Shown here: piece by piece, positions 1 through 64,000 of the stretch
Numbering within the stretch: position 1 is the stretch's first letter
How the letters are laid out: each line of letters opens with the position of its first letter
Assembly: GCA_000438075.1 (NCBI GenBank)
Contig: FR903540.1
Span: 14,086-78,085 of the forward strand
Length of the DNA stretch: 64,000 bases
Direction of reading: 5' to 3'
Source of the DNA: Clostridium sp. CAG:609
GTDB taxonomy: Bacteria; Bacillota_I; Bacilli_A; RF39; UBA660
Position numbers and translations under genes: made by a program
The notes under the pieces: model-generated
Seen by the model: the letters and a program-made list of their open reading frames with translations, nothing else
What the model was told of the DNA's origin: nothing
Database searches by the model: none

Positions 1-246
1 ATAAATTCTTTCTGTTTAATGCAGAAGGATTTTTTTATAAGTGATAATTAAAAAATGTTTATCTGTATACATACAGATAAACATTACCAATAATAAAAAG
101 TAGCATTAACACAACGTGCTTCCTTTTCTGTATTAATATTAGCACATTTTTTACTAAAAATCAATATTTTTCTTAAAAGTTTACATTATAAGAATATAGT
201 TTATGAGGTATTTTAATATGATTTTCTTAAAATGTAATTATCTTTA

Positions 247-275
247 TTGTACGTTTTGAAAGTTTATGCTATAAT
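247..275 (+). promoter_or_regulatory. putative sigma-A-type promoter of tkt
   Basis: TTGTAC (247-252), 17-nt spacer, TG-extended TATAAT (270-275), followed by RBS GGAG and ATG at 304. Confidence 0.4.
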
Positions 276-303
276 CTTATTATCGTATAAGGAGTGGTAA
301 GTT

Positions 304-2304
304 ATGGGTAAGTTAGATGAAGCTGCCTTGAATAGTATTAAAGTTTTAGGACTTGATATGATTGATAAAGCAAAGAGTGGACATCCGGGTATAGTTTTGG
401 GTGCTGCTGCAATTATGTATGCTTTATATAAAGATCATTTGGATGTTATTCCAAGTAATCCGAATTGGATAAATAGAGATAGATTTGTTATGTCTAGTGG
501 ACATGGATCTGCTTTATTTTATTCAACATTATATCATTTTGGATATGATATTGATGTTGAAGAGTTAAAACATTTTAGAGATTTAAATTCTTTGACACCT
601 GGGCATCCAGAGTATAGGGTTACACCTGGTGTTGATGTTTCTACTGGTCCACTTGGTCAAGGAATTGGTATGGCTGTAGGTATGGCTTTAGCGGAAAGAT
701 ATCTTCGTTCAATTGTAAATATCGAGGATAAAAAATCATCATTAATTGATTACTATACATATTGTTTATGTGGTGATGGTGACTTGATGGAAGGAATAAG
801 TTATGAAGCTTTGAGTTTTGCAAGTCGTCAAAATTTAAATAAGTTAATATTGTTATATGATAAAAATGATGTATCACTAGATAGTAAAACTGATGTTACT
901 TTTGATGAAGATATTGAAATACGTTTTGAAGCATTAAATTTTAATATAATTAATGTTAAATATGGTGATGATTATAAAGAAATATCTAGAGCTATTAAGA
1001 ATGCTAAGAAAAGTGATCGACCATCAATTATTATTTGTCACACAATTATTGGAGAAGATTCTAAGCTAGAAGGCACTAATAAAGTACATGGAAAGCCTTT
1101 AGATAGTGATGATTTAGCAAATATTAAAAAAGAATATAAGATTACTAATGATCCTTTTGTAGTTGATAAAGACATACTTAATTATTTGAGGAATGATATT
1201 AATAAGAGAGTATCAAAGAAGTATTTAGAATGGCAAGAAGAATATGCAAATATAAAGAGTGAAAATGAAAATTTACATGCTTTAATTAATTTGCTTGAAA
1301 GAAATGCTTTTGTAATTGATTTTGATGATACAAAATTTAAAATAAGTGATGAATATAAGGAAGCTTTAAGAGATTCTAATCATAAGATTATGAATTTTAT
1401 ATCACCGAAGAGTCCATTTTTCTTGGGTGGTTCTGCGGATCTTTCATCGTCATGTAAAACTAATTTAGATAAATCAACTATTCAAAGTGAAGATAATCCG
1501 GTTGGCAAAAATATTTATTTTGGAGTTAGAGAACATGCAATGGGGGCAATCCTTAATGGTATGGCTTTATCAAATTTAAAAGTTTTTGGCTCTACATTCT
1601 TAGCATTTTCGGATTATTTAAAACCGGCGATTAGAATGTCTGCTTTAATGAATTTACCTGTTACATATATTTTTACACACGATTCAATATATGTCGGTGA
1701 AGATGGACCAACACATGAACCAGTTGAACAACTAACTATGCTAAGAGCAATACCTAATTTTATTACATTTAGACCTGCAGATATAAATGAGATAATGGGT
1801 TCTTGGGAATATATTCTTAAAAATAATTGCCCAACAGCATTAGTTATTAGTAAAGAAGAGCGAAGTAAACAAAAAAATACAAACGCTAAGTTTGTTAAAT
1901 ATGGTGCTTATATGGTTAGAAAAGAAAAGTATCATTTAGATGGAATAATTATTGCAACTGGTCAAGAATTAGAAATGGCAATGGATATATCTCGTGAATT
2001 ATTTACATTAGGTATTGATACGAGAGTGGTATCTATGCCAAGTATGGAGTTATTTTTGAAACAAAATCCTAAGTATGAAGAACAGTTACTTCCAAAAGAT
2101 GTTCCAACATTTGTAATTGAGGCAGGTTCAAGTTTAATATGGAATAGATTTGCCACTAGACCTGATTATATTTTCGGAGTAAATAAGTTTGGAATGAGTG
2201 GAAAAACTAGTGATGTTGTTAAGTATTTAAAGGTGGATAAAAATACAATTTTGGAACATATTCAAAATATTTTAAAAAAAGATGATGTTATCGACATAAT
2301 CTGA
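304..2304 (+). CDS. tkt: transketolase
   Basis: 666 aa; ThDP-binding motifs SGHPG and GDGDLMEG; full-length transketolase layout; RBS AAGGAG upstream. Confidence 0.95.
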   Translation: MGKLDEAALNSIKVLGLDMIDKAKSGHPGIVLGAAAIMYALYKDHLDVIPSNPNWINRDRFVMSSGHGSALFYSTLYHFGYDIDVEELKHFRDLNSLTPGHPEYRVTPGVDVSTGPLGQGIGMAVGMALAERYLRSIVNIEDKKSSLIDYYTYCLCGDGDLMEGISYEALSFASRQNLNKLILLYDKNDVSLDSKTDVTFDEDIEIRFEALNFNIINVKYGDDYKEISRAIKNAKKSDRPSIIICHTIIGEDSKLEGTNKVHGKPLDSDDLANIKKEYKITNDPFVVDKDILNYLRNDINKRVSKKYLEWQEEYANIKSENENLHALINLLERNAFVIDFDDTKFKISDEYKEALRDSNHKIMNFISPKSPFFLGGSADLSSSCKTNLDKSTIQSEDNPVGKNIYFGVREHAMGAILNGMALSNLKVFGSTFLAFSDYLKPAIRMSALMNLPVTYIFTHDSIYVGEDGPTHEPVEQLTMLRAIPNFITFRPADINEIMGSWEYILKNNCPTALVISKEERSKQKNTNAKFVKYGAYMVRKEKYHLDGIIIATGQELEMAMDISRELFTLGIDTRVVSMPSMELFLKQNPKYEEQLLPKDVPTFVIEAGSSLIWNRFATRPDYIFGVNKFGMSGKTSDVVKYLKVDKNTILEHIQNILKKDDVIDII

Positions 2305-2351
2305 CAAATTATTTAAAGTCCTTGTGGTATCATTATTGTGGGTGATGAAAG

Positions 2352-2768
2352 ATGAGGACTTTTTATATTTTTAAAATTAATAGGGAAATGGGAATACTTC
2401 TTAAAGATAGTCCGTATAATTTATTTAAATCTTTAGAAGATATTTATTTACTTGATAAAAGTAATATTTCTTTAGGAAAGGATTTGTTGGATCAATTAAT
2501 TGTACCAATTGATAAGTTAAAGTATAATAAAATTATTTATGATATGAATAAAGATAATGATTTTTATATGAAAAGTGGTGACATGCATAAAATTGTTAAT
2601 AAATATCGTAAGGAAGAAACTGCGATTATAGTTAAAAATAGTCATATCTTGCTTAAAACAAACATAATAAGTAGAGATATTAAGAAATATTTACCAATTG
2701 AGGCAATGTTTGCATGTGATTTTTACAATAAAGATTACTTTTGGCTTGAACAATTGATACATTTATAA
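2352..2768 (+). CDS. sirA: SirA-like sporulation inhibitor of replication (YneE family), tentative
   Basis: 138 aa. Lies between tkt and yneF exactly as B. subtilis sirA(yneE) does. N-terminus (YIFKINRE...LF) and C-terminus (FACDFYNKDYFWL vs LAMDFNSKRYGWL) resemble SirA from memory. Confidence 0.5.
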   Translation: MRTFYIFKINREMGILLKDSPYNLFKSLEDIYLLDKSNISLGKDLLDQLIVPIDKLKYNKIIYDMNKDNDFYMKSGDMHKIVNKYRKEETAIIVKNSHILLKTNIISRDIKKYLPIEAMFACDFYNKDYFWLEQLIHL

Positions 2769-2797
2769 TAAAATATAAGTATGAAGGAGATAAAATT

Positions 2798-3007
2798 ATG
2801 GGTAAATTAATATTATATTTAGTTATAGGTATTATTATTGGTTTAATTATAGGTTTTTTCTTAGCAAGATTCTTTATGAAAAAAACTTTAGAAAAGAATC
2901 CGCCGATTAATGAAAAGATGATTGAAGCAATGATGTCATCAATGGGAAGAAAACCTAGTCAAAAACAAGTTAAACAAGTAATGGCACAAATGAATAGATT
3001 TAAATAA
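2798..3007 (+). CDS. yneF: UPF0154/YneF-family small membrane protein
   Basis: 69 aa; N-terminal TM helix followed by ...ARFFMKK...NPPINEKMI...MGRKPSQKQV, typical of YneF; synteny with tkt-sirA. Confidence 0.8.
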   Translation: MGKLILYLVIGIIIGLIIGFFLARFFMKKTLEKNPPINEKMIEAMMSSMGRKPSQKQVKQVMAQMNRFK

Positions 3008-3119
3008 TCTATTTTTTTGACAAATAATGTAGAAAATAGAATAAATTTTAAAAAAATATTTACTTTTGTTGCATAATTTGGTAAGATTTAAATATAGAGT
3101 AAAGAGGAGTGTATATTTT

Positions 3120-3956
3120 ATGATGGATTTTATATATGAATTGTATAAAAGTGATAATTTTGTAATGATACTAAGTATAGTGTTAGGTGTTTTAGTTCTT
3201 TTATTTGTTCTTGTCTTTATTTTTGGTAAAAAGGATCAAAAGTTAGAAGAAACTAAAAGGTTACAAAAGTTAGAAATGGATACTTTTAAGCAAGAAAAGA
3301 AAAATGATGATGTAAAATTAGAAGTTCCAGTAAGTGAAAGTGTTGTACCAGTTGCACCGGTTGAAGTGAGAACAGAACCAACACCAATAGAAGAAGAAAA
3401 ACCAATTAGTAATGAAGATGCTAATATGGTTGTATTTGAACCAGAAGAAAAACCAAGTATTATTCCTTTTGAAGATGAAGTTGAGAATAAAATACCAGTT
3501 ATGCCAAAACCTTTATTTTCTGATAATGAAGAAGAAGAAAGCCCAATAAGTATTAATGATTTACCAGTGTTAAATGAAGAAGATAAAAAAATGGAATCTG
3601 GTCTTAATACACTTGAAAGTATTAAAAATGAATTTGATAAAATTGAAATACCTGAAGTTAAAGATGAACCATTAATTAAGGAAGAGACGAGTGAGAAAGT
3701 ATTTAAACCTAGTCCACAAATATTTAGTTCGGTTTACGTAAATAAAAATGAAGAAAGTGTTACTAAATTAGATGATGAAGTTGTGAAACCTAAGAATAAT
3801 GATGAAGTAAGAACGAGCATTCCTGAAGTTAATGAAGAAGAAAGTAATAAATTATTTACAATTGAAGATGATGATGATATTGAACTTCCTACATTAAAGA
3901 GTGATGATAAACCAATATTATCTGATAATTTAGGTGAAACATACGAATTAAAATAG
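3120..3956 (+). CDS. membrane-anchored, highly acidic Glu/Pro/Val-rich protein (unknown function)
   Basis: Track ORF 3066-3956. ATG at 3120 follows RBS AAGAGGAG. One N-terminal TM helix, then a low-complexity acidic region. Confidence 0.6.
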   Translation: MMDFIYELYKSDNFVMILSIVLGVLVLLFVLVFIFGKKDQKLEETKRLQKLEMDTFKQEKKNDDVKLEVPVSESVVPVAPVEVRTEPTPIEEEKPISNEDANMVVFEPEEKPSIIPFEDEVENKIPVMPKPLFSDNEEEESPISINDLPVLNEEDKKMESGLNTLESIKNEFDKIEIPEVKDEPLIKEETSEKVFKPSPQIFSSVYVNKNEESVTKLDDEVVKPKNNDEVRTSIPEVNEEESNKLFTIEDDDDIELPTLKSDDKPILSDNLGETYELK

Positions 3957-4022
3957 AGGTAAAACTCTATTTTTTCTTTTAAAAATGTAAATATTGTTGT
4001 ATAATTTATTTGAGGGTGGATT

Positions 4023-4241
4023 ATGAAAAATGATTTTAAAATTTATTTAGTTATATTAGCTATTAGTATATTACTTTTGTTACTTGAAGTATTTATTTTA
4101 AAAATATCTGGAGTAATAGGTTTAACAATTTGTATTTTATCTGTTTATTTTATTGTGGGTTCAATTATTAGGTTAGTTAAATTATCTGGTTTTTTTAGTG
4201 ATGAAGTTATGGAAAGGTTAGATATATTGTTTTTTATATGA
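4023..4241 (+). CDS. small two-TM membrane protein
   Basis: 72 aa; RBS GAGGGTGG upstream; ATGA overlap with the next gene. Confidence 0.5.
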   Translation: MKNDFKIYLVILAISILLLLLEVFILKISGVIGLTICILSVYFIVGSIIRLVKLSGFFSDEVMERLDILFFI

Positions 4242-4996
4242 AATTTAAGAAAATTTATATTGAGATAACTAATGATTGTAATTTAAATTGTTATTTTTGT
4301 ATTCATAATAAAAGAGAAGTTAAGTATATGAGTATGGATGAATTTAAGATTGTTTTAGATAGGATAAAAGGATATACTAAATATATTTATTTACACGTAA
4401 TGGGTGAGCCTTTGATGCATCCGTTTATAAATGAATTTATTGATTATGCTAGTAAAGATTTTTTTGGTAATATTACAACGAATGGATATATGTTAGAAAA
4501 AGTAGTAAATAATAAAAATATTAGGCAAATTAATATATCTTTACATAGTGGTGTTAATATAGATAAAGTGTTTGAGTGTGTAGATATTTTAAGGAAAAAT
4601 ACAATAATTAACTATAGAATTTGGGTTAAAAATGATGGATTAATAGATAAACTTAAAAGTAAATATAATACAGATATTCGTGATGGTGTTAAGTTATGTG
4701 ATAATGTTTATGTTAGTATGAAGGAAGAATTTATATGGCCTGATTTAAATAATAATATAAATAATTCGTATGATGTGTGTTATGGGCTTAAGACTCATTT
4801 AGGAATACTTGTTGATGGCACAGTAGTTCCATGTTGCTTAGATAGTAAAGGTGATATTAATTTAGGCAATATATTTTCATCTAATTTGAGTGATATAATG
4901 AATTCTTTTAAGTATCAGAGTATAGAGAATGGTTTTAAAAATAATAAAAGAATAGAAGAGTTATGTAAACATTGTGGTTTTAATAAAGGGAGGTAA
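4238..4996 (+). CDS. radical SAM protein with C-terminal Cys cluster (SPASM/twitch-like)
   Basis: CNLNCYFC (CxxxCxxC) at residues 14-21; C-terminal CCLDSKGD...CKHCG. Confidence 0.8.
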   Translation: MKFKKIYIEITNDCNLNCYFCIHNKREVKYMSMDEFKIVLDRIKGYTKYIYLHVMGEPLMHPFINEFIDYASKDFFGNITTNGYMLEKVVNNKNIRQINISLHSGVNIDKVFECVDILRKNTIINYRIWVKNDGLIDKLKSKYNTDIRDGVKLCDNVYVSMKEEFIWPDLNNNINNSYDVCYGLKTHLGILVDGTVVPCCLDSKGDINLGNIFSSNLSDIMNSFKYQSIENGFKNNKRIEELCKHCGFNKGR

Positions 4997-4998
4997 CA

Positions 4999-6111
4999 AT
5001 GAATTTAGCGTGTAAAGATAGTGATGCAATTTATTTGAATGTAGAAGAAGAAAGAGATTTTAGAACACCTTTTTTTAGGGATATAGATAGAATACTATAT
5101 AGTTTATCTTTTCAAAGGTATATGGATAAGACACAGGTTTTTTCTTTTAAAGATAATGATCATTTAACAAAGAGAATGATTCATGTTTTGTATGTAAGTA
5201 AGATTGCTAGAACAATTGGAAGAGAACTTGGTTTAAATGAAGATTTAATTGAAGCAGGAGCTTTAGGTCATGATTTAGGCCATACTCCGTTTGGGCATGT
5301 TGGTGAGGCAATATTAAATGAGATAAGTGTTAGGGCTGGATGTGGATACTTTAATCATAATGTTCATAGTGTTAGACTTTTAATGAGTATTGAAAATCAT
5401 GGTAGGGGTAAAAATATTACTTTACAGACATTAGATGCTATTCTTTGTCATAATGGTGAACTTGTAATGGGTAAGTATGAACCAAGATGGAATAAAACTA
5501 AGGAAGAATTTTTAAGTGATTATGAAAAAACATATAAAGATAGAAGAGTATCTTTAGAGTTAATTCCAATGACTTTAGAAGGTTGTGTTGTTAGAATTAG
5601 TGATTTAATAGCTTACTTAGGTAGAGATATAGATGATGCTATTAGAATGAATCTACTTAAATGGAGTGATGTACCTAAGTCTATAACTAGTGTACTTGGG
5701 TTTAGCAATAGAGAAATTGTTAATACTATAATTAATGATGTAATAAATAATAGTAAAGGTAAAAAATATATTAAGTTAAGTGATGATGTTTATAAAGCAA
5801 TAAGTGATTTAAAAGATTTTAATTATAAGAATATATATGCAAAAGCTTATACTGTGGAAGAAAAGTGTATGTTAAAGACTATGTTAAATACATTATATGT
5901 AACATATATGAGTGACTTAGAAAATAATAATCAAGATAGTAATATAATTAAATCTTATTTAAATAATATGAGTTTAGAATATAAGAAAAATAGTAATGAG
6001 AGAATAGTAATTGATTATATTGCAGGTATGACTGATGATTATACATTAAAAGAATATAATAAAATAATTAAAAGTAAACATACTAATATAGAGGTGGAAA
6101 ATGAAATATAA
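4999..6111 (+). CDS. HD-domain dGTP triphosphohydrolase-like protein
   Basis: 370 aa; HDLGHTPFGH motif and DRILYS...F.RL-type N-terminus typical of the dGTPase family. Confidence 0.8.
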   Translation: MNLACKDSDAIYLNVEEERDFRTPFFRDIDRILYSLSFQRYMDKTQVFSFKDNDHLTKRMIHVLYVSKIARTIGRELGLNEDLIEAGALGHDLGHTPFGHVGEAILNEISVRAGCGYFNHNVHSVRLLMSIENHGRGKNITLQTLDAILCHNGELVMGKYEPRWNKTKEEFLSDYEKTYKDRRVSLELIPMTLEGCVVRISDLIAYLGRDIDDAIRMNLLKWSDVPKSITSVLGFSNREIVNTIINDVINNSKGKKYIKLSDDVYKAISDLKDFNYKNIYAKAYTVEEKCMLKTMLNTLYVTYMSDLENNNQDSNIIKSYLNNMSLEYKKNSNERIVIDYIAGMTDDYTLKEYNKIIKSKHTNIEVENEI

Positions 6112-7366
6112 AGAATATAAATGTAATTCATATAATGTTTATACTGTTAAAACAAACAGGTTTAAAACTAGTCATATTGAATTAATTTTTAGGGGTGAAG
6201 TAAAAAAGAATTTATTACCTGAGTTGGTATTTTTAGCAGATGTATTAAGTGAGTCAAGTAAGAATTATCCCAGTAAAAGAAGCTTGATGATTAGATTTGA
6301 AGAACTTTATAAAATATCTTGTTATGCTACATCTTTAAGAATAGGAAGTACAATGGATTTTCATGTTTCTTTAGATTTAATTAATCCAAAATATATAAAT
6401 GATGTAGATTATTTAGAAAATGCCATTAAGACTTTGTTTGAAATAGTTCTTAATCCAAATGTAGAAAATGAAGAATTTGATACCGTTATTTTTAATAATG
6501 TAAAAACAAGGCTATATAGAGAAATAAAGTCTTTGGAAGAAAATGATATGAAACAAAGTATAAAGAAAGCTTTTAAGTTAATGGATAGTGATTCTATTAC
6601 AAGTTATGATTTACTTGGTACTAAAGAACAACTTGATGAAATTACACCAGCTAGTTTATATAAAACTTATAAAAATTTACTTAAAAATTTTTCATCTGAT
6701 ATATTTGCTATCGGTGATATGGATATGGATAGTTTAGTTAAATTAATTAAGAAGTATTATAAAAATAGATATATTAATGAATTTACTTATAATTATTATG
6801 TAGATAATAAGGTACGTAATTCTGTTAAAAAAGGTGAAGAAATAGGAAGTAGTGTTCAAGCTAATTTAGTAATGTTATTTAATTTAGATAATTTAGAAAA
6901 ACGTGAAAGAGATATTACTATGCATGTATTTAATTATTTATTTGGTAGTGGTGGTTTAACATCAAAGTTATATCGAAGTATCAGAGAAAAATATAGTTTA
7001 TGTTACAATATAAATAGTTTATATTTAAAATATGATAAGTTATTATTAGTACATACTTCGCTAGAAAATGAAAATGTTTTAAAAGCAATTAATTTAGCAA
7101 AGAAGGATTTTAAAAGTATGCAACATGGAGAATTTACAACAGAAGAATTAAATGATGCAATAAGTAATATGCTTGTATCAATAGATATGTCTAGTGATAA
7201 TAATATATCAATAATAAATAATTATGTTTTTAAAGTTTATGATAATCTTCCTGATTTAGATGAAAGAAAGAAACTCTTTAAGGAAGTAACTAAAAGCGAT
7301 GTAATAAATGTTGCAAAGAAAATAAAATTAAATACAATATTTGTTTTAAAAGGAAAAGGGGAGTAG
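6101..7366 (+). CDS. M16 (pitrilysin/insulinase) family protein, non-catalytic subunit type
   Basis: 421 aa with M16-like layout but no HxxEH; overlaps the upstream gene and is coupled to the next M16 gene. Confidence 0.7.
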   Translation: MKYKEYKCNSYNVYTVKTNRFKTSHIELIFRGEVKKNLLPELVFLADVLSESSKNYPSKRSLMIRFEELYKISCYATSLRIGSTMDFHVSLDLINPKYINDVDYLENAIKTLFEIVLNPNVENEEFDTVIFNNVKTRLYREIKSLEENDMKQSIKKAFKLMDSDSITSYDLLGTKEQLDEITPASLYKTYKNLLKNFSSDIFAIGDMDMDSLVKLIKKYYKNRYINEFTYNYYVDNKVRNSVKKGEEIGSSVQANLVMLFNLDNLEKRERDITMHVFNYLFGSGGLTSKLYRSIREKYSLCYNINSLYLKYDKLLLVHTSLENENVLKAINLAKKDFKSMQHGEFTTEELNDAISNMLVSIDMSSDNNISIINNYVFKVYDNLPDLDERKKLFKEVTKSDVINVAKKIKLNTIFVLKGKGE

Positions 7367-7367
7367 T

Positions 7368-8648
7368 ATGGAAGAAATTGAATTAATTGGTATAGATGAA
7401 AAAATATATTATTATAAAACCAGTAGTGGTTTAAGAATTTATATGTGGGTTAATAAAAATGTTAAAAGTATGGAATCTTGTTTATGTGTTAAATATGGCT
7501 CAATACATACGAAGTTTAAAGTGGGTAAGAAAACTTATGAAGTGCCAAATGGAATTGCTCACTTTTTAGAGCATGTTAAGTTTAATGTAAGCGATGGTGT
7601 TACTGCTCATGATATTTTTTATAAGCTCGGAGCTGATTCAAATGCTTTTACTACTTTTGAATATACAAATTATTACTGTTTTACTACTGAAAATAAAAGT
7701 AAGGTAGTTTGTGAATTACTTAATTTTGTATATAATCCTTTTTTTACAAAGAAATTAATTGAAAAAGAAAAAGGTATTATTGTGGAAGAAGCAAAAATGG
7801 GGATTGATAACTCAAATACATTAATGTATTTTAATTCATTAAAAAGTGCTTTAGTTAAATCAAAATATAGAAATACCATAACTGGTACACCAGATGATGT
7901 TTTAAAAATTAGTTTAGATGATGTGTGTCTTGTTTATGATACATTTTATCATCCAGAAAATATGTTTATGGTAGTAACTGGTTCTTTTAATCCATATGAA
8001 ATTGCTAATGTTGTTGAAGAAAATTTAAATGAAAAAGAATTTCTAGAATATAAAAATCCTTTGGTTATTATGAATCAAGAACCTAAAAAAGTTGCAAAAA
8101 AATATAGTGAAGATGCTATAAATATAGGTAGTACTTGTATAAAAATGTTTATAAAGATGGATTTGAAACGTTTTAAAGATTATAATTTGTTAGAACTTTC
8201 GTATATTACTGATATTATATTTGCTATAAACATTGGTAAGACTTCAGAATTTAGAGAAAAATTAATTAATGATGGTGTTGTTACAACACTTGGGTTTGAT
8301 GTAAATTATTATGGTGATGTATTTTCCGTTATTATAAGTGCAAATACTAACTTCAAAAATGAATTTATTAAAAGAATAAATGATAAGTTAAATAATTTAT
8401 ATGTTGATGAAATAGATTTTTTAAGAAAGAAAAATGCTAATTTAGCAACTTATATACTTGAATATGAGGATATTGATAATATTTCATTAAAGATTCAAGA
8501 TAATATAATTAATTTTAATAAGCTTATTACTAATGAAAAAGAGATAATTGAAAAATTATCTATAGATGATGCAAATAGAGTATTAGAATTATTTGATTTT
8601 TCTAATATTTCAGTTAATGTATTTAAACCAAAGAAAAACCAAGATTAA
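7368..8648 (+). CDS. M16 family zinc peptidase
   Basis: 426 aa; inverted zinc motif HFLEH (GIAHFLEHVKF). Confidence 0.8.
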   Translation: MEEIELIGIDEKIYYYKTSSGLRIYMWVNKNVKSMESCLCVKYGSIHTKFKVGKKTYEVPNGIAHFLEHVKFNVSDGVTAHDIFYKLGADSNAFTTFEYTNYYCFTTENKSKVVCELLNFVYNPFFTKKLIEKEKGIIVEEAKMGIDNSNTLMYFNSLKSALVKSKYRNTITGTPDDVLKISLDDVCLVYDTFYHPENMFMVVTGSFNPYEIANVVEENLNEKEFLEYKNPLVIMNQEPKKVAKKYSEDAINIGSTCIKMFIKMDLKRFKDYNLLELSYITDIIFAINIGKTSEFREKLINDGVVTTLGFDVNYYGDVFSVIISANTNFKNEFIKRINDKLNNLYVDEIDFLRKKNANLATYILEYEDIDNISLKIQDNIINFNKLITNEKEIIEKLSIDDANRVLELFDFSNISVNVFKPKKNQD

Positions 8649-8667
8649 TAAAGTCTTGGTTTTAATA

Positions 8668-9270
8668 TTATCTGTTATAGAATTCAACGATTAATTGTTC
8701 ATTGATTTCTGGGTTAAGTTCACTTCTTTCAGGAAGTCTAACAAATTTACCAGATAATTTCTTTGTATCCATTTCTACGAATGCTGGAACTGTTCTTTTT
8801 TGTTCGATTGCATCAAGGATAGCTGGATGATTCATTGAAGTTTCTTTAACAGAAATTATATCACCAACTTTAGTGGTGTAAGAAGGAATGTTTACCTTTT
8901 TACCATTTACTAAGATATGTCCATGATTAACAATTTGACGAGCACTTCTTCTAGTTCTTGCCATTCCAAGACGATAAACCATGTTATCAAGTCTTGATTC
9001 TAGTAGGATAAGTAAGTTTTCCCCAGCAATACCATTCATTTTTGAAGCTTTTAAAAATACTTTGTGGAATTGTTTTTCATTTAATCCATAAAGAATTCTT
9101 ACCTTTTGTTTTTCTTGCATTTGGATACCATATTCACTTAACTTACGACGACGATCTTGTCCGTGTTGTCCGGGTGCATAAGGTCTTTTTGCTAACTCTT
9201 TACCATTTTCAAGAGTAGAAAAACCAAGTCTTCTTGATTTCTTATAAGCTGGTCCCGTATATCTTGCCAT
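8668..9270 (-). CDS. rpsD: 30S ribosomal protein S4
   Basis: [16 protein letters not shown]... is a canonical S4 N-terminus. Start trimmed to the ATG after RBS AAAGGAGA (track ORF extends to 9285). Confidence 0.95.
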
Positions 9271-9430
9271 AAAATCTCCTTTCATTTTATTTGCAAAATA
9301 TTTATTTTGTTATATCTATCAAGTAGGGAGTTTAAATTAATTTTTCTAAGGCAGTCTTAGATACTTTATTCCATATAGGTTTAAACACATTATTTGTAGA
9401 TATAACTCTGCCTAAATAACTTGCAATGGT

Positions 9431-9460
9431 ATTATATAATAAAAATCTATGTTTTGTCAA
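9431..9460 (-). promoter_or_regulatory. putative rpsD promoter with ~150-nt leader
   Basis: Minus strand TTGACA (9460-9455), 18-nt spacer, TATAAT (9436-9431). The long 5' UTR is consistent with S4 autoregulatory leaders (established for B. subtilis rpsD). Confidence 0.45.
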
Positions 9461-9462
9461 TC

Positions 9463-9498
9463 AAAAAAGTACTTATTTTTTCAATAAGCACTTTTTTC
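9463..9498 (-). terminator. rho-independent terminator downstream of def (bidirectional hairpin)
   Basis: 10-bp stem 9468-9477/9483-9492 (one G-U on the minus-strand transcript), flanked by an A-run and a T-run. Confidence 0.5.
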
Positions 9499-9657
9499 AA
9501 TCTTTACATACACATAAGTATATAAAGAAGTCATCATTTTCTTCATCACAGGGCAATAAATGTATATTGTGTAGTCACTAGACTTGTAACAATAAAAATA
9601 TATTGCTTTGATAAAGTAGGGACAATATAAATATAACATATTTTTTTTGTTTTGTCA

Positions 9658-10212
9658 CTATATTTCTCTCATTTTGTTTTTATTTTTGAAAGGATCTTTT
9701 TTATCAATCTTATCTACGAATAAAATTCCATTTAGATGGTCTATTTCATGTTGAAAAGCAACTGCTAAATCTTCACGTGCCCTCATTTTCTTTTTATTTC
9801 CTTCATAATCATAATATTCAATAGTAATTCTTGCATGTCTTGGAACAATTCCTTCAACTTCACGATTAACACTTAAACAGCCTTCACCTTCACCAACATA
9901 TATTAATTCTTCACTTTCACTAATAATTTTGGGATTTATTATAATGTATTCTTCAAATGTTCCTTTTTCTTCGAGTTCATTTGCTATAACAAAAATTCTT
10001 TTTTTATGTCCCATTTGAACAAAAGCCATTCCCATTCCTGCACGAAGATTATATTTTTCAGCTATTTTTTCATCTTGACTCATTTCTAAATACTTTATTG
10101 TGTCTTCAGCAAGCTTTCTATCTTCCTTGCTAATTGGAAATGTTGCTTCTTTACTTACTTCATGTAGTATTTTATGTTTTTCATCTAGTATCTTTATTTT
10201 TGGTAATTCCAT
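9658..10212 (-). CDS. def: peptide deformylase
   Basis: GMGMAFVQ, EGCLS and HEIDH motifs in the canonical order. Confidence 0.9.
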   Translation of the reverse strand: MELPKIKILDEKHKILHEVSKEATFPISKEDRKLAEDTIKYLEMSQDEKIAEKYNLRAGMGMAFVQMGHKKRIFVIANELEEKGTFEEYIIINPKIISESEELIYVGEGEGCLSVNREVEGIVPRHARITIEYYDYEGNKKKMRAREDLAVAFQHEIDHLNGILFVDKIDKKDPFKNKNKMREI

Positions 10213-10370
10213 ATTTCTTCACCCGACCTAGATTATATCAAATTTTTATCAAAAATGCAAAATTTCTCTATTTTTTTCTAAAAATATATTAAAATTAATA
10301 CTTATTTAAAATTTATTGTTTTTATAAGTTGCTCAGTAGTTATTTGTTTATATGATATAATAGTCGAGTT

Positions 10371-10401
10371 AAAAATAAAATGATATGTTAAAAACATATC
10401 A
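10371..10401 (-). terminator. rho-independent terminator of the small gene at 10428-10607
   Basis: 9-bp perfect stem TGATATGTT/AACATATCA with a 3-nt loop, followed on the minus strand by TTTTATTTTT. Confidence 0.55.
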
Positions 10402-10427
10402 CCTTATTATATTAGATATTGTTTTAT

Positions 10428-10607
10428 TTAATTGTTATTATTATTCCAGCTCCAGCCAGCACCTAAAATGATTACTAAAAGAATAAATAATACAATCCAT
10501 ATAGCAGCGCCTATACCATAACCACTTGTATATCCAGCATATTGTGGGCAACATTGATTTTGATTATATCCAGCACCATAATAGCCATTGTTTCCGTAAT
10601 AATACAT
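10428..10607 (-). CDS. YjcZ-like Gly/Tyr/Asn-rich micro-protein with C-terminal TM helix (absent from ORF track)
   Basis: 59 aa: MYYYGNNGYYGAGYNQNQCCPQYAGYTSGYGIGAAIWIVLFILLVIILGAGWSWNNNNN. RBS AGGAGG lies 8 nt upstream and the gene has its own terminator. Confidence 0.6.
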   Translation of the reverse strand: MYYYGNNGYYGAGYNQNQCCPQYAGYTSGYGIGAAIWIVLFILLVIILGAGWSWNNNNN

Positions 10608-10741
10608 AAATTTACCTCCTTTACTATCTATTATAATTTATTAGAAAAGACATCTTTTTGACATTAAAATAACCCAAGTTTTGAAAAATTATTTTATTTT
10701 ATAACAAATAATGGTACAATTTTGTTAGGAGTAGAGCGGAT

Positions 10742-11899
10742 ATGAAAAAAATATTATCTAAAATTGATATACAACTTTTTATAATGGTTATCCTTTATAT
10801 ATTGCTTGGTCTTGTTATGATTTATAGTGCATCAAGTGTAACTGCAGTTGTTCGCTATGGGTATCAGCCTTATCACTTTTTTATAAGACAAGCAATATTT
10901 GTTTTAGTGGCATTCTTTATAGGTTTTTTTGTGATACTTAGGTTTCCTACAAGAAATTATGCTTTATTTACGTGGCCACTTATATTTTTACTTATTGGTT
11001 CTTTGGCACTATTATTTGTTAAAGGTAAAATAGCAGGTGGTGCCATTAGTTGGTTTGATTTAAAATATTTTAAAGTTCAACCTAGTGAATTTGCTAAATC
11101 TATACTTATTGTTTTTATGGCAATATATTATAATAAGCTTCATTATAAAAAGGTTAAAAACATGTTTGCTTATTTTATACCTCTTTTGTTTGCAGGGATA
11201 ATTATTAGTTTAATATTTATGCAACCGGATTTAGGTAGTGCAGCAATTATTGCAGGTATTGTATTTTTAACATTTATAAGTATACCTGTTGTTAAAGGTA
11301 ATATTATGAAATATATTAAAGTTATAGCCATTGGTGTTGTTATATTTGCTATTTTTTTCTTGTATTCTGGTAATAGTTTTTTAAGTAGTGTTCAAAAGGG
11401 AAGATTAAATTTTAAAAATCCGTGTTCTAGATATACGGAAACAACTGGTTATCAAGTTTGTAATGGGTTTATTGCTATTAATAATGGTGGTTTGTTTGGA
11501 GTTGGTCTTGGTAATTCAACTCAGAAGTATTTGTATTTACCTGAGGCACATACCGATTTTATATTTCCAATTATAGTTGAAGAATTGGGGTTAGTAGTAG
11601 GTATTTTAATTGTACTCGGTTATGCTTATATGTTATCAAGAATTTTAAAGATTGCAAAAAGGTCTGAAAACTTAAGATGCTCAATTTTAGCTTATGGGAC
11701 ATTTTGGTATTTTGCTTTACATATATTAGTTAACTTACTTGGGGTTTTAGCACTTATTCCTTTGACTGGAGTACCACTTCCATTTTTAAGTTATGGTGGT
11801 TCATTTACTTTAAATGCAATTATTATGTTTTTTGTAGTTGAAAGGGTAAATGTTGAAAATAATATTAATAAGACTAAAAGAGAAATAAAATCTTTATAG
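10742..11899 (+). CDS. FtsW/RodA/SpoVE-family (SEDS) peptidoglycan polymerase
   Basis: 385 aa polytopic membrane protein; conserved SEDS blocks (QPSEFAK, ...PEAHTDFIF..., LP(F)LSYGGS). Confidence 0.85.
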   Translation: MKKILSKIDIQLFIMVILYILLGLVMIYSASSVTAVVRYGYQPYHFFIRQAIFVLVAFFIGFFVILRFPTRNYALFTWPLIFLLIGSLALLFVKGKIAGGAISWFDLKYFKVQPSEFAKSILIVFMAIYYNKLHYKKVKNMFAYFIPLLFAGIIISLIFMQPDLGSAAIIAGIVFLTFISIPVVKGNIMKYIKVIAIGVVIFAIFFLYSGNSFLSSVQKGRLNFKNPCSRYTETTGYQVCNGFIAINNGGLFGVGLGNSTQKYLYLPEAHTDFIFPIIVEELGLVVGILIVLGYAYMLSRILKIAKRSENLRCSILAYGTFWYFALHILVNLLGVLALIPLTGVPLPFLSYGGSFTLNAIIMFFVVERVNVENNINKTKREIKSL

Positions 11900-11913
11900 T
11901 CTTTTTATTTTAT

Positions 11914-12049
11914 TTGATTTGCTCCAGATAATGCAGTAAAATTGATATTAAGTGGAGAAAATATGACAAAAATAACTAGAAATTAGTCAAAAAACCTTGA
12001 TTTTCTCCAAATAATGCAGTAAAATTGATATTAAGTGGAGGAAATATGA
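11914..12049. repeat. two direct 53-bp repeats (11914-11966 and 11997-12049, 3 mismatches), each carrying promoter-like hexamers, an RBS and an ATG
   Basis: TTGATTT(G/T)CTCCA(G/A)ATAATGCAGTAAAATTGATATTAAGTGGAG(A/G)AAATATGA occurs twice with an 83-bp period. Confidence 0.85.
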
Positions 12050-12648
12050 TAGTAACAGATAAGATGCTTAAAGAAAAGTATCATAATTATGTAAATGTTT
12101 ATAGTAAAATAAATAGTGAAATTAAAAAGGGAAATTTAATTAGAGTAGTTCGAGGAATATATGAAACTAATCCGAATGTATCTAATTATTTGCTTGCATC
12201 AAGTGTTTGTAGTCCTTCTTATATATCGTTTGATTTTGCTTTGTATTTATATGGGCTTATTCCTGAAAGAGCTGTTAATTGTACAAGTGCAACTTATGAT
12301 AAGAGAAAGAAAAAGGTATATCATACGTCTTTTGGTGATTATATTTTCTATGATGTACCTAAGAATGTTTATCAATACGGTATTAAAATTATGGAAGAAG
12401 GGGAATATGGTTTTTGGATTGCTACTCCAGAGAAGGCTTTATGTGATAAGTTATATACTTTATCCCCGTTAAAAAATTTACACGAGATGGAAGTTATGAT
12501 ATTTGATGATTTAAGAATATATGAAGATGAGTTATATAAGTTTGATATGAATCTTTTAAAGGAGATTGAAGAAAATTATCATTCAACTAATGTAACATTG
12601 TTTTATAAATTTATGAGGAGGTTAAAAGATGAACAAGACACTAAGTGA
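12046..12648 (+). CDS. abiEi: AbiEi-family antitoxin / transcriptional regulator (type IV TA)
   Basis: Start at the ATG after RBS GGAGG (track ORF starts at 12025). N-terminal ...GNLIRVVRGIYE... and 20-nt overlap with the AbiEii gene. Confidence 0.8.
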   Translation: MIVTDKMLKEKYHNYVNVYSKINSEIKKGNLIRVVRGIYETNPNVSNYLLASSVCSPSYISFDFALYLYGLIPERAVNCTSATYDKRKKKVYHTSFGDYIFYDVPKNVYQYGIKIMEEGEYGFWIATPEKALCDKLYTLSPLKNLHEMEVMIFDDLRIYEDELYKFDMNLLKEIEENYHSTNVTLFYKFMRRLKDEQDTK

Positions 12649-13498
12649 AATGTTAGAAAAATATGAAATTAAAACCGATAAGGATGAAATTAATGCACTA
12701 AAAGAAATTATTCAAGAACTAGTTATAAGTGGATTATCAAAGAGTGATTTTTTTAATCGAGCTGCTTTTTATGGCGGAACTGCACTTAGAATATTTTATG
12801 ATTTGGATAGATTTTCTGAAGATTTGGATTTTGCTTTAGTAAGCCCAGATAAAAATTTTGATTTAAGTGCTTACTTTCCATTTATAGAAAAAGAAGTTTC
12901 TTTATATGGGTTAAATTTAAAGGTTGATACAAAGATTAAAACTAAAGAATCTAATATATCATCTGCTTTTTTAAAAGGCGATACTATGGAACATATTTTA
13001 ATTTTCTTTAGTGAAAGCAATTTGCAAAATAATTCTAAATTACTTAGGGATATTAAAATTAAATTTGAAATTGATATTAATCCACCGAGTGGTGCGGAAT
13101 ATGAAATAAAATATAAATTATTGCCAACGCCTCATTCAGTAAGACTTTATAATAAGGAATCTTTATTTGCTGGTAAGATTCATGCTATATTATGTAGAAA
13201 TTGGTCCCATAGAACTAAAGGAAGAGATTTATATGATTATGCATTTTTCTTATCAAAGAATATTAAAGTTAATATGAATCTTGTAAAATCTAAACTGGTT
13301 GAGTCTAATGTTTTAAAAGATGATGATAACTTTGATATAAATATTTTAAAAAATATGTTAAATGAAAAGTTTAAATTAATAGATTATGATGCTGCTAAAA
13401 ATGATGTTGCACCGTTTTTAGATGATTCAACTAAATTGAATATTTGGTCAATGGAATTCTTTCAATCTATTACTGATAACTTACATGAGGAACAATAA
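12629..13498 (+). CDS. abiEii: AbiEii/AbiGii-family nucleotidyltransferase toxin
   Basis: 289 aa; FYGGTALRIFY...RFSEDLDF NTase signature typical of AbiEii. Confidence 0.85.
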   Translation: MNKTLSEMLEKYEIKTDKDEINALKEIIQELVISGLSKSDFFNRAAFYGGTALRIFYDLDRFSEDLDFALVSPDKNFDLSAYFPFIEKEVSLYGLNLKVDTKIKTKESNISSAFLKGDTMEHILIFFSESNLQNNSKLLRDIKIKFEIDINPPSGAEYEIKYKLLPTPHSVRLYNKESLFAGKIHAILCRNWSHRTKGRDLYDYAFFLSKNIKVNMNLVKSKLVESNVLKDDDNFDINILKNMLNEKFKLIDYDAAKNDVAPFLDDSTKLNIWSMEFFQSITDNLHEEQ

Positions 13499-13734
13499 AC
13501 TAAAATAGGACTCTTTTTTGTGGTCTTATTTGTTTGGAAAGTTTCTGTAAAATCATGCAAATTATTGTTAAAATAGTGCTTTTTTGTCAAAATTTAGTCA
13601 ATAATTTAAAAAAAATAAAAAAAATTAATAGAAATTGTTAATTTCTTATTGATTTTATGGGGTTTTTTTGATAATCTTAATATGTAAGGCTAGTGGCTTT
13701 ACAAAATATTTTAGATAATGGGAGGTAAAGAAAT

Positions 13735-14007
13735 ATGTCTAAAACAGAATTAGTAGAATTAATTGCAAAAGAAGCTGGACTTTCTAAAGCTGATGCTGCT
13801 CGTGCTCTTGATGCTACAATCGCAGGAATTACTGCTGGATTAAAGAAAGATGGAAAGGTATCTTTAGTAGGATTTGGTACATTTAGTGCTAAAACTAGAG
13901 CTGCTAGAGAAGGAATTAATCCTTTAACTAAAGAACCAATCAAAATTGCTGCTAAGACAGTTGCTTCATTTAAAGCCGGAAGCAAATTAAAAGACGCTTT
14001 AAATTAG
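13735..14007 (+). CDS. hup: DNA-binding protein HU
   Basis: 90 aa; MSKTELV..., GFGTF...R.AREGINP..., canonical HU. Confidence 0.95.
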
Positions 14008-14016
14008 TTTAAAACG

Positions 14017-14043
14017 AAAAGTTGACTTTGTTCAACTTTTTTT
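14017..14043 (+). terminator. rho-independent terminator of hup
   Basis: 9-bp stem AAAAGTTGA/TCAACTTTT, 6-nt loop, T-run. Confidence 0.8.
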
Positions 14044-14065
14044 GGTTCGAGGAGGAGGATTAGAT

Positions 14066-15106
14066 ATGAAAAAAAGATTAATAATTTTATTAGGAGTAGG
14101 CATAAGTTTTTTGATACTTCCCTTTTTAATAAATGTATATGGTTTATGGAGACTTATTATATTACTTATTGGTATTTTATTAATTACCATATGTACTGCG
14201 ATTAAATTTAAAAACAATATTATAGTAATTATTCTTGTTAATTTAATACTTTTATCTAGTACTTATGGAATAGATTATTTGTTATGTTATAAATTAAATA
14301 GATTACCTATATATGCATTTAGTTTAGAAAGTAATGATAGTTTTAGAACATTAAATAGTTTCTTTTATAGAGTTTATGATTGTAATTCTAATTTAGTAAT
14401 GGATTATGGATATAGAAAAAGTTATATATGTGATGAAGATTTACTTGATACAGTTGATGTAAATAGTTTGTTACAAGATCCTCGTGTAAGTTATAAAAAA
14501 TATAAAAATAAATTTATTAAAGTAAGTGGTAAGATCAGTAAGATAGTGGGTAGTGAAGTATTAGAACTTGGTAAATATACAAAAACAGATGATGTATTAA
14601 ATGGTTATGTTTTATTTAGTGATAGTGAAGCCTTAGTTGTTAATACAACTGAAGTACTTAGTAAATATAGAATATATGATGAAATAACTGTTATTGGTAG
14701 AGTGGATAGTACTGATGGTAAGAAAATAACTTTAAAAGATACACTATTAATACCAAGTAATATATATGATAGTTTTACATATGAAGTTATAAATAATGAT
14801 AGTAAGTTAACTAATTTAGTTAAAGATAAAAATTATTATTACTACGGTATTAATAGTATAAATATAAAGTATGATAGTAATAATATTTATGAACTTAGTT
14901 ATTCTTTAACTGATAATAGATTTAGTGTATTAGATATAATTGGTAATAGTACTTATGAAGTATTAAAAAAAGATGATGAAGAAATAGGTAAGTTATATAA
15001 GTTAGATAAATTTAATGTAGTATTATGTAATAATGATAATGTTATATTTGCTAGTTTAAAAAAGAATATTAATTATGAAGTATGTAGTTATGTAGTGGAT
15101 GAATAA
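14066..15106 (+). CDS. membrane protein, unknown function
   Basis: Start at the ATG after RBS GGAGGAGG (the track start at 14042 lies inside the hup terminator). Three N-terminal TM helices, then a soluble domain. Confidence 0.6.
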   Translation: MKKRLIILLGVGISFLILPFLINVYGLWRLIILLIGILLITICTAIKFKNNIIVIILVNLILLSSTYGIDYLLCYKLNRLPIYAFSLESNDSFRTLNSFFYRVYDCNSNLVMDYGYRKSYICDEDLLDTVDVNSLLQDPRVSYKKYKNKFIKVSGKISKIVGSEVLELGKYTKTDDVLNGYVLFSDSEALVVNTTEVLSKYRIYDEITVIGRVDSTDGKKITLKDTLLIPSNIYDSFTYEVINNDSKLTNLVKDKNYYYYGINSINIKYDSNNIYELSYSLTDNRFSVLDIIGNSTYEVLKKDDEEIGKLYKLDKFNVVLCNNDNVIFASLKKNINYEVCSYVVDE

Positions 15107-15179
15107 TTATGTTTACTTTTATAAATTATATTAGTATAATATTTTTACAAATGTTTATATTGATGAAAAAATACATTAT

Positions 15180-15481
15180 GGCTATTCTTATGAAGACAAG
15201 AAAGATTTGTTAAAAATTGGGCTTTATGAGTAGGATTCTTCAAAAAGATACTACTAAAACTTATTTGGCTAAATATTGGTTTATCGTAATGGACTATTAT
15301 GCCAGATTTTTATGACGGCAATACTATTTTTGCTATTATTCATTCTACTATTGTTAGTGGAACAATGAGTTTTAATTATCATATGGTAGCGCGAGCGCGA
15401 TCTACATTTTATCTTTTATCTTCAGTTCAATATGACTCTGGTACTGGTAGTGCAAGTGATCCGATTTGCTTGAAAATTTAA
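15180..15481 (+). pseudogene. remnant of a disrupted gene (fragments in at least two frames)
   Basis: Pieces ...DLLKIGLYE*, ...TYLAKYWFIVMDYYARFL* and PDFYDGN...ARARSTFYLLSSVQYDSGTGSASDPICLKI lie in different frames. There is no RBS and no intact N-terminus. Confidence 0.3.
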
Positions 15482-15589
15482 AATATTATAAAAAGTTGAT
15501 GAAAATATATACAAAATTGCATGAAGTGATTGACGGAGTGCAATTTTTTTGATACAATTATTTTATATCGAGAAAAGGGGACAGTGCCT

Positions 15590-16189
15590 TTGGAACATTA
15601 TTTTACAAACAACGATAATTTAAAAAGTGAGATAAGAGAGTTGTCTTATATATACAATGGTAAACCATTTATTTTTTTGAGTGATAATGGTGTTTTTGCT
15701 AAGAACAAAATAGATTATGCATCTAGGTTGTTGGTGGAAAGTTTTTTGAAACTGGTTAACACCAGAGAAGAGGATTGCAATTTGCTTGATGTAGGTTGTG
15801 GTTATGGATATATGGGGATTGTTATTGGTGGAGTACTTGGTTGTTTCGTTGACTTAGTTGATGTTAATAAAAGAGCGGTTCATTTAAGTGAAAGAAATAT
15901 AAAGCTTAACAATGTTAAGGGACGTGCATTTATAAGTAATGCGTATGAAAGTGTAAAAAATAAATATAAATATATAATTACTAATCCTCCGATTAGGGCT
16001 GGTAAAGATGTTGTATTAGACATCTTAGCTAATGCAAAGGGACATCTTGAAGATGACGGTGAGCTTTGGTTTGTTATTAATAAAGATCAAGGTGCTAAAT
16101 CTATTAAAAAGATAATGGATGAGTGTTATAAAGTAGAAGTTGTAGCTAAAAGTAAAGGTTTTTTTGTTTTTTGTGCAAAAATTGATTGA
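15590..16189 (+). CDS. class I SAM-dependent methyltransferase (RsmC/YbxB-like)
   Basis: DVGCGYGYMG (motif I) and ITNPPIRAG (NPP motif). Sits immediately upstream of rpoB, as B. subtilis ybxB does. Start assigned to in-frame TTG 15590 after GGGG; the ORF is open from 15530. Confidence 0.8.
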   Translation: MEHYFTNNDNLKSEIRELSYIYNGKPFIFLSDNGVFAKNKIDYASRLLVESFLKLVNTREEDCNLLDVGCGYGYMGIVIGGVLGCFVDLVDVNKRAVHLSERNIKLNNVKGRAFISNAYESVKNKYKYIITNPPIRAGKDVVLDILANAKGHLEDDGELWFVINKDQGAKSIKKIMDECYKVEVVAKSKGFFVFCAKID

Positions 16190-16214
16190 CAAATCTTTAA
16201 TTTGGCTTTACAAT
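16186..16214 (+). promoter_or_regulatory. putative rpoBC promoter
   Basis: TTGACA (16186-16191), 17-nt spacer, TACAAT (16209-16214). Confidence 0.5.
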
Positions 16215-16294
16215 TTTAAATTGGTGACGTATTTATTTTTTAAATAAAAAAAGCGAAGAAATAGTCTTAAAAAAATTGTGTATGGGGTGATATC

Positions 16295-19200
16295 ATGGCT
16301 TATAAAGTAAAAAAATTTGGTGACTATCGTGAAAGAAGATGTTTTTCAAAGACGAAAAACGTTTTAGAATTGAATGATTTATTGGAAGTTCAAAAGAAAT
16401 CATACCAAGAATTCTTAGATACTGGTATCAAAGAAATATTTGATGACTTATTTCCAGTTGAAAGCTTTACTGGTAATATATCTTTAGAATTTGGTGATTA
16501 TTATTTTGATGAACCAAGATATTCAGTTAAGGAAGCTAAGGAAAGAATGGTTAACTATGCTGCTCCATTAAAGGTTGAAGCACGTCTTTACATTCACGAA
16601 ACTGGTGAAGTAAAAGAACAAACTATATTTCTTGGAGACATGCCACTTATGACTGAAGCTGGAACATTCATTATTAATGGGGCAGAACGTGTAATTGTTT
16701 CCCAATTAGTAAGAAGTCCAAGTGTATATTTCAAAAAAGAAATCGATAAGAATGGACGTCATATCTTAAGTGGTGAATTAATACCTAATAAAGGTACATG
16801 GCTTGAATATGAAACAGATGCTAGAGATGTTTTATATGTAAGAATTGATAGAACTAGAAAAGTTACAGTTACTACATTCTTAAGAGCTTTAGGTTTATCT
16901 AGTGATGATGATATTATTAGTCTTTTTGGTGATAATGATTATATTAATAATACATTAGAAAAAGATAGTACTAATAATACAGATGAAGCATTAATTGAAA
17001 TTTATGAAAAACTAAGACCTGGTGAACCAGCAACATTAGATTCTTCAAAGAACCAATTAATTACAAGATTCTTTGATAGATTCCGTTATGATTTAGCTAA
17101 AGTTGGACGTTATAAATTTAATAAGAAATTAAATATCTTAGATAGATTAGAAGGTTTAACACTCGCTGAACCATTAATTGATGGTGATAATGTTTTAGCT
17201 AATGCTGGTGATAAACTTACTAGTGAAGTTTTAGAAAATTTAAGACCATATTTTGAAAAAGGATTAAATGTTAAAGAACTTTTAATTAATGAAGAATTGG
17301 ATGACTATAAGACTGCTCAAGTAGTTAAAGTAGTAGATCCAGAAGATAGTAAAAAAACTATTAATATTATTGGAATTGACCCAAGCATTGATGTTAGACG
17401 TCTAACTATTCCTGATGTTTATGCATCATTAAGTTATTATATTGGACTTCATGAAAATATTGGTAGCGATGATGAAATTGATAACTTAGGAAACCGTCGT
17501 GTTCGTCAAGTTGGTGAACTTATTCAAAATCAATTTAGAATTGGTATGGCAAGAATGGAAAGAGTTATTCGTGAAAGAATGACTACTCAAGAATTAGATA
17601 CTGTTACACCTAAAACATTAATTAATATTAGACCAGTAACTGCAGCGTTAAAAGAATTCTTTGGTTCTTCACAATTATCTAAATTCATGGATCAAATTAA
17701 CCCAATAGCAGAACTTACTGATAAGAGACGTTTATCAAGTTTAGGACCTGGAGGTTTATCTCGTGAACGTGCTGGTATGGATGTTCGTGACGTTAATGCA
17801 TCTCACTATGGTCGTATTTGTCCGATTGAATCACCAGAAGGACAAAACATTGGTCTTATTACATCACTTGCTGGTTATGCTAAGATTAATGATTATGGTT
17901 TCATTATGACTCCATATCATAAAGTTGTTAATGGTGTTGTAACTAATGAAGTAGTTTATTTAACTGCTGATGAAGAAAAAGGACATGCTATTAGTCAAGC
18001 TGCTGTTAAGTTAGATGATGATAATAGAATTGTTGATAAGGAAGTAGTTGCAAGATATAATGGTGATACAATCTATGTAAAAAGAGAAAAAATTGATTAT
18101 GTCGATGTTGCTCCAAGTCAAGTTGTTGCTATTACAACAAGTTGTATTCCATTCCTTGAATTCGATGATGCCCACAGAACTTTGATGGGTGCAAACATGC
18201 AACGTCAAGCAGTACCTTTACTTACTTGTGAAGCTCCAATTGTTGGAACAGGTGTAGAATGTATTGCTGCAAGAGATTCTGGTTCAACTATTGTTGCTAA
18301 AGCAGATGGTGTAGTTGAATATGCTGATGGTTTAAAGATTATAGTTAAAACTGCTGGTGGTAAAGATACATATCATTTAGCAAATTATGAAAGAAGTAAT
18401 GCATCAAGTTGTATTAATCATCATCCAATTGTTAAAGCTGGAGATGCTATATGCCGCGGACAAGTTATTGCTGATGGTCCATCAACTGACATGGGTGAAC
18501 TTGCTTTAGGTAAAAACTTAACTGTAGCATTCATGACATTTGAAGGCTATAATTACGAAGATGCAGTAATCTTAAATGAAAGATTAGTAAAAGATGATGT
18601 TTATACATCACTTCATATATCACATTACGATATTGATTGTCGTGATACAAAACTTGGACCTGAAGAAATTACAAGAGATATTCCAAATGTTGGGGAAGAT
18701 GCTCGTAAGAATCTTGATGCTGATGGTATTGTAAGAATTGGTACTGAAGTAAGAGATGGTGATATTCTAGTAGGTAAAGTTACACCAAAAGGTATGCAAG
18801 AACTTACTAGTGAAGAAAAATTATTACATGCTATATTTGGTGAAAAGACTCGTGAAGTAAGAGATACATCACTACGTGTAGAACATGGTGCTGGTGGTAT
18901 CGTTCATGATGTTAAAGTTTATACAAAAGAAAATAGTGATGAACTTCCTGCAGGTGTATCTAAGATAATAAGAGTATATATTATTCAAAAACGTAAGATA
19001 CAAGTAGGGGATAAGATGTCTGGTCGTCACGGTAATAAAGGGGTTATTTCTTTAGTACTTCCTGAAGAAGATATGCCTTATTTACCAGATGGTAGACCTG
19101 TAGATGTTATGCTTAACCCATTAGGTGTTCCATCACGTATGAATATTGGACAAATCTTAGAATTACACTTAGGTATGGCTGGTAAAAAGTTAGGTGTTCA

Positions 19201-19930
19201 TTATGCTACTCCAGTATTTGATAGTGCAACATGGGAAGATATTTCTGAAGAAATGAAAGAAGCAGGAATGGAGCCAGATGGAAAAGTAGTACTTCATGAT
19301 GGTAGAACTGGAGAACCATTTGATCATAGAATCAATGTTGGGGTTATGTATATGGTTAAACTACATCACATGGTTGATGATAAACTACATGCTAGAGCAA
19401 CAGGACCTTATTCACTTGTTACTCAACAACCTCTAGGTGGTAAAGCTCAATTCGGTGGACAACGTTTCGGAGAAATGGAAGTTTGGGCATTATATGCTTA
19501 TGGTGCATCACATGTATTACAAGAAATCTTAACTGTTAAAGCTGATGATATCGTAGGTCGTGTAAAGGTTTATGAATCTTTAGTTAAAGGTAAAGTTATT
19601 GATCAAGCTGGTGTTCCTGAATCATTTAGAGTACTAGTTAAGGAATTCCAAGCACTTGGTTTAGATGTTCAAGTAATTGATAATGATGATAATGTATTAG
19701 AATTCAAAGACATCGAAGAAGATGAAGATGATAATGATGCATTTAGAATTGATGAAATAGATGTAACTACAAAAGAATTAAATAAAGATAATGTAGTTAA
19801 TGAAGAATTGGATAGTTATGATGACTATGATGATGATTTGGATGATGAAGAAGATTCATTAGATGATTTAGAATTTCCAGGAGATATTGAAGAAGAAGAT
19901 GTCTTAGATGAAGGGGAAGGTGAAGAATAA
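16295..19930 (+). CDS. rpoB: DNA-directed RNA polymerase subunit beta
   Basis: 1211 aa; [15 protein letters not shown] and other universal beta blocks; about 100-aa poly-acidic C-terminal tail. Confidence 0.98.
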
Positions 19931-22900
19931 TGATAGATGTTAGTAAATTTAAAGGTATTAAGGTAAGTATTGCATCACCAGAAAAGATACGTTCTTGGTC
20001 TTATGGTGAAGTTAAAAAACCTGAAACAATCAATTATCGTACCCTAAAACCTGAAAGAGATGGATTATTCTGTGAAAAGATTTTTGGACCAACTAAGGAT
20101 TTTGAATGTTCTTGTGGTAAGTACAAAAGATTAAGATATAAAAATATCGTATGTGACCGTTGTGGTGTTGAAGTAACACGTTCAAAGGTAAGAAGAGAAA
20201 GAATGGGGCACATTGAACTTGCTGCTCCTTGCTCTCACATATGGTTCTTTAAAGGTGTTCCTTCTAAAATGGGACTTGTCCTAGATATGTCTCCAAGAGA
20301 TTTGGAAGAAGTATTATATTTCGTAAGTTATGTAGTAATTGATCCTGGTAAAGCTCCTTTAGAAGTTAAACAAACTTTATCTGATAAAGAATATCGTGCT
20401 TATTATGAAAAGTATGGAAATACTTTCAAAGTAGGTATGGGTGCTGAAGCTATTAAAGAATTATTAAAACAAGTTGATATTGATAAAGAAGTTGAAGATT
20501 TACGAAAAGAACTTGAAAATACAACTGGGCAAAAAAGAATTCGTCTTGTTAAAAGACTTGATTGTTTAGTTGCATTCCAAGAATCTGGAAATAAACCTGA
20601 ATGGATGGTACTTGATGTGTTACCAGTTATTCCACCTGAACTAAGACCAATGATTCAACTTGATGGTGGTAGATTTGCAACTAGCGATTTAAATGATTTA
20701 TATCGTAGAATTATTAATAGAAATAATCGTTTAAAGAAATTACTAGAACTTGGTGCTCCAACTATTATTGTACAAAATGAAAAACGTATGCTTCAAGAAG
20801 CTGTTGACTCATTATTTGATAACGGTAGAAGAGGAAGAAGTATTACTGCTGCAAGTAATAGACCACTAAAGAGTTTATCTAGTATGTTAAAAGGTAAACA
20901 AGGACGTTTCCGTCAAAACTTATTAGGTAAGAGAGTTGACTATTCTGGTCGTTCTGTTATCGTTGTTGGACCAAATTTAAAGATGCATCAATGTGGTTTA
21001 CCAAAAGAGATGGCTATTGAACTATTCAAGCCACATGTAATAAATGGTATCGTTGAAAGAGGTTTAGCTCACAATATTAAAGGTGCTAAGAAATTAATTG
21101 AATCAAGAGATGAATCAATCTGGGATATTGTTGAAGATGTAATTACTGAACATCCAGTATTATTAAACAGAGCTCCGACATTACATAGACTTGGTATTCA
21201 AGCATTTGAACCAGTTTTAGTTGGAGGAAAAGCTATTAGATTACACCCACTAGTTTGTGCAGGATTTAATGCAGACTTCGATGGTGACCAAATGGCTATC
21301 CATATTCCTCTTTCTGAAGAAGCAAAAGCTGAAGCTAGAATATTAATGCTTAGTGCTAATAATATTTTGAATCCAAAAGATGGAAAACCAATCGTTACAC
21401 CAAGTCAAGATATGGTACTTGGTAACTGTTATTTAACTATTGAATATGCAGGGGAAGCTAACGAAGGTCACGTTTATAAAGACCCCAATGAAGCATTAAT
21501 GGCATATGAAAGAAAAGAAATAACTCTACATACAAGAATTGCTATTCCAGTTAATTCATTTAAATATAAATTATTTACTGATGAACAAAGAGGAAAATAT
21601 TTAGTTACAACTGTTGGTAAGTTAAAATTCAATGAAATATTACCTGATACATATCCATATGTAGAAGAAGGAACTAAAGCAAATATAGAAGGAGTTACTC
21701 CGGATAAATATTTCTTACCAATGGGTGCTAATATTCCTGAAGAAATTGCTAAAATGGAACTAGTTACTCCATTTGTTCAAAAAACTTTAGGTCAATTAAT
21801 TGCTCAAGTATTTAAAAGATATAAAACAACTGAAACATCTATTATGCTTGATAAATTAAAGAATTTAGGTTTCAAATATTCCACTATTGCTGGTATTACA
21901 GTATCTATTGCTGATGTTGTAAGAAGTAAACATAAAGAAGAAATAATTGATGCCGCTAAAGCTAAAGTAGATAAAATTAATAAACAATATCAAAGAGGTT
22001 TAATTACTGATCAAGAAAGATATCAAAGTGTTATTGAAGTTTGGACAAAAGCTACTGATGATGTTAAGAACGAACTTAAAGAAATCAGTGAAAATGACTT
22101 CGATAATCCATTATTCATGATGATGAACTCAGGTGCTCGTGGTAAGATTTCAAACTTTACCCAACTTGCTGGTATGCGTGGGTTAATGGCTAAACCTGAT
22201 GGTTCAACTGTAGAAATCCCAATTACATCATCATTTATTGAAGGCTTGTCTGTGTCTGAATTCTTCTTATCAACTCATGGTTCTCGTAAGGGAGATGCCG
22301 ATACAGCGTTAAGAACTGCAGACTCAGGATACTTAACAAGAAGACTTGTTGATGTTGCTCAAGATATAATTGTTAAAGATTATGATTGCGGTACTCATCA
22401 AGGACTTGTAGTATACGACTTACTTAATGAAAAAGATAACTCAGTTATTGAACCACTTGCTGAACGTATTTTAGGTAGATTTGCATCTAAGAGAATAGTT
22501 AATCCAGAAACAAAAGAAGTTATTGTTGAAGCTGGAGAATTAATTAACGAAAATGCTGTTATCAAAATTACTAAAGCTGGTATTAAAAAGGTTGAAATTA
22601 GAAGCGTTCTAACATGTAAGGCACAAAATGGTGTTTGTCAAAAATGTTATGGACGTAACCTTGCAACTGGTAACTTGGTTGAAAAGGGTGAAGCTGTTGG
22701 TATTATGGCTGCTCAATCAATTGGTGAACCAGGTACCCAACTTACAATGCGTACATTCCACACCGGTGGTGTTGCATCAGGTGATGATATTACTCAAGGT
22801 CTTCCAAGAGTTGAAGAATTATTTGAAGCACGTATTCCAAAAGGAAAAGCTACTATTGCGGAAGTATCTGGTAAAGTTATAGGTATTGAAGAAAACAATG

Positions 22901-23625
22901 GTAAACATACAATTACTATTGAAAACGAAGCAGGTTGTAGAGAACACGTTACAAATTACAACATGAAAGTTAGAGTATCTATCGGAGATGTTGTTGAAGC
23001 TGGTGATAAATTAACTGAAGGTGTTATTTCACCTAAGGAATTACTTGCTGTAACAGATCCACTTACTGCTCAAGAATATATTTTGAAAGAAGTTCAAAAA
23101 GTTTATAAATTACAAGGTGTTGATATTTCAGATAAACACATTGAAATTATTTGTAAACGTATGATAAATAAGGTAAGAATTACTGATGCTGGAGATACAG
23201 ACTTTGTCGAAGGTCTTGCAGTATCACTAAGAGAATTTACTGAAGGAAATAAACCTGTCATTATGGCTGGTGGAACTCCTGCAAAAGGTAATCCAATAAT
23301 GCTTGGTATTACTAAGTCATCACTAGAAACTGATTCATTCTTATCTGCTGCATCATTCCAAGAAACAACTAGAGTTTTAACTGATGCTGCAATTCATGGA
23401 AAAGTTGATAAATTACAAGGTTTAAAAGAAAATGTTATTATTGGTAAGTTAATACCTGCTGGTACAGGATATAGTCAATATAATAATATTGGAATTGAAC
23501 TTGAAAAGGATTTATTAAGTGATGATGCTCAAGAAGTTCTTGAAGAGAAATTGATGGATAATGATGATTTAGCTGATGATGTTGATATTGAAACTAAAGA
23601 AGTTATTGAAGAAGATGCTGAATAA
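19930..23625 (+). CDS. rpoC: DNA-directed RNA polymerase subunit beta'
   Basis: 1231 aa; [10 protein letters not shown] catalytic loop; zinc-binding CxC...CxxC near the N-terminus; TAATG overlap with rpoB. Confidence 0.98.
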
Positions 23626-23651
23626 GCATCTTTTTGTATGTAAAAAAATGT

Positions 23652-23683
23652 ACACTTTACATTCATTGTGTAAAGTGTTTTTT
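23652..23683 (+). terminator. rho-independent terminator after rpoC
   Basis: 10-bp perfect stem ACACTTTACA/TGTAAAGTGT, 7-nt loop, TTTTT. Confidence 0.8.
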
Positions 23684-23712
23684 GAAACTTTTGTCGACGT
23701 TTGTCGAACTGC

Positions 23713-23740
23713 TTGCATATTTAGAAAATAACTATATAAT
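23713..23740 (+). promoter_or_regulatory. putative promoter of the two orphan ORFs
   Basis: TTGCAT (23713-23718), 16-nt spacer, TATAAT (23735-23740). Preceded by the tandem TTGTCGA(C/A) motif. Confidence 0.4.
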
Positions 23741-23766
23741 AGCGTCTTTGAAGGGAGGTGATTAGC

Positions 23767-24066
23767 TTGGAAGTCTATAAGCTTGCTAATGGCCTAAGGT
23801 ATAGAAACATAGAAATTGTTTATAGAATCTTCTCTGATAAGAAGTTACTGACTTTGTTTATCAATGATTTTTTTGATTTCATTGGTAGAGATATTCACGT
23901 GTCTTTAAATGATGTTTTAAAAATTGAATTACCAAGAAATTGTCATGAAGTTCAAGAATTATGCAATATAATTTTAACTTTTGATGGAGTTGATCGTATA
24001 ACTTTGACCATGGCAGGAAGATATCGCTTTGATATGAGAAATGTCAAAATTAAGCATTTGGTTTGA
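23767..24066 (+). CDS. hypothetical protein (orphan)
   Basis: Open frame from 23758. TTG at 23767 follows RBS GGGAGG. No recognisable motif. Confidence 0.45.
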   Translation: MEVYKLANGLRYRNIEIVYRIFSDKKLLTLFINDFFDFIGRDIHVSLNDVLKIELPRNCHEVQELCNIILTFDGVDRITLTMAGRYRFDMRNVKIKHLV

Positions 24067-24077
24067 AAGGAATGGTG

Positions 24078-24374
24078 ATGAATGTGGACATAACTACAAT
24101 CAGAAATGTTATCACTTTCGAAAGAGCGTCTGAATTATATGAAAAATTCAAAGATAAGTATTACTTTATTGATTTTTTAAACAAAGAATTAATACGAAGT
24201 AAAGTAGGTTTTATTATAACAGATGGCATAATAAGGTGTCACAAAGATTTAAATTTAAACAAAACAAGTGAACTTGGAGATGTTTCTTATTATGTTGATG
24301 AAAGTTTCTTTGGATTTGAATTCTTTGATTCTTTCAGAGTAGCAATAACTGATTTAAAATACGAAGCATACTAA
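24078..24374 (+). CDS. hypothetical protein (orphan)
   Basis: Track ORF starts at 24063. ATG 24078 lies 6 nt after AAAGGA. Stop/start region overlaps the previous ORF. No recognisable motif. Confidence 0.45.
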   Translation: MNVDITTIRNVITFERASELYEKFKDKYYFIDFLNKELIRSKVGFIITDGIIRCHKDLNLNKTSELGDVSYYVDESFFGFEFFDSFRVAITDLKYEAY

Positions 24375-24417
24375 ATAAAGGTTTAATGCCTTTATTTATA
24401 CAGAAAGGATGAGTAAA

Positions 24418-25563
24418 ATGATTATATATAAAGCATACAAATTTAGAATGGACCCAACTTTAGAACAAAAGCGTTTAATTAATCAAAATCTTGGTTCAGT
24501 TAGATTTATTCATAACCACTTTTTAGAAGAAAAAATCAAAACTTATGAAACTTATAAAAGAGTAGTTAGTCCATATTTGCAAATGAAGTCTCTAAGGAAA
24601 CTTAAAGATGAATATCCTTGGCTTAAAGAAGTTGATCATTGCTCTTTGATGACTACAATCTTTAATCTAGATGATACATTTAAATCTATGATTAAAGAAG
24701 GCAAATATCCTAATTATAAAAGTAAGTACAATAAAGAATCATACACAACTAATAATGAACTAAAAACGTGGGGTAATATAAAATATTATAGTGTTCGTCT
24801 TAATTTGAAAGACAGAATAGTCATTTTACCAAGGCTTAAAAGTGTGACAATTCGCGGATATAAAAAACTTTCCAGCATCAACGGAAAAATAAAGTCTGCA
24901 ACTGTGTCTAAGGTTGCTAATAAATTTTATGTCAGTTTGCTCGTAGAAATGTCCATCGAAGTTCCTGAAAACAAATGTGAAAAAATCTTAGGTATAGACT
25001 TAGGTATAAAAAATTATATAGTAACAAGTGATGGTAAAAAATATAAAAATGAAATCAACATTAATGAACAACGATTAAAAGGATTGCACCGTGCCTTATC
25101 TAGATCTACCAAAGGAAGTAGAAATCGTGAAAAAGTTATTATTAAGATTCAAAAGTTTTACCGAAGCTTAAAAAACAAACGAAAAACTCAAATTTGTGAG
25201 ATTGTTAAAAGAATCTTACAAGAGAATGATGTCGTTGTAACTGAGGACTTGGATGTAAAAAAAATGTATCAAACCAAGAGTATTGCAGTCAAGCTTAGGG
25301 ATGTTCCATTTACTAATTTTATAGAAACTATGTCATATAAGGCTAAGTGGCAAGGAAAGAAAGTTATTAAAATTGATAGATATTTTCCAAGTAGCCAAGT
25401 TTGTAGTGATTGTGGATATCAAAATAAAACACTCAAAGATTTAAGTGTTCGTGAATGGATTTGCCCGAAGTGTTACGCACATCATGATAGAGATATAAAC
25501 GCAAGTATAAACATAAAAAACGAAGGAATTAAAATTTTATTAAAGCAGTTGAACTTATATTAA
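24418..25563 (+). CDS. tnpB: TnpB RNA-guided endonuclease (OrfB_IS605 + Zn ribbon)
   Basis: N-terminal YKAYKFRMDPT..EQ. RuvC triad candidates GIDLGIKN, VVTEDLD, HDRDINASINI. Zn ribbon CSDCG...CPKC. Confidence 0.9.
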   Translation: MIIYKAYKFRMDPTLEQKRLINQNLGSVRFIHNHFLEEKIKTYETYKRVVSPYLQMKSLRKLKDEYPWLKEVDHCSLMTTIFNLDDTFKSMIKEGKYPNYKSKYNKESYTTNNELKTWGNIKYYSVRLNLKDRIVILPRLKSVTIRGYKKLSSINGKIKSATVSKVANKFYVSLLVEMSIEVPENKCEKILGIDLGIKNYIVTSDGKKYKNEININEQRLKGLHRALSRSTKGSRNREKVIIKIQKFYRSLKNKRKTQICEIVKRILQENDVVVTEDLDVKKMYQTKSIAVKLRDVPFTNFIETMSYKAKWQGKKVIKIDRYFPSSQVCSDCGYQNKTLKDLSVREWICPKCYAHHDRDINASINIKNEGIKILLKQLNLY

Positions 25564-25680
25564 ATTGAAAAATAATAAATTAATTAAACAAAAAATAAGT
25601 AGGGTTGGCAGAATCCGAATCTGGTCTGTGGAGGGAGAAATCCCTATGAAACAGAAAAGCTCTTTCGTGAGAAAGAGCAA
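25480..25680 (+). ncRNA. candidate omega (re)RNA scaffold of TnpB; extent uncertain
   Basis: The 3' end of tnpB and the downstream 115 nt contain GGGA-GAAA-TCCC (25633-25644) and GCTCTTTC-GTGA-GAAAGAGC (25659-25678), two GNRA-capped hairpins. The second hairpin could instead be the capA terminator on the minus strand. Confidence 0.35.
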
Positions 25681-25686
25681 CATTAT

Positions 25687-26916
25687 TTAAGGTAGGGGGG
25701 CTATATTTAGTTCCGTTCCCATACTAGTAAGAACTTTAGAATATTTCTCATACAATCGTCTATAGTCTTTTAAATATCTATCGTCATTCATCATTGAGAA
25801 CGGAATTACAGTATGGTCATAATGAACTGCAGTGGTTGTGGGATTTCCAGTATATTTAGTAAAAATAAGTTCGCCCCCAAGGTTTGAAATTTCTATTTTG
25901 CTACTATTATCTGGATTTACAGTTTTAGTTATATCAAGAGTGGCCATAAAGCCAATTAATTTGTTCCAATCACCATTTGAACCACCATATTGGTTTGAAA
26001 TAAAGTTTCCTAAAGAGTACATAACTATTGTATTATTGATTTTTGTGATTGGTTGTAATATGTGTGGGTGATTTCCAATTATAATATCCACGCCTAGACT
26101 TGATAGATAATTCGCAATTTCGGTTTGTTCTTTATTCGGAGTATTTTGATACTCGACTCCCCAGTGCATGGCGACTATAAGTATATCGACTTTATCTCGT
26201 ACAGCCTCAATATCTTTCTTAACTTGTTCTTTATCATAAAGGTTAAGAAGATAACTTTTGCCAGATGGAACATGAAGTCCGTTTGTTAAGGTTGTATAAG
26301 ATAACATAGTGTAAGTTATATTATTTTTCTCTTTAATGATAAAATTATTTCTATTATCTTCTGAATCACTCATTCCGTTGTATAATAGGTTAGTTCCTTT
26401 AAAATACTTTACGGTATTAAGTATACCTTTTTCACCCTTATCAAGAGAATGGTTCGAAGCAAGAGATACGGTATTAAAGCCTGCATCCTTCATAGCGTCG
26501 ACATAAGCACTTGGGGTGTAAAACATTGGGTACCCAGAATATGCAATTGATGCATCTCCTGTTGGTGTTTCTTGATTATAATATGCTATATCATATTTTT
26601 TAACAATATCCTTAACATATTTCAAAGCATCGGTAAAATCATAAACACCATAACCTTTATCGTAAGAACGGTATATTACACTATGTATTAGCCCATCGCC
26701 AGTTGCAAGGAGACTAATCTTATATTCTTCAGGAACTTTTTCCTTTGGTTCTTTTAAATTCTTATTATTAAATACTTTATTAATTGGTGAATCTTTAATA
26801 CTTCCTTTGTTGCCGAAGTGTTTGTATCCTTCATATCCAGCTAAAGCTATCATACCAATCAATAGCAAACATATAATTTTGCGAATAATTTTTTTCTTAA
26901 CTTTTCTTCTTGCCAT
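25687..26916 (-). CDS. CapA-family (PGA-synthesis CapA/metallophosphatase-like) membrane-anchored protein
   Basis: 409 aa; N-terminal TM anchor; MHWGVEYQ and GNHPHILQP motifs typical of the CapA family. Confidence 0.8.
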   Translation of the reverse strand: MARRKVKKKIIRKIICLLLIGMIALAGYEGYKHFGNKGSIKDSPINKVFNNKNLKEPKEKVPEEYKISLLATGDGLIHSVIYRSYDKGYGVYDFTDALKYVKDIVKKYDIAYYNQETPTGDASIAYSGYPMFYTPSAYVDAMKDAGFNTVSLASNHSLDKGEKGILNTVKYFKGTNLLYNGMSDSEDNRNNFIIKEKNNITYTMLSYTTLTNGLHVPSGKSYLLNLYDKEQVKKDIEAVRDKVDILIVAMHWGVEYQNTPNKEQTEIANYLSSLGVDIIIGNHPHILQPITKINNTIVMYSLGNFISNQYGGSNGDWNKLIGFMATLDITKTVNPDNSSKIEISNLGGELIFTKYTGNPTTTAVHYDHTVIPFSMMNDDRYLKDYRRLYEKYSKVLTSMGTELNIAPLP

Positions 26917-26918
26917 AA

Positions 26919-27293
26919 CTAATCCTTATTTAATAAATCATATACTTCATCTTTGGATAGTCTGTGCACTTTGTGCATGAAATCCGGTAACAAGTGTAAG
27001 TGTATATGTTTTATTGCTTGGGCATCTCCGTAATTTATGAGAAATGTTAAAGCATTTTTATCTAGTTTCGTCATTAGTTTTTTAGTAATTACTTTTCCTA
27101 CATTAAACATTTTATCTAAAATATCACTTGGTACTTCATAAATATCATCATAGTGTTTTTTAGGTATGACAAGTACATGTCCATCAGTATCTGGAAAAGC
27201 ATCTAGCATTGCTAATATATCATCATCTTCGTACACAATTTTTGCAGGTACTTCCTTTCTTACAATTTTACAAAATAAACATTCATCCTTCAT
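26919..27293 (-). CDS. HIT-family nucleotide hydrolase/transferase
   Basis: 124 aa; histidine triad HIHLHLLP; N-terminal CLFCKI. Confidence 0.9.
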   Translation of the reverse strand: MKDECLFCKIVRKEVPAKIVYEDDDILAMLDAFPDTDGHVLVIPKKHYDDIYEVPSDILDKMFNVGKVITKKLMTKLDKNALTFLINYGDAQAIKHIHLHLLPDFMHKVHRLSKDEVYDLLNKD

Positions 27294-27375
27294 TTATATC
27301 ACCACTTTAAGTATATCAAATTCTATGTACTTTTGCAAAATATTTTGCATATACTTAATTAGGAGTGTGATAAAT

Positions 27376-27915
27376 ATGTCTAGTTTCAAAGAAATCGTTA
27401 CAAAAGCAGTCATTGGCAAAGCTAAAAAAACAAACAATGCAAATTTTTTGTTAACCCCTGAAGAAAAACCAAACACAATCTTGGGTTGCTGGGTTATAAA
27501 TCATTCATTTAACGGATTAAAAGGACAAAATGGTCAAGTCGTAGTAAATGGTTCATTTGATGTTAATGTTTGGTACTCATTTGATGATGATAAAAAAACT
27601 GCAGTTACAACAAAAAACTTTTCGTATAGTGACAAGATGAATGTACCTCTTAGAAATGATGGAAACATGAATAATGCTAGTGAAATTATTGTTCGTTGCC
27701 TAAAACAGCCTACGGTATCTAACGTGTTTATTGAAAATGACCAAGTAAAGCTTGATATTGAAAAAGAAATGGGTGTTGAAATTGTAGGGGATGCAAAAGT
27801 TAAAGTAAGTGTAGAAGATGATTATGATGATTATGATGAAATAGTGGATGATGAAGTTGATAATGTTGATGATGTAATAGATAATATCGATGATAATTAC
27901 TTAAACAACAATTAA
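27376..27915 (+). CDS. cotE: outer spore coat morphogenetic protein CotE homolog
   Basis: MSSFKEIVTKAVIGKAKK...ILGCWVINH...DVNVWYSF... parallels B. subtilis CotE (MSEYREIITKAVVAKGRK...ILGGWIINH...DINVWYSY). Acidic C-terminal tail. The track ORF (from 27166) is over-extended antisense to the HIT gene. Confidence 0.75.
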   Translation: MSSFKEIVTKAVIGKAKKTNNANFLLTPEEKPNTILGCWVINHSFNGLKGQNGQVVVNGSFDVNVWYSFDDDKKTAVTTKNFSYSDKMNVPLRNDGNMNNASEIIVRCLKQPTVSNVFIENDQVKLDIEKEMGVEIVGDAKVKVSVEDDYDDYDEIVDDEVDNVDDVIDNIDDNYLNNN

Positions 27916-27965
27916 AGTCACCTTTATGGTGATTTTTTTAAAATTAAAATAGAAAGGGATGTAAT

Positions 27966-28304
27966 ATGACAAAGAAAAAAATAACAAATCATGCGAAATA
28001 TACAATAAGACAAAGACTTGGAATTATTAAAAATCACAACGGATTAATTCAAAACGTTGAAAAATATGGGAAAAACATCACATATTATCAAGGTGACTTT
28101 CGTAAATATTTAAATCATAAACTTCGTAAGAAAAACATCAAAATTAAAGTATACAACGAAAGTATTTATATTTTTAACAAAACCAACAAAAAATTAATTA
28201 CTGTTTATCCCGTTTTGCCAAAGTATTTTCCATCAACAAATTATGAAGTAACAAGTTCATTTATTGATTCTTTTGACTCTCAAGATTATTCTGTTCATTG
28301 TTAA
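27966..28304 (+). CDS. small basic hypothetical protein
   Basis: 112 aa; RBS AAAGGGATG upstream; no secure motif. Confidence 0.5.
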   Translation: MTKKKITNHAKYTIRQRLGIIKNHNGLIQNVEKYGKNITYYQGDFRKYLNHKLRKKNIKIKVYNESIYIFNKTNKKLITVYPVLPKYFPSTNYEVTSSFIDSFDSQDYSVHC

Positions 28305-28367
28305 TTTGCTAATTTCTATTTACTTTTAATAATAAATAATTTATAATTGAGTAAAGTGGAGGAAAAA

Positions 28368-28502
28368 ATGAAAGACAAGAAAAAAATATTTCTTATAGGT
28401 GGGGTTATATTAGGTGTAGTTATTTTAGTAGTAGCAGCGATACTTCTTACAAGTGGAAGCAATAAAACAAAATCCAATGATGCAATTAAAACTAACTATT
28501 AG
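28368..28502 (+). CDS. 44-aa single-TM micro-protein (absent from ORF track)
   Basis: MKDKKKIFLIGGVILGVVILVVAAILLTSGSNKTKSNDAIKTNY; RBS GTGGAGG lies 7 nt upstream. Confidence 0.4.
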   Translation: MKDKKKIFLIGGVILGVVILVVAAILLTSGSNKTKSNDAIKTNY

Positions 28503-28806
28503 CTTAAAAATGGATATGATAAGTAGACACTATGTTTAGGTATTAACATTTACTTACAAATATGTAATTTTAAAAAATTACACTTTAATACCTATCACAG
28601 ATACGTTTATAAATCACAACAAAAAGTATATTATATACAATTATAAAGATTGTTTTGAAGAAGACTTAATAATTTAGTTGAATAAATTAAAAGGAGAGTA
28701 TAAACTTACTTTCCTTTTTCCTTGTTTTTGTAAAAATTTTGATTAAGTACTAGTAATATTTAATGTTTTTTGGTAAAATTATGATTATAGGAAAGTGGTG
28801 AATAAA

Positions 28807-29547
28807 ATGTTTTTAGGTGAAAATCCAATACACATTGAAGTTAAAGACAAAAGTGATATAGCACAATTAGTGTTGATGCCAGGGGACCCATTAAGGGCAA
28901 AATATATTGCAGAAAATTTCTTGGATGATGTAAAATGCGTAACAAGTGTTAGAAATATGCTTGGATTTACTGGCTTTTATAAAGGAAAAAAGGTTACAGT
29001 AATGGGTTCTGGTATGGGTATGCCAAGTATGGGTATCTATGCTTTTGAATTATTCCATTATTTTAATGTTGAAAAAATTATTAGAATTGGTACATGTGGT
29101 GCAGTAAGTCCGAAGGCAAATATTAATGATATGATTTTAAGTGATAAAGTTTATAGTGAATCAAATTTTGCTTATACTTTTAATAATTATCGCGAAAGAA
29201 TTGTTGTCGCTGATCCTTCACTAAACAAAAGTGTAATGGAAGCTGCAAATGAACTTAGTTTAAATGGTAATCTTCATGTTGGAATGCTTACAACTATGGA
29301 TGTTTTTGGTCCATATATTGATTTTGAAAGAGTTCTTGGAAGAATTCCCAAAAATTTAGATATTCTTGGTGAAGAAATGGAGGCTTTTGGTTTAATTCAT
29401 ATAGCAAATAGTATGGGAAGAAAAGCAACTGCAATTGCAACAGTAGTTGATTCTAAATATAGCAATGTTGTTTTAACAATTGAACAAAGACAAACATCAT
29501 TAAATAATATGATTAAGCTTGCCCTTGAAGCAATAATAAAGGAATGA
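28807..29547 (+). CDS. deoD: purine nucleoside phosphorylase, DeoD type
   Basis: LMPGDPLRAKYIAE, GFTG.YKG..V.VMGSGMGMPS; near-colinear with E. coli DeoD. Confidence 0.9.
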   Translation: MFLGENPIHIEVKDKSDIAQLVLMPGDPLRAKYIAENFLDDVKCVTSVRNMLGFTGFYKGKKVTVMGSGMGMPSMGIYAFELFHYFNVEKIIRIGTCGAVSPKANINDMILSDKVYSESNFAYTFNNYRERIVVADPSLNKSVMEAANELSLNGNLHVGMLTTMDVFGPYIDFERVLGRIPKNLDILGEEMEAFGLIHIANSMGRKATAIATVVDSKYSNVVLTIEQRQTSLNNMIKLALEAIIKE

Positions 29548-29551
29548 TTTT

Positions 29552-30931
29552 ATGAATAATTTAAATGAAGAAATATTTAGAGCATATGATATTCGCGGAG
29601 TATATCCAACAGAAATAAATGAACAAACTGCTTTTACAATTGGAAAAAGTTATGGCTCTTATTTACAAGAAAAATATAACAAAGATACGTGTATTGTTTC
29701 TCATGATAATAGGTTATCAAGTGAGTCTTTGACTCAAAATCTAATTAAGGGTTTAATTTCTAGTGGTATTAATATCATTAGCCTTGGTTTTACAACAACT
29801 CCGATGAATTATTATGCAAGATATATAAATGGAATGCCAGGTATTATGGTAACTGCAAGTCATAATCCAAAAGATGATAATGGATTTAAGTTTTCATTTG
29901 ATGGAATGATTAATGCTCGCGGAGAAATGATTGATGATTTCAAAGCTTATACTTTAAAAGGTGAATTTAAAAATGGTCAAGGTAAAATAACCAATACCAA
30001 TATTACTGATAAATACATAGAATATCTAAAGTATTCAATAAAGTATGGTAAAAATAAAAGAAAGATTGTAATTGATCCAGGCAATGGTGCAACATCATAT
30101 ATTGTTAGAAAAGTATTTGACACATCTTTTTGTAGTCCGGTGTATATTAATGATATACCAGATGGTAATTTTCCAAATCATCATCCAGATCCAGCAGTTT
30201 TAGAAAATATGAAAATGCTTCAAGCTGCTGTAAAACAACATAGGGCAGATTTTGGTGTAGCTTTTGATGGTGATGGTGATAGAATTGGTGTAGTTATGGA
30301 AAATGGCGAAGTACTTCCAATTGAATATTTGATGCTTATATATATTAAGGATATGTTACCGAGAGTTCAAAATAAAACTTTCTTATATGACATTAAATGT
30401 TCAAAATCATTAGATGATATGATTACATCTTGGGGTGGAAAATCTTTATGCTATAGAACTGGGGCTTCATATACTGAATTTAAAACTCATCAAGATAATT
30501 TGCCATTTGGTGGAGAATACTCAGGACACTTATATTTCAGGGATAAAGATGCTGATTGTGCCAGTGCTATTTATGCAGCTTTAAGGCTTTTAGAAATCTT
30601 GAGTAAAACTAGTGAAAAATTAAGTAAGATTATAAAAGAGTTTCCGAAGTATTATTCTACACCAGAAATAAAAATACCATGTAGTGATAATAAGAAATTT
30701 ATGGTTGTGGAAGAAATTAAAAAATATGCAAAGGAACATAATTACCCATTTAATGATATAGATGGAGTAAGAATAACATATACTAATGGCTGGGCTTTAG
30801 TTCGTGCAAGTAATACAGGACCAAACCTAACCTTTAGAGGTGAAGCAACTACTGAAGAAGGAGTAAAAATTCTTGAAAATATTTATTTACCAATGATTCA
30901 AGAAAAACAAAAGAATATTGATACATTATAA
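29552..30931 (+). CDS. phosphomannomutase/phosphoglucomutase-family phosphohexose (or pentose) mutase
   Basis: Active-site TASHNP, metal loop FDGDGDR, sugar loop GGEYSGH. Adjacency to deoD suggests a possible phosphopentomutase role (inference). Confidence 0.85.
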   Translation: MNNLNEEIFRAYDIRGVYPTEINEQTAFTIGKSYGSYLQEKYNKDTCIVSHDNRLSSESLTQNLIKGLISSGINIISLGFTTTPMNYYARYINGMPGIMVTASHNPKDDNGFKFSFDGMINARGEMIDDFKAYTLKGEFKNGQGKITNTNITDKYIEYLKYSIKYGKNKRKIVIDPGNGATSYIVRKVFDTSFCSPVYINDIPDGNFPNHHPDPAVLENMKMLQAAVKQHRADFGVAFDGDGDRIGVVMENGEVLPIEYLMLIYIKDMLPRVQNKTFLYDIKCSKSLDDMITSWGGKSLCYRTGASYTEFKTHQDNLPFGGEYSGHLYFRDKDADCASAIYAALRLLEILSKTSEKLSKIIKEFPKYYSTPEIKIPCSDNKKFMVVEEIKKYAKEHNYPFNDIDGVRITYTNGWALVRASNTGPNLTFRGEATTEEGVKILENIYLPMIQEKQKNIDTL

Positions 30932-30936
30932 TATAG

Positions 30937-32490
30937 GTGGGATTTAAAGTGGATTTAAAGGATGAATTTTTTAATTGTTTTGTGGGTGTAGATAAAGATG
31001 TAATTTTGTATGTCGTAAATAATTTAACACCAGAACAAAAAAGAATGTTAAATGAAGTATATGGCAAAACTAGTGAAGTTATAAATAATTCAACTAGAAA
31101 ATATATAATGAACATAATATTTAAAGATTTATACAAGAAGCCTTTGAAAGATTATATTGCAACATCTGGTGTAAATATTGTCTCTTTAGTTAACACTTTA
31201 AAACCTTTAGAAAGAGAATTACTTTTAAAAGAATATACCATTGATAAAATGGAACCAATTGAAGTATTAACTTCTGAAGAACTTGACAGAAATAAAAAAA
31301 CTATTAGAAAATTAAAAGATTCAGTTAGGATAAGAAGATTTAATTTAAGTAGAAAGAAAAGTTTAGATACATATAAATTATTCTTTGATTGTTTTTCTGA
31401 AGATAAACAATTAGTTACTAGAGTGGTAAAAACTTTATCTAATGAAGATATAGATATTTTACAAAAAAGATTTGGTAGTGATTACACATCACTTTATATG
31501 GTTGATGATGAAACACAAGAAATAATTAGAAATAGTATAATGCGAAAACTAAAAAGAGAACTTAATATATTAAAAAATGGTGGAAAGTTTGTAACAATAT
31601 TTGATTTTGTTAAAGATACGAGAGATATTGAAGTTATAAAAATGCGTATTAATTCAATGGATGTGTTCGGACAATCTTATATCTATAATTTATTTGGAAG
31701 TGATTTATCTAAGGAATATATTGTTGCAAAGACAAGACAAAACGGTGTTATTAGAAAAGTTTATCTAGATATATTAAATGGTTCAAAAGAAAATAAAAAA
31801 CATAAGTCTTTAGTTGAAATTTTTGCAAAATATAAAGGGGATCAAGAAAATGATGAAGAATTCTTACAAAGAATTAATTCTGCTTTAAAAGGATTAGATA
31901 AATATGATAGATATTTATTTACAAGAAAGTATGTTTATAATGAAAAATTATTAAGAATTGAAGCAAAACACTTAAAGTATGTTGTTCAAACAAGAATAAA
32001 AAGATTTTTAGTATCTGATGTTTTAGATGTTCCAACTTGTAAGGGTTTATTTGAGCGATTTAATGAAGGAGAAAAAACTGCAATTTTATATTATATAGAT
32101 AAACTATTTAATGATGAAGAAAAGGCTTTGTTTAGGAAAAAATTTGGTTATGATTTTTCTGGTGTTAGTTATTTATATGATGATATAGATAATAAAGCAG
32201 TTCGGGTTTTACTTAATAGATTGGAACGTCAATTGCTTAAAGATTATAAAGCTAAACTTAATACAGGCGTTAAAACTGATGTTATTAAAGCAGTAAGAAT
32301 TACTGCAAGAAGTGAAGAATATAATGATTTACGATATATTTATGGTGATGTTTTAGCTTTAGCTATTGTTTTATATGTTAGATATGGTAATAGAATAAGT
32401 TTTGATGAAATTGAAAAGATTACTGGTATTAAAGAAGCTGATGTTATAAAATATAGTGAAGAATATTTAAATAATGGAAGAGGAAGATAA
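30937..32490 (+). CDS. repeat protein built from about 6 sigma-70 region-4-like modules plus a terminal HTH (unknown function)
   Basis: 517 aa; GTG start. Recurrent module L.F..F....d...v...v..L...e...L...(F/Y)G.D. C-terminus ISFDEIEKITGIKEADVIKY. Confidence 0.6.
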   Translation: MGFKVDLKDEFFNCFVGVDKDVILYVVNNLTPEQKRMLNEVYGKTSEVINNSTRKYIMNIIFKDLYKKPLKDYIATSGVNIVSLVNTLKPLERELLLKEYTIDKMEPIEVLTSEELDRNKKTIRKLKDSVRIRRFNLSRKKSLDTYKLFFDCFSEDKQLVTRVVKTLSNEDIDILQKRFGSDYTSLYMVDDETQEIIRNSIMRKLKRELNILKNGGKFVTIFDFVKDTRDIEVIKMRINSMDVFGQSYIYNLFGSDLSKEYIVAKTRQNGVIRKVYLDILNGSKENKKHKSLVEIFAKYKGDQENDEEFLQRINSALKGLDKYDRYLFTRKYVYNEKLLRIEAKHLKYVVQTRIKRFLVSDVLDVPTCKGLFERFNEGEKTAILYYIDKLFNDEEKALFRKKFGYDFSGVSYLYDDIDNKAVRVLLNRLERQLLKDYKAKLNTGVKTDVIKAVRITARSEEYNDLRYIYGDVLALAIVLYVRYGNRISFDEIEKITGIKEADVIKYSEEYLNNGRGR

Positions 32491-32552
32491 AGTTGACTTA
32501 TATAGTTGACTTTTATTTTTGTTTGTGTTTTAATAGAACTTGGGTGGTAAAA

Positions 32553-33347
32553 ATGATGAAAATACTTGAAGATTTAGAAAGAAAAATAGCACTAGGTAAT
32601 ATAACTGGTAATTTAGGTAAAGCTATAGAATATGATAATACGATAGTTTGTTATGTAAGTAAAAAAAGTTTAAATAAAGATTTATTTTTGTTTAATTATA
32701 ATAGTGGTAAAAATACTAGAATTGCAAAAAAATACGATTTAGATAAAGAAATATTTTATGTATTTGATGGATTAGAAATTGCTCATGATATATATGGTTT
32801 TGACAATGTTTCTGTTTTATTTAGAAATTGTAAGTTTTTTGCAAATAGATTTGTTAAAGTAGATGGTTATTTAAAGATTAAAAACTCTAATATTGAAACA
32901 GTATTATCAATGTTTTTAGTTGCTGATAATATTTTAATAGATGGATTAGATATTCCAAATCTTGGTATTAGAAAAATAAGTTTTGGTGCTCGTGATGTTT
33001 TGAATATTAATGATTTAACTATCGGAGATAAATTTAACTTTTTAAAAAATAGTAATGTTTCTTTTAGTGGCAAGAATGTATCTTTAAATAATACTAATGT
33101 AAATGCATTAGATATATCTATAAATGGTGATAATTTATCTATTAGTAATTCTAAGTTAGATGGTAATGCTGTTTTAGTTAAAGGTAATTTAATAAATAAT
33201 GTAAGTAATATTGAAGAAAAAATATTTGATGAATCTATATTAACTTGTGATGATGAGCTTATAAATAAAAGAAAAGAATTGGTTAAAATATTAGGTCAAA
33301 TAAATAATGTTTGTCAAGATATGAGTTTAAAAAGAATATTAAAGTAG
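32553..33347 (+). CDS. hypothetical protein, Asn-rich beta-repeat-like C-terminal half
   Basis: ATG after GGGTGG (track ORF starts at 32493). Repetitive N..(L/I/V).(I/L/V) pattern at residues ~130-230. Confidence 0.55.
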   Translation: MMKILEDLERKIALGNITGNLGKAIEYDNTIVCYVSKKSLNKDLFLFNYNSGKNTRIAKKYDLDKEIFYVFDGLEIAHDIYGFDNVSVLFRNCKFFANRFVKVDGYLKIKNSNIETVLSMFLVADNILIDGLDIPNLGIRKISFGARDVLNINDLTIGDKFNFLKNSNVSFSGKNVSLNNTNVNALDISINGDNLSISNSKLDGNAVLVKGNLINNVSNIEEKIFDESILTCDDELINKRKELVKILGQINNVCQDMSLKRILK

Positions 33348-33418
33348 ATAATTTGACAAAATGTTTCCTTTATGGTAGAATAAAATCTCATTTTAAATGA
33401 GGTTATGGAGTGGTACAT

Positions 33419-33973
33419 ATGAAAAAACAAGATGAACAAAAATTTTTCTTAGCATTAATGGCAAGAGTTGGTGATTACTCATTTATAGATATTAGAAAGT
33501 TAGATATATCTTTTGGATATAGTCCGAATTCTTTAGCGGATATAGATTCTTTTACAATGCATTTTAGTAAATATGAAATAATTAATTCAATTAAAAGAGG
33601 CAATTTAACTAGTGAAAAATATTTAAATGGTAAGTTGGTTATTGAAGATAATCAAAAACATAAACCTTTAGAAGTTATAGATAAAGAATATTATAATAAT
33701 TTTAGAATAGATTTGTATTTGAAAGAAAAAATAGAAAATAAGCAAGAAGCTAATAATATAATTAATAAGTTTAGAAGTATATGTAAAGATGAAAGTATTT
33801 GGAATAGTTTTACTTTTGCAATTAAAAATAAAAACTTAGATTTAATCGTAGATATATTATTTAATTTACCATATTTAAGTTTAAGAAAGTATATGATTTA
33901 TTTGTTAGATGAAAGAAATAAAGAGTTAAACAAAGAAAGATATCAAGAATTAATTAGAGATAAAGCAGCATAA
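33419..33973 (+). CDS. hypothetical protein
   Basis: 184 aa; ATG after GGAG (track GTG at 33410); no motif recognised. Confidence 0.55.
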   Translation: MKKQDEQKFFLALMARVGDYSFIDIRKLDISFGYSPNSLADIDSFTMHFSKYEIINSIKRGNLTSEKYLNGKLVIEDNQKHKPLEVIDKEYYNNFRIDLYLKEKIENKQEANNIINKFRSICKDESIWNSFTFAIKNKNLDLIVDILFNLPYLSLRKYMIYLLDERNKELNKERYQELIRDKAA

Positions 33974-34055
33974 ATTGTTGCTTTTTACACTTTTTAAAAA
34001 GTTTTTTCCATAAATTAGAAAAAATGTATTATAATATATATAAGGAGTGATTAAA

Positions 34056-35222
34056 ATGTTTAAGAAAAAAAATGAATTAGACACAAATGGATTAAATGAA
34101 GTAATTTATTTAAGTAAAAATATTCTTAAGCTAAGTTTTGTAATATTAATTATTGGAATAGTTTTAGCATCATTTATTCTTTTAAAAGAAGTTGGTGTAT
34201 TTAAATTTATTGGAAGCTTACTTAATGTGTTGTCGCCTTTGTTTATTGGTTTTGTTGTAGCTTGGTTATTTGCACCATTAGTTGATAAACTTACTAAAAA
34301 AGGTATGTCAAGAATAATTGCATCATTAATTGTATATGTTGTGTTTATTGTATTTTTAATAGTATTCTTTAGAATATTTATACCAATTATATATAATGAA
34401 TTAAATGAACTTATTAAAACGTTACCTAGTATTACTGATAAGTTAACTGGTTTTATTAATAATACTTTTGATAAATTTGATGGAAGTAGTTTTGATATCG
34501 AAGGAATTAAGAATAATATATTAGATGCTATTAGTACATATGGTGATAGTATTTCAAGTAATTTACCAACTACAATTGTTAGTGCTATGTCTAATTTAGT
34601 TAGTGGGTTAGGCACAATATTCTTTGGCTTAATTATTGGTTTATATATGTTATTTGATTTTGATAATGTAACTAATTTATTACTTAAAGTATTTCCTAAG
34701 AAACATCAAATGGAAGTTGCTTCATTAGTTGAAAAAATAGGATCTGAAGTAAGAAAATGTGTTAATGGAACTTTGTTAGTTGCATGTATGGTATTTGTTT
34801 GTGATACGATTGGATTTAGTATTATTGGTTTAAAATCAGCATTATTATTTGGTTTGTTCTGTGGTATAACAGATTTGATTCCATATATTGGTCCTTATCT
34901 AGGTACTGCAGTTGCAACAGTTGTTGGGCTTACTCAAAGTCCATTGATTGGTCTTGGAGTTTTCATTATTGCATGTATTGTTCAATTAATTGAGTCTTAT
35001 GTACTTCAACCAATAGTTATGAGTAAAGCAACTAATTTACATCCAATTGTTATAATTTGTGGTTTATTACTTTTTGGACATTTCTTTGGAATAGTTGGTA
35101 TGATTTTAGCTTCACCAATTATGTCAATATTAAAAGTTATCTGGGAATTTATTGTTACGAAGTTTTCATTATTTCAGGATAATGATGGTGAAAGTATACA
35201 AAATTTAAGTGAAAATTCTTGA
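34056..35222 (+). CDS. AI-2E family transporter (PerM/YhhT, UPF0118)
   Basis: Polytopic membrane protein with the ...GITDLIPYIGPYLG... block characteristic of the family. ATG after AAGGAG. Confidence 0.8.
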   Translation: MFKKKNELDTNGLNEVIYLSKNILKLSFVILIIGIVLASFILLKEVGVFKFIGSLLNVLSPLFIGFVVAWLFAPLVDKLTKKGMSRIIASLIVYVVFIVFLIVFFRIFIPIIYNELNELIKTLPSITDKLTGFINNTFDKFDGSSFDIEGIKNNILDAISTYGDSISSNLPTTIVSAMSNLVSGLGTIFFGLIIGLYMLFDFDNVTNLLLKVFPKKHQMEVASLVEKIGSEVRKCVNGTLLVACMVFVCDTIGFSIIGLKSALLFGLFCGITDLIPYIGPYLGTAVATVVGLTQSPLIGLGVFIIACIVQLIESYVLQPIVMSKATNLHPIVIICGLLLFGHFFGIVGMILASPIMSILKVIWEFIVTKFSLFQDNDGESIQNLSENS

Positions 35223-35269
35223 TGTATAAAAGATTTTGTGATATATTTATTAAGTAATCGTTGATGTTT

Positions 35270-35445
35270 GATGTTATTTAAGTTATTTTTTAGAGAGTTA
35301 GTGGTTGGTGAAAACTAATAAGTGATTTAAGTAATTGCTACTTACGGAGATTAATCGGGTAATTGCGTTATAAATAATTAAGTAAATTAAAGGATGGTAC
35401 CGTCATTTATATGACTCCTTTTGGTATCATTCTTTTTATTTTGAA
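35270..35445 (+). promoter_or_regulatory. T-box riboswitch leader, alanine specifier (GCU)
   Basis: AGAGA (35292-35296) and GGTG distal motifs. Specifier GCT+A at 35337-35340. T-box AAAGGATGGTACCGTC (35389-35404) forms an antiterminator with the 7-nt bulge UGGUACC. A competing 13-bp helix 35389-35401/35423-35435 is followed by a U-run. Confidence 0.8.
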
Positions 35446-35454
35446 GGAGGATTT

Positions 35455-35979
35455 ATGAAAATATTTGTTGTTGGGGGTAAAAGTGGTAGTGGCAAAAATG
35501 AAGTTGCTAAGATGATTGAAGAATATTACATTTATAAGTTAAAGAAATGTGTTATTACAGAGTTTAGTAAGTATTTAAAAGTTTTTGCTAAAGAATTAAC
35601 TGATTGGGATGGAGTAAGTCAAGCAAAGCCTAGAGATTTCTTACAAGAATTTGGTGAGGTAATTAGAAACTATGATAAGAGATTCTTTACTAAGAGAATG
35701 ATTGAAGATATTGAAATTTATAAAAATGTAGTTGATGTAGTTGTTATAAGTGATGCAAGACTTCCTTTGGAATTTGAAGATATGAAAAATAATTTTGATG
35801 ATGTAACTAGTATTTTAGTGGTTAATCAATTTTCTCCATCTAAGCTTACTATTAAACAACAAAGTGATATAACAGAAACTGCATTAGAAAATTATGATGA
35901 ATTTGATTATATAATTGCTAATGATAAATTAGAAGAAACAAAAAATAAAGTATTTAAAATATTGGAGGGTTTAGAATGA
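35455..35979 (+). CDS. P-loop kinase-like protein (dNMP-kinase-like), unknown function
   Basis: 174 aa; Walker A GGKSGSGKN; VVISDARLPLEFE resembles the dNMP-kinase ..D.R...E block; ATGA overlap with alaS. Confidence 0.55.
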   Translation: MKIFVVGGKSGSGKNEVAKMIEEYYIYKLKKCVITEFSKYLKVFAKELTDWDGVSQAKPRDFLQEFGEVIRNYDKRFFTKRMIEDIEIYKNVVDVVVISDARLPLEFEDMKNNFDDVTSILVVNQFSPSKLTIKQQSDITETALENYDEFDYIIANDKLEETKNKVFKILEGLE

Positions 35980-37715
35980 ATATAAAAGATTTATTTATAG
36001 ATTATTTTGTTAGTTTAGATCATAAACAAATCCCAAGTGCACCAGTTGTGCCTGAAAATGATCCATCAGTTTTATTTAATACAGCGGGAATGCAACCGTT
36101 GATTCCATATTTAATGGGGGAAGCTCATCCATATGGAAAAAGATTATGTGATTATCAAAAATGTATTAGAACTAATGACTTGGATTCTATTGGAGATACT
36201 ACTCATCATACATTTTTTGAAATGCTTGGTAATTGGTCTTTAGGAGATTACTTTAAAGATGAAAGTATTACATGGAGTTTTAATTTTTTAACTAAAGTTT
36301 TAAATATTCCAGTTGAAAGACTTGCTGTTACTGTTTATGCAGGGGATGGTAGTATTCCTTTTGATCAAGTAAGCTATGATAAATGGACTCAATTAGGTAT
36401 AGATAAGGGACATATTGCAAAGACAGTAGAAGATAATTTTTGGATAGCTGGAGCTAGTGGACCTTGTGGACCTGATACAGAAATATTTTATTTTAGAAGT
36501 GATGATGAAATACCTTGTACTTTTGATCCAGAAGATAATAGATGGGTTGAAATATGGAATAATGTATTTATGCAATATTATAAAGATGATGCTGGTAATG
36601 TAGTAGAGTTACCAAAGAAAAATGTTGATACAGGAATGGGTGTTGAGAGAATTACTGCAGTACTTGAAGGAGTAAAAGATAATTATCTATCAAGTATATG
36701 GAGTGATGTTATTGATTTAATTTGTGATATTACTAAACTTTCTTATGAAGGTAATGAAGAGTCTATGAGAATTATAGCAGATCACTTAAGAACTGCAGTA
36801 TTTATTAGTGCAGACCCAGCAGGAATTAAACCAAGTAATACTGATCAAGGTTATATTTTAAGAAGATTAATAAGAAGAGCAATAAGGCATGCTAAGAAAT
36901 TAAATATTGATATTAATAGTGACTGGGAACAAAAAATAGCTTTATTAATAATAAATAAATATAAGAAGTATTATAGTGAATTATCTTTGAATTCGGGTGT
37001 TGTTTTGGAAGTATTAAAAAATGAAAAAGATAAATTTAATAGAACTTTAGAAAAGGGATTGAGAGAATTTAATAAGATTTCAAATAAAGATATTGATGCT
37101 ACGACTGCATTTCATTTATATGATACATATGGTTTTCCAATTGAATTAACTGTGGAACTTGCTAAAGATGCTGGTATTAATGTAGATACACAAGGTTTTA
37201 AGGAAAAATTTAAGGCTCATCAAGAATTATCAAGAACTGCATCTGCTGGTAAATTTAAAGGTGGACTTGCAGGTAATAGTGAAATTGAAACTAAGTATCA
37301 TACTGCAACACATTTACTTAATGCAGCATTAAAAATAGTTGTTGGACCAGATGTTCATCAAAAGGGAAGTAATATTACTGATGAAAGGATGCGTTTTGAC
37401 TTTAGTTGTGATCATAAATTGAGTGATGATGAAAAAAGAGGGGTTGAAGAATTAGTAAATAAGTGGATTAATGATGCATTGGATGTTCGTGCTCAGGAAA
37501 TGAAAAAAGAAGATGCTATAAAAAGTGGAGCTGAATGTATGTTTATTGAAAAATATCCAGATATTGTTACAGTTTATACAATCGGAGATAATGTTTCAAA
37601 AGAATTGTGTGGAGGTCCACATGTTAAAAATACTAGTGAACTAGGTCATTTTAAAATAATAAAAGAAGAAGCATCATCTGCAGGTGTAAGAAGAATTAAA
37701 GCTATATTAGAATAA
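35976..37715 (+). CDS. alaS: alanine--tRNA ligase, compact form lacking the C-Ala domain
   Basis: 579 aa. Class II AlaRS blocks NDPSVLFNTAGM, HHTFFEMLGNWSLGDYFK. Editing-site HTATHLL and CGGPHV. Ends at GVRRIKAILE. Confidence 0.9.
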   Translation: MNIKDLFIDYFVSLDHKQIPSAPVVPENDPSVLFNTAGMQPLIPYLMGEAHPYGKRLCDYQKCIRTNDLDSIGDTTHHTFFEMLGNWSLGDYFKDESITWSFNFLTKVLNIPVERLAVTVYAGDGSIPFDQVSYDKWTQLGIDKGHIAKTVEDNFWIAGASGPCGPDTEIFYFRSDDEIPCTFDPEDNRWVEIWNNVFMQYYKDDAGNVVELPKKNVDTGMGVERITAVLEGVKDNYLSSIWSDVIDLICDITKLSYEGNEESMRIIADHLRTAVFISADPAGIKPSNTDQGYILRRLIRRAIRHAKKLNIDINSDWEQKIALLIINKYKKYYSELSLNSGVVLEVLKNEKDKFNRTLEKGLREFNKISNKDIDATTAFHLYDTYGFPIELTVELAKDAGINVDTQGFKEKFKAHQELSRTASAGKFKGGLAGNSEIETKYHTATHLLNAALKIVVGPDVHQKGSNITDERMRFDFSCDHKLSDDEKRGVEELVNKWINDALDVRAQEMKKEDAIKSGAECMFIEKYPDIVTVYTIGDNVSKELCGGPHVKNTSELGHFKIIKEEASSAGVRRIKAILE

Positions 37716-37721
37716 TATTAG

Positions 37722-37747
37722 AACTGAGTTAATTGCTCAGTTTTTTT
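37722..37747 (+). terminator. rho-independent terminator of alaS
   Basis: 7-bp stem AACTGAG/CTCAGTT, 7-nt loop, T7 run. Confidence 0.8.
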
Positions 37748-37911
37748 GTTAAAAAATTGATTAAAAGAAAGTAATTAGAATGATAGAAAATTTAGATAAT
37801 ATAATAAATAGTATTGATTTAGTTAAATAAGTTTTATTCTTTATAATTTACAATTTCCTGCTGTGTTTTTGGAAAAGCACTGATATAATTTAGTTAGCAA
37901 TAGGAGGAATT

Positions 37912-38388
37912 ATGGAATACTTGGGTGTTTATGATGAGAATAAAATAAATTTGGGTAAAAAAATAGCACGTGGAGATAAGTTACTTGATAATGAACATAT
38001 TTTGATTGCTTTAGTTTTTATTGAAAATAGTGATGGGTTATTTTTGATTCAAAAAACATCAGTTGAAAAGGGAAGCAAATATAGTTCAACTGGTGGTCAT
38101 GTTTTATATGGTGAAGATTCAAAATTTGCCATAACTAGAGAACTGCAAGAAGAACTTGGGTTAGATGTTTTAAGTGATGAACTAAAATTTATGGGAAGTA
38201 TGTTACTTGGTATACCATTTTTTGATGTGTATTATTTAAAGAAAGACATTGATGTAAGTAAGTTAAATTTGCAAAAAGAAGAAGTTAGTGAAGTATCATT
38301 TATGAGTAAAAGTGAAATTAATGAATTAATTGATAATGATTTAATGATTAAGTCTCATGGAATAAGTTTTAGAAAATTCTTTAATTAA
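37912..38388 (+). CDS. NUDIX hydrolase
   Basis: Complete Nudix box GHVLYGEDSKFAITRELQEELGL (Gx5Ex7REUxEExGU). Confidence 0.85.
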   Translation: MEYLGVYDENKINLGKKIARGDKLLDNEHILIALVFIENSDGLFLIQKTSVEKGSKYSSTGGHVLYGEDSKFAITRELQEELGLDVLSDELKFMGSMLLGIPFFDVYYLKKDIDVSKLNLQKEEVSEVSFMSKSEINELIDNDLMIKSHGISFRKFFN

Positions 38389-38396
38389 GGTTTGTT

Positions 38397-38576
38397 ATGT
38401 ATAGTGTTTTGTTAGGTAAAATAAATTTTAGTTTTCCTTATATAAAGGATGAATTAGAAGATGCTAAATGGGTAACTAAAGATGAATTAATAAAAATGTG
38501 TAACCAAGGTATATTTGATAAGAATACTTATTTTGATGAATTAGTAAATGGTAATTATAAAGGAGATTATAAGTAA
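38397..38576 (+). pseudogene. C-terminal remnant of a NUDIX-like gene (59-aa ORF, not in track)
   Basis: MYSVLLGKINFSFPYIKDELEDAKWVTKDELIKM... resembles the post-Nudix-box C-terminus (E..AKWV..DEL). It has no Nudix box and no convincing RBS. Confidence 0.35.
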
Positions 38577-38577
38577 T

Positions 38578-38922
38578 ATGGAAAAAGTAAATGCTAAAGA
38601 TTATTTAGGTAAGATTGTTGAAATAAAGATTGATAGACCCTTAGGAAGTAGACATCCGAAGCATGATTTTATGTATAATTTAAATTATGGATATGTTCCA
38701 AATACTATAAGTGGTGATGGTGAAGAACTTGATGCTTATTATGTAGGTGAATTTGAACCTGCTAAAGAAGGTCGTGGGAAAGTTATTGCAATAATTCATA
38801 GAACTAATGATGATGATGATAAGTTAATTGTTTCTAAAGATGAATATAATTATTCAGATGATGCAATTAGAGCTTTAACTGAGTTTCAAGAAAAATATTT
38901 TGAATCTATTATTGAAAGATAA
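38578..38922 (+). CDS. small inorganic-pyrophosphatase-like protein
   Basis: 114 aa from ATG 38578. DRPLGSRHP...NYGYVPNT.SGDGEELDAYYVG pattern of short PPase-like proteins (from memory). Confidence 0.55.
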   Translation: MEKVNAKDYLGKIVEIKIDRPLGSRHPKHDFMYNLNYGYVPNTISGDGEELDAYYVGEFEPAKEGRGKVIAIIHRTNDDDDKLIVSKDEYNYSDDAIRALTEFQEKYFESIIER

Positions 38923-38931
38923 TGTTTAATT

Positions 38932-39414
38932 TTGAAGAATGTGGTATATAATAATGATAATATAAGTAGTAAAGAAGTTACAGAACTTGTTGTAAGAGCT
39001 AAAGGGATTCTTATAAGTAATGGTTATCTTTTACTTGCTAATGAAGATGGAACACTACAATTTCCAGGGGGGCACTTAGAAGAAAACGAGACTTTGTAAG
39101 AATGTCTTCTGAGGAAATTACAAGAAGAAACGGGTATTAAACTGAAAGATATTAAATTAAAATCATTTATGAAAATAACTTATTATAATAAAAATTATCA
39201 TAATAGTGTAAATAATAGAAAGAATGATATTTATTATTATGTTATTAGAACTGTTGAAAAAGTTAATTTAAATAATATTAATTTAACTGATGGAGATATC
39301 GATGGTAATTTTACTGTAAGAGTGATTCCTTTAGATAATGTAAAACAAGTTTTAATTGATAGTATAAAAGATAATCCAATTAATGAAGTTATTGTTAAAG
39401 AGATGAATGCTTAG
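38932..39414 (+). pseudogene. NUDIX hydrolase pseudogene (in-frame TAA inside the Nudix box)
   Basis: Reads ...FPGGHLEENETL*ECLLRKLQEETGI... with TAA at 39097-39099. The RE of REUxEE is changed to RK. Only the distal part (39169-39414) appears as an ORF in the track. Confidence 0.65.
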
Positions 39415-39482
39415 TTATTCAAAAGAGTAAGAAGCAATTTATAAAGAAAGTTATTAAATAAATATTAAGAAAGAAGTGTGTT

Positions 39483-40658
39483 ATGAAAGGTAATTTACAA
39501 GAAATATTTGAAAAAGAAAATCTAATTGTACCAGATTATAATAAATTAAATTTGGTTAATTTAGTACGTACTTTATATAATAGATATGATGCTAATTATG
39601 AAATAGATAAAAATATGAAGTATATTGATAAGTTAATACCAAAGAGTAAGCATACATTGTTTATTTTAATTGATGGAATGGGTAGTAATTTGGTTGCATC
39701 ACTTGATGATGAGACAATAATAAAGAAAAATAAAATATGTGATATGTTAACTGTTAGTCCAAGTACTACTGGATGTGTTTTAACTTCTTTAGCAACTGGA
39801 GAATATCCGAATAAACATGGTATTATTGGTTGGTATAGTCATAATAGAGAAAACAATATTGATTATTATCCATTGTTATTTGCAGATAGAAAAAATGAAA
39901 AAAGCTTAGAGTGTTATGGTATTAAATCATCTGATATATTTAAATGTGAATCTATGTTAAATAAGTTAAAAAGGGTGTTATATCCAAAATATATTTGTGA
40001 TAGTATTTATTCTAAGTTTGTTGCAGATGATTCAAAAAGAATTGGTTATGATGATTATGATGAAGTATCAATGATTATAAAAAAAATAACTAATAGTAAT
40101 GAAGATACATTTACTTATCTTTATATACCTAATATAGATAATTTGGAACATGAAAATGGCGTTTATTCGGATATAGTTAAGGATGAAATGGGTAAGATTA
40201 ATAATATGTTAAATAGTTTATCTGATATAAATGATTTAACTATTGTTATTACTGCAGATCATGGTCAAATTAATATAGACCATGATGTAATTATGGATTT
40301 TTCAAAGTATAAAAATTACTTTTATGGATTACCGGGTATTGATTTTGCTACAGCTATATATTATGTAAAGAGTGAAATGAAAGAAAGTTTTGAGTACGTA
40401 TTTAATAAAGATTTTAAAGATAGAATGTATTTATTTAAAACCGAAGAATTTTTAGAAAATAATATATTTGGTTTAGGTGATGCATCAAGTTATTTTAAAA
40501 TTAATATGGGTGAATATGTAAGCATTTGTAAAAATGGTTATTGTTTTATAAATTCAGAAAATACATATGAGTATCTAGGGACTATTTTAGGCAATCACTC
40601 TGGATTTAGTAAAGATGAAATGTTTATACCTTTAGTAGTTATTAATAATAAAAAGTAA
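39483..40658 (+). CDS. alkaline-phosphatase-superfamily protein (nucleotide pyrophosphatase/phosphodiesterase-like)
   Basis: LIDGMG...SPSTTGCVLTSLATGEYPNKHGI...ITADHGQ, metal-ligand and nucleophile blocks of the AP superfamily. Confidence 0.75.
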   Translation: MKGNLQEIFEKENLIVPDYNKLNLVNLVRTLYNRYDANYEIDKNMKYIDKLIPKSKHTLFILIDGMGSNLVASLDDETIIKKNKICDMLTVSPSTTGCVLTSLATGEYPNKHGIIGWYSHNRENNIDYYPLLFADRKNEKSLECYGIKSSDIFKCESMLNKLKRVLYPKYICDSIYSKFVADDSKRIGYDDYDEVSMIIKKITNSNEDTFTYLYIPNIDNLEHENGVYSDIVKDEMGKINNMLNSLSDINDLTIVITADHGQINIDHDVIMDFSKYKNYFYGLPGIDFATAIYYVKSEMKESFEYVFNKDFKDRMYLFKTEEFLENNIFGLGDASSYFKINMGEYVSICKNGYCFINSENTYEYLGTILGNHSGFSKDEMFIPLVVINNKK

Positions 40659-40664
40659 AGAACG

Positions 40665-40919
40665 TTATTTATTCTTTACTTTTTCTATTTTTATTGTGTA
40701 ACCAATTGGTCCAAGTATTTTAAGTAGACTTAATATTGATGGGGAAGATGTACCACATTCAATTCTAGCTATTTTTTCTCTAGATACTCCGGAATACTTG
40801 GAAAATAAATCTTGTGTTAAGTTATTTTCTTTTCTAAAACTTATGAATTCTTTTATAAATATTTCATTTAATTCTTCTGGGTTATAAGCTACTTCAATAT
40901 AATTTTTATCATAATCCAT
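40665..40919 (-). CDS. XRE-family helix-turn-helix regulator
   Basis: 84 aa; LTQDLFSKYSGVSREKIARIECG HTH; divergent from the adenylate-forming enzyme gene. Confidence 0.8.
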   Translation of the reverse strand: MDYDKNYIEVAYNPEELNEIFIKEFISFRKENNLTQDLFSKYSGVSREKIARIECGTSSPSILSLLKILGPIGYTIKIEKVKNK

Positions 40920-41022
40920 ATGTTCTCACCAACTATATTGTATCAAATATGATACTAAAAGTCAATGAAACTATTGTAAATTAGTACGAAATTTTGTATA
41001 ATTTTACTTAGGTGAAGGAAAT

Positions 41023-42741
41023 ATGGAAAAATTTTATGATTATTATACGAAAGAAATCAAAGAAGATTCATTACCTGTTGGAAATGAATATGACTTTCTA
41101 CTTGAAAGAAACAAAAATTATATGAATAATGTTGCATTATCTTTTGATGCAAAAAAAATCACTTATGAAGAATTACATGAAAGAATCGATGAATTTGCTC
41201 GTGCACTATACAAAAGAGGTATAAGAAAGGGTACTTGTGTTGGTGCTGTTTTAGTTAATACACCAGAATCTGTATATTTATTGTATGCATTAAAAAAACT
41301 TGAAGCTCAAGTAGTGGGGCTTAGTCCTTTGAATAATGAATACAAAATGCAAAGAGATATTGAAATGACTAAACCTGAATTTATTATTTCTGTTGATATG
41401 ATGTATGGAAATTTTAAAAATCCTGCTAGGAATTTAAATATTACTCCAATACTTTATTCTCCGCTTGAGTCATTAAATAAAAATGGTTTGAAATTTCTTT
41501 ATAATGCTAAACAATTTGTATCTGGAAATAAGATACTTAAAAAGAGTAGTAATTTAATGAATATTGTTAAAGATGGGAAAGATTTTGATGGAGTGGAATA
41601 TCCTGAACATGTTAAAGGAAGTACTACAGATATTATGTTTACTGGTGGTTCTAGTGGTATTCATAAAGGTGTTGATTTAGATGGCGGTGCTTTAAATAGT
41701 GTTGTTAAAGCATTAGATTATGTTTTAGTATTAGAACCTGGTATGGTTCATTTAGGAAATATTCCTTTTGGCCATATGTGTTTTGGTAGATTAGTTCTTC
41801 ATTACTGTTTATGTAAAAATTTGGAATATGCATTAACTTTAAAAGCTATGCCTGAAGATTTTTATAGTGAACTTGTTAGAACTCATGCTAATGGTGCTAT
41901 GGGAGGTCCTGTTCATTGGGAAATTTTAAGTCAAGATAAAAATTTAAAACCTTGGACATTACATAATTTAATTCAACCTTTATCTGGAGGAGAAATGTTT
42001 AAGCCTCAAAAATTAATTGAAGCTAATAAAGCATTAGAATATGCTGGATGTATAACTCCAATTGGAAATGGTTTAGGTTTAACTGAAATGTGGGCACCTA
42101 CTCATGTATGTATTGGAGGCAAAAATACTTCTGGTACTATAGGTTATCCAATTCCATTTGTTAATTCTAAAATTGTAGATCCTAAGACTTTTGAAGATTT
42201 ACCTATTGAAACTCCAGGTGTATTACTTGTTAATGGTCCTGGAATGATGCTTAGATATCATGAAAACGAAGAAGAAACAAATGCTGTATTAGTATATGAT
42301 GAAAATGGTGTTAAATGGTATAATACAAAAGATGTTGCTGTTAAACATGAAAATGGTGAATATGAATTTATTGGTCGTCTTAAGAGAAATTTTGTTTCTG
42401 GTGTAGATAATATTTATCCAGAACAAATTGAACAATTACTTCTTCAAATACCTGAAATTAGAGAAGTTTTAGTTACATCAATACCTGATGATAAAGAACA
42501 ATTCTTACCTAGTTATCATGTTAGTTTAAATGATTTTAATTGTGATAGAAAAGTATTAGAAAATAAAATATTTACATTAATTCAAAATACTTTAGGTACT
42601 AGTGCACTTCCTGGTTATATTGAATATTATGAAAATGCTTTACCAAGAACTGATAATGGTAAGTTAGATCCTAAGGCTATGGAAGAAAAAGATAAAGAAA
42701 GAATTGAAAATAATAATTTAGTTAGAACTAGAGTTAGATAA
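41023..42741 (+). CDS. ANL-superfamily adenylate-forming enzyme (acyl-CoA synthetase-like)
   Basis: 572 aa; TGGSSGIHKG (AMP-binding P-loop variant), GLGLTE, ...TKD...G...GR.K and terminal ...TDNGK(L). Confidence 0.85.
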   Translation: MEKFYDYYTKEIKEDSLPVGNEYDFLLERNKNYMNNVALSFDAKKITYEELHERIDEFARALYKRGIRKGTCVGAVLVNTPESVYLLYALKKLEAQVVGLSPLNNEYKMQRDIEMTKPEFIISVDMMYGNFKNPARNLNITPILYSPLESLNKNGLKFLYNAKQFVSGNKILKKSSNLMNIVKDGKDFDGVEYPEHVKGSTTDIMFTGGSSGIHKGVDLDGGALNSVVKALDYVLVLEPGMVHLGNIPFGHMCFGRLVLHYCLCKNLEYALTLKAMPEDFYSELVRTHANGAMGGPVHWEILSQDKNLKPWTLHNLIQPLSGGEMFKPQKLIEANKALEYAGCITPIGNGLGLTEMWAPTHVCIGGKNTSGTIGYPIPFVNSKIVDPKTFEDLPIETPGVLLVNGPGMMLRYHENEEETNAVLVYDENGVKWYNTKDVAVKHENGEYEFIGRLKRNFVSGVDNIYPEQIEQLLLQIPEIREVLVTSIPDDKEQFLPSYHVSLNDFNCDRKVLENKIFTLIQNTLGTSALPGYIEYYENALPRTDNGKLDPKAMEEKDKERIENNNLVRTRVR

Positions 42742-42767
42742 GCTGCTTAATAGTAGCTTTTCTTGCT
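41363..42767 (+). repeat. copy 1 of the segmental duplication (partner at 49031-50224)
   Basis: The 3' ~1.4 kb of the gene plus its terminator recur downstream. The 5' part has diverged and the last ~400 bp are nearly identical. Confidence 0.9.
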
Positions 42768-42973
42768 CAAGTGAAATTTTAAATTGACCAAAACAGAAAA
42801 ATTTAGTAGTATAGTGGTAATGAACGAGTAAATGGTCCAAAATAGTGTATTTATTTAACTTGTACACTATTAAAAATGTGGTAATTTTAGTTTTTCATTC
42901 CACGTCAAAAAGTGTCGAACACTATAATGTGAATGACTAAATGCACCATTTAAGATGCAATATTATGAATGAT

Positions 42974-44259
42974 TAAATGTGCCATTTTACCCATTCGATA
43001 ATAATAAATAATCTACGCCTAGGCTTTGTTATTTATTATTATCTTTATTGAATAAACTAGGTTTAAGTATGATATCTTCGGGTGAGATAAAGTAGAAACC
43101 TAGTTTTTTTATGTTTTCTTCTCTTATGTTTTCCTTCATTAGATTGTATGGTGTATTACCATTTAATTTTTCTCTTTTAGTATTATTAATATGATTCATC
43201 ATTAAATAAATATCTTCTTTAGAATACTTATCTAAATCAGTACCTTGTTCAATATATCTTCTTATATATTCATGTGTTACTTCAATACTTCCTTTTTGGT
43301 CATTTCTTCTAGAATCACAGAAAAACACTTTAGTTTTAACCACATCCGGACCATTATCTTCGATTAAGTCAGGGCTTTTAAATTCTTTACCGTTGTCAGT
43401 TAATATAACTGGAAATATTTTGTGAAATGTTTCATATCCAAGTATTGCTTTAATTTCATTTATTTTTTGAGTAACCTCAGATATTGTTTGGCTTTCTAAT
43501 TTACAAACAATCATAAAATTAAAAGGTATACAGTTTAAAGTTAGTAAAACAGAGTGTCCTTTTATACTCTCAACAGTATCCATTTCTACATAATACTTAA
43601 TATTGTTAGCCATCTTATAGTTAAGAAAGTCTTGATATGTACGATTGATTCTGCATTCATTTTCTTTTTTTTCACTCTTATTTTTAGATACTTTTCTTTT
43701 TCTTTTGCGATATCTAACAATTCTAGGTAAATCAATATTTTTACAAGATAAATAACCTTTTTCTTGGTAGTAATATAAAGTTCTTTCGGTAATATTAAAT
43801 TCTGGATGATCTGTTACAATCATATAGAATGAATGCCCTTTATCAATTTCTTCTTTGATAATTTTATCCATTTTTCTAAATTCGTCATTTTCAAAATCAA
43901 TACCTTGTCTAGATTCAACTAAAGTTTTATGGTAGTCGTTGTTAGCATTTTCTGCATAATAAAAATAATGATTTTTTTTACACTTATTTTTATTGGGACA
44001 ACCATTATAGACGAATGGAGCTTTCTCAGTTTTATTACATTTTACATTAAAATTATTAAATTGATTTCCTTTAATCAAAATTCTTCTTGATAATATTTCT
44101 ATAGAAATAGTTGTATGAGGTTTACCAATAATTTCACCAATTTTTCTTAGACTATTATTCTCATCAAGATTGCTTTCTATAATTATTCTTTGACTCAAAT
44201 TTAAATGTTTTTCCATTTTAAAAATCTTCTTTCATATAAATGGGTAAAACTGCGATTTA
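42974..44259 (-). mobile_element. IS30-family insertion sequence (~1.29 kb); ends approximate
   Basis: Imperfect terminal inverted repeats TAAATGTGCCATTTTACCCATT (42974-42995) and the reverse complement of 44239-44259 (TAAATCGCAGTTTTACCCATT) flank the transposase gene. Confidence 0.6.
43029..44216 (-). CDS. IS30-family DDE transposase
   Basis: 395 aa; N-terminal HTH (SLRKIGEIIGKPHTTIS); DDE candidates in VEMDTVE, LTDNGKEF, EVTHEYIRRY. Confidence 0.9.
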   Translation of the reverse strand: MEKHLNLSQRIIIESNLDENNSLRKIGEIIGKPHTTISIEILSRRILIKGNQFNNFNVKCNKTEKAPFVYNGCPNKNKCKKNHYFYYAENANNDYHKTLVESRQGIDFENDEFRKMDKIIKEEIDKGHSFYMIVTDHPEFNITERTLYYYQEKGYLSCKNIDLPRIVRYRKRKRKVSKNKSEKKENECRINRTYQDFLNYKMANNIKYYVEMDTVESIKGHSVLLTLNCIPFNFMIVCKLESQTISEVTQKINEIKAILGYETFHKIFPVILTDNGKEFKSPDLIEDNGPDVVKTKVFFCDSRRNDQKGSIEVTHEYIRRYIEQGTDLDKYSKEDIYLMMNHINNTKREKLNGNTPYNLMKENIREENIKKLGFYFISPEDIILKPSLFNKDNNK

Positions 44260-44382
44260 TATTATATAATTTTTTACTAAAATTTCAAGTGTGATAATTG
44301 AAATACTAAATACTCCAGTATTAATTATTGCGGTTCATTTAAAATTTCATTTGAATTTTATCATTTTTTACTTAAAGGGTAC

Positions 44383-44410
44383 TTGACAACTATAAAATTT
44401 ATGGTAGAAT
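44383..44410 (+). promoter_or_regulatory. putative promoter upstream of the rel leader
   Basis: TTGACA (44383-44388), 16-nt spacer, TG-extended TAGAAT (44405-44410). Confidence 0.45.
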
Positions 44411-44441
44411 TAGTATTAAATTATTTTTAAAGGAGAAAGCT

Positions 44442-44564
44442 ATGGAATTAGTAAAAGATTATAATATTGTTACTAAATTAAAAAATAAAAAAAGACACTT
44501 TAATAGTGTGTTTTGTTCATGCTTTCATTGTGTTAAAAATATTGGGTTTAAAGCCGGTCAATAG
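44442..44564 (+). CDS. 40-aa leader ORF (MELVKDYNIVTKLKNKKRHFNSVFCSCFHCVKNIGFKAGQ), speculative
   Basis: RBS AAAGGAG lies 6 nt upstream. The stop sits inside the following terminator hairpin. Confidence 0.3.
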   Translation: MELVKDYNIVTKLKNKKRHFNSVFCSCFHCVKNIGFKAGQ

Positions 44565-44592
44565 AAACATTATGTTTTTGTGACCGGTTTTT
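44554..44592 (+). terminator. terminator/attenuator hairpin directly upstream of the rel RBS
   Basis: Outer stem CCGGTCA/TGACCGG with inner AAACAT/ATGTTT pairing, followed by TTTTT. The rel RBS GGGGAGGAG lies 6 nt further on. Confidence 0.5.
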
Positions 44593-44607
44593 GTTTGGGG
44601 AGGAGTT

Positions 44608-46047
44608 ATGAATTTAGAAGATTTAATTGACTTAGTATCATCATATGATAAAGATAGTGTTGATATTATTGAAAAAGCTTATTATTATGCAGAAAATTTA
44701 CATGATGGTCAATTTAGACAAAGTGGGGAAGCTTATATTAGTCATCCACTTAATGTAGCATATATATTAGCACAAATGCATGCTGATTGCGATACTATTT
44801 GTGCTGGACTTTTACACGATACATTAGAAGATACTAATATTACAAAAGAAGATATATCACATGAATTTAATCAAAGTATTGCTTTATTAGTTGATGGAGT
44901 AACAAAATTATCTAAAATGAATTTTTCATCTAAGCAAGATCAAAATTTTGCTAATACTAGAAAAATAATTACTGGTATTACTGAAGATGTAAGAATTATA
45001 ATTATTAAACTTGCTGATAGACTTCATAATATGAGAACATTGGAGTTTAAATCAGAATTTAAACAAAAAGAGAATGCCTTAGAGACAATGGAAATATTTG
45101 TACCTCTTGCATATTATATTGGAGCTTATAGAATAAAATCAGAGTTAGAAGATCTGTCACTAAAATATTTGAAGCCTGATCAATATAAAGATTTAGAGAA
45201 TAGAAAATTAAAAATTGAAGAAGATTGTAAAGATTGTTTATATGAAATGTATTATAAAATAAAGTCAATTTTAAATGAAAAAAACATTCCAAATGAGATG
45301 AAAATAAGAACTAAAAATATTTATGGAATTTATAAAAAGATTTTATTAGGTCAAAAGATATGTGATATTCATGATTTACTTGCTTTGAAAATAATGGTAT
45401 CTGAAATAAATGAATGTTATTACGCTTTAGGTCTTATTCATAAAGAGTATCATCCGATTAATGATAAATTTAAAGATTATATTTGTAATCCTAAGACAAA
45501 TATGTATCAAAGTTTACATACTACTGTTTTTGGCCCGAATGATAAAATTGTTCAAACACAAATTAGAACATTTGATATGGATAAAGTTGATTCTTTTGGA
45601 TTAACTGCTTATTGGGATATCAAAAGAGGGAATGCAAGATTTGATATGCAAGATGATTTAAAGAAAAAGTATCAATTTTTTAAGTCATTAGTGGAAATAA
45701 ATTCTATGTTTGGGGATAATCAAGAATTTGTTTCACAAGTAAAGCATGAGATATTCTCTGATAAGGTTTATGTATATACGCCGAAAGGAGATATTATAGA
45801 ATTACCTAAAGGTTCAACACCAATAGATTTTGCTTATAAAATACATACTGATGTTGGAAATACTATGGTATATGCTGTGGTTAATGATGAATTTGTATCA
45901 GTGGATTATGTACTTAAAAATAAAGATAGAGTACGAATTATTACTGATAGTTTATCATTTGGACCTAGAAAGGAGTGGTTAGATGTAGCAAAGACAAGTT
46001 TAGCAAAAAAAAGAATAAAAGAGTTTGGGAAGGAAGGAAAATATTAG
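44608..46047 (+). CDS. rel: RelA/SpoT-homolog (p)ppGpp synthetase/hydrolase ending just after the TGS domain
   Basis: 479 aa. HD hydrolase (HPLNVA...LLHDTLEDT), synthetase (RTKNIYGIYKK, YQSLHTTV) and TGS (VYVYTPKGDIIELPKGSTPIDFAYKIH). No ZFD or ACT/RRM region. Confidence 0.85.
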   Translation: MNLEDLIDLVSSYDKDSVDIIEKAYYYAENLHDGQFRQSGEAYISHPLNVAYILAQMHADCDTICAGLLHDTLEDTNITKEDISHEFNQSIALLVDGVTKLSKMNFSSKQDQNFANTRKIITGITEDVRIIIIKLADRLHNMRTLEFKSEFKQKENALETMEIFVPLAYYIGAYRIKSELEDLSLKYLKPDQYKDLENRKLKIEEDCKDCLYEMYYKIKSILNEKNIPNEMKIRTKNIYGIYKKILLGQKICDIHDLLALKIMVSEINECYYALGLIHKEYHPINDKFKDYICNPKTNMYQSLHTTVFGPNDKIVQTQIRTFDMDKVDSFGLTAYWDIKRGNARFDMQDDLKKKYQFFKSLVEINSMFGDNQEFVSQVKHEIFSDKVYVYTPKGDIIELPKGSTPIDFAYKIHTDVGNTMVYAVVNDEFVSVDYVLKNKDRVRIITDSLSFGPRKEWLDVAKTSLAKKRIKEFGKEGKY

Positions 46048-46051
46048 TATA

Positions 46052-47176
46052 ATGATTAAAAATAAAATATATGAAAGTGTTAAAAACAACAATTTAATTA
46101 TAAAAATAACTAATGATGAATATGTTCAAATTAATTTATTAATTAATAAATTGAAACATGAATATAATCTACAATTAGATTATATTCAAAAAAACAAAAA
46201 AAATTTTGATAAAATTTTATTACATAATCAATTAGTAAAAACAACAATTAAAGAAGTTATTGATCATTTTAGCGTAATAAAAAAATATAATGTTTGTGTT
46301 TTTGTTACTGGTAGTTTTGCAAGATGCACTAATAAGTTTAATAGTGATTTAGATTTGCATTTTTGCTATAAAAATATTTATAAAAATATTTTGTTTAAAT
46401 ATGAAGAAATGATATATTATATTTTATTTTCAATATTTAATATTAATAGAGAAAAAGTCCATAATATGATATTGTCTAGATATGAAAATAAAAAAATAGT
46501 TCGAATTATGTCTATTGTTGATAATAATGATTTGATGATTATTTTAAAAAATGATGATAATGAAATTTCTTATAAAATAAATGGTAAACAAAAAAGAAGA
46601 ATATATTCTCAATATCTTAATAAGAAAGATATTAAAACAATGTATAAATATTTAAGAAATGAATTGTTAACTTATAATAGGGAATGGGTGCATACTTTTT
46701 ATGTTTTCTCTAATGATTGGTTATTTACAAAATATTATAAGAAATTATTAATTATTGAAGATAAAAATAAGAGCATAGACAAAATTAATAAAAGAAAAGA
46801 AGATATAGTAACACAAATTGAATTTATAAATAGTATGATTAATACAATTGATAAAGAGAATATATGTGATTTTAAAAAAATGTTTCAAATGGAAGAATTT
46901 AAGTTATTATATAATTATATATCATATAGACGAGATTTATATTTATTATATAATAAAAAATGGGATATGATAGATTTTTCTAATATTGATAACTATTTAA
47001 ATAATGATATTGTTTTCCCTTATATAAAGGATTATATGTATTCATTATTTAATTTAGTAGAGTCTTTTAAAAATGAATATAGTATTCATAAAAGCGGTTA
47101 TATAAATAAGGAATGTTATGATTTACAAATTATTAAATTATTAAGATTAAACAGTTTAATAGGAGGTGTTTTATGA
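46052..47176 (+). CDS. Pol-beta-superfamily nucleotidyltransferase-like protein
   Basis: 374 aa from ATG 46052 (track start 46025). NTase signature VFVTGSFARCTNKFNSDLDLHF (GS-x9-11-DxD). The rest is helical and Asn/Lys/Ile-rich. Confidence 0.6.
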   Translation: MIKNKIYESVKNNNLIIKITNDEYVQINLLINKLKHEYNLQLDYIQKNKKNFDKILLHNQLVKTTIKEVIDHFSVIKKYNVCVFVTGSFARCTNKFNSDLDLHFCYKNIYKNILFKYEEMIYYILFSIFNINREKVHNMILSRYENKKIVRIMSIVDNNDLMIILKNDDNEISYKINGKQKRRIYSQYLNKKDIKTMYKYLRNELLTYNREWVHTFYVFSNDWLFTKYYKKLLIIEDKNKSIDKINKRKEDIVTQIEFINSMINTIDKENICDFKKMFQMEEFKLLYNYISYRRDLYLLYNKKWDMIDFSNIDNYLNNDIVFPYIKDYMYSLFNLVESFKNEYSIHKSGYINKECYDLQIIKLLRLNSLIGGVL

Positions 47177-48234
47177 ATAAGATGGTTATAACTTTACCAA
47201 TTGCACCTTATAAAAATTTTTCTATAGGAAAATTAAGTACTCCTATATTAGCAGAAGCTTTGGCAAAAAAAATTGATGGCAAGTTTTATCTTGCAGTAAA
47301 TTTACTAGATTCTTATAAAGAAAGAAATATTGATGGTTATAAAGAATTATTAGATATGTATGGAATTACTCCTGATGAATTTTGGATAGACAAAGAACAT
47401 ATAAATGATTTGCTTGATTCTATTTATTTTTTAATACAGAATGGTTATATTTACAAAATTAAAAAAGATATGTTATTGTGTAATTGTAAAAAAGTTGAGA
47501 TAGCTAAAGATAATATTTCGTCGATTAATATGATTGATTCATGTTTTCAAATAATTGATGGAGAGTATTATTGTAAGAGTTGTAAAAAAAGGTGTTATAT
47601 ATATGAAAAAGAAGTGCTTGTTCTTGATGCAAGAGCTGTTTATAAGGAAAATATGTTGTTTTTCCCTGATTTTATTAATAAAGATGTGAAAACATTTCAT
47701 AATAATATTGGCATAAATCAAGTAGTTATTAGTCGAGAAAGAAATACTGGTATAAATGTGATATATAATAATAAAAAATATAATATAGATATTGATTTTT
47801 TGTGGGAAATATATTTGTCATTATTTTCTAAAAGTGATAAAATAGTATTATGTTCTAATCATCAATTATTTCAACTCTATATGGTTTTGATGTTGGAAAA
47901 TTGTTTTAATAAAGAGTCAAAGACAATTGGTCTTGCAACCCCTTATATAAATGTTGAAAATTTTGGTATAGAAAAAGAATTAGAAAATAGAATGTTATCA
48001 TTAAAACTTTTTACGTTATTTAATTTTAAATGGAGTAAAAAAGAAAATTCGATTGATATTGGACTATTAAAATATTTGAATAGTATGAATGTTGAAAAAA
48101 AACAACAATTATATCATTTGACAATTAAAGAGAATGCTAATAATTCTATAGAAAATATAAAAGATATATTAATTAAAGATTTTAATTTTCAGTATGCTAA
48201 TGCTGAATTAAAAAGAAGGAGAAAAAATGTATAG
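47173..48234 (+). CDS. degenerate class I aminoacyl-tRNA-synthetase-like catalytic core (MetRS-like), no anticodon-binding domain
   Basis: 353 aa. The order PIAPYKNFSIGKL (HIGH position) ... GITPDEF ... NGYIY ... CNC/CKSC knuckle ... FKWSKKENS (KMSKS position) mirrors MetRS. ATGA overlap with the upstream gene. Confidence 0.5.
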   Translation: MNKMVITLPIAPYKNFSIGKLSTPILAEALAKKIDGKFYLAVNLLDSYKERNIDGYKELLDMYGITPDEFWIDKEHINDLLDSIYFLIQNGYIYKIKKDMLLCNCKKVEIAKDNISSINMIDSCFQIIDGEYYCKSCKKRCYIYEKEVLVLDARAVYKENMLFFPDFINKDVKTFHNNIGINQVVISRERNTGINVIYNNKKYNIDIDFLWEIYLSLFSKSDKIVLCSNHQLFQLYMVLMLENCFNKESKTIGLATPYINVENFGIEKELENRMLSLKLFTLFNFKWSKKENSIDIGLLKYLNSMNVEKKQQLYHLTIKENANNSIENIKDILIKDFNFQYANAELKRRRKNV

Positions 48235-48895
48235 CATATTACTTTCAAAAATGGAAATTGGGTTTCCAATAGTTGAGAAAAGGTTAAAAAAAATTATTAA
48301 AAAAAATTCAAAAGTTATTATTATTCCTTGGAGTTTTCCAAATGAAACAGATAAAATTGGATTAAATGAGTATTATGATAAAAAGATTAAGCCAAAGTAT
48401 GAAAAAATATTAATTGATTTTGGAATTGATAAAAAAAATATTAAGTATTTAAATTGTTATAATAAAAATATTAAAATGATGAAAAAATATATAAATGAAT
48501 CTGATGTTTTAATTTTACCTGGAGGTAATCCTGAAATGTTTTTTTCTAAAATTGTACATGAAACTGAACTTCTTTATGTTATTAAACACTATAAAAAGAT
48601 TATAATTGGTGTGTCTGCAGGAGCGTGCCTCCATTTTAAAAGATATTTTATAACAGCTAAAAATAATTATTACAATTATTTTGCATTTTACGATGGTTTT
48701 GGCATTTTAAATAATTCGTTTCTTATTGATGTTCATTCATCTAATAATAAACTGTATTTTAATAAACTAAGAAATATATCTAAAGAATATATGAAAGATG
48801 TTTATGCAATATATAATGATGGTGCTATCATTGTTAATAGAAAAAATAATAATATAGAAATGTTTGGAAATGTTTTAAAGATAGATAATAAATAA
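48227..48895 (+). CDS. peptidase S51 (PepE/cyanophycinase-like) family protein
   Basis: 222 aa; VLILPGGNPEMF and IIGVSAGACL (GxSAG nucleophile elbow), later IDVHS; colinear with E. coli PepE; 8-nt overlap with the upstream gene. Confidence 0.7.
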   Translation: MYSILLSKMEIGFPIVEKRLKKIIKKNSKVIIIPWSFPNETDKIGLNEYYDKKIKPKYEKILIDFGIDKKNIKYLNCYNKNIKMMKKYINESDVLILPGGNPEMFFSKIVHETELLYVIKHYKKIIIGVSAGACLHFKRYFITAKNNYYNYFAFYDGFGILNNSFLIDVHSSNNKLYFNKLRNISKEYMKDVYAIYNDGAIIVNRKNNNIEMFGNVLKIDNK

Positions 48896-49030
48896 TAAAA
48901 TGTTTTGTGAAATTAAATAAATTAATTAATATATATATAATTAATAAAATTTGTCTTAAAATATTTTAAATGTTTGTTCAAAAAAATTTTTATTATATGG
49001 TGTGTAACAATGGATGGAACAAATTGTTTT

Positions 49031-50196
49031 AAATGACTAAACCTTAATTTATAATTTCTGTAGATATGATGTATGGCAATTTAAAAAAGCTAGCAGAAGC
49101 ATTAAATGTTACACCGATTATTTATTCTCCATTAGAATCTATTAGTAATAATGGGTTAAAATTTTTATATAATACTAAGCAATTTTTTGCTGGTAATAAA
49201 TTACTAAAAAAAGAAAATAATTTAATGAATATTGTTAAAGATGGGAAAGATTTTAATGATGTAGAATATCCTGAACATGTTAAAGGAAGTACTACTGATA
49301 TTATGTTTACTGGTGGTTCTAGTGGTATTCATAAAGGTGTTGAACTTGATGGGGGAGCATTAAATAGTGTAGTTAAAGCATTAGATTATGTTTTGATATT
49401 AGAACCTGGTATGGTTCATTTAGGAAATATTCCTTTTGGTCATATGTGTTTTGGTAGATTAGTTCTTCATTATTGTTTATGTAAAAATTTGGAATATGCA
49501 TTAACTTTAAAAGCTATGCCTAAAGATTTTTATAGTGAACTTGTTATAACTCATGCTAATGGTGCTATGGGAGGCAAAAATACTCCTGGTACTGTAGGTT
49601 ATCCAATTCCATTTGTTAATTCTAAAATTGTAGATTCTAAGACTTTTAAAGAATTGCCTATAGAAACACCTGGTGTATTACTTGTTAATGGTCCTGGAAT
49701 GATGCTTAGATATCATGAAAATGAAGAAGAAACAAATGCTGTATTTGTATATGATGAAAATGGTGTTAAATGGTATAATACAATGGATGTTGCTGTTAAA
49801 CATGAAAATGGTGAATATGAATTTATTGGTCGTCTTAAGAGAAATTTTGTTTCTGGTGTAGATAATATTTATCCAGAACAAATTGAACAATTACTTCTTC
49901 AAATACCTGAAATTAGAGAAGTTTTAGTTACATCAATACCTGATGATAAAGAACAATTCTTACCTAGTTATCATGTTAGTTTAAATGATTTTGATTGTAA
50001 TAAGACTGTTTTAGAAAATAAAATATTTACATTAATTCAAAATACTTTAGGTACTAGTGCACTTCCTGGTTATATTGAATATTATGAAAATGCTTTACCA
50101 AGAACTGATAATGGTAAGTTAGATCCTAAGGCTATGGAAGAAAAAGATAAAGAAAGAATTGAAAATAATAATTTAGTTAGAACTAGAGTTAGATAA
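49031..50196 (+). pseudogene. truncated, internally deleted copy of the 41023-42741 adenylate-forming enzyme gene
   Basis: Homology starts at the equivalent of codon ~114 and contains a stop (CCTTAATTT vs CCTGAATTT). An in-frame 213-nt deletion removes the GLGLTE block. The 3' end and terminator match copy 1. Confidence 0.85.
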
Positions 50197-50277
50197 GCTG
50201 CTTAATAGTAGCTTTTCTTTTGCTTGAAAAAAGAGTGTATTTGTGATATTATTAAGTTAGAATTGGAAGTGGTAGAC

Positions 50278-52107
50278 ATGGGATTTTATTTCTCAATTAG
50301 TGCATTAATTATTATTTTATTATTTACTTATAATTTTTTGGCTAAAGAAAGGGTAAATAATATTGAAACTAAGATATACAAATATTTATTATTTTTAACT
50401 ATATTTGGGTTATCTATGGATATTACTACTTGTATTTTATTTAAAGCTGGTGTAGATATAAATAGCTTTTGGTATTCAATGGGTTCAAAGTTAGTATTTG
50501 CTTATTTTGTTTTATGGTTACTACTTTTTGCTTATTATATTAAATGTATTAGTTTACCAAATCGTGGTAATTATAAAAGTAAAATGATGAGCACGTTTTA
50601 TTATTTTGTATTGTGTTTAGCTTTTATTGTTCCTTTTATAATAATTTTACCTGTTAATTTTAAATTGGAGGGAGATGTTATAATTCCAAATGGAATTCCT
50701 GTTTTTATTACTTATATTGTTTCTTTTTTACTTATTTTATATTCTGTTTATATTGCTATAAGATATCGCAAGAATATTGAGGGAAAAAAATTAAGACCTT
50801 TATATATTTTCTGTATTTTAATGCTCTTAAATTTCATTATACAAAGTTTATTCCCTTCGGCTTTTTTAATTAATTATTTATTGTCTTTAGTTGTAGTTAT
50901 AATGTATTTTACCATAGAAAATCCAGATGTAAAAATGATTCAACAATTGAATGCTGCAAAAGATGCTGCAGAGAAAGCTAATCAAGCAAAGACTGATTTT
51001 TTATCTAGTATGTCACATGAGATTAGAACACCTTTAAACGCTATAGTAGGGTTTAGTAATTTACTTTTAGATGATAAAAATTTACCTGATAGTGCTAATG
51101 ATGAAGTTAATGATATAGTGATGGCTTCGGATAATTTGCTTGAAATAGTTAATGGTATTTTGGATATATCGAAGATTGAAGCAGGTAAACTTGAAATTAT
51201 TAATACTGAATATGAAGTTAATAAGGTAATTAAAGAGTTAGTTTCTTTAACAAAAGGAAGACTCGGTGTTAAACCAATTGAACTTATTACTAAGTTTGAT
51301 AAATCTATTCCACCGGTATTATATGGGGATGCAGCAAGATTAAAACAAATATGTGTAAATATTTTAACTAATGCTGTTAAATATACAAAAGAAGGAAGTA
51401 TAACATTTACAATAAATAGTATTGTTAAAAATGGAATATGTAGATTAATTATTGCAGTTGAAGATACGGGTATTGGCATAAAACAAGAAAATATTGGTAA
51501 GTTATTTAATAAATTTGAAAGATTAGATTTAGAAGATAATGTAACAATAGAAGGTACTGGTTTAGGTCTTGCTATTACAAAGAGATTAGTTGATTTAATG
51601 AATGGTAATATTGTGGTACAAAGTGTATTTGGAAAAGGTTCTAAGTTTACAGTATCTATTGACCAAAGAATTGTGGAACATCCAACGATAAAGCTTGAAG
51701 AACAAGAGACATATGATAAAGTGAAAGTAAAAGATAAATTAGTTTTAGTTGTTGATGATAATAAGATTAACTTAAAAGTTGCAGAAAGATTACTTGAAAC
51801 ATATGGAGTTAAAACAGAATGTGTTGAAAGTGGATTTATTTGTATAGATAACTTGAAAAATGGTAAAAAATATGATTTAATATTAATGGATGATATGATG
51901 CCAAGAATGAGTGGGGTTGAAACATTAAAGAAAATTAAATCAGAGATTAAAGATTTTAATATACCAGTGATTGCTTTAACTGCGAATGCACTTACGGGTA
52001 TGAAAGAAAAATATATTAATGATGGTTTTGATGATTATTTAGCTAAACCAATTAATAAAGATCAATTAAATAGAGTAATTAATGAATATTTAAACACGGA
52101 GGGATAA
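50278..52107 (+). CDS. hybrid sensor histidine kinase/response regulator (multi-TM sensor)
   Basis: About 6 N-terminal TM helices; H-box [11 protein letters not shown]; G-boxes DTGIGI and GTGLGLAI; C-terminal receiver (VVDDN...[11 protein letters not shown]...K). Confidence 0.9.
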
Positions 52108-52109
52108 AA

Positions 52110-52886
52110 ATGAAAGATGTAAATATTTTAATTAATAATGGTGCTAATGTTAAAAAAGCTTTAGAATTATTTGGAGATATGGAAACATATGATGCAACGC
52201 TAGAAACATTTTTACAAGAAGTACCTAGTAAGCTTGAAAAAATTAGAGCTTTAAAAGAAATTGGAGATATGGCTAATTATGCTATTTTAGTTCATTCATT
52301 AAAAAGTGATGCAAGATACTTTGGTTTTGAAGAACTTGGTGAAATAGCATATCAGCATGAATTAAAAAGTAAAGAAAATGATATGTATTATGTAACTGAA
52401 CATTTTGATGAATTAATGGCTGAAGCAAATAGAGTTGTTAATGTTGTTAAAAAATATATGGGTGTTGGAGGTGTTGTAGATACACCAGAAGTTAAACACA
52501 CAAATGGTAAAAAAATATTAGTAGTAGATGACTCAAATATTATTAGAAATTTTATATTAAAAATATTAGATGATTCATTTGAAGTAATAAGTGCTAATGA
52601 TGGCAAAGAAGCTATTGATATATTAGATGATGAAAGAAAAAGAAATGATATTAAAGCAGTATTACTTGATTTAAATATGCCAAATGTTAATGGCTTTGAA
52701 GTATTAGATTTTTATAAAAATAAAGATTTATTTAGAAGTATACCTATTTCAATTATAACTGGGGTAGATGATAAAGAATCAATTAATAAAGCTTTTAAAT
52801 ATCCGATTGTTGATATATTACTTAAACCATTTAATGAAAGAGATGTAAAAAGAATACTTGAAAAAACTATAAACAGTAACATTTAA
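52110..52886 (+). CDS. Hpt-domain + receiver-domain phosphorelay protein
   Basis: Hpt signature LVHSLKSDARYFG, then a receiver (VVDDS...LLDLNMPNVNG...LKP). Confidence 0.85.
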   Translation: MKDVNILINNGANVKKALELFGDMETYDATLETFLQEVPSKLEKIRALKEIGDMANYAILVHSLKSDARYFGFEELGEIAYQHELKSKENDMYYVTEHFDELMAEANRVVNVVKKYMGVGGVVDTPEVKHTNGKKILVVDDSNIIRNFILKILDDSFEVISANDGKEAIDILDDERKRNDIKAVLLDLNMPNVNGFEVLDFYKNKDLFRSIPISIITGVDDKESINKAFKYPIVDILLKPFNERDVKRILEKTINSNI

Positions 52887-52900
52887 AAAAGAAGTGTTGA

Positions 52901-53821
52901 TTACTTCTTTTTTCGTTTTAATAAAGCTAGTGATTCTTCATTTGCAAATATTCTATCTTGCATACGATGAAGATTAAAACTTATCCATTCATTCCATGCT
53001 TCATTATTAGGATTTAAGGCAATACTAGCAAGTAGTTCACGGTATTCTTTTCGATATGGAATATAATTTTTAGAAAAATATATTGCTGGTAGAGGTAATT
53101 CAAATAAATTATTAGATATTGTTTTATTTGTTAAGTCTTGAAGTGTTATATGTTGAAAACATCTAGCAAGTCTAGTGTTACCATCTTCGAATACTTGTAA
53201 TACAGCGATTAAACCATGCATAATAAATGGTTTTATAAATAATTCTTCTTCATCTTTTATTGGTGTATTAAAATATTTACATAATAGAAGTGTTGATTCT
53301 TTGATATCATCATAAGATATTGGAAAATAATATATTACTGGTTTATTATCTTCAATATAGCCAACATAATGATGATTGTTTGTTCTAAAACCTTCATTTA
53401 TCGTATTTCCATTACTTGTTCCACGCATTAATATTTCGTGAGCTTTTTTTATTATTGCATCATTTAATGGTGTATTTTCTTTTAAAAGTTTACGCACTAA
53501 ATATCTGATTACAGTAGAGTGGTGTGTTTCATTATAGATTCTTAAAAAGTTTACATTTTCTCTTTCTAATACATGATTATCAATTATTTCTGAATTCATC
53601 AAAGCTTTAAGTATTGATTCTTGGGTTTCTTTACTATACTTTAATATGTCTTCGATGTATTCTATATATAATTCTTTAGTGAAATTCATTAACTTTTCAA
53701 TATCACTTCTTAGTTTTAAATCATCAATATAGTCGAATAATCTAACATCGACGATTTTTTCACGTGCTTCTTTTAAATCTTTTACTTGGAAATATTCTAG
53801 GTCTTCCTTGGTATATGACAT
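52901..53821 (-). CDS. Fic-fold protein with degenerate active-site motif
   Basis: 306 aa from the ATG after RBS AGGGGGAG (track ORF extends to 53902). Core ...HGLIAVLQVFEDGNTRLARCF... aligns with HPFx(D/E)GN(G/K)R, with Gln in place of the catalytic His. Confidence 0.75.
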   Translation of the reverse strand: MSYTKEDLEYFQVKDLKEAREKIVDVRLFDYIDDLKLRSDIEKLMNFTKELYIEYIEDILKYSKETQESILKALMNSEIIDNHVLERENVNFLRIYNETHHSTVIRYLVRKLLKENTPLNDAIIKKAHEILMRGTSNGNTINEGFRTNNHHYVGYIEDNKPVIYYFPISYDDIKESTLLLCKYFNTPIKDEEELFIKPFIMHGLIAVLQVFEDGNTRLARCFQHITLQDLTNKTISNNLFELPLPAIYFSKNYIPYRKEYRELLASIALNPNNEAWNEWISFNLHRMQDRIFANEESLALLKRKKK

Positions 53822-53896
53822 ATAAATCTCCCCCTTTAAATTGGTTATTATTTTAGCACTATTTCTCCGTTTTGTCAACTTTATTAAAACATAAAT

Positions 53897-53925
53897 TTGC
53901 ATTTTTCTTTTAAATGTGGTATAAT
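53897..53925 (+). promoter_or_regulatory. putative promoter of the J-domain operon (a divergent Fic promoter is also present)
   Basis: TTGCAT (53897-53902), 17-nt spacer, TG-extended TATAAT (53920-53925). On the minus strand TTGACA-17-TAAAAT lies at ~53844-53872. Confidence 0.5.
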
Positions 53926-53951
53926 TGCTATAACTTGAGGGGGTTATTATT

Positions 53952-55412
53952 ATGTATACAACTAAAAATATATTAGATGATTTATCCTTACTTGGTTTAA
54001 AAGAAGTAGAAAATGAAAAACAAATTAAATATTCTTGGAAAAAAACTTTAAAAAAGGTACATCCGGATATAGGTGGAGATACTTTAACTTCACAAAGGGT
54101 GAATGAAGCATATGAAAAACTTATGAATTTTGTTCATACACATGATCAAAAGTTTTTAGAATACTTTAATTTACTTATAAAATTAGTAATTGATTCATTA
54201 AATAATTATAAGTTAAATAGTTATTGTAGTGATATAATTATTTGTATTGATGAATATTTAACATATGGGTGTAACCCATTAGTTGGATATAATACTTGTT
54301 TAAATAAAATACATAACATATATAGAAACTTAGCAAGTGATTTGAATATATTGGGAAGTTTTCAGTTTAATCAAACATTAAGTAACTTTTATAGTAGTTT
54401 ATTAAATAAAGATATACCTCATGATTATTATTCTTTTTTAGAAAAATATAAGAAAAATAAAGAATATGCTTCTTTAGAAAATCAAATTATTAAAATAATT
54501 AAAGAATCTTTAAATAGTAGTGATGCAAAAAGAGTTATAATAGCAGAAAAGAAAATAGATGCATTATTTAGTATTGATAGATTAATAAAAGCTAATTTAC
54601 CTTATTTTAAAGATATGAAAAATAAAATAAATTGCAGAATTATATCAATGGAATATGAAGAAATATTAGATTGTTATTTAACAAAGAGATACGATAATAT
54701 TGAATTTAAAGTAAATAGATTAATTCAAGATATAAAACTAAGCTTTTTGTTTCAAGGTAGTATTTATGATAAATTATTATGTGCTCGTGTTAAAGCATAT
54801 AGATACTTTTATATAAATAAGGATATATCAATTATGATGTATGATGATATAGATGATTTTATTAATGGAACAAAAGATATATCTATTCTTGATAAAATAA
54901 TAAATAATGATTTTGAGAGTAAGGATGAATATTTAAAAGTATCATCTTTAGATAGAAAAGGCAGTGTATTTTTATTAAATAGAAAAAGTGATGTACCAGA
55001 TATAGCAGTTTTATATGCAGGTATAGTAAAGGATATAAATAATGATTCTGTTTATGTATCTGGGGTAAATTATTTAAGGAGTCAAGATGCAAATATCGAA
55101 AAAAATTTCTTTTTAAATAATTATGTGTCAATAGATGAATATTTATCTAATGCAAAATTTTTAGGGGTTAAATTATATGTTGCATCACCAGTTATTATTT
55201 TATATACTAATGGTTTAGTGGATATTTGTTTATCAAAAGAAATGCAAGTTTTTGTGGCACCAGCAAGAATGGTTGTAAGAAGTGTTAAAGAAAGTGATGA
55301 AAAATTAGCTAAATATCAAGATAAAGAATATTTAAAAGAAGAAGTTACTAAATACTTACAAGAACGTATTAGTAAAAGTAGAATGAGGGTAGGTAAAAAT
55401 GGAATATGTTGA
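53952..55412 (+). CDS. J-domain (HPD) protein, paralog 1, novel C-terminal architecture
   Basis: 486 aa; LGL...IKYSWKKTLKKVHPDIGGD...RVNEAYEKL; no G/F region, Zn finger or DnaJ C-terminal domain. Confidence 0.7.
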   Translation: MYTTKNILDDLSLLGLKEVENEKQIKYSWKKTLKKVHPDIGGDTLTSQRVNEAYEKLMNFVHTHDQKFLEYFNLLIKLVIDSLNNYKLNSYCSDIIICIDEYLTYGCNPLVGYNTCLNKIHNIYRNLASDLNILGSFQFNQTLSNFYSSLLNKDIPHDYYSFLEKYKKNKEYASLENQIIKIIKESLNSSDAKRVIIAEKKIDALFSIDRLIKANLPYFKDMKNKINCRIISMEYEEILDCYLTKRYDNIEFKVNRLIQDIKLSFLFQGSIYDKLLCARVKAYRYFYINKDISIMMYDDIDDFINGTKDISILDKIINNDFESKDEYLKVSSLDRKGSVFLLNRKSDVPDIAVLYAGIVKDINNDSVYVSGVNYLRSQDANIEKNFFLNNYVSIDEYLSNAKFLGVKLYVASPVIILYTNGLVDICLSKEMQVFVAPARMVVRSVKESDEKLAKYQDKEYLKEEVTKYLQERISKSRMRVGKNGIC

Positions 55413-56865
55413 AGCTTTAGAAATACTTAAATTAAGTGAAGAATTTTGCGATGAAGATTTAAAGAAAGCTTATAAAAGTGCATCAAAAATATATCACCCA
55501 GATTTAGGTGGTTCAACAGAAATGATGCAAAAAGTTAATGAAGCATATGATTTATTGTTAAAAGAACCGAGATATATACATATAACTAAAAGTTATAATG
55601 CAATTAGTTATCATGAAGAATGGGTTATGCAATTAAAAGAAAAACTTGCAGATGCTAAAAAAAATGATCCAAACTACATTGAAATAATGAAAGTTATACA
55701 AGATTTTGAAAACATGAATATAACTGGTATGACTTTAATGGATATACATAGAGAATTTGTTAATGCAAATAGTAAGATACTTGATATATTCTATGAAATA
55801 AAAAGAAAATTTTTTAAAGAAAACTATATATCTAAAGATTTTAAGTATGAAATTGATTTTACTAGTTCATTAAATAAATTATATTATGATTTAGATAAGA
55901 TTAAGTGTGAATTTGATCATTATGTTTATAGTAGTATTGTTATAAATGAAGTTGTTAAGAAGAATGTTGGTAATTTCTATTATAAATTTTTAGAAGATAA
56001 AGTAATGGAAATTTGTAATCAAGTATGTAAAGAGTATTTTGATAGTAAATCTATTTTAGATAAAATAAATATTATTAATAATAAAGTAAATGGATTATAT
56101 GTTATATATGAAGATAGTTTAAATGTTATTGATAATTTAAAGTTAGTTACTAATAATAGTGATTTAATAAAAAGAGAAATAGATAAAATGAACAATGATT
56201 ACTATAGTAATTATGGAAGACTTAATGAATTATTAGTTAGTGTATCTTCATCTAAGAAAAGCAAAGACATTAGAAAAAGTATTAAGATTAAGGAATATGT
56301 TACACGTAAGTACATGAATAACAACGAGTTGTTAAGAAGAATGTTACTTGATATTCATTATGTTAATATTGGTCTTATAAAAACAGAATGTTTAGATGTT
56401 ATATTAGATAAGAATTATGATAGTGTTGATGAGTATAATGAAGCTATTTATAAGCATATTGGTAAGAGTGATATAATTTTTGTTAATAATAAACTTATTA
56501 CTAATTATTCTCCATGCGTTGGAGTTTTACAATCTATATTTGATAATCAAGTATGTTTTGGTGGTAAGCTAATGAATAAAGAATATTTTTATAATCATTA
56601 TGAATCATTATCTATGATGCTTAGAGATATAGAATTTATCGGAGAATTACTTAATACTGGTGAAATATTATTATACACGAATAACATAATTGCTATTTAT
56701 AAAGGTAACGATGGAATTTATTTTAAGTTTTATGATAAGAAACGTGGTAAAAGAATAAATCATCCGGATATAGATAAGTATAAAGATAAGATACTTTTAA
56801 GAAATGAGATAATTGAATTTTTAAACAATGAGGTTATTTATGAAAATGATAGATTGTCAAAGTAA
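55399..56865 (+). CDS. J-domain (HPD) protein, paralog 2
   Basis: 488 aa; ALEILKLSEEFCDEDLKKAYKSASKIYHPDLGGSTEMMQKVNEAYDLL; 14-nt overlap with paralog 1. Confidence 0.75.
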   Translation: MEYVEALEILKLSEEFCDEDLKKAYKSASKIYHPDLGGSTEMMQKVNEAYDLLLKEPRYIHITKSYNAISYHEEWVMQLKEKLADAKKNDPNYIEIMKVIQDFENMNITGMTLMDIHREFVNANSKILDIFYEIKRKFFKENYISKDFKYEIDFTSSLNKLYYDLDKIKCEFDHYVYSSIVINEVVKKNVGNFYYKFLEDKVMEICNQVCKEYFDSKSILDKINIINNKVNGLYVIYEDSLNVIDNLKLVTNNSDLIKREIDKMNNDYYSNYGRLNELLVSVSSSKKSKDIRKSIKIKEYVTRKYMNNNELLRRMLLDIHYVNIGLIKTECLDVILDKNYDSVDEYNEAIYKHIGKSDIIFVNNKLITNYSPCVGVLQSIFDNQVCFGGKLMNKEYFYNHYESLSMMLRDIEFIGELLNTGEILLYTNNIIAIYKGNDGIYFKFYDKKRGKRINHPDIDKYKDKILLRNEIIEFLNNEVIYENDRLSK

Positions 56866-57634
56866 AACATATTATGAACCAGATTCTTTGGAAGTAATAT
56901 ATCAAAAAAAAATTCAGATAATTGTTGATGATGCTAATAGATATGCTTTAGTTAGTCCGAATTATTCTGGTATTGAATATAGATACTTTTATAAAATGAT
57001 AAAAGATTTATATGCTGAATATGCGATTAGAGTATTAAATAAGTTTAAGTTACCTTTAGATAGTTTTAGTTATAAAGATGATTTTGATTTTGATAGATTA
57101 GTATTAGAATTAAATATGTTTGTTATATTAAATACTGGTAAATCTGAGCTATCTAGTGATTTAGTGGCATCTTACAAAAGTGTAAGAGACTATGATGTTG
57201 ATTCACTTGAATATCAATATGCAGAAATGATTAATAGATATATTGAGTTTTGTGGTAATAAAAAAATGTATTCAATGGATTTAAGATATATTGAAGAATT
57301 TATTAATAAATCATATATGGCTTATGCTAAAAGTAAATTAGATGGTTTAAACATATATCCTGATTTAGATATATTCGTACCATTTGATGTATTTGTAATT
57401 AGACTTGATAATATAATAAATGAATATTGGTATAAAAAAGATATAATGGTTAAGTTAGAAAATATAGCAATGAGTTATTATGTTGAATCAGGAGTTGTGT
57501 ATGATGGGAAAATAAATAAACTTATGCATGATGCATTTAACAATATAATTGAAAATAGAGATTTAGAAGAGTTTTATTTAAATAAATTTAAAAGAGATAT
57601 AAGACTTGATAATACATTAGAAAGAAGGAAGTAA
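56840..57634 (+). CDS. hypothetical helical protein (operon member, no HPD)
   Basis: ATG 56840 lies 6 nt after GAGG (track start 56828); overlaps the end of the previous gene by 26 nt. Confidence 0.6.
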   Translation: MKMIDCQSKTYYEPDSLEVIYQKKIQIIVDDANRYALVSPNYSGIEYRYFYKMIKDLYAEYAIRVLNKFKLPLDSFSYKDDFDFDRLVLELNMFVILNTGKSELSSDLVASYKSVRDYDVDSLEYQYAEMINRYIEFCGNKKMYSMDLRYIEEFINKSYMAYAKSKLDGLNIYPDLDIFVPFDVFVIRLDNIINEYWYKKDIMVKLENIAMSYYVESGVVYDGKINKLMHDAFNNIIENRDLEEFYLNKFKRDIRLDNTLERRK

Positions 57635-57635
57635 A

Positions 57636-59003
57636 ATGAGTAGTATTAAATATTTGTTAAAAGAATTTAATGATATTAATAAAGCTAAGTTAAAGTTTGT
57701 TAACGAAACAATTGATGAGTTAAGAAGCAGTGATTTAATGGTACCAATAGGTATTGGAAAGTTTGCTATGGATGAGAGATTAATCAAAGTATTTAAGCAA
57801 TATCAAATACCCCTTTTAGAAGAAAATGCATTTACTTATATAGAGTATATGGTATTTTATGAAGAATATATTAAAAGTTTAGAGAAAGTTATATTTACTA
57901 CTGATTCAATGATCAGAGCTTTTGATAAAACTAAGTGTATTGGTAAAATAAATGATTTTTATTTATTAATAGTTTGTTTAAGTCTGGGTTATATGGCAAA
58001 TAAGATTGAACTGGAATCTGTTATTAATATATTAGGTAGTGCAATTAAATTTAATTATACTAAGTATAGTAAAGAAAATTTATTACTTAAAGCTTTAAGT
58101 AATTACTTTGATAATAATGGTAATTTTGTTAAATATGGTAATGGTTTAGAATTAGTTGAATTATTAAAGAAATTATATAAAGAAAATATTGATGAAAATA
58201 GCATGGATAAAAAAGTTGATGTTATTTGTAATAGCTTAATTATTAATATTGGTGTTAGTTATGATGAGTTTTTAGAAAATATAAAAGAAGAATTTGTGGA
58301 AGATAAAAAGAAAATAAAGCGTGAAAAAGTTGAAGTAGAAGAACATTTTCCAGAGGAAGAGACTAGGGAAAAATATCCATTTTTAAGTAAAGAAGAAAAA
58401 GAAATATATGAGTATTGTTCAAATAATATAGAAAGTATTAGTTATAGAAGTGATTATCAATATTATTTAGAAGCTTGCAAAGATATTCAAAGTTTAGATC
58501 TGTTATATCAAGATTTAGAAAATAGTGAAGTGTTAGAAATTAAAAATGAGGTAATGGAAAAGTTGTATAGTTTAGTAAGACTTATTGGTCCATTACATTA
58601 TAATAGAGAAAATGAAATTGTGTTTTTAAAAAATAGTAAGAGTAGTTTTTATGTAAGTGATGATATATTAAAAATAGATAAAGGGTTAAGAAAAAAGATT
58701 AATACACTTTTTGATAAGTTATTAAATAATGTTAATACTAGAACTGTTTTAAATAATAATATTAAAAGAGGTGAATTATTATTTGTAAATGATTCTAATT
58801 TAGTTTTGACTTATTGTAAGTTATGTAGTGATACTTCATTAGTAATAGGTATTCATCCGGTGAAGGAAGGAATGAATGAAGATATAAATAGATATTTACT
58901 TAATAAAAAGTATATTGAAAGTTTAAAGACATTAGTTAAAGATAATAATAGTCGTGAAGAATTAGTTAGTAGTAGTAGACTACTTGTTAAAACAAGAGAC
59001 TAA
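57636..59003 (+). CDS. hypothetical protein (operon member, no HPD)
   Basis: 455 aa; starts 1 nt after the previous stop. Confidence 0.6.
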   Translation: MSSIKYLLKEFNDINKAKLKFVNETIDELRSSDLMVPIGIGKFAMDERLIKVFKQYQIPLLEENAFTYIEYMVFYEEYIKSLEKVIFTTDSMIRAFDKTKCIGKINDFYLLIVCLSLGYMANKIELESVINILGSAIKFNYTKYSKENLLLKALSNYFDNNGNFVKYGNGLELVELLKKLYKENIDENSMDKKVDVICNSLIINIGVSYDEFLENIKEEFVEDKKKIKREKVEVEEHFPEEETREKYPFLSKEEKEIYEYCSNNIESISYRSDYQYYLEACKDIQSLDLLYQDLENSEVLEIKNEVMEKLYSLVRLIGPLHYNRENEIVFLKNSKSSFYVSDDILKIDKGLRKKINTLFDKLLNNVNTRTVLNNNIKRGELLFVNDSNLVLTYCKLCSDTSLVIGIHPVKEGMNEDINRYLLNKKYIESLKTLVKDNNSREELVSSSRLLVKTRD

Positions 59004-59013
59004 GGAGGTTAAT

Positions 59014-60363
59014 ATGAGACTGGAAGAAGCTATTAAAATATTTGAAATTGGGAAAAGATTTACAAAAGAAGAATTAAAGAAAAGATATATTATGTTATCT
59101 AAAGCAAATCATCCGGATTTAGGTGGTAGTAAAAGTGATATGCAAAGAATTAATGAAGCATATGAATTGTTAAAAGAAATTACTATAAATAGTGGAGATT
59201 TATCATATTATAATACTTTACTTAATAAGTTATTTACTTATAAAAGTAATACTATATATAATACAGATACTATAGAATATAAATATGCTTTAAGGGTTAA
59301 TAATTTAATATCTAGTTTTGCATATAGTAGTGAAAATAAAGATACATTAGATTTTAACTTTAAAAATATATTAGTTCAAATTAGAAATGCATTTAATGAT
59401 TATTTAATGGAAGTATCAAAAAATATACCTAGTATTTATAAAAGCAAATTTAAAACGATAGAAAATGAATGTTCTTTTGATAAGTATGTTTTAAATGTAA
59501 AAAAAGTATTAAATGAATATAAGATGATTAATGATAGTTTAAGTGATGCAATTAATTCAATTGATTTAAGTGTTGATATCAATATATTGGAAGAAATATT
59601 AAAGATTAAAGAAGATGTATTTAAAGAAATTGTACTTAATAAAATAGATTTAAATACTGCATGTGGTAAACTTAGAACTCTTGCAATTACTTTGATTATG
59701 CAAAGAATGAATTTTGATAAAAAAATAAATGAAACATATAAAGTGATACTTGAAAAATTTTATAAAAGAATGATGGAGTTAGATTTTAAAGAAAGTGATG
59801 ATATTAAATCAACTATTAATTTATTAAGTAGTGTATTAAATAAACTAAAATTTTTAGATGGACATCTAGATAAATCTAGTGACTTAGATGAATTATGTAA
59901 TATAGATTTTGAAAATAAAATGAATGTTTTAGATAAAGGTATTGAACAAATATATATAAGTGTAAGTAATAAATCTAATCCATATGAATTTGTTATTAGA
60001 AAAGGTGAAAATGAAAAATTTGTTTATTTTGATAGAAAAGATAAAAATGGTAATGTTAAAGTTTATGTACGAGGTAAAAAAGGTTTTTATGAAAATTATA
60101 TGAAGTTATCAGAGTTTTTAGATAAAGCTAATTATCTTTTTGTTAAATCTAATGGAGGAGTACTTATCTATATGTATGAAGATGTTGGTATTTATGTAGG
60201 AAGGGATGCATCAATATATGTAGATAAAATTAATTATGAATGGTATTCTGTAAATTTTAAAAGTGATAGATATGAAGATAAGTCTAAGTTAATGTTTGAT
60301 ATATATGAATCGTTTTATAAAGAAAAAGTTTATAAAGAAAATGAAAAGACAAAATCAAGATAA
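59014..60363 (+). CDS. J-domain (HPD) protein, paralog 3
   Basis: 449 aa from the ATG after AAGGAGG (track start 58984). AIKIFEIGKRFTKEELKKRYIMLSKANHPDLGGSKSDMQRINEAYELL. Confidence 0.75.
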   Translation: MRLEEAIKIFEIGKRFTKEELKKRYIMLSKANHPDLGGSKSDMQRINEAYELLKEITINSGDLSYYNTLLNKLFTYKSNTIYNTDTIEYKYALRVNNLISSFAYSSENKDTLDFNFKNILVQIRNAFNDYLMEVSKNIPSIYKSKFKTIENECSFDKYVLNVKKVLNEYKMINDSLSDAINSIDLSVDINILEEILKIKEDVFKEIVLNKIDLNTACGKLRTLAITLIMQRMNFDKKINETYKVILEKFYKRMMELDFKESDDIKSTINLLSSVLNKLKFLDGHLDKSSDLDELCNIDFENKMNVLDKGIEQIYISVSNKSNPYEFVIRKGENEKFVYFDRKDKNGNVKVYVRGKKGFYENYMKLSEFLDKANYLFVKSNGGVLIYMYEDVGIYVGRDASIYVDKINYEWYSVNFKSDRYEDKSKLMFDIYESFYKEKVYKENEKTKSR

Positions 60364-60439
60364 ATTTAGTGAAACTTGTGGACAAATACTTAAAAAAGTG
60401 GTATAGTTTAGTTGTTAGTTTATTGACAAACCAGTAATT

Positions 60440-60630
60440 AATAGGATTTTTATAGAGAGCTAATGGGTGGTGGAAATTAGTAAATGAATATTAATGAAGA
60501 TAGTGTCTTAAAAAAATAAACGGGTAAGCCCGATATAGCAGGTAATAAAGATGCATAGATTCTATGAATTAAGGTGGCACCGCGGATAATAATTCGTCCT
60601 TAAGCTAAATTAATTCATGGAGTTTTTTAA
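60440..60630 (+). promoter_or_regulatory. T-box riboswitch leader, aspartate specifier (GAU)
   Basis: AGAGA (60454-60458) and GGTGGTGG distal motif. Specifier GAT+A at 60499-60502. T-box AATTAAGGTGGCACCGCGG (60567-60585) with 7-nt bulge UGGCACC. Helix 60562-60572/60610-60620 is followed by a U6 run. Confidence 0.8.
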
Positions 60631-60647
60631 TTAAAGGAGGAAGTTTT

Positions 60648-62384
60648 ATGAAAGGAAATATGTACAGAGATATTTATTGTGGAGAAGTTGATTCTTCATA
60701 TATAGGAAAGGAAATAAAGTTAGCTGGTTGGGTTAATAGTGTAAGAAATTTAGGTAATTTAGTATTTATTACTTTAAGAGATGAAACTGGTATTGTTCAG
60801 CTTATTACTGAATCTAGTGAATATAAAACTATTCATAAAGAAGCAACTGTTACTGTTAGTGGCAAAGTTTTAAGAAGAACACCAGATATGGTTAATAAAA
60901 ATATGAAAACTGGTGAAGTTGAAGTAGAAATTAGTTCATTAGAAGTTTTAGGGGATTGTATTAATACATTACCTTTTGAAATTAATAAATCAAAAGAATC
61001 TAATGAAGATACAAGACTTAAGTATCGTTATTTAGATTTAAGAAATGAAGAAGTTCATAATAATATTATTTTTAGAAGTAAAGTAATTGATTTTATAAGA
61101 AGTGAAATGAAAGGAATGGATTTTTTAGAAGTTCAAACTCCGATTATTACAGCAACAAGTCCAGAAGGAGCTAGAGATTTTATTATTCCATCAAGAAAGT
61201 TTGCAGGTAAGTTTTATGCACTACCTCAATCACCACAAATATTTAAACAATTATTAATGGTTTCAGGATTTAATAAATATTTTCAAATAGCACCATGCTT
61301 TAGAGATGAAGATCCAAGAAGTGATAGATTATATGGAGAATTTTATCAACTTGACTTTGAAATGAGCTTTGCAACTGATGAAGATGTTTATAAAGTTGGT
61401 GAAAAAGTTTTTTATGATGTATTTACTAAGTTTAGTGATAAGTATGTAAGTCCAGCACCTTTTAGAAGAATAAAGTTTAAAGATGCAATACTTAAATATG
61501 GTAGTGATAAACCAGATTTAAGAAATCCTCTTATTATTGAAGACATAACTGAAGTGATGAATAAAACTGATTTTGCACCATTTAAAAATACAACTGTTAG
61601 ATGTATCAAAGTAGAAAATATTGAAAAATCTAATTCTTGGTATAAATCTATGGAAGAATATGTAAAAGGTATTCATGGTAATTTAGGTTATATTCAAGTT
61701 AAAGATAATATGGAATTAAAATCATCACTTGCTAAATTTATGAGCGATGAAGTTAAAAATGAACTAATAGAAAAAATGAATTTACATGTCGGAGATGCTT
61801 TATTTATTGTAGCGGATAAAAATAGATGTGCTAGAATAATGGGTAATTTAAGAACTAAGTTAGGTAATGAGCTTAATTTAATTGATAAAGATAGATATGA
61901 ATTTTGTATTGTAAATGATTTTCCATTCTATGAAGAAAATGAAGAAACTGGAGCAATTGAGTTTTCTCACAATCCATTTAGTATGCCAAAAGGTGGGCTT
62001 GATGCATTAAATAATAAGAATCCATTTGAAATTGAAGCTTATCAATATGACTTTGTTTGTAATGGTTATGAAATGGCTTCAGGTGGAGTAAGAAATCATT
62101 CACCAGAAGTTTTAAAGAAAGCATTTGCTTTGGTTGGCTATGATGAAGATGTTGTAAGAAGTAAATTCCCAAGTTTATATGAAGCATTTAAATATGGTGC
62201 TCCACCTCATGCAGGTATGGCACCTGGATTAGATAGAATTATAATGCTTTTAAAAAATGAAGAAAATATAAGAGAAATAGTACCATTCCCAATTGGTGCA
62301 AATGGTGCAGATGCTATGATGGGTTGTCCAGGGGAAGCTTTCCCAGAACAATTAAAAGAAGCACATATCAAAATAGATAATTAA
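60648..62384 (+). CDS. aspS: aspartate--tRNA ligase
   Basis: 578 aa; class IIb motifs FRDEDPRSDR and GMAPGLDRIIM; N-terminal OB fold. Confidence 0.95.
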   Translation: MKGNMYRDIYCGEVDSSYIGKEIKLAGWVNSVRNLGNLVFITLRDETGIVQLITESSEYKTIHKEATVTVSGKVLRRTPDMVNKNMKTGEVEVEISSLEVLGDCINTLPFEINKSKESNEDTRLKYRYLDLRNEEVHNNIIFRSKVIDFIRSEMKGMDFLEVQTPIITATSPEGARDFIIPSRKFAGKFYALPQSPQIFKQLLMVSGFNKYFQIAPCFRDEDPRSDRLYGEFYQLDFEMSFATDEDVYKVGEKVFYDVFTKFSDKYVSPAPFRRIKFKDAILKYGSDKPDLRNPLIIEDITEVMNKTDFAPFKNTTVRCIKVENIEKSNSWYKSMEEYVKGIHGNLGYIQVKDNMELKSSLAKFMSDEVKNELIEKMNLHVGDALFIVADKNRCARIMGNLRTKLGNELNLIDKDRYEFCIVNDFPFYEENEETGAIEFSHNPFSMPKGGLDALNNKNPFEIEAYQYDFVCNGYEMASGGVRNHSPEVLKKAFALVGYDEDVVRSKFPSLYEAFKYGAPPHAGMAPGLDRIIMLLKNEENIREIVPFPIGANGADAMMGCPGEAFPEQLKEAHIKIDN

Positions 62385-62392
62385 TTATTAGG

Positions 62393-62417
62393 ACTGATTT
62401 AAAAATCAGTTCTTTTT
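62393..62417 (+). terminator. rho-independent terminator of aspS
   Basis: 8-bp stem ACTGATTT/AAATCAGT, 2-nt loop, TCTTTTT. Confidence 0.7.
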
Positions 62418-62475
62418 CTTATTTACTAAAATAATTTAATGTTGTATAATTAATATATGGTAAGGTGATGCAAGT

Positions 62476-62628
62476 ATGAAAAAGAAAATAATAATTATTT
62501 TAACAACAATAGTAGTTCTTACTAGTATAATTGTTATATATAATAAGGATAAAGAACTTGAAAATAATAAAATCTTAATAGAGAAAGGATTTCTAAATGA
62601 AAAAAATTATTGTAGTAATAATCATTAG
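62476..62628 (+). pseudogene. signal-anchor-only remnant of the secreted paralog family (50-aa ORF, not in track)
   Basis: MKKKIIIILTTIVVLTSIIVIYNKDKELENNK... mirrors the first ~30 aa of the next two genes and then runs out of frame into 62597. Confidence 0.3.
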
Positions 62629-63664
62629 TCTTTTTGGAGTATTTTTAATAACAAATAAGTATTATTATAAAGATAATGTTGATAAAGAACAACCTAATAA
62701 AATAAAAAATGATAAAAATATGTTGAGTTTAATGCTTGAAACTGATGTTGGTTCTGGCACATATTCTGTTAGTAGTTCTAGTGATTGGCCAAATGAAGAA
62801 TATATTTATAATAGTGAATTATCTAAATGTGAAAATGGAAGTATACTTTCTTGGGATGAAAATAAGAATGTAGCAATTATGAAGGGAAATATTAGTGATA
62901 AATGTTACTTATATTTTGATAAAATTGATCCTAATTCTCCGAAACCTACTAATCCAACTTTATCTTTTGATAGTACTTATAATGTTGTAATTAGTGGTTC
63001 AACTTCAGAAAATGGTGGTGTTGAATATTATTATAGTTTTGATAATGTAAATTATACCAAAGGCTCAACTATTTCTGTTAATGAAACTTCAACTATTTAT
63101 GCTTATAGTAAAGATATAAAAAAGAGAAAGTCTGATGTAGTAAGTAAAACTGTTACAATTAGTAATTCAACCAAAGGAACTGTATCTACTGCATATTATT
63201 GCTCTAAAAATGGTACTTACAAAACTAGTTCGTCATGTACTTATACATATAACGCAACCAGTAAAACAGAGTTTGTCTGTTCTGATGGAAGTTATAGTGC
63301 GAGTCTTGGACATTGTTATGATACAAATGGAATGTATAGTAACTGGGATTGGTCAACTTGTAATAGTACTTGTGGTTTGAAAACTTATAATCCTGAGGAA
63401 TATTCTTTTGAATGTGTTGAAGATAATACTGGAAATTATTATTATTGTCAATTTAATACCGGAAGTCCGACTAAATCAACTTCTTATTCTTGTACTAGTG
63501 GTGATTCATTATCTGGATCAAAATGTACTAATTCTTACACGGGGACTTTAAAATATAAATGTGGTAATAAATATTACAACAATAATACTGATGCTACTAC
63601 AGCTTGTGAAAATTATTGTGCAATGGGAACACATTATGATGGAAAGTGTTATAAAATTAGCTGA
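62597..63664 (+). CDS. membrane-anchored/secreted Cys-rich protein, paralog family
   Basis: 355 aa. N-terminal TM, conserved LSLMLETDVGSGTY...WP.EEY.YN.ELSKCENGS block, and 20 Cys in the C-terminal 160 aa in recurring Y.C..G......C spacing. Confidence 0.7.
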   Translation: MKKIIVVIIISLFGVFLITNKYYYKDNVDKEQPNKIKNDKNMLSLMLETDVGSGTYSVSSSSDWPNEEYIYNSELSKCENGSILSWDENKNVAIMKGNISDKCYLYFDKIDPNSPKPTNPTLSFDSTYNVVISGSTSENGGVEYYYSFDNVNYTKGSTISVNETSTIYAYSKDIKKRKSDVVSKTVTISNSTKGTVSTAYYCSKNGTYKTSSSCTYTYNATSKTEFVCSDGSYSASLGHCYDTNGMYSNWDWSTCNSTCGLKTYNPEEYSFECVEDNTGNYYYCQFNTGSPTKSTSYSCTSGDSLSGSKCTNSYTGTLKYKCGNKYYNNNTDATTACENYCAMGTHYDGKCYKIS

Positions 63665-63722
63665 AAACTATTGCATAGTAAGGTTGTAAATGATAAAATT
63701 TTAATAGAATAGAGGTTTTTAT

Positions 63723-64000
63723 ATGAATAAGAAAAAGATTATTGTAATATTAATTACATTTTTGACTTTGAGTATTTTAAGTAATGTTTATCTTTTGTAT
63801 AGTAACTATAGTTTGAGAAATATATTATTTCAAGAACAATCTTCGAGTACTCCAAAAAAGAAAGATTTGATGAGTTTGATGCTTGAAACTGAACAAGGTT
63901 CTGGAATGTATGAAGCAAGTAAAACTGGAGAGTGGCCTGATGGCGAATATGTTTTCAATAAAGAACTAAGTAAGTGTGAGAATGGTGGAGAATTATCTTG
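63723..64000 (+). CDS. second paralog of the secreted family (5' partial, runs off the window)
   Basis: MNKKKIIVILITFLTL... then LMSLMLETEQGSGMY...WPDGEYVFNKELSKCENGG, colinear with 62597-63664. Confidence 0.65.
   Translation, partial: MNKKKIIVILITFLTLSILSNVYLLYSNYSLRNILFQEQSSSTPKKKDLMSLMLETEQGSGMYEASKTGEWPDGEYVFNKELSKCENGGELS

Follow-up and report, generated by a model that had tools for sequence, protein, structure and literature searches.

Some descendants of aaRS work outside translation, among them MshC, GluQRS, the cyclodipeptide synthases, the hydrazine synthetases, HisZ and GCN2, and such descendants have repeatedly exposed new chemistry. HisZ senses for HisG and the HisRS-like domain for GCN2, both as inactive sensors, while the cyclodipeptide synthases are ATP-independent. 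These three have kept the synthetase fold after losing the ATP motifs and the anticodon-binding domain, and each works in obligate partnership with another enzyme. The protein described below as X resembles them on both counts. However, HisZ and GCN2 stem from class II HisRS and the cyclodipeptide synthases from class Ic Tyr/TrpRS, whereas X stems from MetRS; none of the three is paired with a Pol-beta nucleotidyltransferase (NTase) or an S51 enzyme, and X keeps invariant polar pocket residues. The hydrazine synthetases (PyrN, Spb40 and Tri28, which combine a cupin with a MetRS-like part) contain a domain of MetRS origin that bears zinc knuckles and works independently of tRNA: it handles an aminoacyl-adenylate and passes the acyl group on to an acceptor other than tRNA. 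These MetRS-like domains act without tRNA on aminoacyl-adenylates, and the hydrazine synthetases retain HLGH, KFSTG and the helix bundle and use ATP (bioRxiv 10.1101/2025.08.22.671884).

In the GlnE adenylyltransferase domain and in the AMPylation domain of Legionella DrrA/SidM, a Pol-beta core sits inside a large helical domain. The usual targets of Pol-beta NTases are hydroxyl groups on RNA, proteins or antibiotics, and none of these enzymes is known to work jointly with a synthetase-like protein. PepE, cyanophycinase and MccG have in common a Peptidase_S51 domain, a GGN motif, a GxSAG nucleophile elbow and a His. The MccG type corresponds to clade V of S51 and is characterised by Asp as third residue of the triad and by cleavage of processed McC. 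Its enzymes act on aspartamide-adenylate and aspartamide-cytidylate, in which they hydrolyse the carboxamide bond, and many MccG-type genes stand alone on chromosomes (PMC9239234).

The DNA analysed here, hereafter the window, is a stretch of 64,000 nucleotides from Clostridium sp. CAG:609, in which genes for an NTase, a synthetase relic and an S51 hydrolase (hereafter NT, X and S51) follow rel. Together, Rel-NT-X-S51 make up an operon native to the chromosomes of an uncultured, low-GC, small-genome clade of gut Bacilli. Its leader elements and genes are the following:

44383..44410, + strand: putative sigma-70-like promoter 5' of rel, the best-scoring site: TTGACA-16-TAGAAT with TG (11/12 matches)
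44549..44596, + strand: strong hairpin with a U-run, after the promoter and ahead of the rel RBS
44608..46047, + strand: Rel, a short long-RSH of 479 aa with HD_4, RelA_SpoT and TGS (TIGR00691, E 9e-158)
46052-47176, + strand: NT, a nucleotidyltransferase of 374 aa with a Pol-beta fold and a large helical domain; ATG start, alternative TTG at 46025
47173-48234, + strand: X, a Rossmann/CP core of 353 aa derived from MetRS, without HIGH, KMSKS loop or anticodon-binding bundle
48227-48895, + strand: S51, a 222-aa S51-family serine hydrolase, identical to CDF20508.1 of Clostridium sp. CAG:609

Translation of the ORFs gives an ATGA overlap between NT and X and an overlap of 8 nt between X and S51. 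The translational coupling claimed in an earlier note on this DNA therefore stands but its 5-nt gap does not: since the Rel stop codon ends at 46047, rel and the ATG of NT are separated by 4 nt. The three proteins are all basic (pI 9.3, 8.6 and 9.6).

As had been noticed by eye, the trio is more AT-rich than its surroundings, with a GC content of 0.173, 0.224 and 0.208 as compared with 0.260 ± 0.037 for the 45 long ORFs of the window. Foreign codon usage is not the reason. The computed GC3 of the trio (0.125–0.144) matches the window mean (0.138) and the low GC sits in codon positions 1–2, which indicates that amino-acid composition is the cause. This bears on the proposal of a mobile cassette for toxin-antitoxin function or defence against phages, in which the NTase would generate the signal or be the toxin, a reading suggested by the tight translational coupling, the low GC, the neighbouring IS30 transposase and the frequency of Pol-beta NTases in defence and toxin-antitoxin systems. 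Against it, PADLOC returned only noise (E 0.005–0.04, with no model above it), a HEPN partner is absent, NT has no CD-NTase-like fold match, and no relatives were found on plasmids or phages by megablast and tblastn, or on viral contigs in a scan of these. Related species (L006), moreover, keep the trio in synteny with rel and the housekeeping genes downstream of it, as expected of vertical descent, and IS30 accompanies the duplication of an AMP-ligase gene rather than the trio; it is these two that give the interval its mobile look. Mobile origin was rejected on the negative searches and the native GC3. The defence or mobile reading is thus largely refuted, and a cassette of this kind highly improbable.

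Rel itself had been regarded as truncated within the mobile interval. It does lack the C-terminal ribosome-binding half, and is the first operon gene in this lineage. However, 11 loci have the same form, of 477–489 aa, immediately 5' of the trio, so that Rel has not been cut by a mobile element; X identities among these loci span ~30% to 100%, and in most X loci no Rel stands beside the trio. In Firmicutes, rel is typically preceded by recJ and apt (recJ-apt-relA), and dtd follows relA in other members of the phylum. The recJ-apt-relA arrangement is absent upstream of rel here, and the genes in that place vary among loci. The promoter at 44383..44410 is the best + strand site within 44200–49200 and is probably the start of the rel-NT-X-S51 transcript. 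The 200-nt rel leader has a folding energy of –47 kcal/mol (z –4.56), and a 40-aa leader ORF (44442–44564) ends with its stop codon inside the 5' arm of the hairpin. This hairpin, which has no match in Rfam, is possibly an attenuator.

Searches of Pfam, NCBIfam, PADLOC and PDB with X, as a single sequence and as a 26-sequence profile, gave nothing meaningful. Its kinship with MetRS is seen only by structure comparison and profile–profile alignment. When the AlphaFold (AF2) model of X (pLDDT 91.3) was submitted to Foldseek, 48 of the 50 best matches were MetRS, with E down to 1.1e-12 and TMq 0.63. In an earlier HHalign comparison (26-sequence profile versus one MetRS) only the CP region aligned, with E 0.0016; the decisive one, which set 158 X-family members against 4 MetRS sequences, aligned X 4–341 with EcMetRS 7–404 at a probability of 98.4% (E 8e-14). 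The MetRS catalytic-core order that the earlier note had read from the sequence is thus borne out, and model and profile together show X to be the catalytic core of a MetRS descendant, with a single zinc knuckle. Its landmarks are:

47221-47232, + strand: SIGK at the structural HIGH position (Ec H21-H24), from HHalign and translation
47479-47583, + strand: single four-Cys zinc knuckle, CNC...CKSC (C103, C105, C134, C137), in the connective-peptide insertion
47728..47805, + strand: pocket motifs ISRxRxTG and DIDFLW, from family alignment and HHalign
48028..48042, + strand: KWSKK, aligned with Ec 'AKLSSR', ~25 residues downstream of the KMSKS loop

X shares with the class Ia MetRS core the Rossmann fold, the CP insertion, the four-Cys zinc knuckle, the order of elements and the ISR motif (Ec S232/R233), at ~13% identity. 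The knuckle was correctly placed at the connective-peptide position, and its cysteines are 98–99% conserved across the family. Likewise, the FSIGK reported as a degenerate HIGH does cover the HIGH site, where only G19 is conserved (79% of 107 family representatives) and His-x-Gly-His occurs in 0/107. By contrast, KWSKK is not a remnant of KMSKS and was rejected as such. It aligns downstream of the loop, W287 alone is fairly conserved (74%) and the lysines vary in the wider family. HHalign places an 11-residue gap at the KMSKS position, and in the AlphaFold model the last Rossmann strand (258–260) and the next helix (264–270) are only 3 residues apart, which indicates that the loop itself has been deleted. 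The anticodon-binding helix bundle is absent, as had been stated, the C-terminus of X (residue 353) aligning to ~Ec residue 404. With both ATP signature elements missing, X is unlikely to activate an amino acid in the canonical way.

The polar residues N43, D73, S187, R190, D206 and D208 are nonetheless invariant family-wide and typical of an active site. In DIDFLW, D206 is conserved to 100%, D208 to 95% and W211 to 89%, and this DxD stands where Ec has W253/D255. S187/R188 correspond to Ec S232/R233, and C227-S228-N229 to Ec G294-K295-D296, in a global profile alignment made without coordinates and of low per-residue certainty. X ends in a basic tail (ELKRRRKNV), the basic character of which is conserved. 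PyrN-C (9l8v) is among the Foldseek matches of X (E 1e-9). Unlike the hydrazine synthetases, however, X has neither HLGH/KFSTG nor the helix bundle, and its hosts are not secondary-metabolite producers; a Cupin_2 gene lies directly 3' of X in two distant loci (L038, L040), but there is none in the window or in most loci. X differs further from MetRS in its constant pairing with an NTase and a serine hydrolase, without which it is never found.

The catalytic signature of NT, found by translation and family alignment, is:

46310-46357, + strand: GSFARCTNKFNSDLDL, hG[GS]...DxD

G87, S88, D99 and D101 are invariant in the family alignment, and NT has the hG[GS]-x(9-13)-DxD pattern on an NTase fold that defines the Pol-beta superfamily. 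Its match to Pfam NTP_transf_2 is weak (E 0.004, under threshold). The AlphaFold model (pLDDT 92.8) matched best the GlnE AT domain (3k7d, E 6.6e-4) and DrrA (6yx5, E 8.8e-4), the sole Foldseek matches with E < 1e-3, at TM 0.44–0.50 and 10–11% identity. As in these two, the Pol-beta core of the model lies inside a large helical domain, but NT has its own N-terminal helical hairpin and no Pfam GlnE match. Weak fold matches to the aminoglycoside NTases AAD(9)/AadA were also obtained; no CD-NTase was among the top 50 Foldseek matches, and a fold search of BFVD gave no significant match. The earlier claim of a minimal NTase signature is upheld, and predicted fold and catalytic residues together identify NT as an intact Pol-beta nucleotidyltransferase.

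The third protein scores above the gathering cut-off of Pfam PF03575 (Peptidase_S51; E 8.6e-10, 39.1 bits versus 23.9) and carries the two motifs on which it had been called a PepE-like peptidase:

48521-48529, + strand: GGN (in GGNPEM), invariant, from translation
48608-48622, + strand: GVSAG nucleophile elbow with S130, from translation

Among 18–28 S51 sequences, no variation is seen at G128, S130, A131, G132 and D168, while V169 and H170 reach a conservation of 90% or more; D198-G199 is a candidate for the third triad residue. The domain, motifs and conserved His are those of PepE, cyanophycinase and MccG, but S51 belongs to a divergent clade with a motif specific to it, RYFITAKNNYY, and is always encoded beside X; its closest solved relative is the uncharacterised Lmo0363 (3l4e, E 1.3e-5), ahead of PepE (E 0.01). 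It is the best-conserved member of the trio, at 45–59% identity where X has 31–60%.

A further possibility is resistance to exogenous aminoacyl-nucleotide antibiotics (processed microcin-C-like compounds or other synthetase inhibitors), in which X would be a decoy capturing the adenylate mimic, S51 would cleave as MccG does and NT would O-nucleotidylate the drug like ANT/Lnu. The gut is a habitat rich in microcin producers, NT weakly resembles AAD(9)/AadA, and a Cfr/RlmN-family gene lies within the operon in three loci. MccG-type S51 enzymes, many of them stand-alone and chromosomal, detoxify aspartamide-nucleotides (PMC9239234). Resistance is, however, improbable. The partners are vertical, single-copy and co-diverging, without plasmid or phage copies, which is atypical of resistance genes; the nearest sequence to this divergent S51 is uncharacterised, and a decoy would need no invariant catalytic-looking residues.

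The linkage of the three genes was assayed by co-occurrence. Of the 59 loci with X, which come from uncultured gut Bacilli of low GC content and in some cases are one genome recovered twice, 44 have NT, X and S51 side by side, and 9 of the 15 others are cut by contig ends. The order varies (NT-X-S51, X-S51-NT, X-NT), and fusions of X with Polbeta (P0160) and of S51 with X (P0172) occur. This conserved, order-permuted and occasionally fused arrangement across many species supports a functional linkage, as the earlier note had supposed. In distant branches, an alpha/beta serine hydrolase stands in place of S51, along with a small HGS...DIDL protein beside X, which suggests that the hydrolase chemistry was kept while the fold changed. 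The X family, for which neither a model nor an annotation exists, falls into 345 clusters at 50% identity; a homologue search seeded with distant members returned 9 proteins only, and metagenomes were scanned with an alignment of a 6-sequence subgroup. Consistent with the earlier statement that no such system had been described, the models of Pfam, NCBIfam and PADLOC include none that fits X, and literature searches found no paper on the trio or on an aaRS-like/NTase/S51 system. The NT-X-S51 operon with its MetRS relic is therefore undescribed.

Further genes accompany the module, differing by lineage and none of them universal. A Cof-type HAD phosphatase follows S51 in 7–9 loci and is also found fused to X, Nudix paralogues flank the trio in some lineages, and an X-PRTase fusion was found. 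The RlmN-like gene of the three loci mentioned above encodes a truncated adenine-methylating radical-SAM protein and lies between X and S51. A P-loop kinase (Pnkp/PSTK-like AAA_33) and a His_Phos phosphatase also occur, as does, in some loci, a nearby NYN RNase gene.

The methylase, the kinase with its phosphatase, Nudix and the RNase are accessories of an RNA type, and would suit a pathway that surveys or repairs tRNA 3' ends in connection with the stringent response. X, having retained the MetRS site for the acceptor end and the amino acid, would dock the CCA end of a (mis)acylated or damaged tRNA, NT would add or repair 3' nucleotides, the hydrolase would remove a (blocked) aminoacyl group, and co-transcription with Rel would provide coupling to charging status, in a way comparable to dtd behind relA in other Firmicutes. 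Rel lies upstream across the wide range of X identities given above, the proteins and the conserved tail of X are basic, and many Pol-beta NTases work on RNA 3' ends. On the other hand, X has lost the anticodon-binding domain, most loci have no adjoining Rel, NT folds like GlnE/DrrA rather than like CCA-adding enzymes or TUTases, and the PRTase and Cof-phosphatase fusions suggest small molecules. Moreover, ARAGORN and Rfam found no tRNA, T-box, riboswitch or hidden precursor near the module in the window and in 10 loci. Surveillance of tRNA is accordingly considered unlikely, though not strikingly so.

Alternatively, a catalytically dead X could sense an amino acid or uncharged tRNA and control NT, acting as a GlnE/DrrA-like AMPylase of a protein, possibly Rel or S51. 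The loss of HIGH and KMSKS, the restriction of significant NT fold matches to protein AMPylases, the X-NT fusions and a Rel devoid of its own C-terminal regulatory half all agree with such a pseudo-synthetase sensor. Yet it has no obvious role for S51, the best-conserved member, while the hydrolase persists even where its fold is swapped; X keeps its active-site-like polar set, and the phosphatase, Nudix and PRTase accessories are left unexplained. A sensor of this kind seems rather improbable.

The reading I prefer, while holding it tentatively, is that NT, X and S51 act as one complex in the turnover of a conjugate of amino acid–adenylate type, the presumed substrate being an amino-acid (or aspartyl-type acyl)–adenosine nucleotide. 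NT, the only NTP-using core enzyme, would nucleotidylate an acceptor of hydroxyl type with an NMP that is probably AMP. X has lost HIGH and KMSKS, the elements that handle the triphosphate; its proposed task is to bind the amino-acid and adenosine moieties, and it may also be the catalyst of acyl or nucleotidyl transfer. The zinc knuckle is retained in X, as are a ribose-site motif (G/C-S-N) and the SR motif, which in MetRS stabilises the methionyl-adenylate transition state, and a new invariant DxD has been gained. The serine hydrolase would finally cleave or transfer the acyl group, by the chemistry that S51 enzymes perform on Asp-X dipeptides and aspartyl-nucleotides. This order of steps is itself presumed. 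The nucleotide-related accessories (Cof HAD, Nudix, PRTase, RlmN-like, kinase/phosphatase) were counted in favour of the conjugate. The broader suggestion of the earlier note, an aminoacyl- or peptidyl-nucleotide function, is plausible, and is strengthened by the cleavage of aspartyl-nucleotides by MccG-type S51 enzymes (PMC9239234). Nevertheless, because the best matches of NT are protein AMPylases (with moderate scores), a protein target fits at least as well, and the basic character of the three proteins and of the X tail makes an RNA substrate fit equally.

A bolder form, which I regard as doubtful, is that X is a new class of synthetase descendant and makes up, with NT, a 'split' enzyme, NT having taken over the chemistry that a class I aaRS performs on ATP. 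This enzyme would form an aminoacyl-adenylate or aminoacyl ester on a non-tRNA or tRNA-end acceptor, with S51 editing or transferring the acyl group, and would be wired to the C-terminally truncated Rel as a sensor of amino acids or charging in reduced-genome gut Bacilli.

The hosts are abundant uncultured Bacilli of the human and animal gut, and since their genomes are small, a 3-kb operon kept there likely matters; it is often, probably, co-transcribed with Rel. Solving the module could reveal an amino-acid–nucleotide metabolite or signal, a tRNA quality-control route or resistance to synthetase-targeting antibiotics, and solving the X family could name hundreds of 'hypothetical proteins'. 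Genes for aminoacyl-tRNA synthetases were also seen near the module (IleRS in L046, LeuRS in L038, MetRS in L021, ProRS in L036 and AlaRS in L006), and their presence was judged compatible with chance.

The trio comprises NT, a Pol-beta-fold nucleotidyltransferase of 374 aa, X, a MetRS-derived middle protein of 353 aa, and S51, a serine hydrolase of 222 aa. All three open reading frames lie where the earlier note had placed them, directly downstream of Rel, and each motif quoted there was recovered by translation:

44608-46047, + strand: Rel, upstream of NT
46052-47176, + strand: NT, from an ATG start (gene callers use an alternative TTG at 46025)
47173-48234, + strand: X
48227-48895, + strand: S51

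The proposed chaining holds for the ATGA overlap and the 8-nt overlap that follows it; the gap, previously given as 5 nt, is 4 nt and separates the Rel stop codon from NT. The AT-richness noticed by eye is real, the cassette having the highest AT content anywhere in the window, with GC fractions of 0.173 (NT), 0.224 (X) and 0.208 (S51) versus 0.260 +/- 0.037 for the 45 long ORFs of the window. The deficit is confined to codon positions 1 and 2, and GC3 (0.125-0.144) is similar to the window mean (0.138). The AT-richness of the trio is therefore attributed to proteins rich in Lys, Asn, Ile and Tyr and not to foreign codon usage.

Sequence searches with X gave no match in Pfam, NCBIfam, PADLOC or the PDB. 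When an AlphaFold model built on a 26-sequence alignment (pLDDT 91.3, pTM 0.88) was compared to the PDB using Foldseek, MetRS accounted for 48 of the 50 top matches (best E 1.1e-12, TMq 0.63), the remaining two being the MetRS-like domain of the hydrazine synthetase PyrN. Similarly, HHalign comparison of a 158-member X family profile with four MetRS sequences taken from PDB alignments aligned X 4-341 with E. coli MetRS 7-404 (probability 98.4%, E 8e-14). The fold and profile-profile checks agree, and the initial identification of a MetRS-like core is therefore correct.

The alignment also shows which parts of the synthetase are left. The SIGK of X falls exactly on the HIGH position (H21-H24, E. 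coli numbering), and a HIGH motif is present in none of 107 distant family members. All four cysteines map to the connective peptide, where they make up one predicted zinc knuckle, and both the alignment and the secondary-structure prediction indicate that X ends ahead of the anticodon-binding bundle; these two features had also been read correctly. The KMSKS loop itself is missing: strand 258-260 leads into helix 264-270 after just 3 residues, and the HHalign alignment has an 11-residue gap at this position. KWSKK (286-290), which had been taken for a degenerate KMSKS, pairs with E. coli 'AKLSSR', about 25 residues past the loop site, and its lysines vary in distant family members, which rules it out as a KMSKS remnant. 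Having neither HIGH nor the KMSKS loop, X is a MetRS relic devoid of triphosphate-handling elements. The ISRxR of X aligns with S232/R233 of E. coli MetRS, where R233 reportedly stabilises the transition state of methionyl-adenylate formation, and C-S-N aligns with G294-K295-D296, the class I ribose-binding G-x-D. Near-invariant positions among 107 distant representatives are P9, N43, D73, C103, C105, C134, C137, P165, S187, R190, D206, D208, W211 and P257. To judge from this conservation, the polar pocket is enzyme-like and includes a new invariant DxD.

X is built on the MetRS scaffold but lacks HIGH, KMSKS and anticodon binding; failing three defining features of class I synthetases, it is a descendant rather than a member. 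The MetRS-like domains of hydrazine synthetases can work without tRNA on aminoacyl-adenylates, but keep HLGH, KFSTG and a helix bundle (bioRxiv 10.1101/2025.08.22.671884). Since X has neither a cupin nor ATP motifs, it is not a hydrazine synthetase. A MetRS relic without ATP motifs and with obligate NTase and hydrolase partners would surprise a synthetase specialist.

NT matches NTP_transf_2 weakly, under threshold (E 0.004). Residues G87, S88, D99 and D101 are nevertheless invariant in its family, and its structural model (pLDDT 92.8) matches GlnE (adenylylation domain; 3k7d, E 6.6e-4) and DrrA (AMPylation domain; 6yx5, E 8.8e-4) over its full length; matches to MNT antitoxins, aminoglycoside NTases and TUTases are confined to the core. 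NT is thus a genuine Pol-beta NTase, with a tentative likeness to GlnE and DrrA: the signature originally spotted in the first ORF is borne out by the invariant GS/DxD residues and by the fold. CD-NTase and viral folds were not found in the structure searches. One conceivable reading, a pseudo-synthetase sensor in the style of HisZ or GCN2 that would drive a protein AMPylase, has a small chance of being right.

S51 exceeds the Pfam threshold and retains GGNPEM, G-x-S130-A-G and D168-V-H170, in keeping with the S51 assignment first made from GGN and GxSAG. Among solved structures the uncharacterised Listeria protein Lmo0363 comes closest (E 1.3e-5), and the match to PepE is weak (E 0.01); S51 is a true, though divergent, member of its family. 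It is also the best conserved of the three proteins, with 45-59% identity where X has 31-60%. S51 enzymes are more than Asp-X dipeptidases, since those of the MccG type break the carboxamide bond in aspartamide-adenylate and -cytidylate by hydrolysis (PMC9239234). That the module confers resistance to synthetase inhibitors resembling microcin C is improbable.

The X family comprises 61 clusters at 90% identity and 345 at 50% identity (E <= 1e-3), nearly all members being 340-390 aa long and, where the source gives a name, called 'hypothetical protein'. Of 59 X loci, some redundant, gathered from species-representative genomes and metagenomes, 48 have NT no more than a few genes away from X, 48 have S51 equally close, and 44 have the two together; contig ends interrupt 9 of the 15 loci without a full trio. 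The gene order is permuted (NT-X-S51, X-S51-NT, X-NT), and fusions of X to Polbeta (P0160) and of S51 to X (P0172) occur. Thus the three genes are obligately linked and occasionally fused, and the linkage first seen in the window extends well beyond it. One distant branch has, after X, genes for an alpha/beta-fold serine hydrolase and for a 250-aa protein that carries the NTase signature HGS...DIDL. Persistence of the combination despite the swap to a non-homologous hydrolase argues strongly that the three share a function. The libraries, database names and literature searched hold no description of a MetRS-like/NTase/S51 trio, as the earlier note had supposed, and in its gene architecture the module therefore represents a new type of system, although it could prove to be a variant of aminoacyl-nucleotide detoxification.

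Judged by its motifs, NT is intact and the sole NTP-using enzyme of the core trio; S51 is likewise intact and comes from a serine hydrolase family whose members cut Asp-carbonyl bonds, those of aminoacyl-nucleotides among them; and X is a MetRS core unable to handle ATP that keeps pocket residues, with the adenylate-stabilising SR and the ribose-site motif. The favoured hypothesis, tentative and held at well under an even chance, is that NT, X and S51 assemble into a complex whose substrate is a conjugate of an amino acid (or aspartyl-type acyl group) with an adenosine nucleotide. NT would install the NMP, X would hold the amino-acid and adenosine moieties, its DxD/SR pocket perhaps catalysing transfer, and the hydrolase would cleave or transfer the acyl group. 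Each model is open to direct testing with three small soluble proteins. An explanation not yet conceived takes up whatever probability the readings discussed here leave.

In 11 loci the gene immediately preceding the module encodes a short Rel (HD-Syn-TGS, 477-489 aa), a form seen in the window and in L003-L007, L012, L042, L043 and L045. It corresponds to the long RSH form without the helical/ZFD/RRM half, which normally binds the ribosome. This recurrence shows that the 'truncated Rel' is not a damaged gene but the normal form of the lineage, and, the ribosome-binding half being missing lineage-wide, (p)ppGpp control must work differently here. The linkage to Rel, the basic character of the trio proteins and the presence of RNA-type accessory genes would suit a Rel-coupled role in checking or repairing the 3' ends of tRNA; this nonetheless seems unlikely, as X has no anticodon domain and NT is GlnE-like, not CCA-like. 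The rel leader (44383-44607) has a near-consensus predicted promoter and a 40-aa ORF (44442-44564) whose stop codon lies within a strong hairpin (44549-44590), followed by a U-run just ahead of the rel RBS. The 200-nt leader has a folding energy of -47 kcal/mol (z -4.56) and no match in Rfam; it may act in attenuation, whether mediated by ribosomes or otherwise.

Accessory genes that lie within the module or are fused to it have, by their domains, nucleotide or phosphoester functions, which would sit well with the conjugate hypothesis. A Cof-type HAD-IIB phosphatase directly follows S51 in 7-9 loci and is fused to X in P0115, Nudix paralogues flank the trio, and X also occurs joined to an orotate/adenine-PRTase-like domain (P0167, L041). 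In L042-L044, an N-terminally truncated RlmN-like radical-SAM gene lies between X and S51 (9068-9922 in L042); its 285-aa product has no N-terminal RNA-binding region and scores below the cut-off of TIGR00048 (E 6.5e-43). The RlmN family methylates adenine C2/C8. L038 has a Cupin_2 gene, a Pnkp/PSTK-like P-loop kinase and a His_Phos phosphatase as neighbours. No tRNA, T-box or other Rfam element was found beside the module.

The remaining neighbours in the window are:

41023-42741, 43029-44216 (- strand) and 49066-50196: two AMP-dependent ligase genes and an IS30-like transposase
50224-52107: hybrid histidine kinase, after the ligase remnant
52110-52886: Hpt/receiver protein
52901-53902, - strand: Fic-domain protein, convergent

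In L006, from a related species, the order is Rel-NT-X-S51-HTH-AMP ligase-histidine kinase-response regulator-Fic, and the kinase-regulator-Fic block is syntenic in L004 and L006. In the window, HTH and AMP-ligase genes also occur upstream of rel, beside the transposase, which is next to the first ligase copy; the second copy (49066-50196) is degraded, 85-95% identical and has an internal deletion of 213 nt. Comparison with L006 thus points to an IS-associated duplication of HTH and ligase to the position upstream of rel, and the mobile look ascribed to the interval belongs to this rearrangement, not to the trio. Relatives of the trio were found on no plasmid, phage or viral contig, which, with the rearrangement lying outside it, speaks against a mobile trio. 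Given also that a PADLOC scan gave no defence match, a mobile defence or toxin-antitoxin system is largely refuted and very improbable. Further upstream, 39483-40658 encodes an alkaline-phosphatase-superfamily protein (Phosphodiest and weak PglZ matches) adjoining a small HTH gene (40665-40919, - strand).

All 59 loci are of low GC (0.21-0.36), and the named hosts are MAGs of uncultured Bacilli, Erysipelotrichaceae or 'Mycoplasma sp. CAG:776' from human, rabbit and rumen-type samples. The S51 of the window is identical to CDF20508.1 (Clostridium sp. CAG:609). In L006 the gene upstream of rel (3435-5174) encodes an AlaRS of 580 aa that has tRNA-synt_2c and tRNA_SAD but no C-terminal C-Ala domain; like Rel, it is a translation factor shortened in these reduced genomes. 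In L021 the canonical metG (12029-13674), 2.5 kb downstream of the trio, looks split by a frameshift into overlapping ORFs (12029-12424 and 12415-13674), probably through an assembly error. Four MAGs labelled 'uncultured Muribaculaceae' (L010, L011, L014, L030) carry the trio on low-GC contigs; their trio proteins are close to those of Bacilli MAGs, and the contigs are probably mis-binned or mislabelled.

Follow-up and report, generated by a model that had tools for sequence, protein, structure and literature searches.

The window analysed here is a 64,000-nt stretch of contig FR903540.1 from Clostridium sp. CAG:609, an uncultured human-gut bacterium whose relatives are represented by metagenome-assembled genomes (MAGs) of gut Bacilli. 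On its plus strand, positions 53952-60363 hold five tightly coupled ORFs, which lie between a divergent Fic-fold gene and aspS. The features of the locus are as follows.

52901-53821, minus strand: Fic-fold gene, 306 aa from the ATG at 53821
53878-53850, minus strand: promoter-like site on the Fic side, TTGACA-17-TAAAAT, TG
53896-53925, plus strand: promoter-like site on the J1 side, TTTGCA-18-TATAAT, TG
53952-55412, plus strand: J1, 486 aa, which has diverged furthest of the J-domain paralogues; J domain at about residues 10-59, helical middle, C-terminal module at about 336-470 (54957-55361)
55399-56865, plus strand: J2, 488 aa; J domain at residues 1-55, helical middle, beta-rich C-terminal module at 350-488 (56446-56862)
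56840-57634, plus strand: X3, 264 aa from the ATG used by gene callers in relatives
57636-59003, plus strand: X4, 455 aa; N-terminal two-thirds helical, C-terminal alpha/beta domain at about residues 325-410 (58608-58865)
59014-60363, plus strand: J5, 449 aa; J domain at residues 1-57, post-J module and helical middle, C-terminal module at 335-449 (60016-60360)
60379-60407: promoter-like site near the aspS T-box
60419-60604, plus strand: T-box leader of aspS (Rfam RF00230, full-length model match)
60648-62384: aspS, regulated separately from the J operon

J1 and J2 overlap by 14 nt, and J2 and X3 by 26 nt; X4 starts after a gap of 1 nt and J5 after one of 10 nt. The ribosome-binding site of J5 (AAGGAGG, 59002-59008) overlaps the X4 stop codon, and a GAGGGGG ribosome-binding site precedes the J1 ATG. 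All of the ORFs, overlaps and gaps and the AAGGAGG given in a preliminary description of this DNA were found in place. X3 can also be read as a 268-aa protein starting at 56828. The two promoter-like sites between Fic and J1 gave the two best scores in an 8-kb promoter scan that overall showed no enrichment over shuffles, and they are candidates only. The T-box leader scores 91.4 bits against RF00230 (gathering score 93, E 7.9e-21); it delimits the J operon on the 3′ side and shows that aspS is under separate control.

J1, J2 and J5 begin with real J domains. Pfam PF00226 (DnaJ) scores J2 at 34.2 and J5 at 28.7 bits, both above the cut-off of 27.8. J1 falls below it (23.1 bits). Two other profiles match J1: phrog_13942, a J-domain family of phages (34.2 bits), and an HMM of its own family's J domains (2e-07). 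When modelled with AlphaFold2, J2 superposes on Tim14 (2guz_A; rmsd 0.8 Å over 56 columns, target-normalised TM-score 0.74, 41% identity) and, by Foldseek, also on the DnaK-bound J domain 5nro_B. The HPD tripeptides singled out in the preliminary description thus lie in a true J-domain fold, of the short HPDxGG type that polyomavirus T antigens and Tim14 also have. HPD is invariant in the J5 family alignment (A7) and retained by 15 of the 16 members of the family, the DnaJ match recurs in 11 of 11 J5-family members, and in each protein conservation is highest in the J domain (44-60% identity versus 22-36% elsewhere). Pfam gave no match to DnaJ_C, the Zn-finger or HscB_C, and no transmembrane segment was predicted (maximum 19-residue Kyte-Doolittle hydropathy ≤1.54), in agreement with the earlier statement that the other domains of known J proteins are missing. 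The non-J part, of ~400 aa, has no match in Pfam, NCBIfam or PDB, and the architecture, proposed as novel, is indeed missing from Pfam, NCBIfam and PADLOC. J domains stimulate the ATPase of Hsp70/DnaK and deliver a specific client to it. From this established function, J1, J2 and J5 probably bind DnaK, and a DnaK-directed role can soundly be expected.

The relationship among the genes is wider than three paralogues plus two other ORFs, the grouping first suggested. By sequence comparison, four of the five genes form one undescribed J-domain family, with X4 as the separate fifth. The C-terminal modules of J1, J2 and J5, already noted as common to the three, are similar beyond chance (Smith-Waterman z = 7-12 against 300 shuffles); in hhalign that of J2 matches those of J1 (probability 97%, E 9e-11) and J5 (92%, E 7e-7). 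Between the J domain and this module lie long, helical, Asn/Lys/Ile-rich middles, for which no pairwise similarity was detected (Smith-Waterman z 0-2). X3, in which no motif had been recognised, contains two tandem copies (about residues 7-95 and 110-200) of the post-J helical module, whose pattern is Y.S..Y..DSLE.(K)YA..IN..I ... FD.FV. It aligns in hhalign with the J5 family (82%, E 1e-5) and with the J-less family of relatives (85%, E 6e-6), the J5mid HMM matches it twice, and its Smith-Waterman z against the J5 middle is 4.4; it is a truncated paralogue that lacks the J domain. The relatives have full-length J-less paralogues (JL) as well, which match the J5 family at 99.4% (hhalign, E 7e-22) and adjoin J-bearing genes, in the order X4-JL-J in L012, L014 and L025 and X4-JL-J-JL-J in L009 and L010.

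X4 matched nothing in Pfam, NCBIfam, PADLOC or PHROG, and is unrelated to the J family. It has a conserved family of its own, with about 12 clusters and the invariant polar residues R324, D343, D348, R369, K377, D399, H407, R419, N423 and K424. Its AlphaFold2 model is of medium confidence, with a pLDDT of 65.7 (45-68 in the C-terminal domain). In a Foldseek search of PDB, 17 of the 21 top matches were RelE/ParE-superfamily toxins (probability 0.44-1.00, at least 0.94 in 12 of the 17; target-normalised TM-score 0.38-0.68; E 0.06-0.65), among the matches being the multidomain toxin Cami1 (8phj). A RelE/ParE-like fold is thus predicted for the C-terminal domain of a protein that, like X3, had been described as lacking a recognisable motif; the assignment is by fold only, and in sequence X4 resembles none of the 13 BECR families of Pfam. 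No DNA-binding domain of antitoxin type was found. Wherever X4 is present (five arrangement types), a family member follows directly, with gaps of a few nucleotides. From this constant adjacency and the translational coupling, the gene products probably associate physically.

Searched exhaustively, a set of 1.84 billion representative proteins yielded 15 matches (clusters) to the J family; most were traced to a contig or genome, and all of these belong to related uncultured low-GC gut Bacilli. The locus is therefore conserved beyond the window genome, with variable gene content. The array lies nearly always just upstream of the T-box-controlled aspS, downstream of relA-dtd, at a stable position on the core chromosome, and its copy number varies. 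Among the family types, J5 shows the widest conservation in related genomes. Family members without an adjacent X4 occur in L001, L023, L065, L069 and L070, and since members occur alone, the J proteins must have a function independent of an adjacent X4. No phage genes were found in the neighbourhood and no known PADLOC defence model matches the array, which is vertically inherited at one core-chromosome position and does not sit in a mobile defence island. Its location is chromosomal and non-phage; it is part of neither a prophage nor a secretion module, the two settings that the preliminary description had named as grounds for dropping its proposal.

The family is fast-diverging yet under purifying selection. 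Across genomes in which AspRS is 87-93% identical, J5 is ~34%, X4 35-45% and J2 25-51% identical, and the J family diverges ~6-10 times faster than AspRS. The dN/dS of J1, J2 and X4 is 0.16-0.36, and that of X3 and J5 0.57-1.07, from very few substitutions. J2 codons 321-400 are a hot spot of between-strain divergence (dN 0.16-0.17, dN/dS 0.80-0.86), and the X3-X4-J5 block is near-identical among strains whose flanks differ.

Our tentative proposal, which we hold at somewhat short of even chances, is that the J proteins, as specialised co-chaperones, recruit DnaK to an assembly of X4 with their own paralogues and so gate a toxin-like effector, much as toxin-antitoxin-chaperone (TAC) systems do. 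J1, J2 and J5 would be class-C (type III) co-chaperones whose J domains engage DnaK and stimulate its ATPase activity, while the family-specific helical region and C-terminal module would bind cargo, namely the J paralogues (J-less ones such as X3 included) with X4. DnaK so delivered would either keep the X4 effector folded but inactive, or remodel and activate it, and X4 activity would be set by the amount of free DnaK in the cell; a J-domain adaptor would thus replace the SecB-like chaperone. Because divergence is fast and copy number changes, a role in conflict or stress is suggested, for example in phage abortive infection or as an addiction-like stress switch. Toxin activity of X4 and its gating by a chaperone are put forward by analogy only. 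TAC systems of HigB, HigA and the SecB-like HigC are known (PMC5105189, PMC6377645, PMC11980606), a HigB-family toxin is bound by DnaK with enhanced toxicity (PMC7918210), and DnaJ mediates phage sensing by bNACHT25 (PMC12169576). The gating model is weakened by the basis of the X4 fold (the Foldseek E values, the C-terminal pLDDT and no profile support), by members that occur apart from X4 and the missing antitoxin-like domain, and by the vertical core position with no PADLOC match. If true, it may represent a new chaperone-controlled toxin-like module.

A plainer account, possible but less probable, is that these are lineage-specific, otherwise ordinary co-chaperones that bring DnaK to a housekeeping client or site, such as the ribosome and translation machinery or a cytoskeletal or coiled-coil scaffold, with X4 as client or adaptor and neither toxin nor conflict involved. 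TopJ of Mycoplasma is a comparison for a scaffold-directed J protein. Members without X4, the stable place by aspS, purifying selection and the long helical middles all fit this account, and class-C J-domain proteins, whose diversity has been surveyed, generally act so (PMC10410713). However, housekeeping types seldom diverge 6-10 times faster than their neighbours, copy number shifts between close relatives and local hot spots are unusual for them, the family is confined to 15 clusters, and the matches to the X4 fold are almost all toxins.

The Fic gene is a divergent neighbour of the array, not a constant partner. It is real (Pfam Fic 33.6 bits, above cut-off; PADLOC SoFic 1e-19; 26 bits against the NCBIfam SoFic equivalog, cut-off 550), as is the changed motif that had been reported for it: QVFEDGNTRLAR, of the form QxFEDGNTRxxR, replaces HxFx(D/E)GNGRxxR, with Gln standing for the catalytic His and Thr for the second Gly (GNG to GNT), and is kept in L001. 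Its adjacency to the array is limited to the lineage of the window and that close relative (Fic 86% identical). Six other arrangements of the array lack Fic, and it is absent beside the array in L009, L010, L012, L014, L025, L067, L068 and L070 (the L067 contig starts at the J gene). That Fic and the J operon are one system, with DnaK modified or monitored by Fic, as BiP is by FICD, and directed accordingly by the J proteins, is improbable: the genes are divergent from back-to-back promoter-like sites ~18 bp apart, L001 keeps the adjacency, and purifying selection on Fic (dN/dS 0.12-0.19) means that it is functional somehow, but AMPylation of DnaK is unlikely with the catalytic His replaced and the GNT conserved, arrays lack Fic in all of these relatives, L067 set aside, and the genomes that share the adjacency have AspRS 93-98% identical, so that synteny is expected by descent alone.

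We consider it equally improbable that the extra copies are decaying tandem duplicates without a collective function, a single ancestral J gene being the one that matters. L001 has just one J gene at the same site, relatives carry duplication scars (in L012 and L025, fragments of 230 aa joined to the opening codons of aspS; in L068, one of 174 aa), and the dN/dS of X3 and J5 is high; against this, none of the five ORFs is disrupted in any of the strains examined (L004, L005, L007 and L008), J2 and X4 have 284 sequence variants each on record, the dN/dS of J1, J2 and X4 is low, and HPD and translational coupling are conserved. Least probable is a phage-derived or anti-defence cassette of domesticated co-chaperones that hijack DnaK, like the known phage J-domain protein Rki of RB43 (PMC3486835), for although the HPDxGG-type J domains match phrog_13942 (60.7, 50.5 and 34.2 bits for the three) better than Pfam DnaJ, the viral similarity is confined to the first 55-60 residues, neither the non-J part nor X4 is encoded on any viral contig, and the core-chromosome surroundings are free of phage genes.

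Among known systems, SoFic and Fic-Doc proteins share the Fic fold of the neighbour gene and differ in catalytic motif, equivalog score and its inconstant adjacency to the array. The class-C proteins (DjlA, DjlB/DjlC, HscB, phage Rki and Tim14/Pam18) are like the J proteins in sharing the N-terminal helix II-HPD-helix III alone with DnaJ, and a like activity is expected, that is, stimulation of the Hsp70/DnaK ATPase and delivery of a specific client. The array differs from them by its unmatched non-J part, its tandem, translationally coupled genes with J-less paralogues among them, and its very fast evolution within one small lineage. Multidomain BECR toxins such as the CARF-RelE protein Cami1 carry a C-terminal RelE-like domain in a larger protein, as X4 is predicted to, and the N-terminal domain of X4 could sense or regulate as in Cami1 and the toxins surveyed in PMC11980606; that domain is novel, and the survey makes no mention of an association with J-domain proteins or DnaK. 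From TAC systems the array would differ in that its link to the chaperone is a DnaK-recruiting J domain and not a SecB homologue, in having no recognisable HigA-like HTH antitoxin or chaperone-addiction (ChAD) element, and in X4 itself, a 455-aa multidomain protein whose RelE-like fold is predicted only; the window's own order, J1-J2-X3-X4-J5, also departs from the X4-first core. The likeness lies in that conserved core, X4-JL-J, where a protein of predicted RelE/HigB-type fold comes first and a later partner would tie the array to a general chaperone, and, conceptually, in an effector whose activity would depend on chaperone availability.

Five co-directional ORFs had been claimed in the preliminary description, and ORF reading confirmed them at their exact coordinates, together with all four junctions: J1 and J2 overlap by 14 nt and J2 and X3 by 26 nt, whereas X3 and X4 are 1 nt apart and X4 and J5 10 nt apart. 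At this last junction AAGGAGG overlaps the stop codon of X4.

Genes of the operon, from ORF reading (window coordinates).
53952-55412 (+): J1, J-domain protein of 486 aa
55399-56865 (+): J2, J-domain protein of 488 aa
56840-57634 (+): X3, protein of 264 aa
57636-59003 (+): X4, protein of 455 aa
59014-60363 (+): J5, J-domain protein of 449 aa

Between J1 and its divergent neighbour, a Fic gene (52901-53821, minus strand), lie the region's two top-scoring promoter-like sites, placed back to back. At the other end, a T-box leader stands between the array (the cluster of J-family and X4 genes) and aspS, the AspRS gene.

60419-60604 (+): T-box leader before aspS; full-model Rfam match, 91.4 bits, E 7.9e-21

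Rfam at gathering threshold gave no match anywhere in the window; the T-box, just under its gathering score of 93, is therefore missed by the default search and was seen only by E-value search. Given this leader before aspS and the back-to-back promoter-like sites, the five genes appear to be transcribed as a single unit, separate from aspS.

The HPD tripeptides of J1, J2 and J5 had been taken to mark J domains. Pfam PF00226 (cut-off 27.8 bits) matches J2 (34.2 bits) and J5 (28.7 bits) above its cut-off and J1 just under it (23.1 bits); J1 further matches an HMM of the relatives' J domains (2e-07) and the phage family phrog_13942, which scores each of the three proteins higher than the Pfam DnaJ profile does.

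Regions compared with phrog_13942 (PHROG match).
53952-54130 (+): J1, 34.2 bits
55399-55565 (+): J2, 60.7 bits
59014-59180 (+): J5, 50.5 bits

The DnaJ profile is matched by all 11 of 11 J5-type relatives (best 9e-14), HPD is present in all three window proteins and kept in 15 of the 16 family members, and helix II is Lys/Arg-rich. The fold was judged from the model of J2 alone among the J proteins (AlphaFold2; mean pLDDT 64.8, J-domain helices 73-92), in which HPD sits between helices 18-32 and 40-55. This model superposes on Tim14 (2guz_A; rmsd 0.8 Å, target-normalised TM-score 0.74), on Sis1 and on the DnaK-bound J domain of DnaJ (5nro_B), with Foldseek probabilities of 0.9-1.0 for 4rwu, 5nro_B and many others. 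The profile matches and the superposition together place the HPD tripeptides within real J domains. The sixteenth family member (L067 103-1575, P0037), encoded directly 5′ of aspS, has HSD in place of HPD in a J domain that is otherwise intact and may be naturally inactive.

Features of DnaJ/CbpA, HscB and DjlA had been described as lacking, and Pfam, NCBIfam and hydropathy all agree. Pfam finds no domain besides the J domain in J1, J2 and J5 (the G/F region, zinc finger, DnaJ_C and HscB_C are all absent), NCBIfam equivalogs reach only 12-27 bits against cut-offs of 150-600, and a hydrophobic segment is absent (maximum 19-residue hydropathy ≤1.54). Because BLASTP among the three detects similarity in the J domain alone, paralogy outside it was tested by shuffle statistics and profiles. 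BLASTP without composition correction was not used, since its E-values are inflated for every pair, all of the proteins being Asn-, Lys- and Ile-rich. The common C-terminal module that had been proposed is borne out: Smith-Waterman scores beat 300 of 300 composition-preserving shuffles (z = 7-12), and in profile-profile comparison by hhalign J2 aligns with J1 at 97% (E 9e-11) and with J5 at 92% (E 7e-7). The middles are helical, as seen in the J2 model, with no significant pairwise similarity among the three proteins (Smith-Waterman z 0-2), and the mixed-paralogue alignment holds no conserved stretch. Foldseek of the J2 model against PDB and BFVD gave only noise-level KOW/SH3-like matches for the non-J part. 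DUF7778 was considered for J5 (Pfam E 0.02) and dropped, as just 2 of 11 relatives match it.

X3 and X4 were both first described as having no recognisable motif. X3 carries two tandem copies of a ~90-residue helical post-J module (pattern Y.S..Y..DSLE.(K)YA..IN..I ... FD.FV), the module that J5-type proteins have after their J domain. X3 gives two matches to an HMM of the J5 middle, and hhalign supports its place in the J family (82-85%, E 1e-5 and 6e-6); a Phage_int_SAM_4 hint is sub-threshold (E 0.003). In related genomes there are J-less paralogues of full length (JL, 433-450 aa), whose alignment with the J5 family begins shortly after the J domain and extends nearly to the C-terminus (99.4%, E 7e-22). 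Four of the five window genes therefore make up one family, with J-bearing and J-less forms.

The X4 family is distinct from the J family (hhalign probability <1%), and X4 has no match in Pfam, NCBIfam, PADLOC or PHROG. A likeness by eye between its C-domain and the J-protein C-module (GELLFVND... against GEILLYTNN...) is ruled out by the same hhalign result. The AlphaFold2 model of X4, built on 12 sequences (pLDDT 65.7), has a helical N-terminal two-thirds and a C-terminal beta-alpha-beta-beta-beta-beta-alpha arrangement at ~325-410. Among its 21 top Foldseek matches in the PDB, 17 are RelE/ParE-superfamily toxins, including S. pneumoniae HigB, YafQ, M. tuberculosis RelE1 and RelE2, archaeal RelE, ParE2, YoeB and the CARF-RelE protein Cami1. 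These 17 have probabilities of 0.44-1.00 (at least 0.94 for 12) and target-normalised TM-scores of 0.38-0.68, and they are weak matches, with E 0.06-0.65 and a C-domain pLDDT of just 45-68. Sequence profiles are still blank: eight full-length and seven C-domain X4 sequences gave no match at E ≤10 to the RelE, ParE, HigB, YafQ, YoeB or Gp49 Pfam families, and the X4 profile found nothing among PDB sequences. Invariant residues of the C-domain include R369, K377, H407 and R419, Arg, Lys and His positions that would fit an RNase site. We regard the RelE/ParE fold as likely but unproven. The family members that adjoin X4 have no recognisable antitoxin domain.

The array is conserved past this genome, in related gut Bacilli MAGs of varying gene content. 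In a k-mer-indexed search of 5.8 billion proteins, J2 relatives came to six clusters; HMMER, run exhaustively over 1.84 billion representatives with the non-J profile, gave only 15 proteins at E ≤0.001. The X4 family has ~12 clusters. The host genomes are uncultured human-gut 'Bacilli' MAGs, with HRGM_Genome_2006, Hadza MAGs, Firmicutes bacterium CAG:460 and Tenericutes UMGS686 among the sources.

Gene order in the window lineage and in related contigs.
Window lineage (L004-L008): Fic, J1-J2-X3-X4-J5, aspS
L001: Fic, single J2-type gene, aspS
L068: relA-dtd-gtrA, then X4, J2-type, 174-aa fragment, aspS
L070: gtrA, J2-type
L067: HSD variant, aspS
L012, L014, L025: X4-JL-J5-type, aspS; an extra duplicated fragment in L012 and L025
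L009, L010: X4-JL-J-JL-J5-type, aspS; first J protein of 618-627 aa with two post-J modules
L023, L069: solitary J5-type genes beside DUF2207/LemA genes
L065: solitary 554-aa member near dus and an aaRS gene

In all occurrences seen, X4 is trailed within a few nucleotides by a family member. The extra fragments (L012 11477-12172 and L025 11453-12145) are 230-aa ORFs that join ten aspS codons (MKENMYRDIY) to a J5-type C-terminal half, and read as a tandem-duplication scar across the J5/aspS junction; the 174-aa J2C fragment (L068 7318-7842) is similar.

The Fic gene is real (Pfam Fic 33.6 bits; PADLOC SoFic 1e-19) and evolves under purifying selection. Its motif, QVFEDGNTRLAR in the window and L004 and QTFEDGNTRLAR in L001, does not match the AMP-transferase consensus HxFx(D/E)GNGRxxR. 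A Q-variant Fic gene does adjoin the J genes, yet the adjacency is limited to the window lineage and L001, which are close relatives, and we see no evidence for Fic as part of a J system. Fic-less genomes have a big divergent gene upstream of X4 (L010 390-3992, L012 4203-7097, L014 4184-7108 and L025 4202-7105, all on the minus strand), whose uncharacterised product of 964-1200 aa has repeat-like segments that are leucine-rich by eye.

Membership of a prophage or mobile element was looked for and not found. The window is core chromosome (tkt, rpsD, def, ftsW, hup, rpoB, rpoC, alaS and relA/spoT, with a hybrid histidine kinase and an Hpt response regulator, then aspS), megablast against 50,697 phage records gave no match, and IMG/VR scans returned J-domain-only matches, with no X4 and no viral contig sharing more than a generic J domain. 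The defence models of PADLOC-DB v2 match none of J1, X3, X4 and J5, and J2 only at chance level (E 0.034); the one real match is that of the Fic neighbour to SoFic.

Some other genes of the region deserve mention. An IS605-type OrfB/TnpB gene (24409-25563, +, 384 aa) lies 3′ of rpoC, and another strain has a TnpB copy (L064 18410-19552) as an insertion that separates the Hpt response regulator from Fic and adjoins the array. The counterpart of window ~27370-27915 (+) in a near-identical contig (L062 7825-8364) matches Pfam CotE, spore-coat protein E, which is unexpected in a small-genome 'Tenericutes-like' gut bacillus and relevant to the question of sporulation in this lineage. Located 3′ of aspS, a 355-aa protein (62597-63664, +) has a hydrophobic segment at its N-terminus and numerous Cys, Ser, Thr and Tyr residues. 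It is fast-evolving (50% identity in L001, against 93% for AspRS); its counterpart was not found in the shorter L007 and L008 stretches.

Across these genomes AspRS is 87-93% identical, J5-type proteins ~34%, X4 35-45% and J2-type proteins 25-51%. All of the genomes concerned being close relatives, the adjacency to aspS is explained by descent and was rejected as a functional clue. The J domain is the best-conserved part of each J protein (44-60%, against 22-36% elsewhere). Between close strains dN/dS is 0.16-0.34 for J1, J2 and X4 and 0.07-0.13 for AspRS and the response regulator; the array genes are thus constrained, yet more loosely than housekeeping genes. J2 codons 321-400 (window 56359-56598), at the start of the C-terminal module, are an inter-strain hot spot with dN 0.16-0.17 and dN/dS 0.80-0.86, against a dN/dS of 0.04-0.43 in the rest of J2. 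The X3-X4-J5 block (window 57000-60400 against L004, L007 and L008) is 98-99.5% identical in DNA, and its dS of 0.01-0.06, below the 0.10-0.23 of the same strains' flanking housekeeping genes, suggests recent spread by recombination. In L008, J1-J2 diverged more than the flanks. The operon is a recombination mosaic. Conflict loci typically show fast divergence, changes in copy number, scars of duplication and mosaicism, but these features do not prove that this is one.

A J domain whose HPD is intact and whose helix II is basic binds Hsp70 in its ATP-bound state and sets off hydrolysis, whereby DnaK clamps whatever substrate the J protein presents; J-domain proteins determine where Hsp70 acts. 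To our knowledge, bacteria have only a few conserved proteins of this kind. From this established action, J1, J2 and J5 are best read as putative class-C co-chaperones whose cargo-binding part is novel. The coupled translation, the unvarying adjacency and the post-J and middle regions common to coexisting J-bearing and J-less paralogues suggest that the J-family products may form hetero-oligomers among themselves and with X4, and the predicted RelE/ParE fold makes X4 a candidate effector under DnaK gating. Our working model, held tentatively and at somewhat short of an even chance, is a complex of J, J-less and X4 proteins in which DnaK would gate X4, much as in toxin-antitoxin-chaperone (TAC) systems. 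In those systems the antitoxin owes its stability to a SecB-like chaperone, a link that can be broken by a phage protein (PMC5105189, PMC6377645, PMC11980606); DnaK is also known to bind the HigB-family toxin GraT, raising its toxicity (PMC7918210).

The main rival is a non-toxic and lineage-specific role in chaperone targeting. The solitary J genes and the array's stable place on the chromosome speak for it, and we judge it somewhat less likely than the working model. It is improbable that the array is the first TAC-like system wired to Hsp70, with a RelE/ParE-fold X4 effector as permanent DnaK client, in which a J and J-less hetero-oligomer would check or license X4 via DnaK, phage structural proteins or proteotoxic stress would titrate DnaK so that X4 is freed and translation stops, and the fast-evolving J-protein C-modules would be specificity or sensor surfaces in an arms race.

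The locus is conserved, unusual and solid, but its function is read from inference and from a single fold match of medium confidence. Within a single operon, a small-genome gut bacterium keeps three additional J-domain proteins together with a J-less paralogue. Domain databases do not at present see this family, which shows the evolutionary pattern of a conflict locus and is linked to a protein of toxin-like fold. If the tentatively preferred DnaK gating of X4 is true, the TAC principle would reach beyond SecB to the DnaK system, and the array would offer a natural case of J and J-less paralogues regulating one another, in proteins tractable for heterologous tests. If it is wrong, the locus still represents a class-C J-domain family and an X4 family, both new, from an abundant uncultured human-gut lineage.

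Literature searches gave no description of the J-array family and no link between J domains and RelE, and a survey of multidomain RelE/ParE toxins (PMC11980606) makes no mention of J domains or DnaK; the J family, the JL paralogues, the tandem coupled array and the X4 association were not found in the domain libraries and literature searched. TAC loci encode a SecB-like chaperone and a HigA-type antitoxin extended by a ChAD (chaperone-addiction) element; the array has neither (Pfam and NCBIfam find no SecB or HTH domain in the five proteins), and the likeness would be a functional analogy only. Compared with class A/B DnaJ, CbpA, HscB and DjlA, the J proteins are without the CxxCxGxG zinc finger, the G/F linker and the transmembrane segment. 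Their J domains are of the short HPDxGG type, as in Tim14 and polyomavirus T antigens. The components are of kinds already known, namely J-domain co-chaperones and perhaps an effector of BECR fold.
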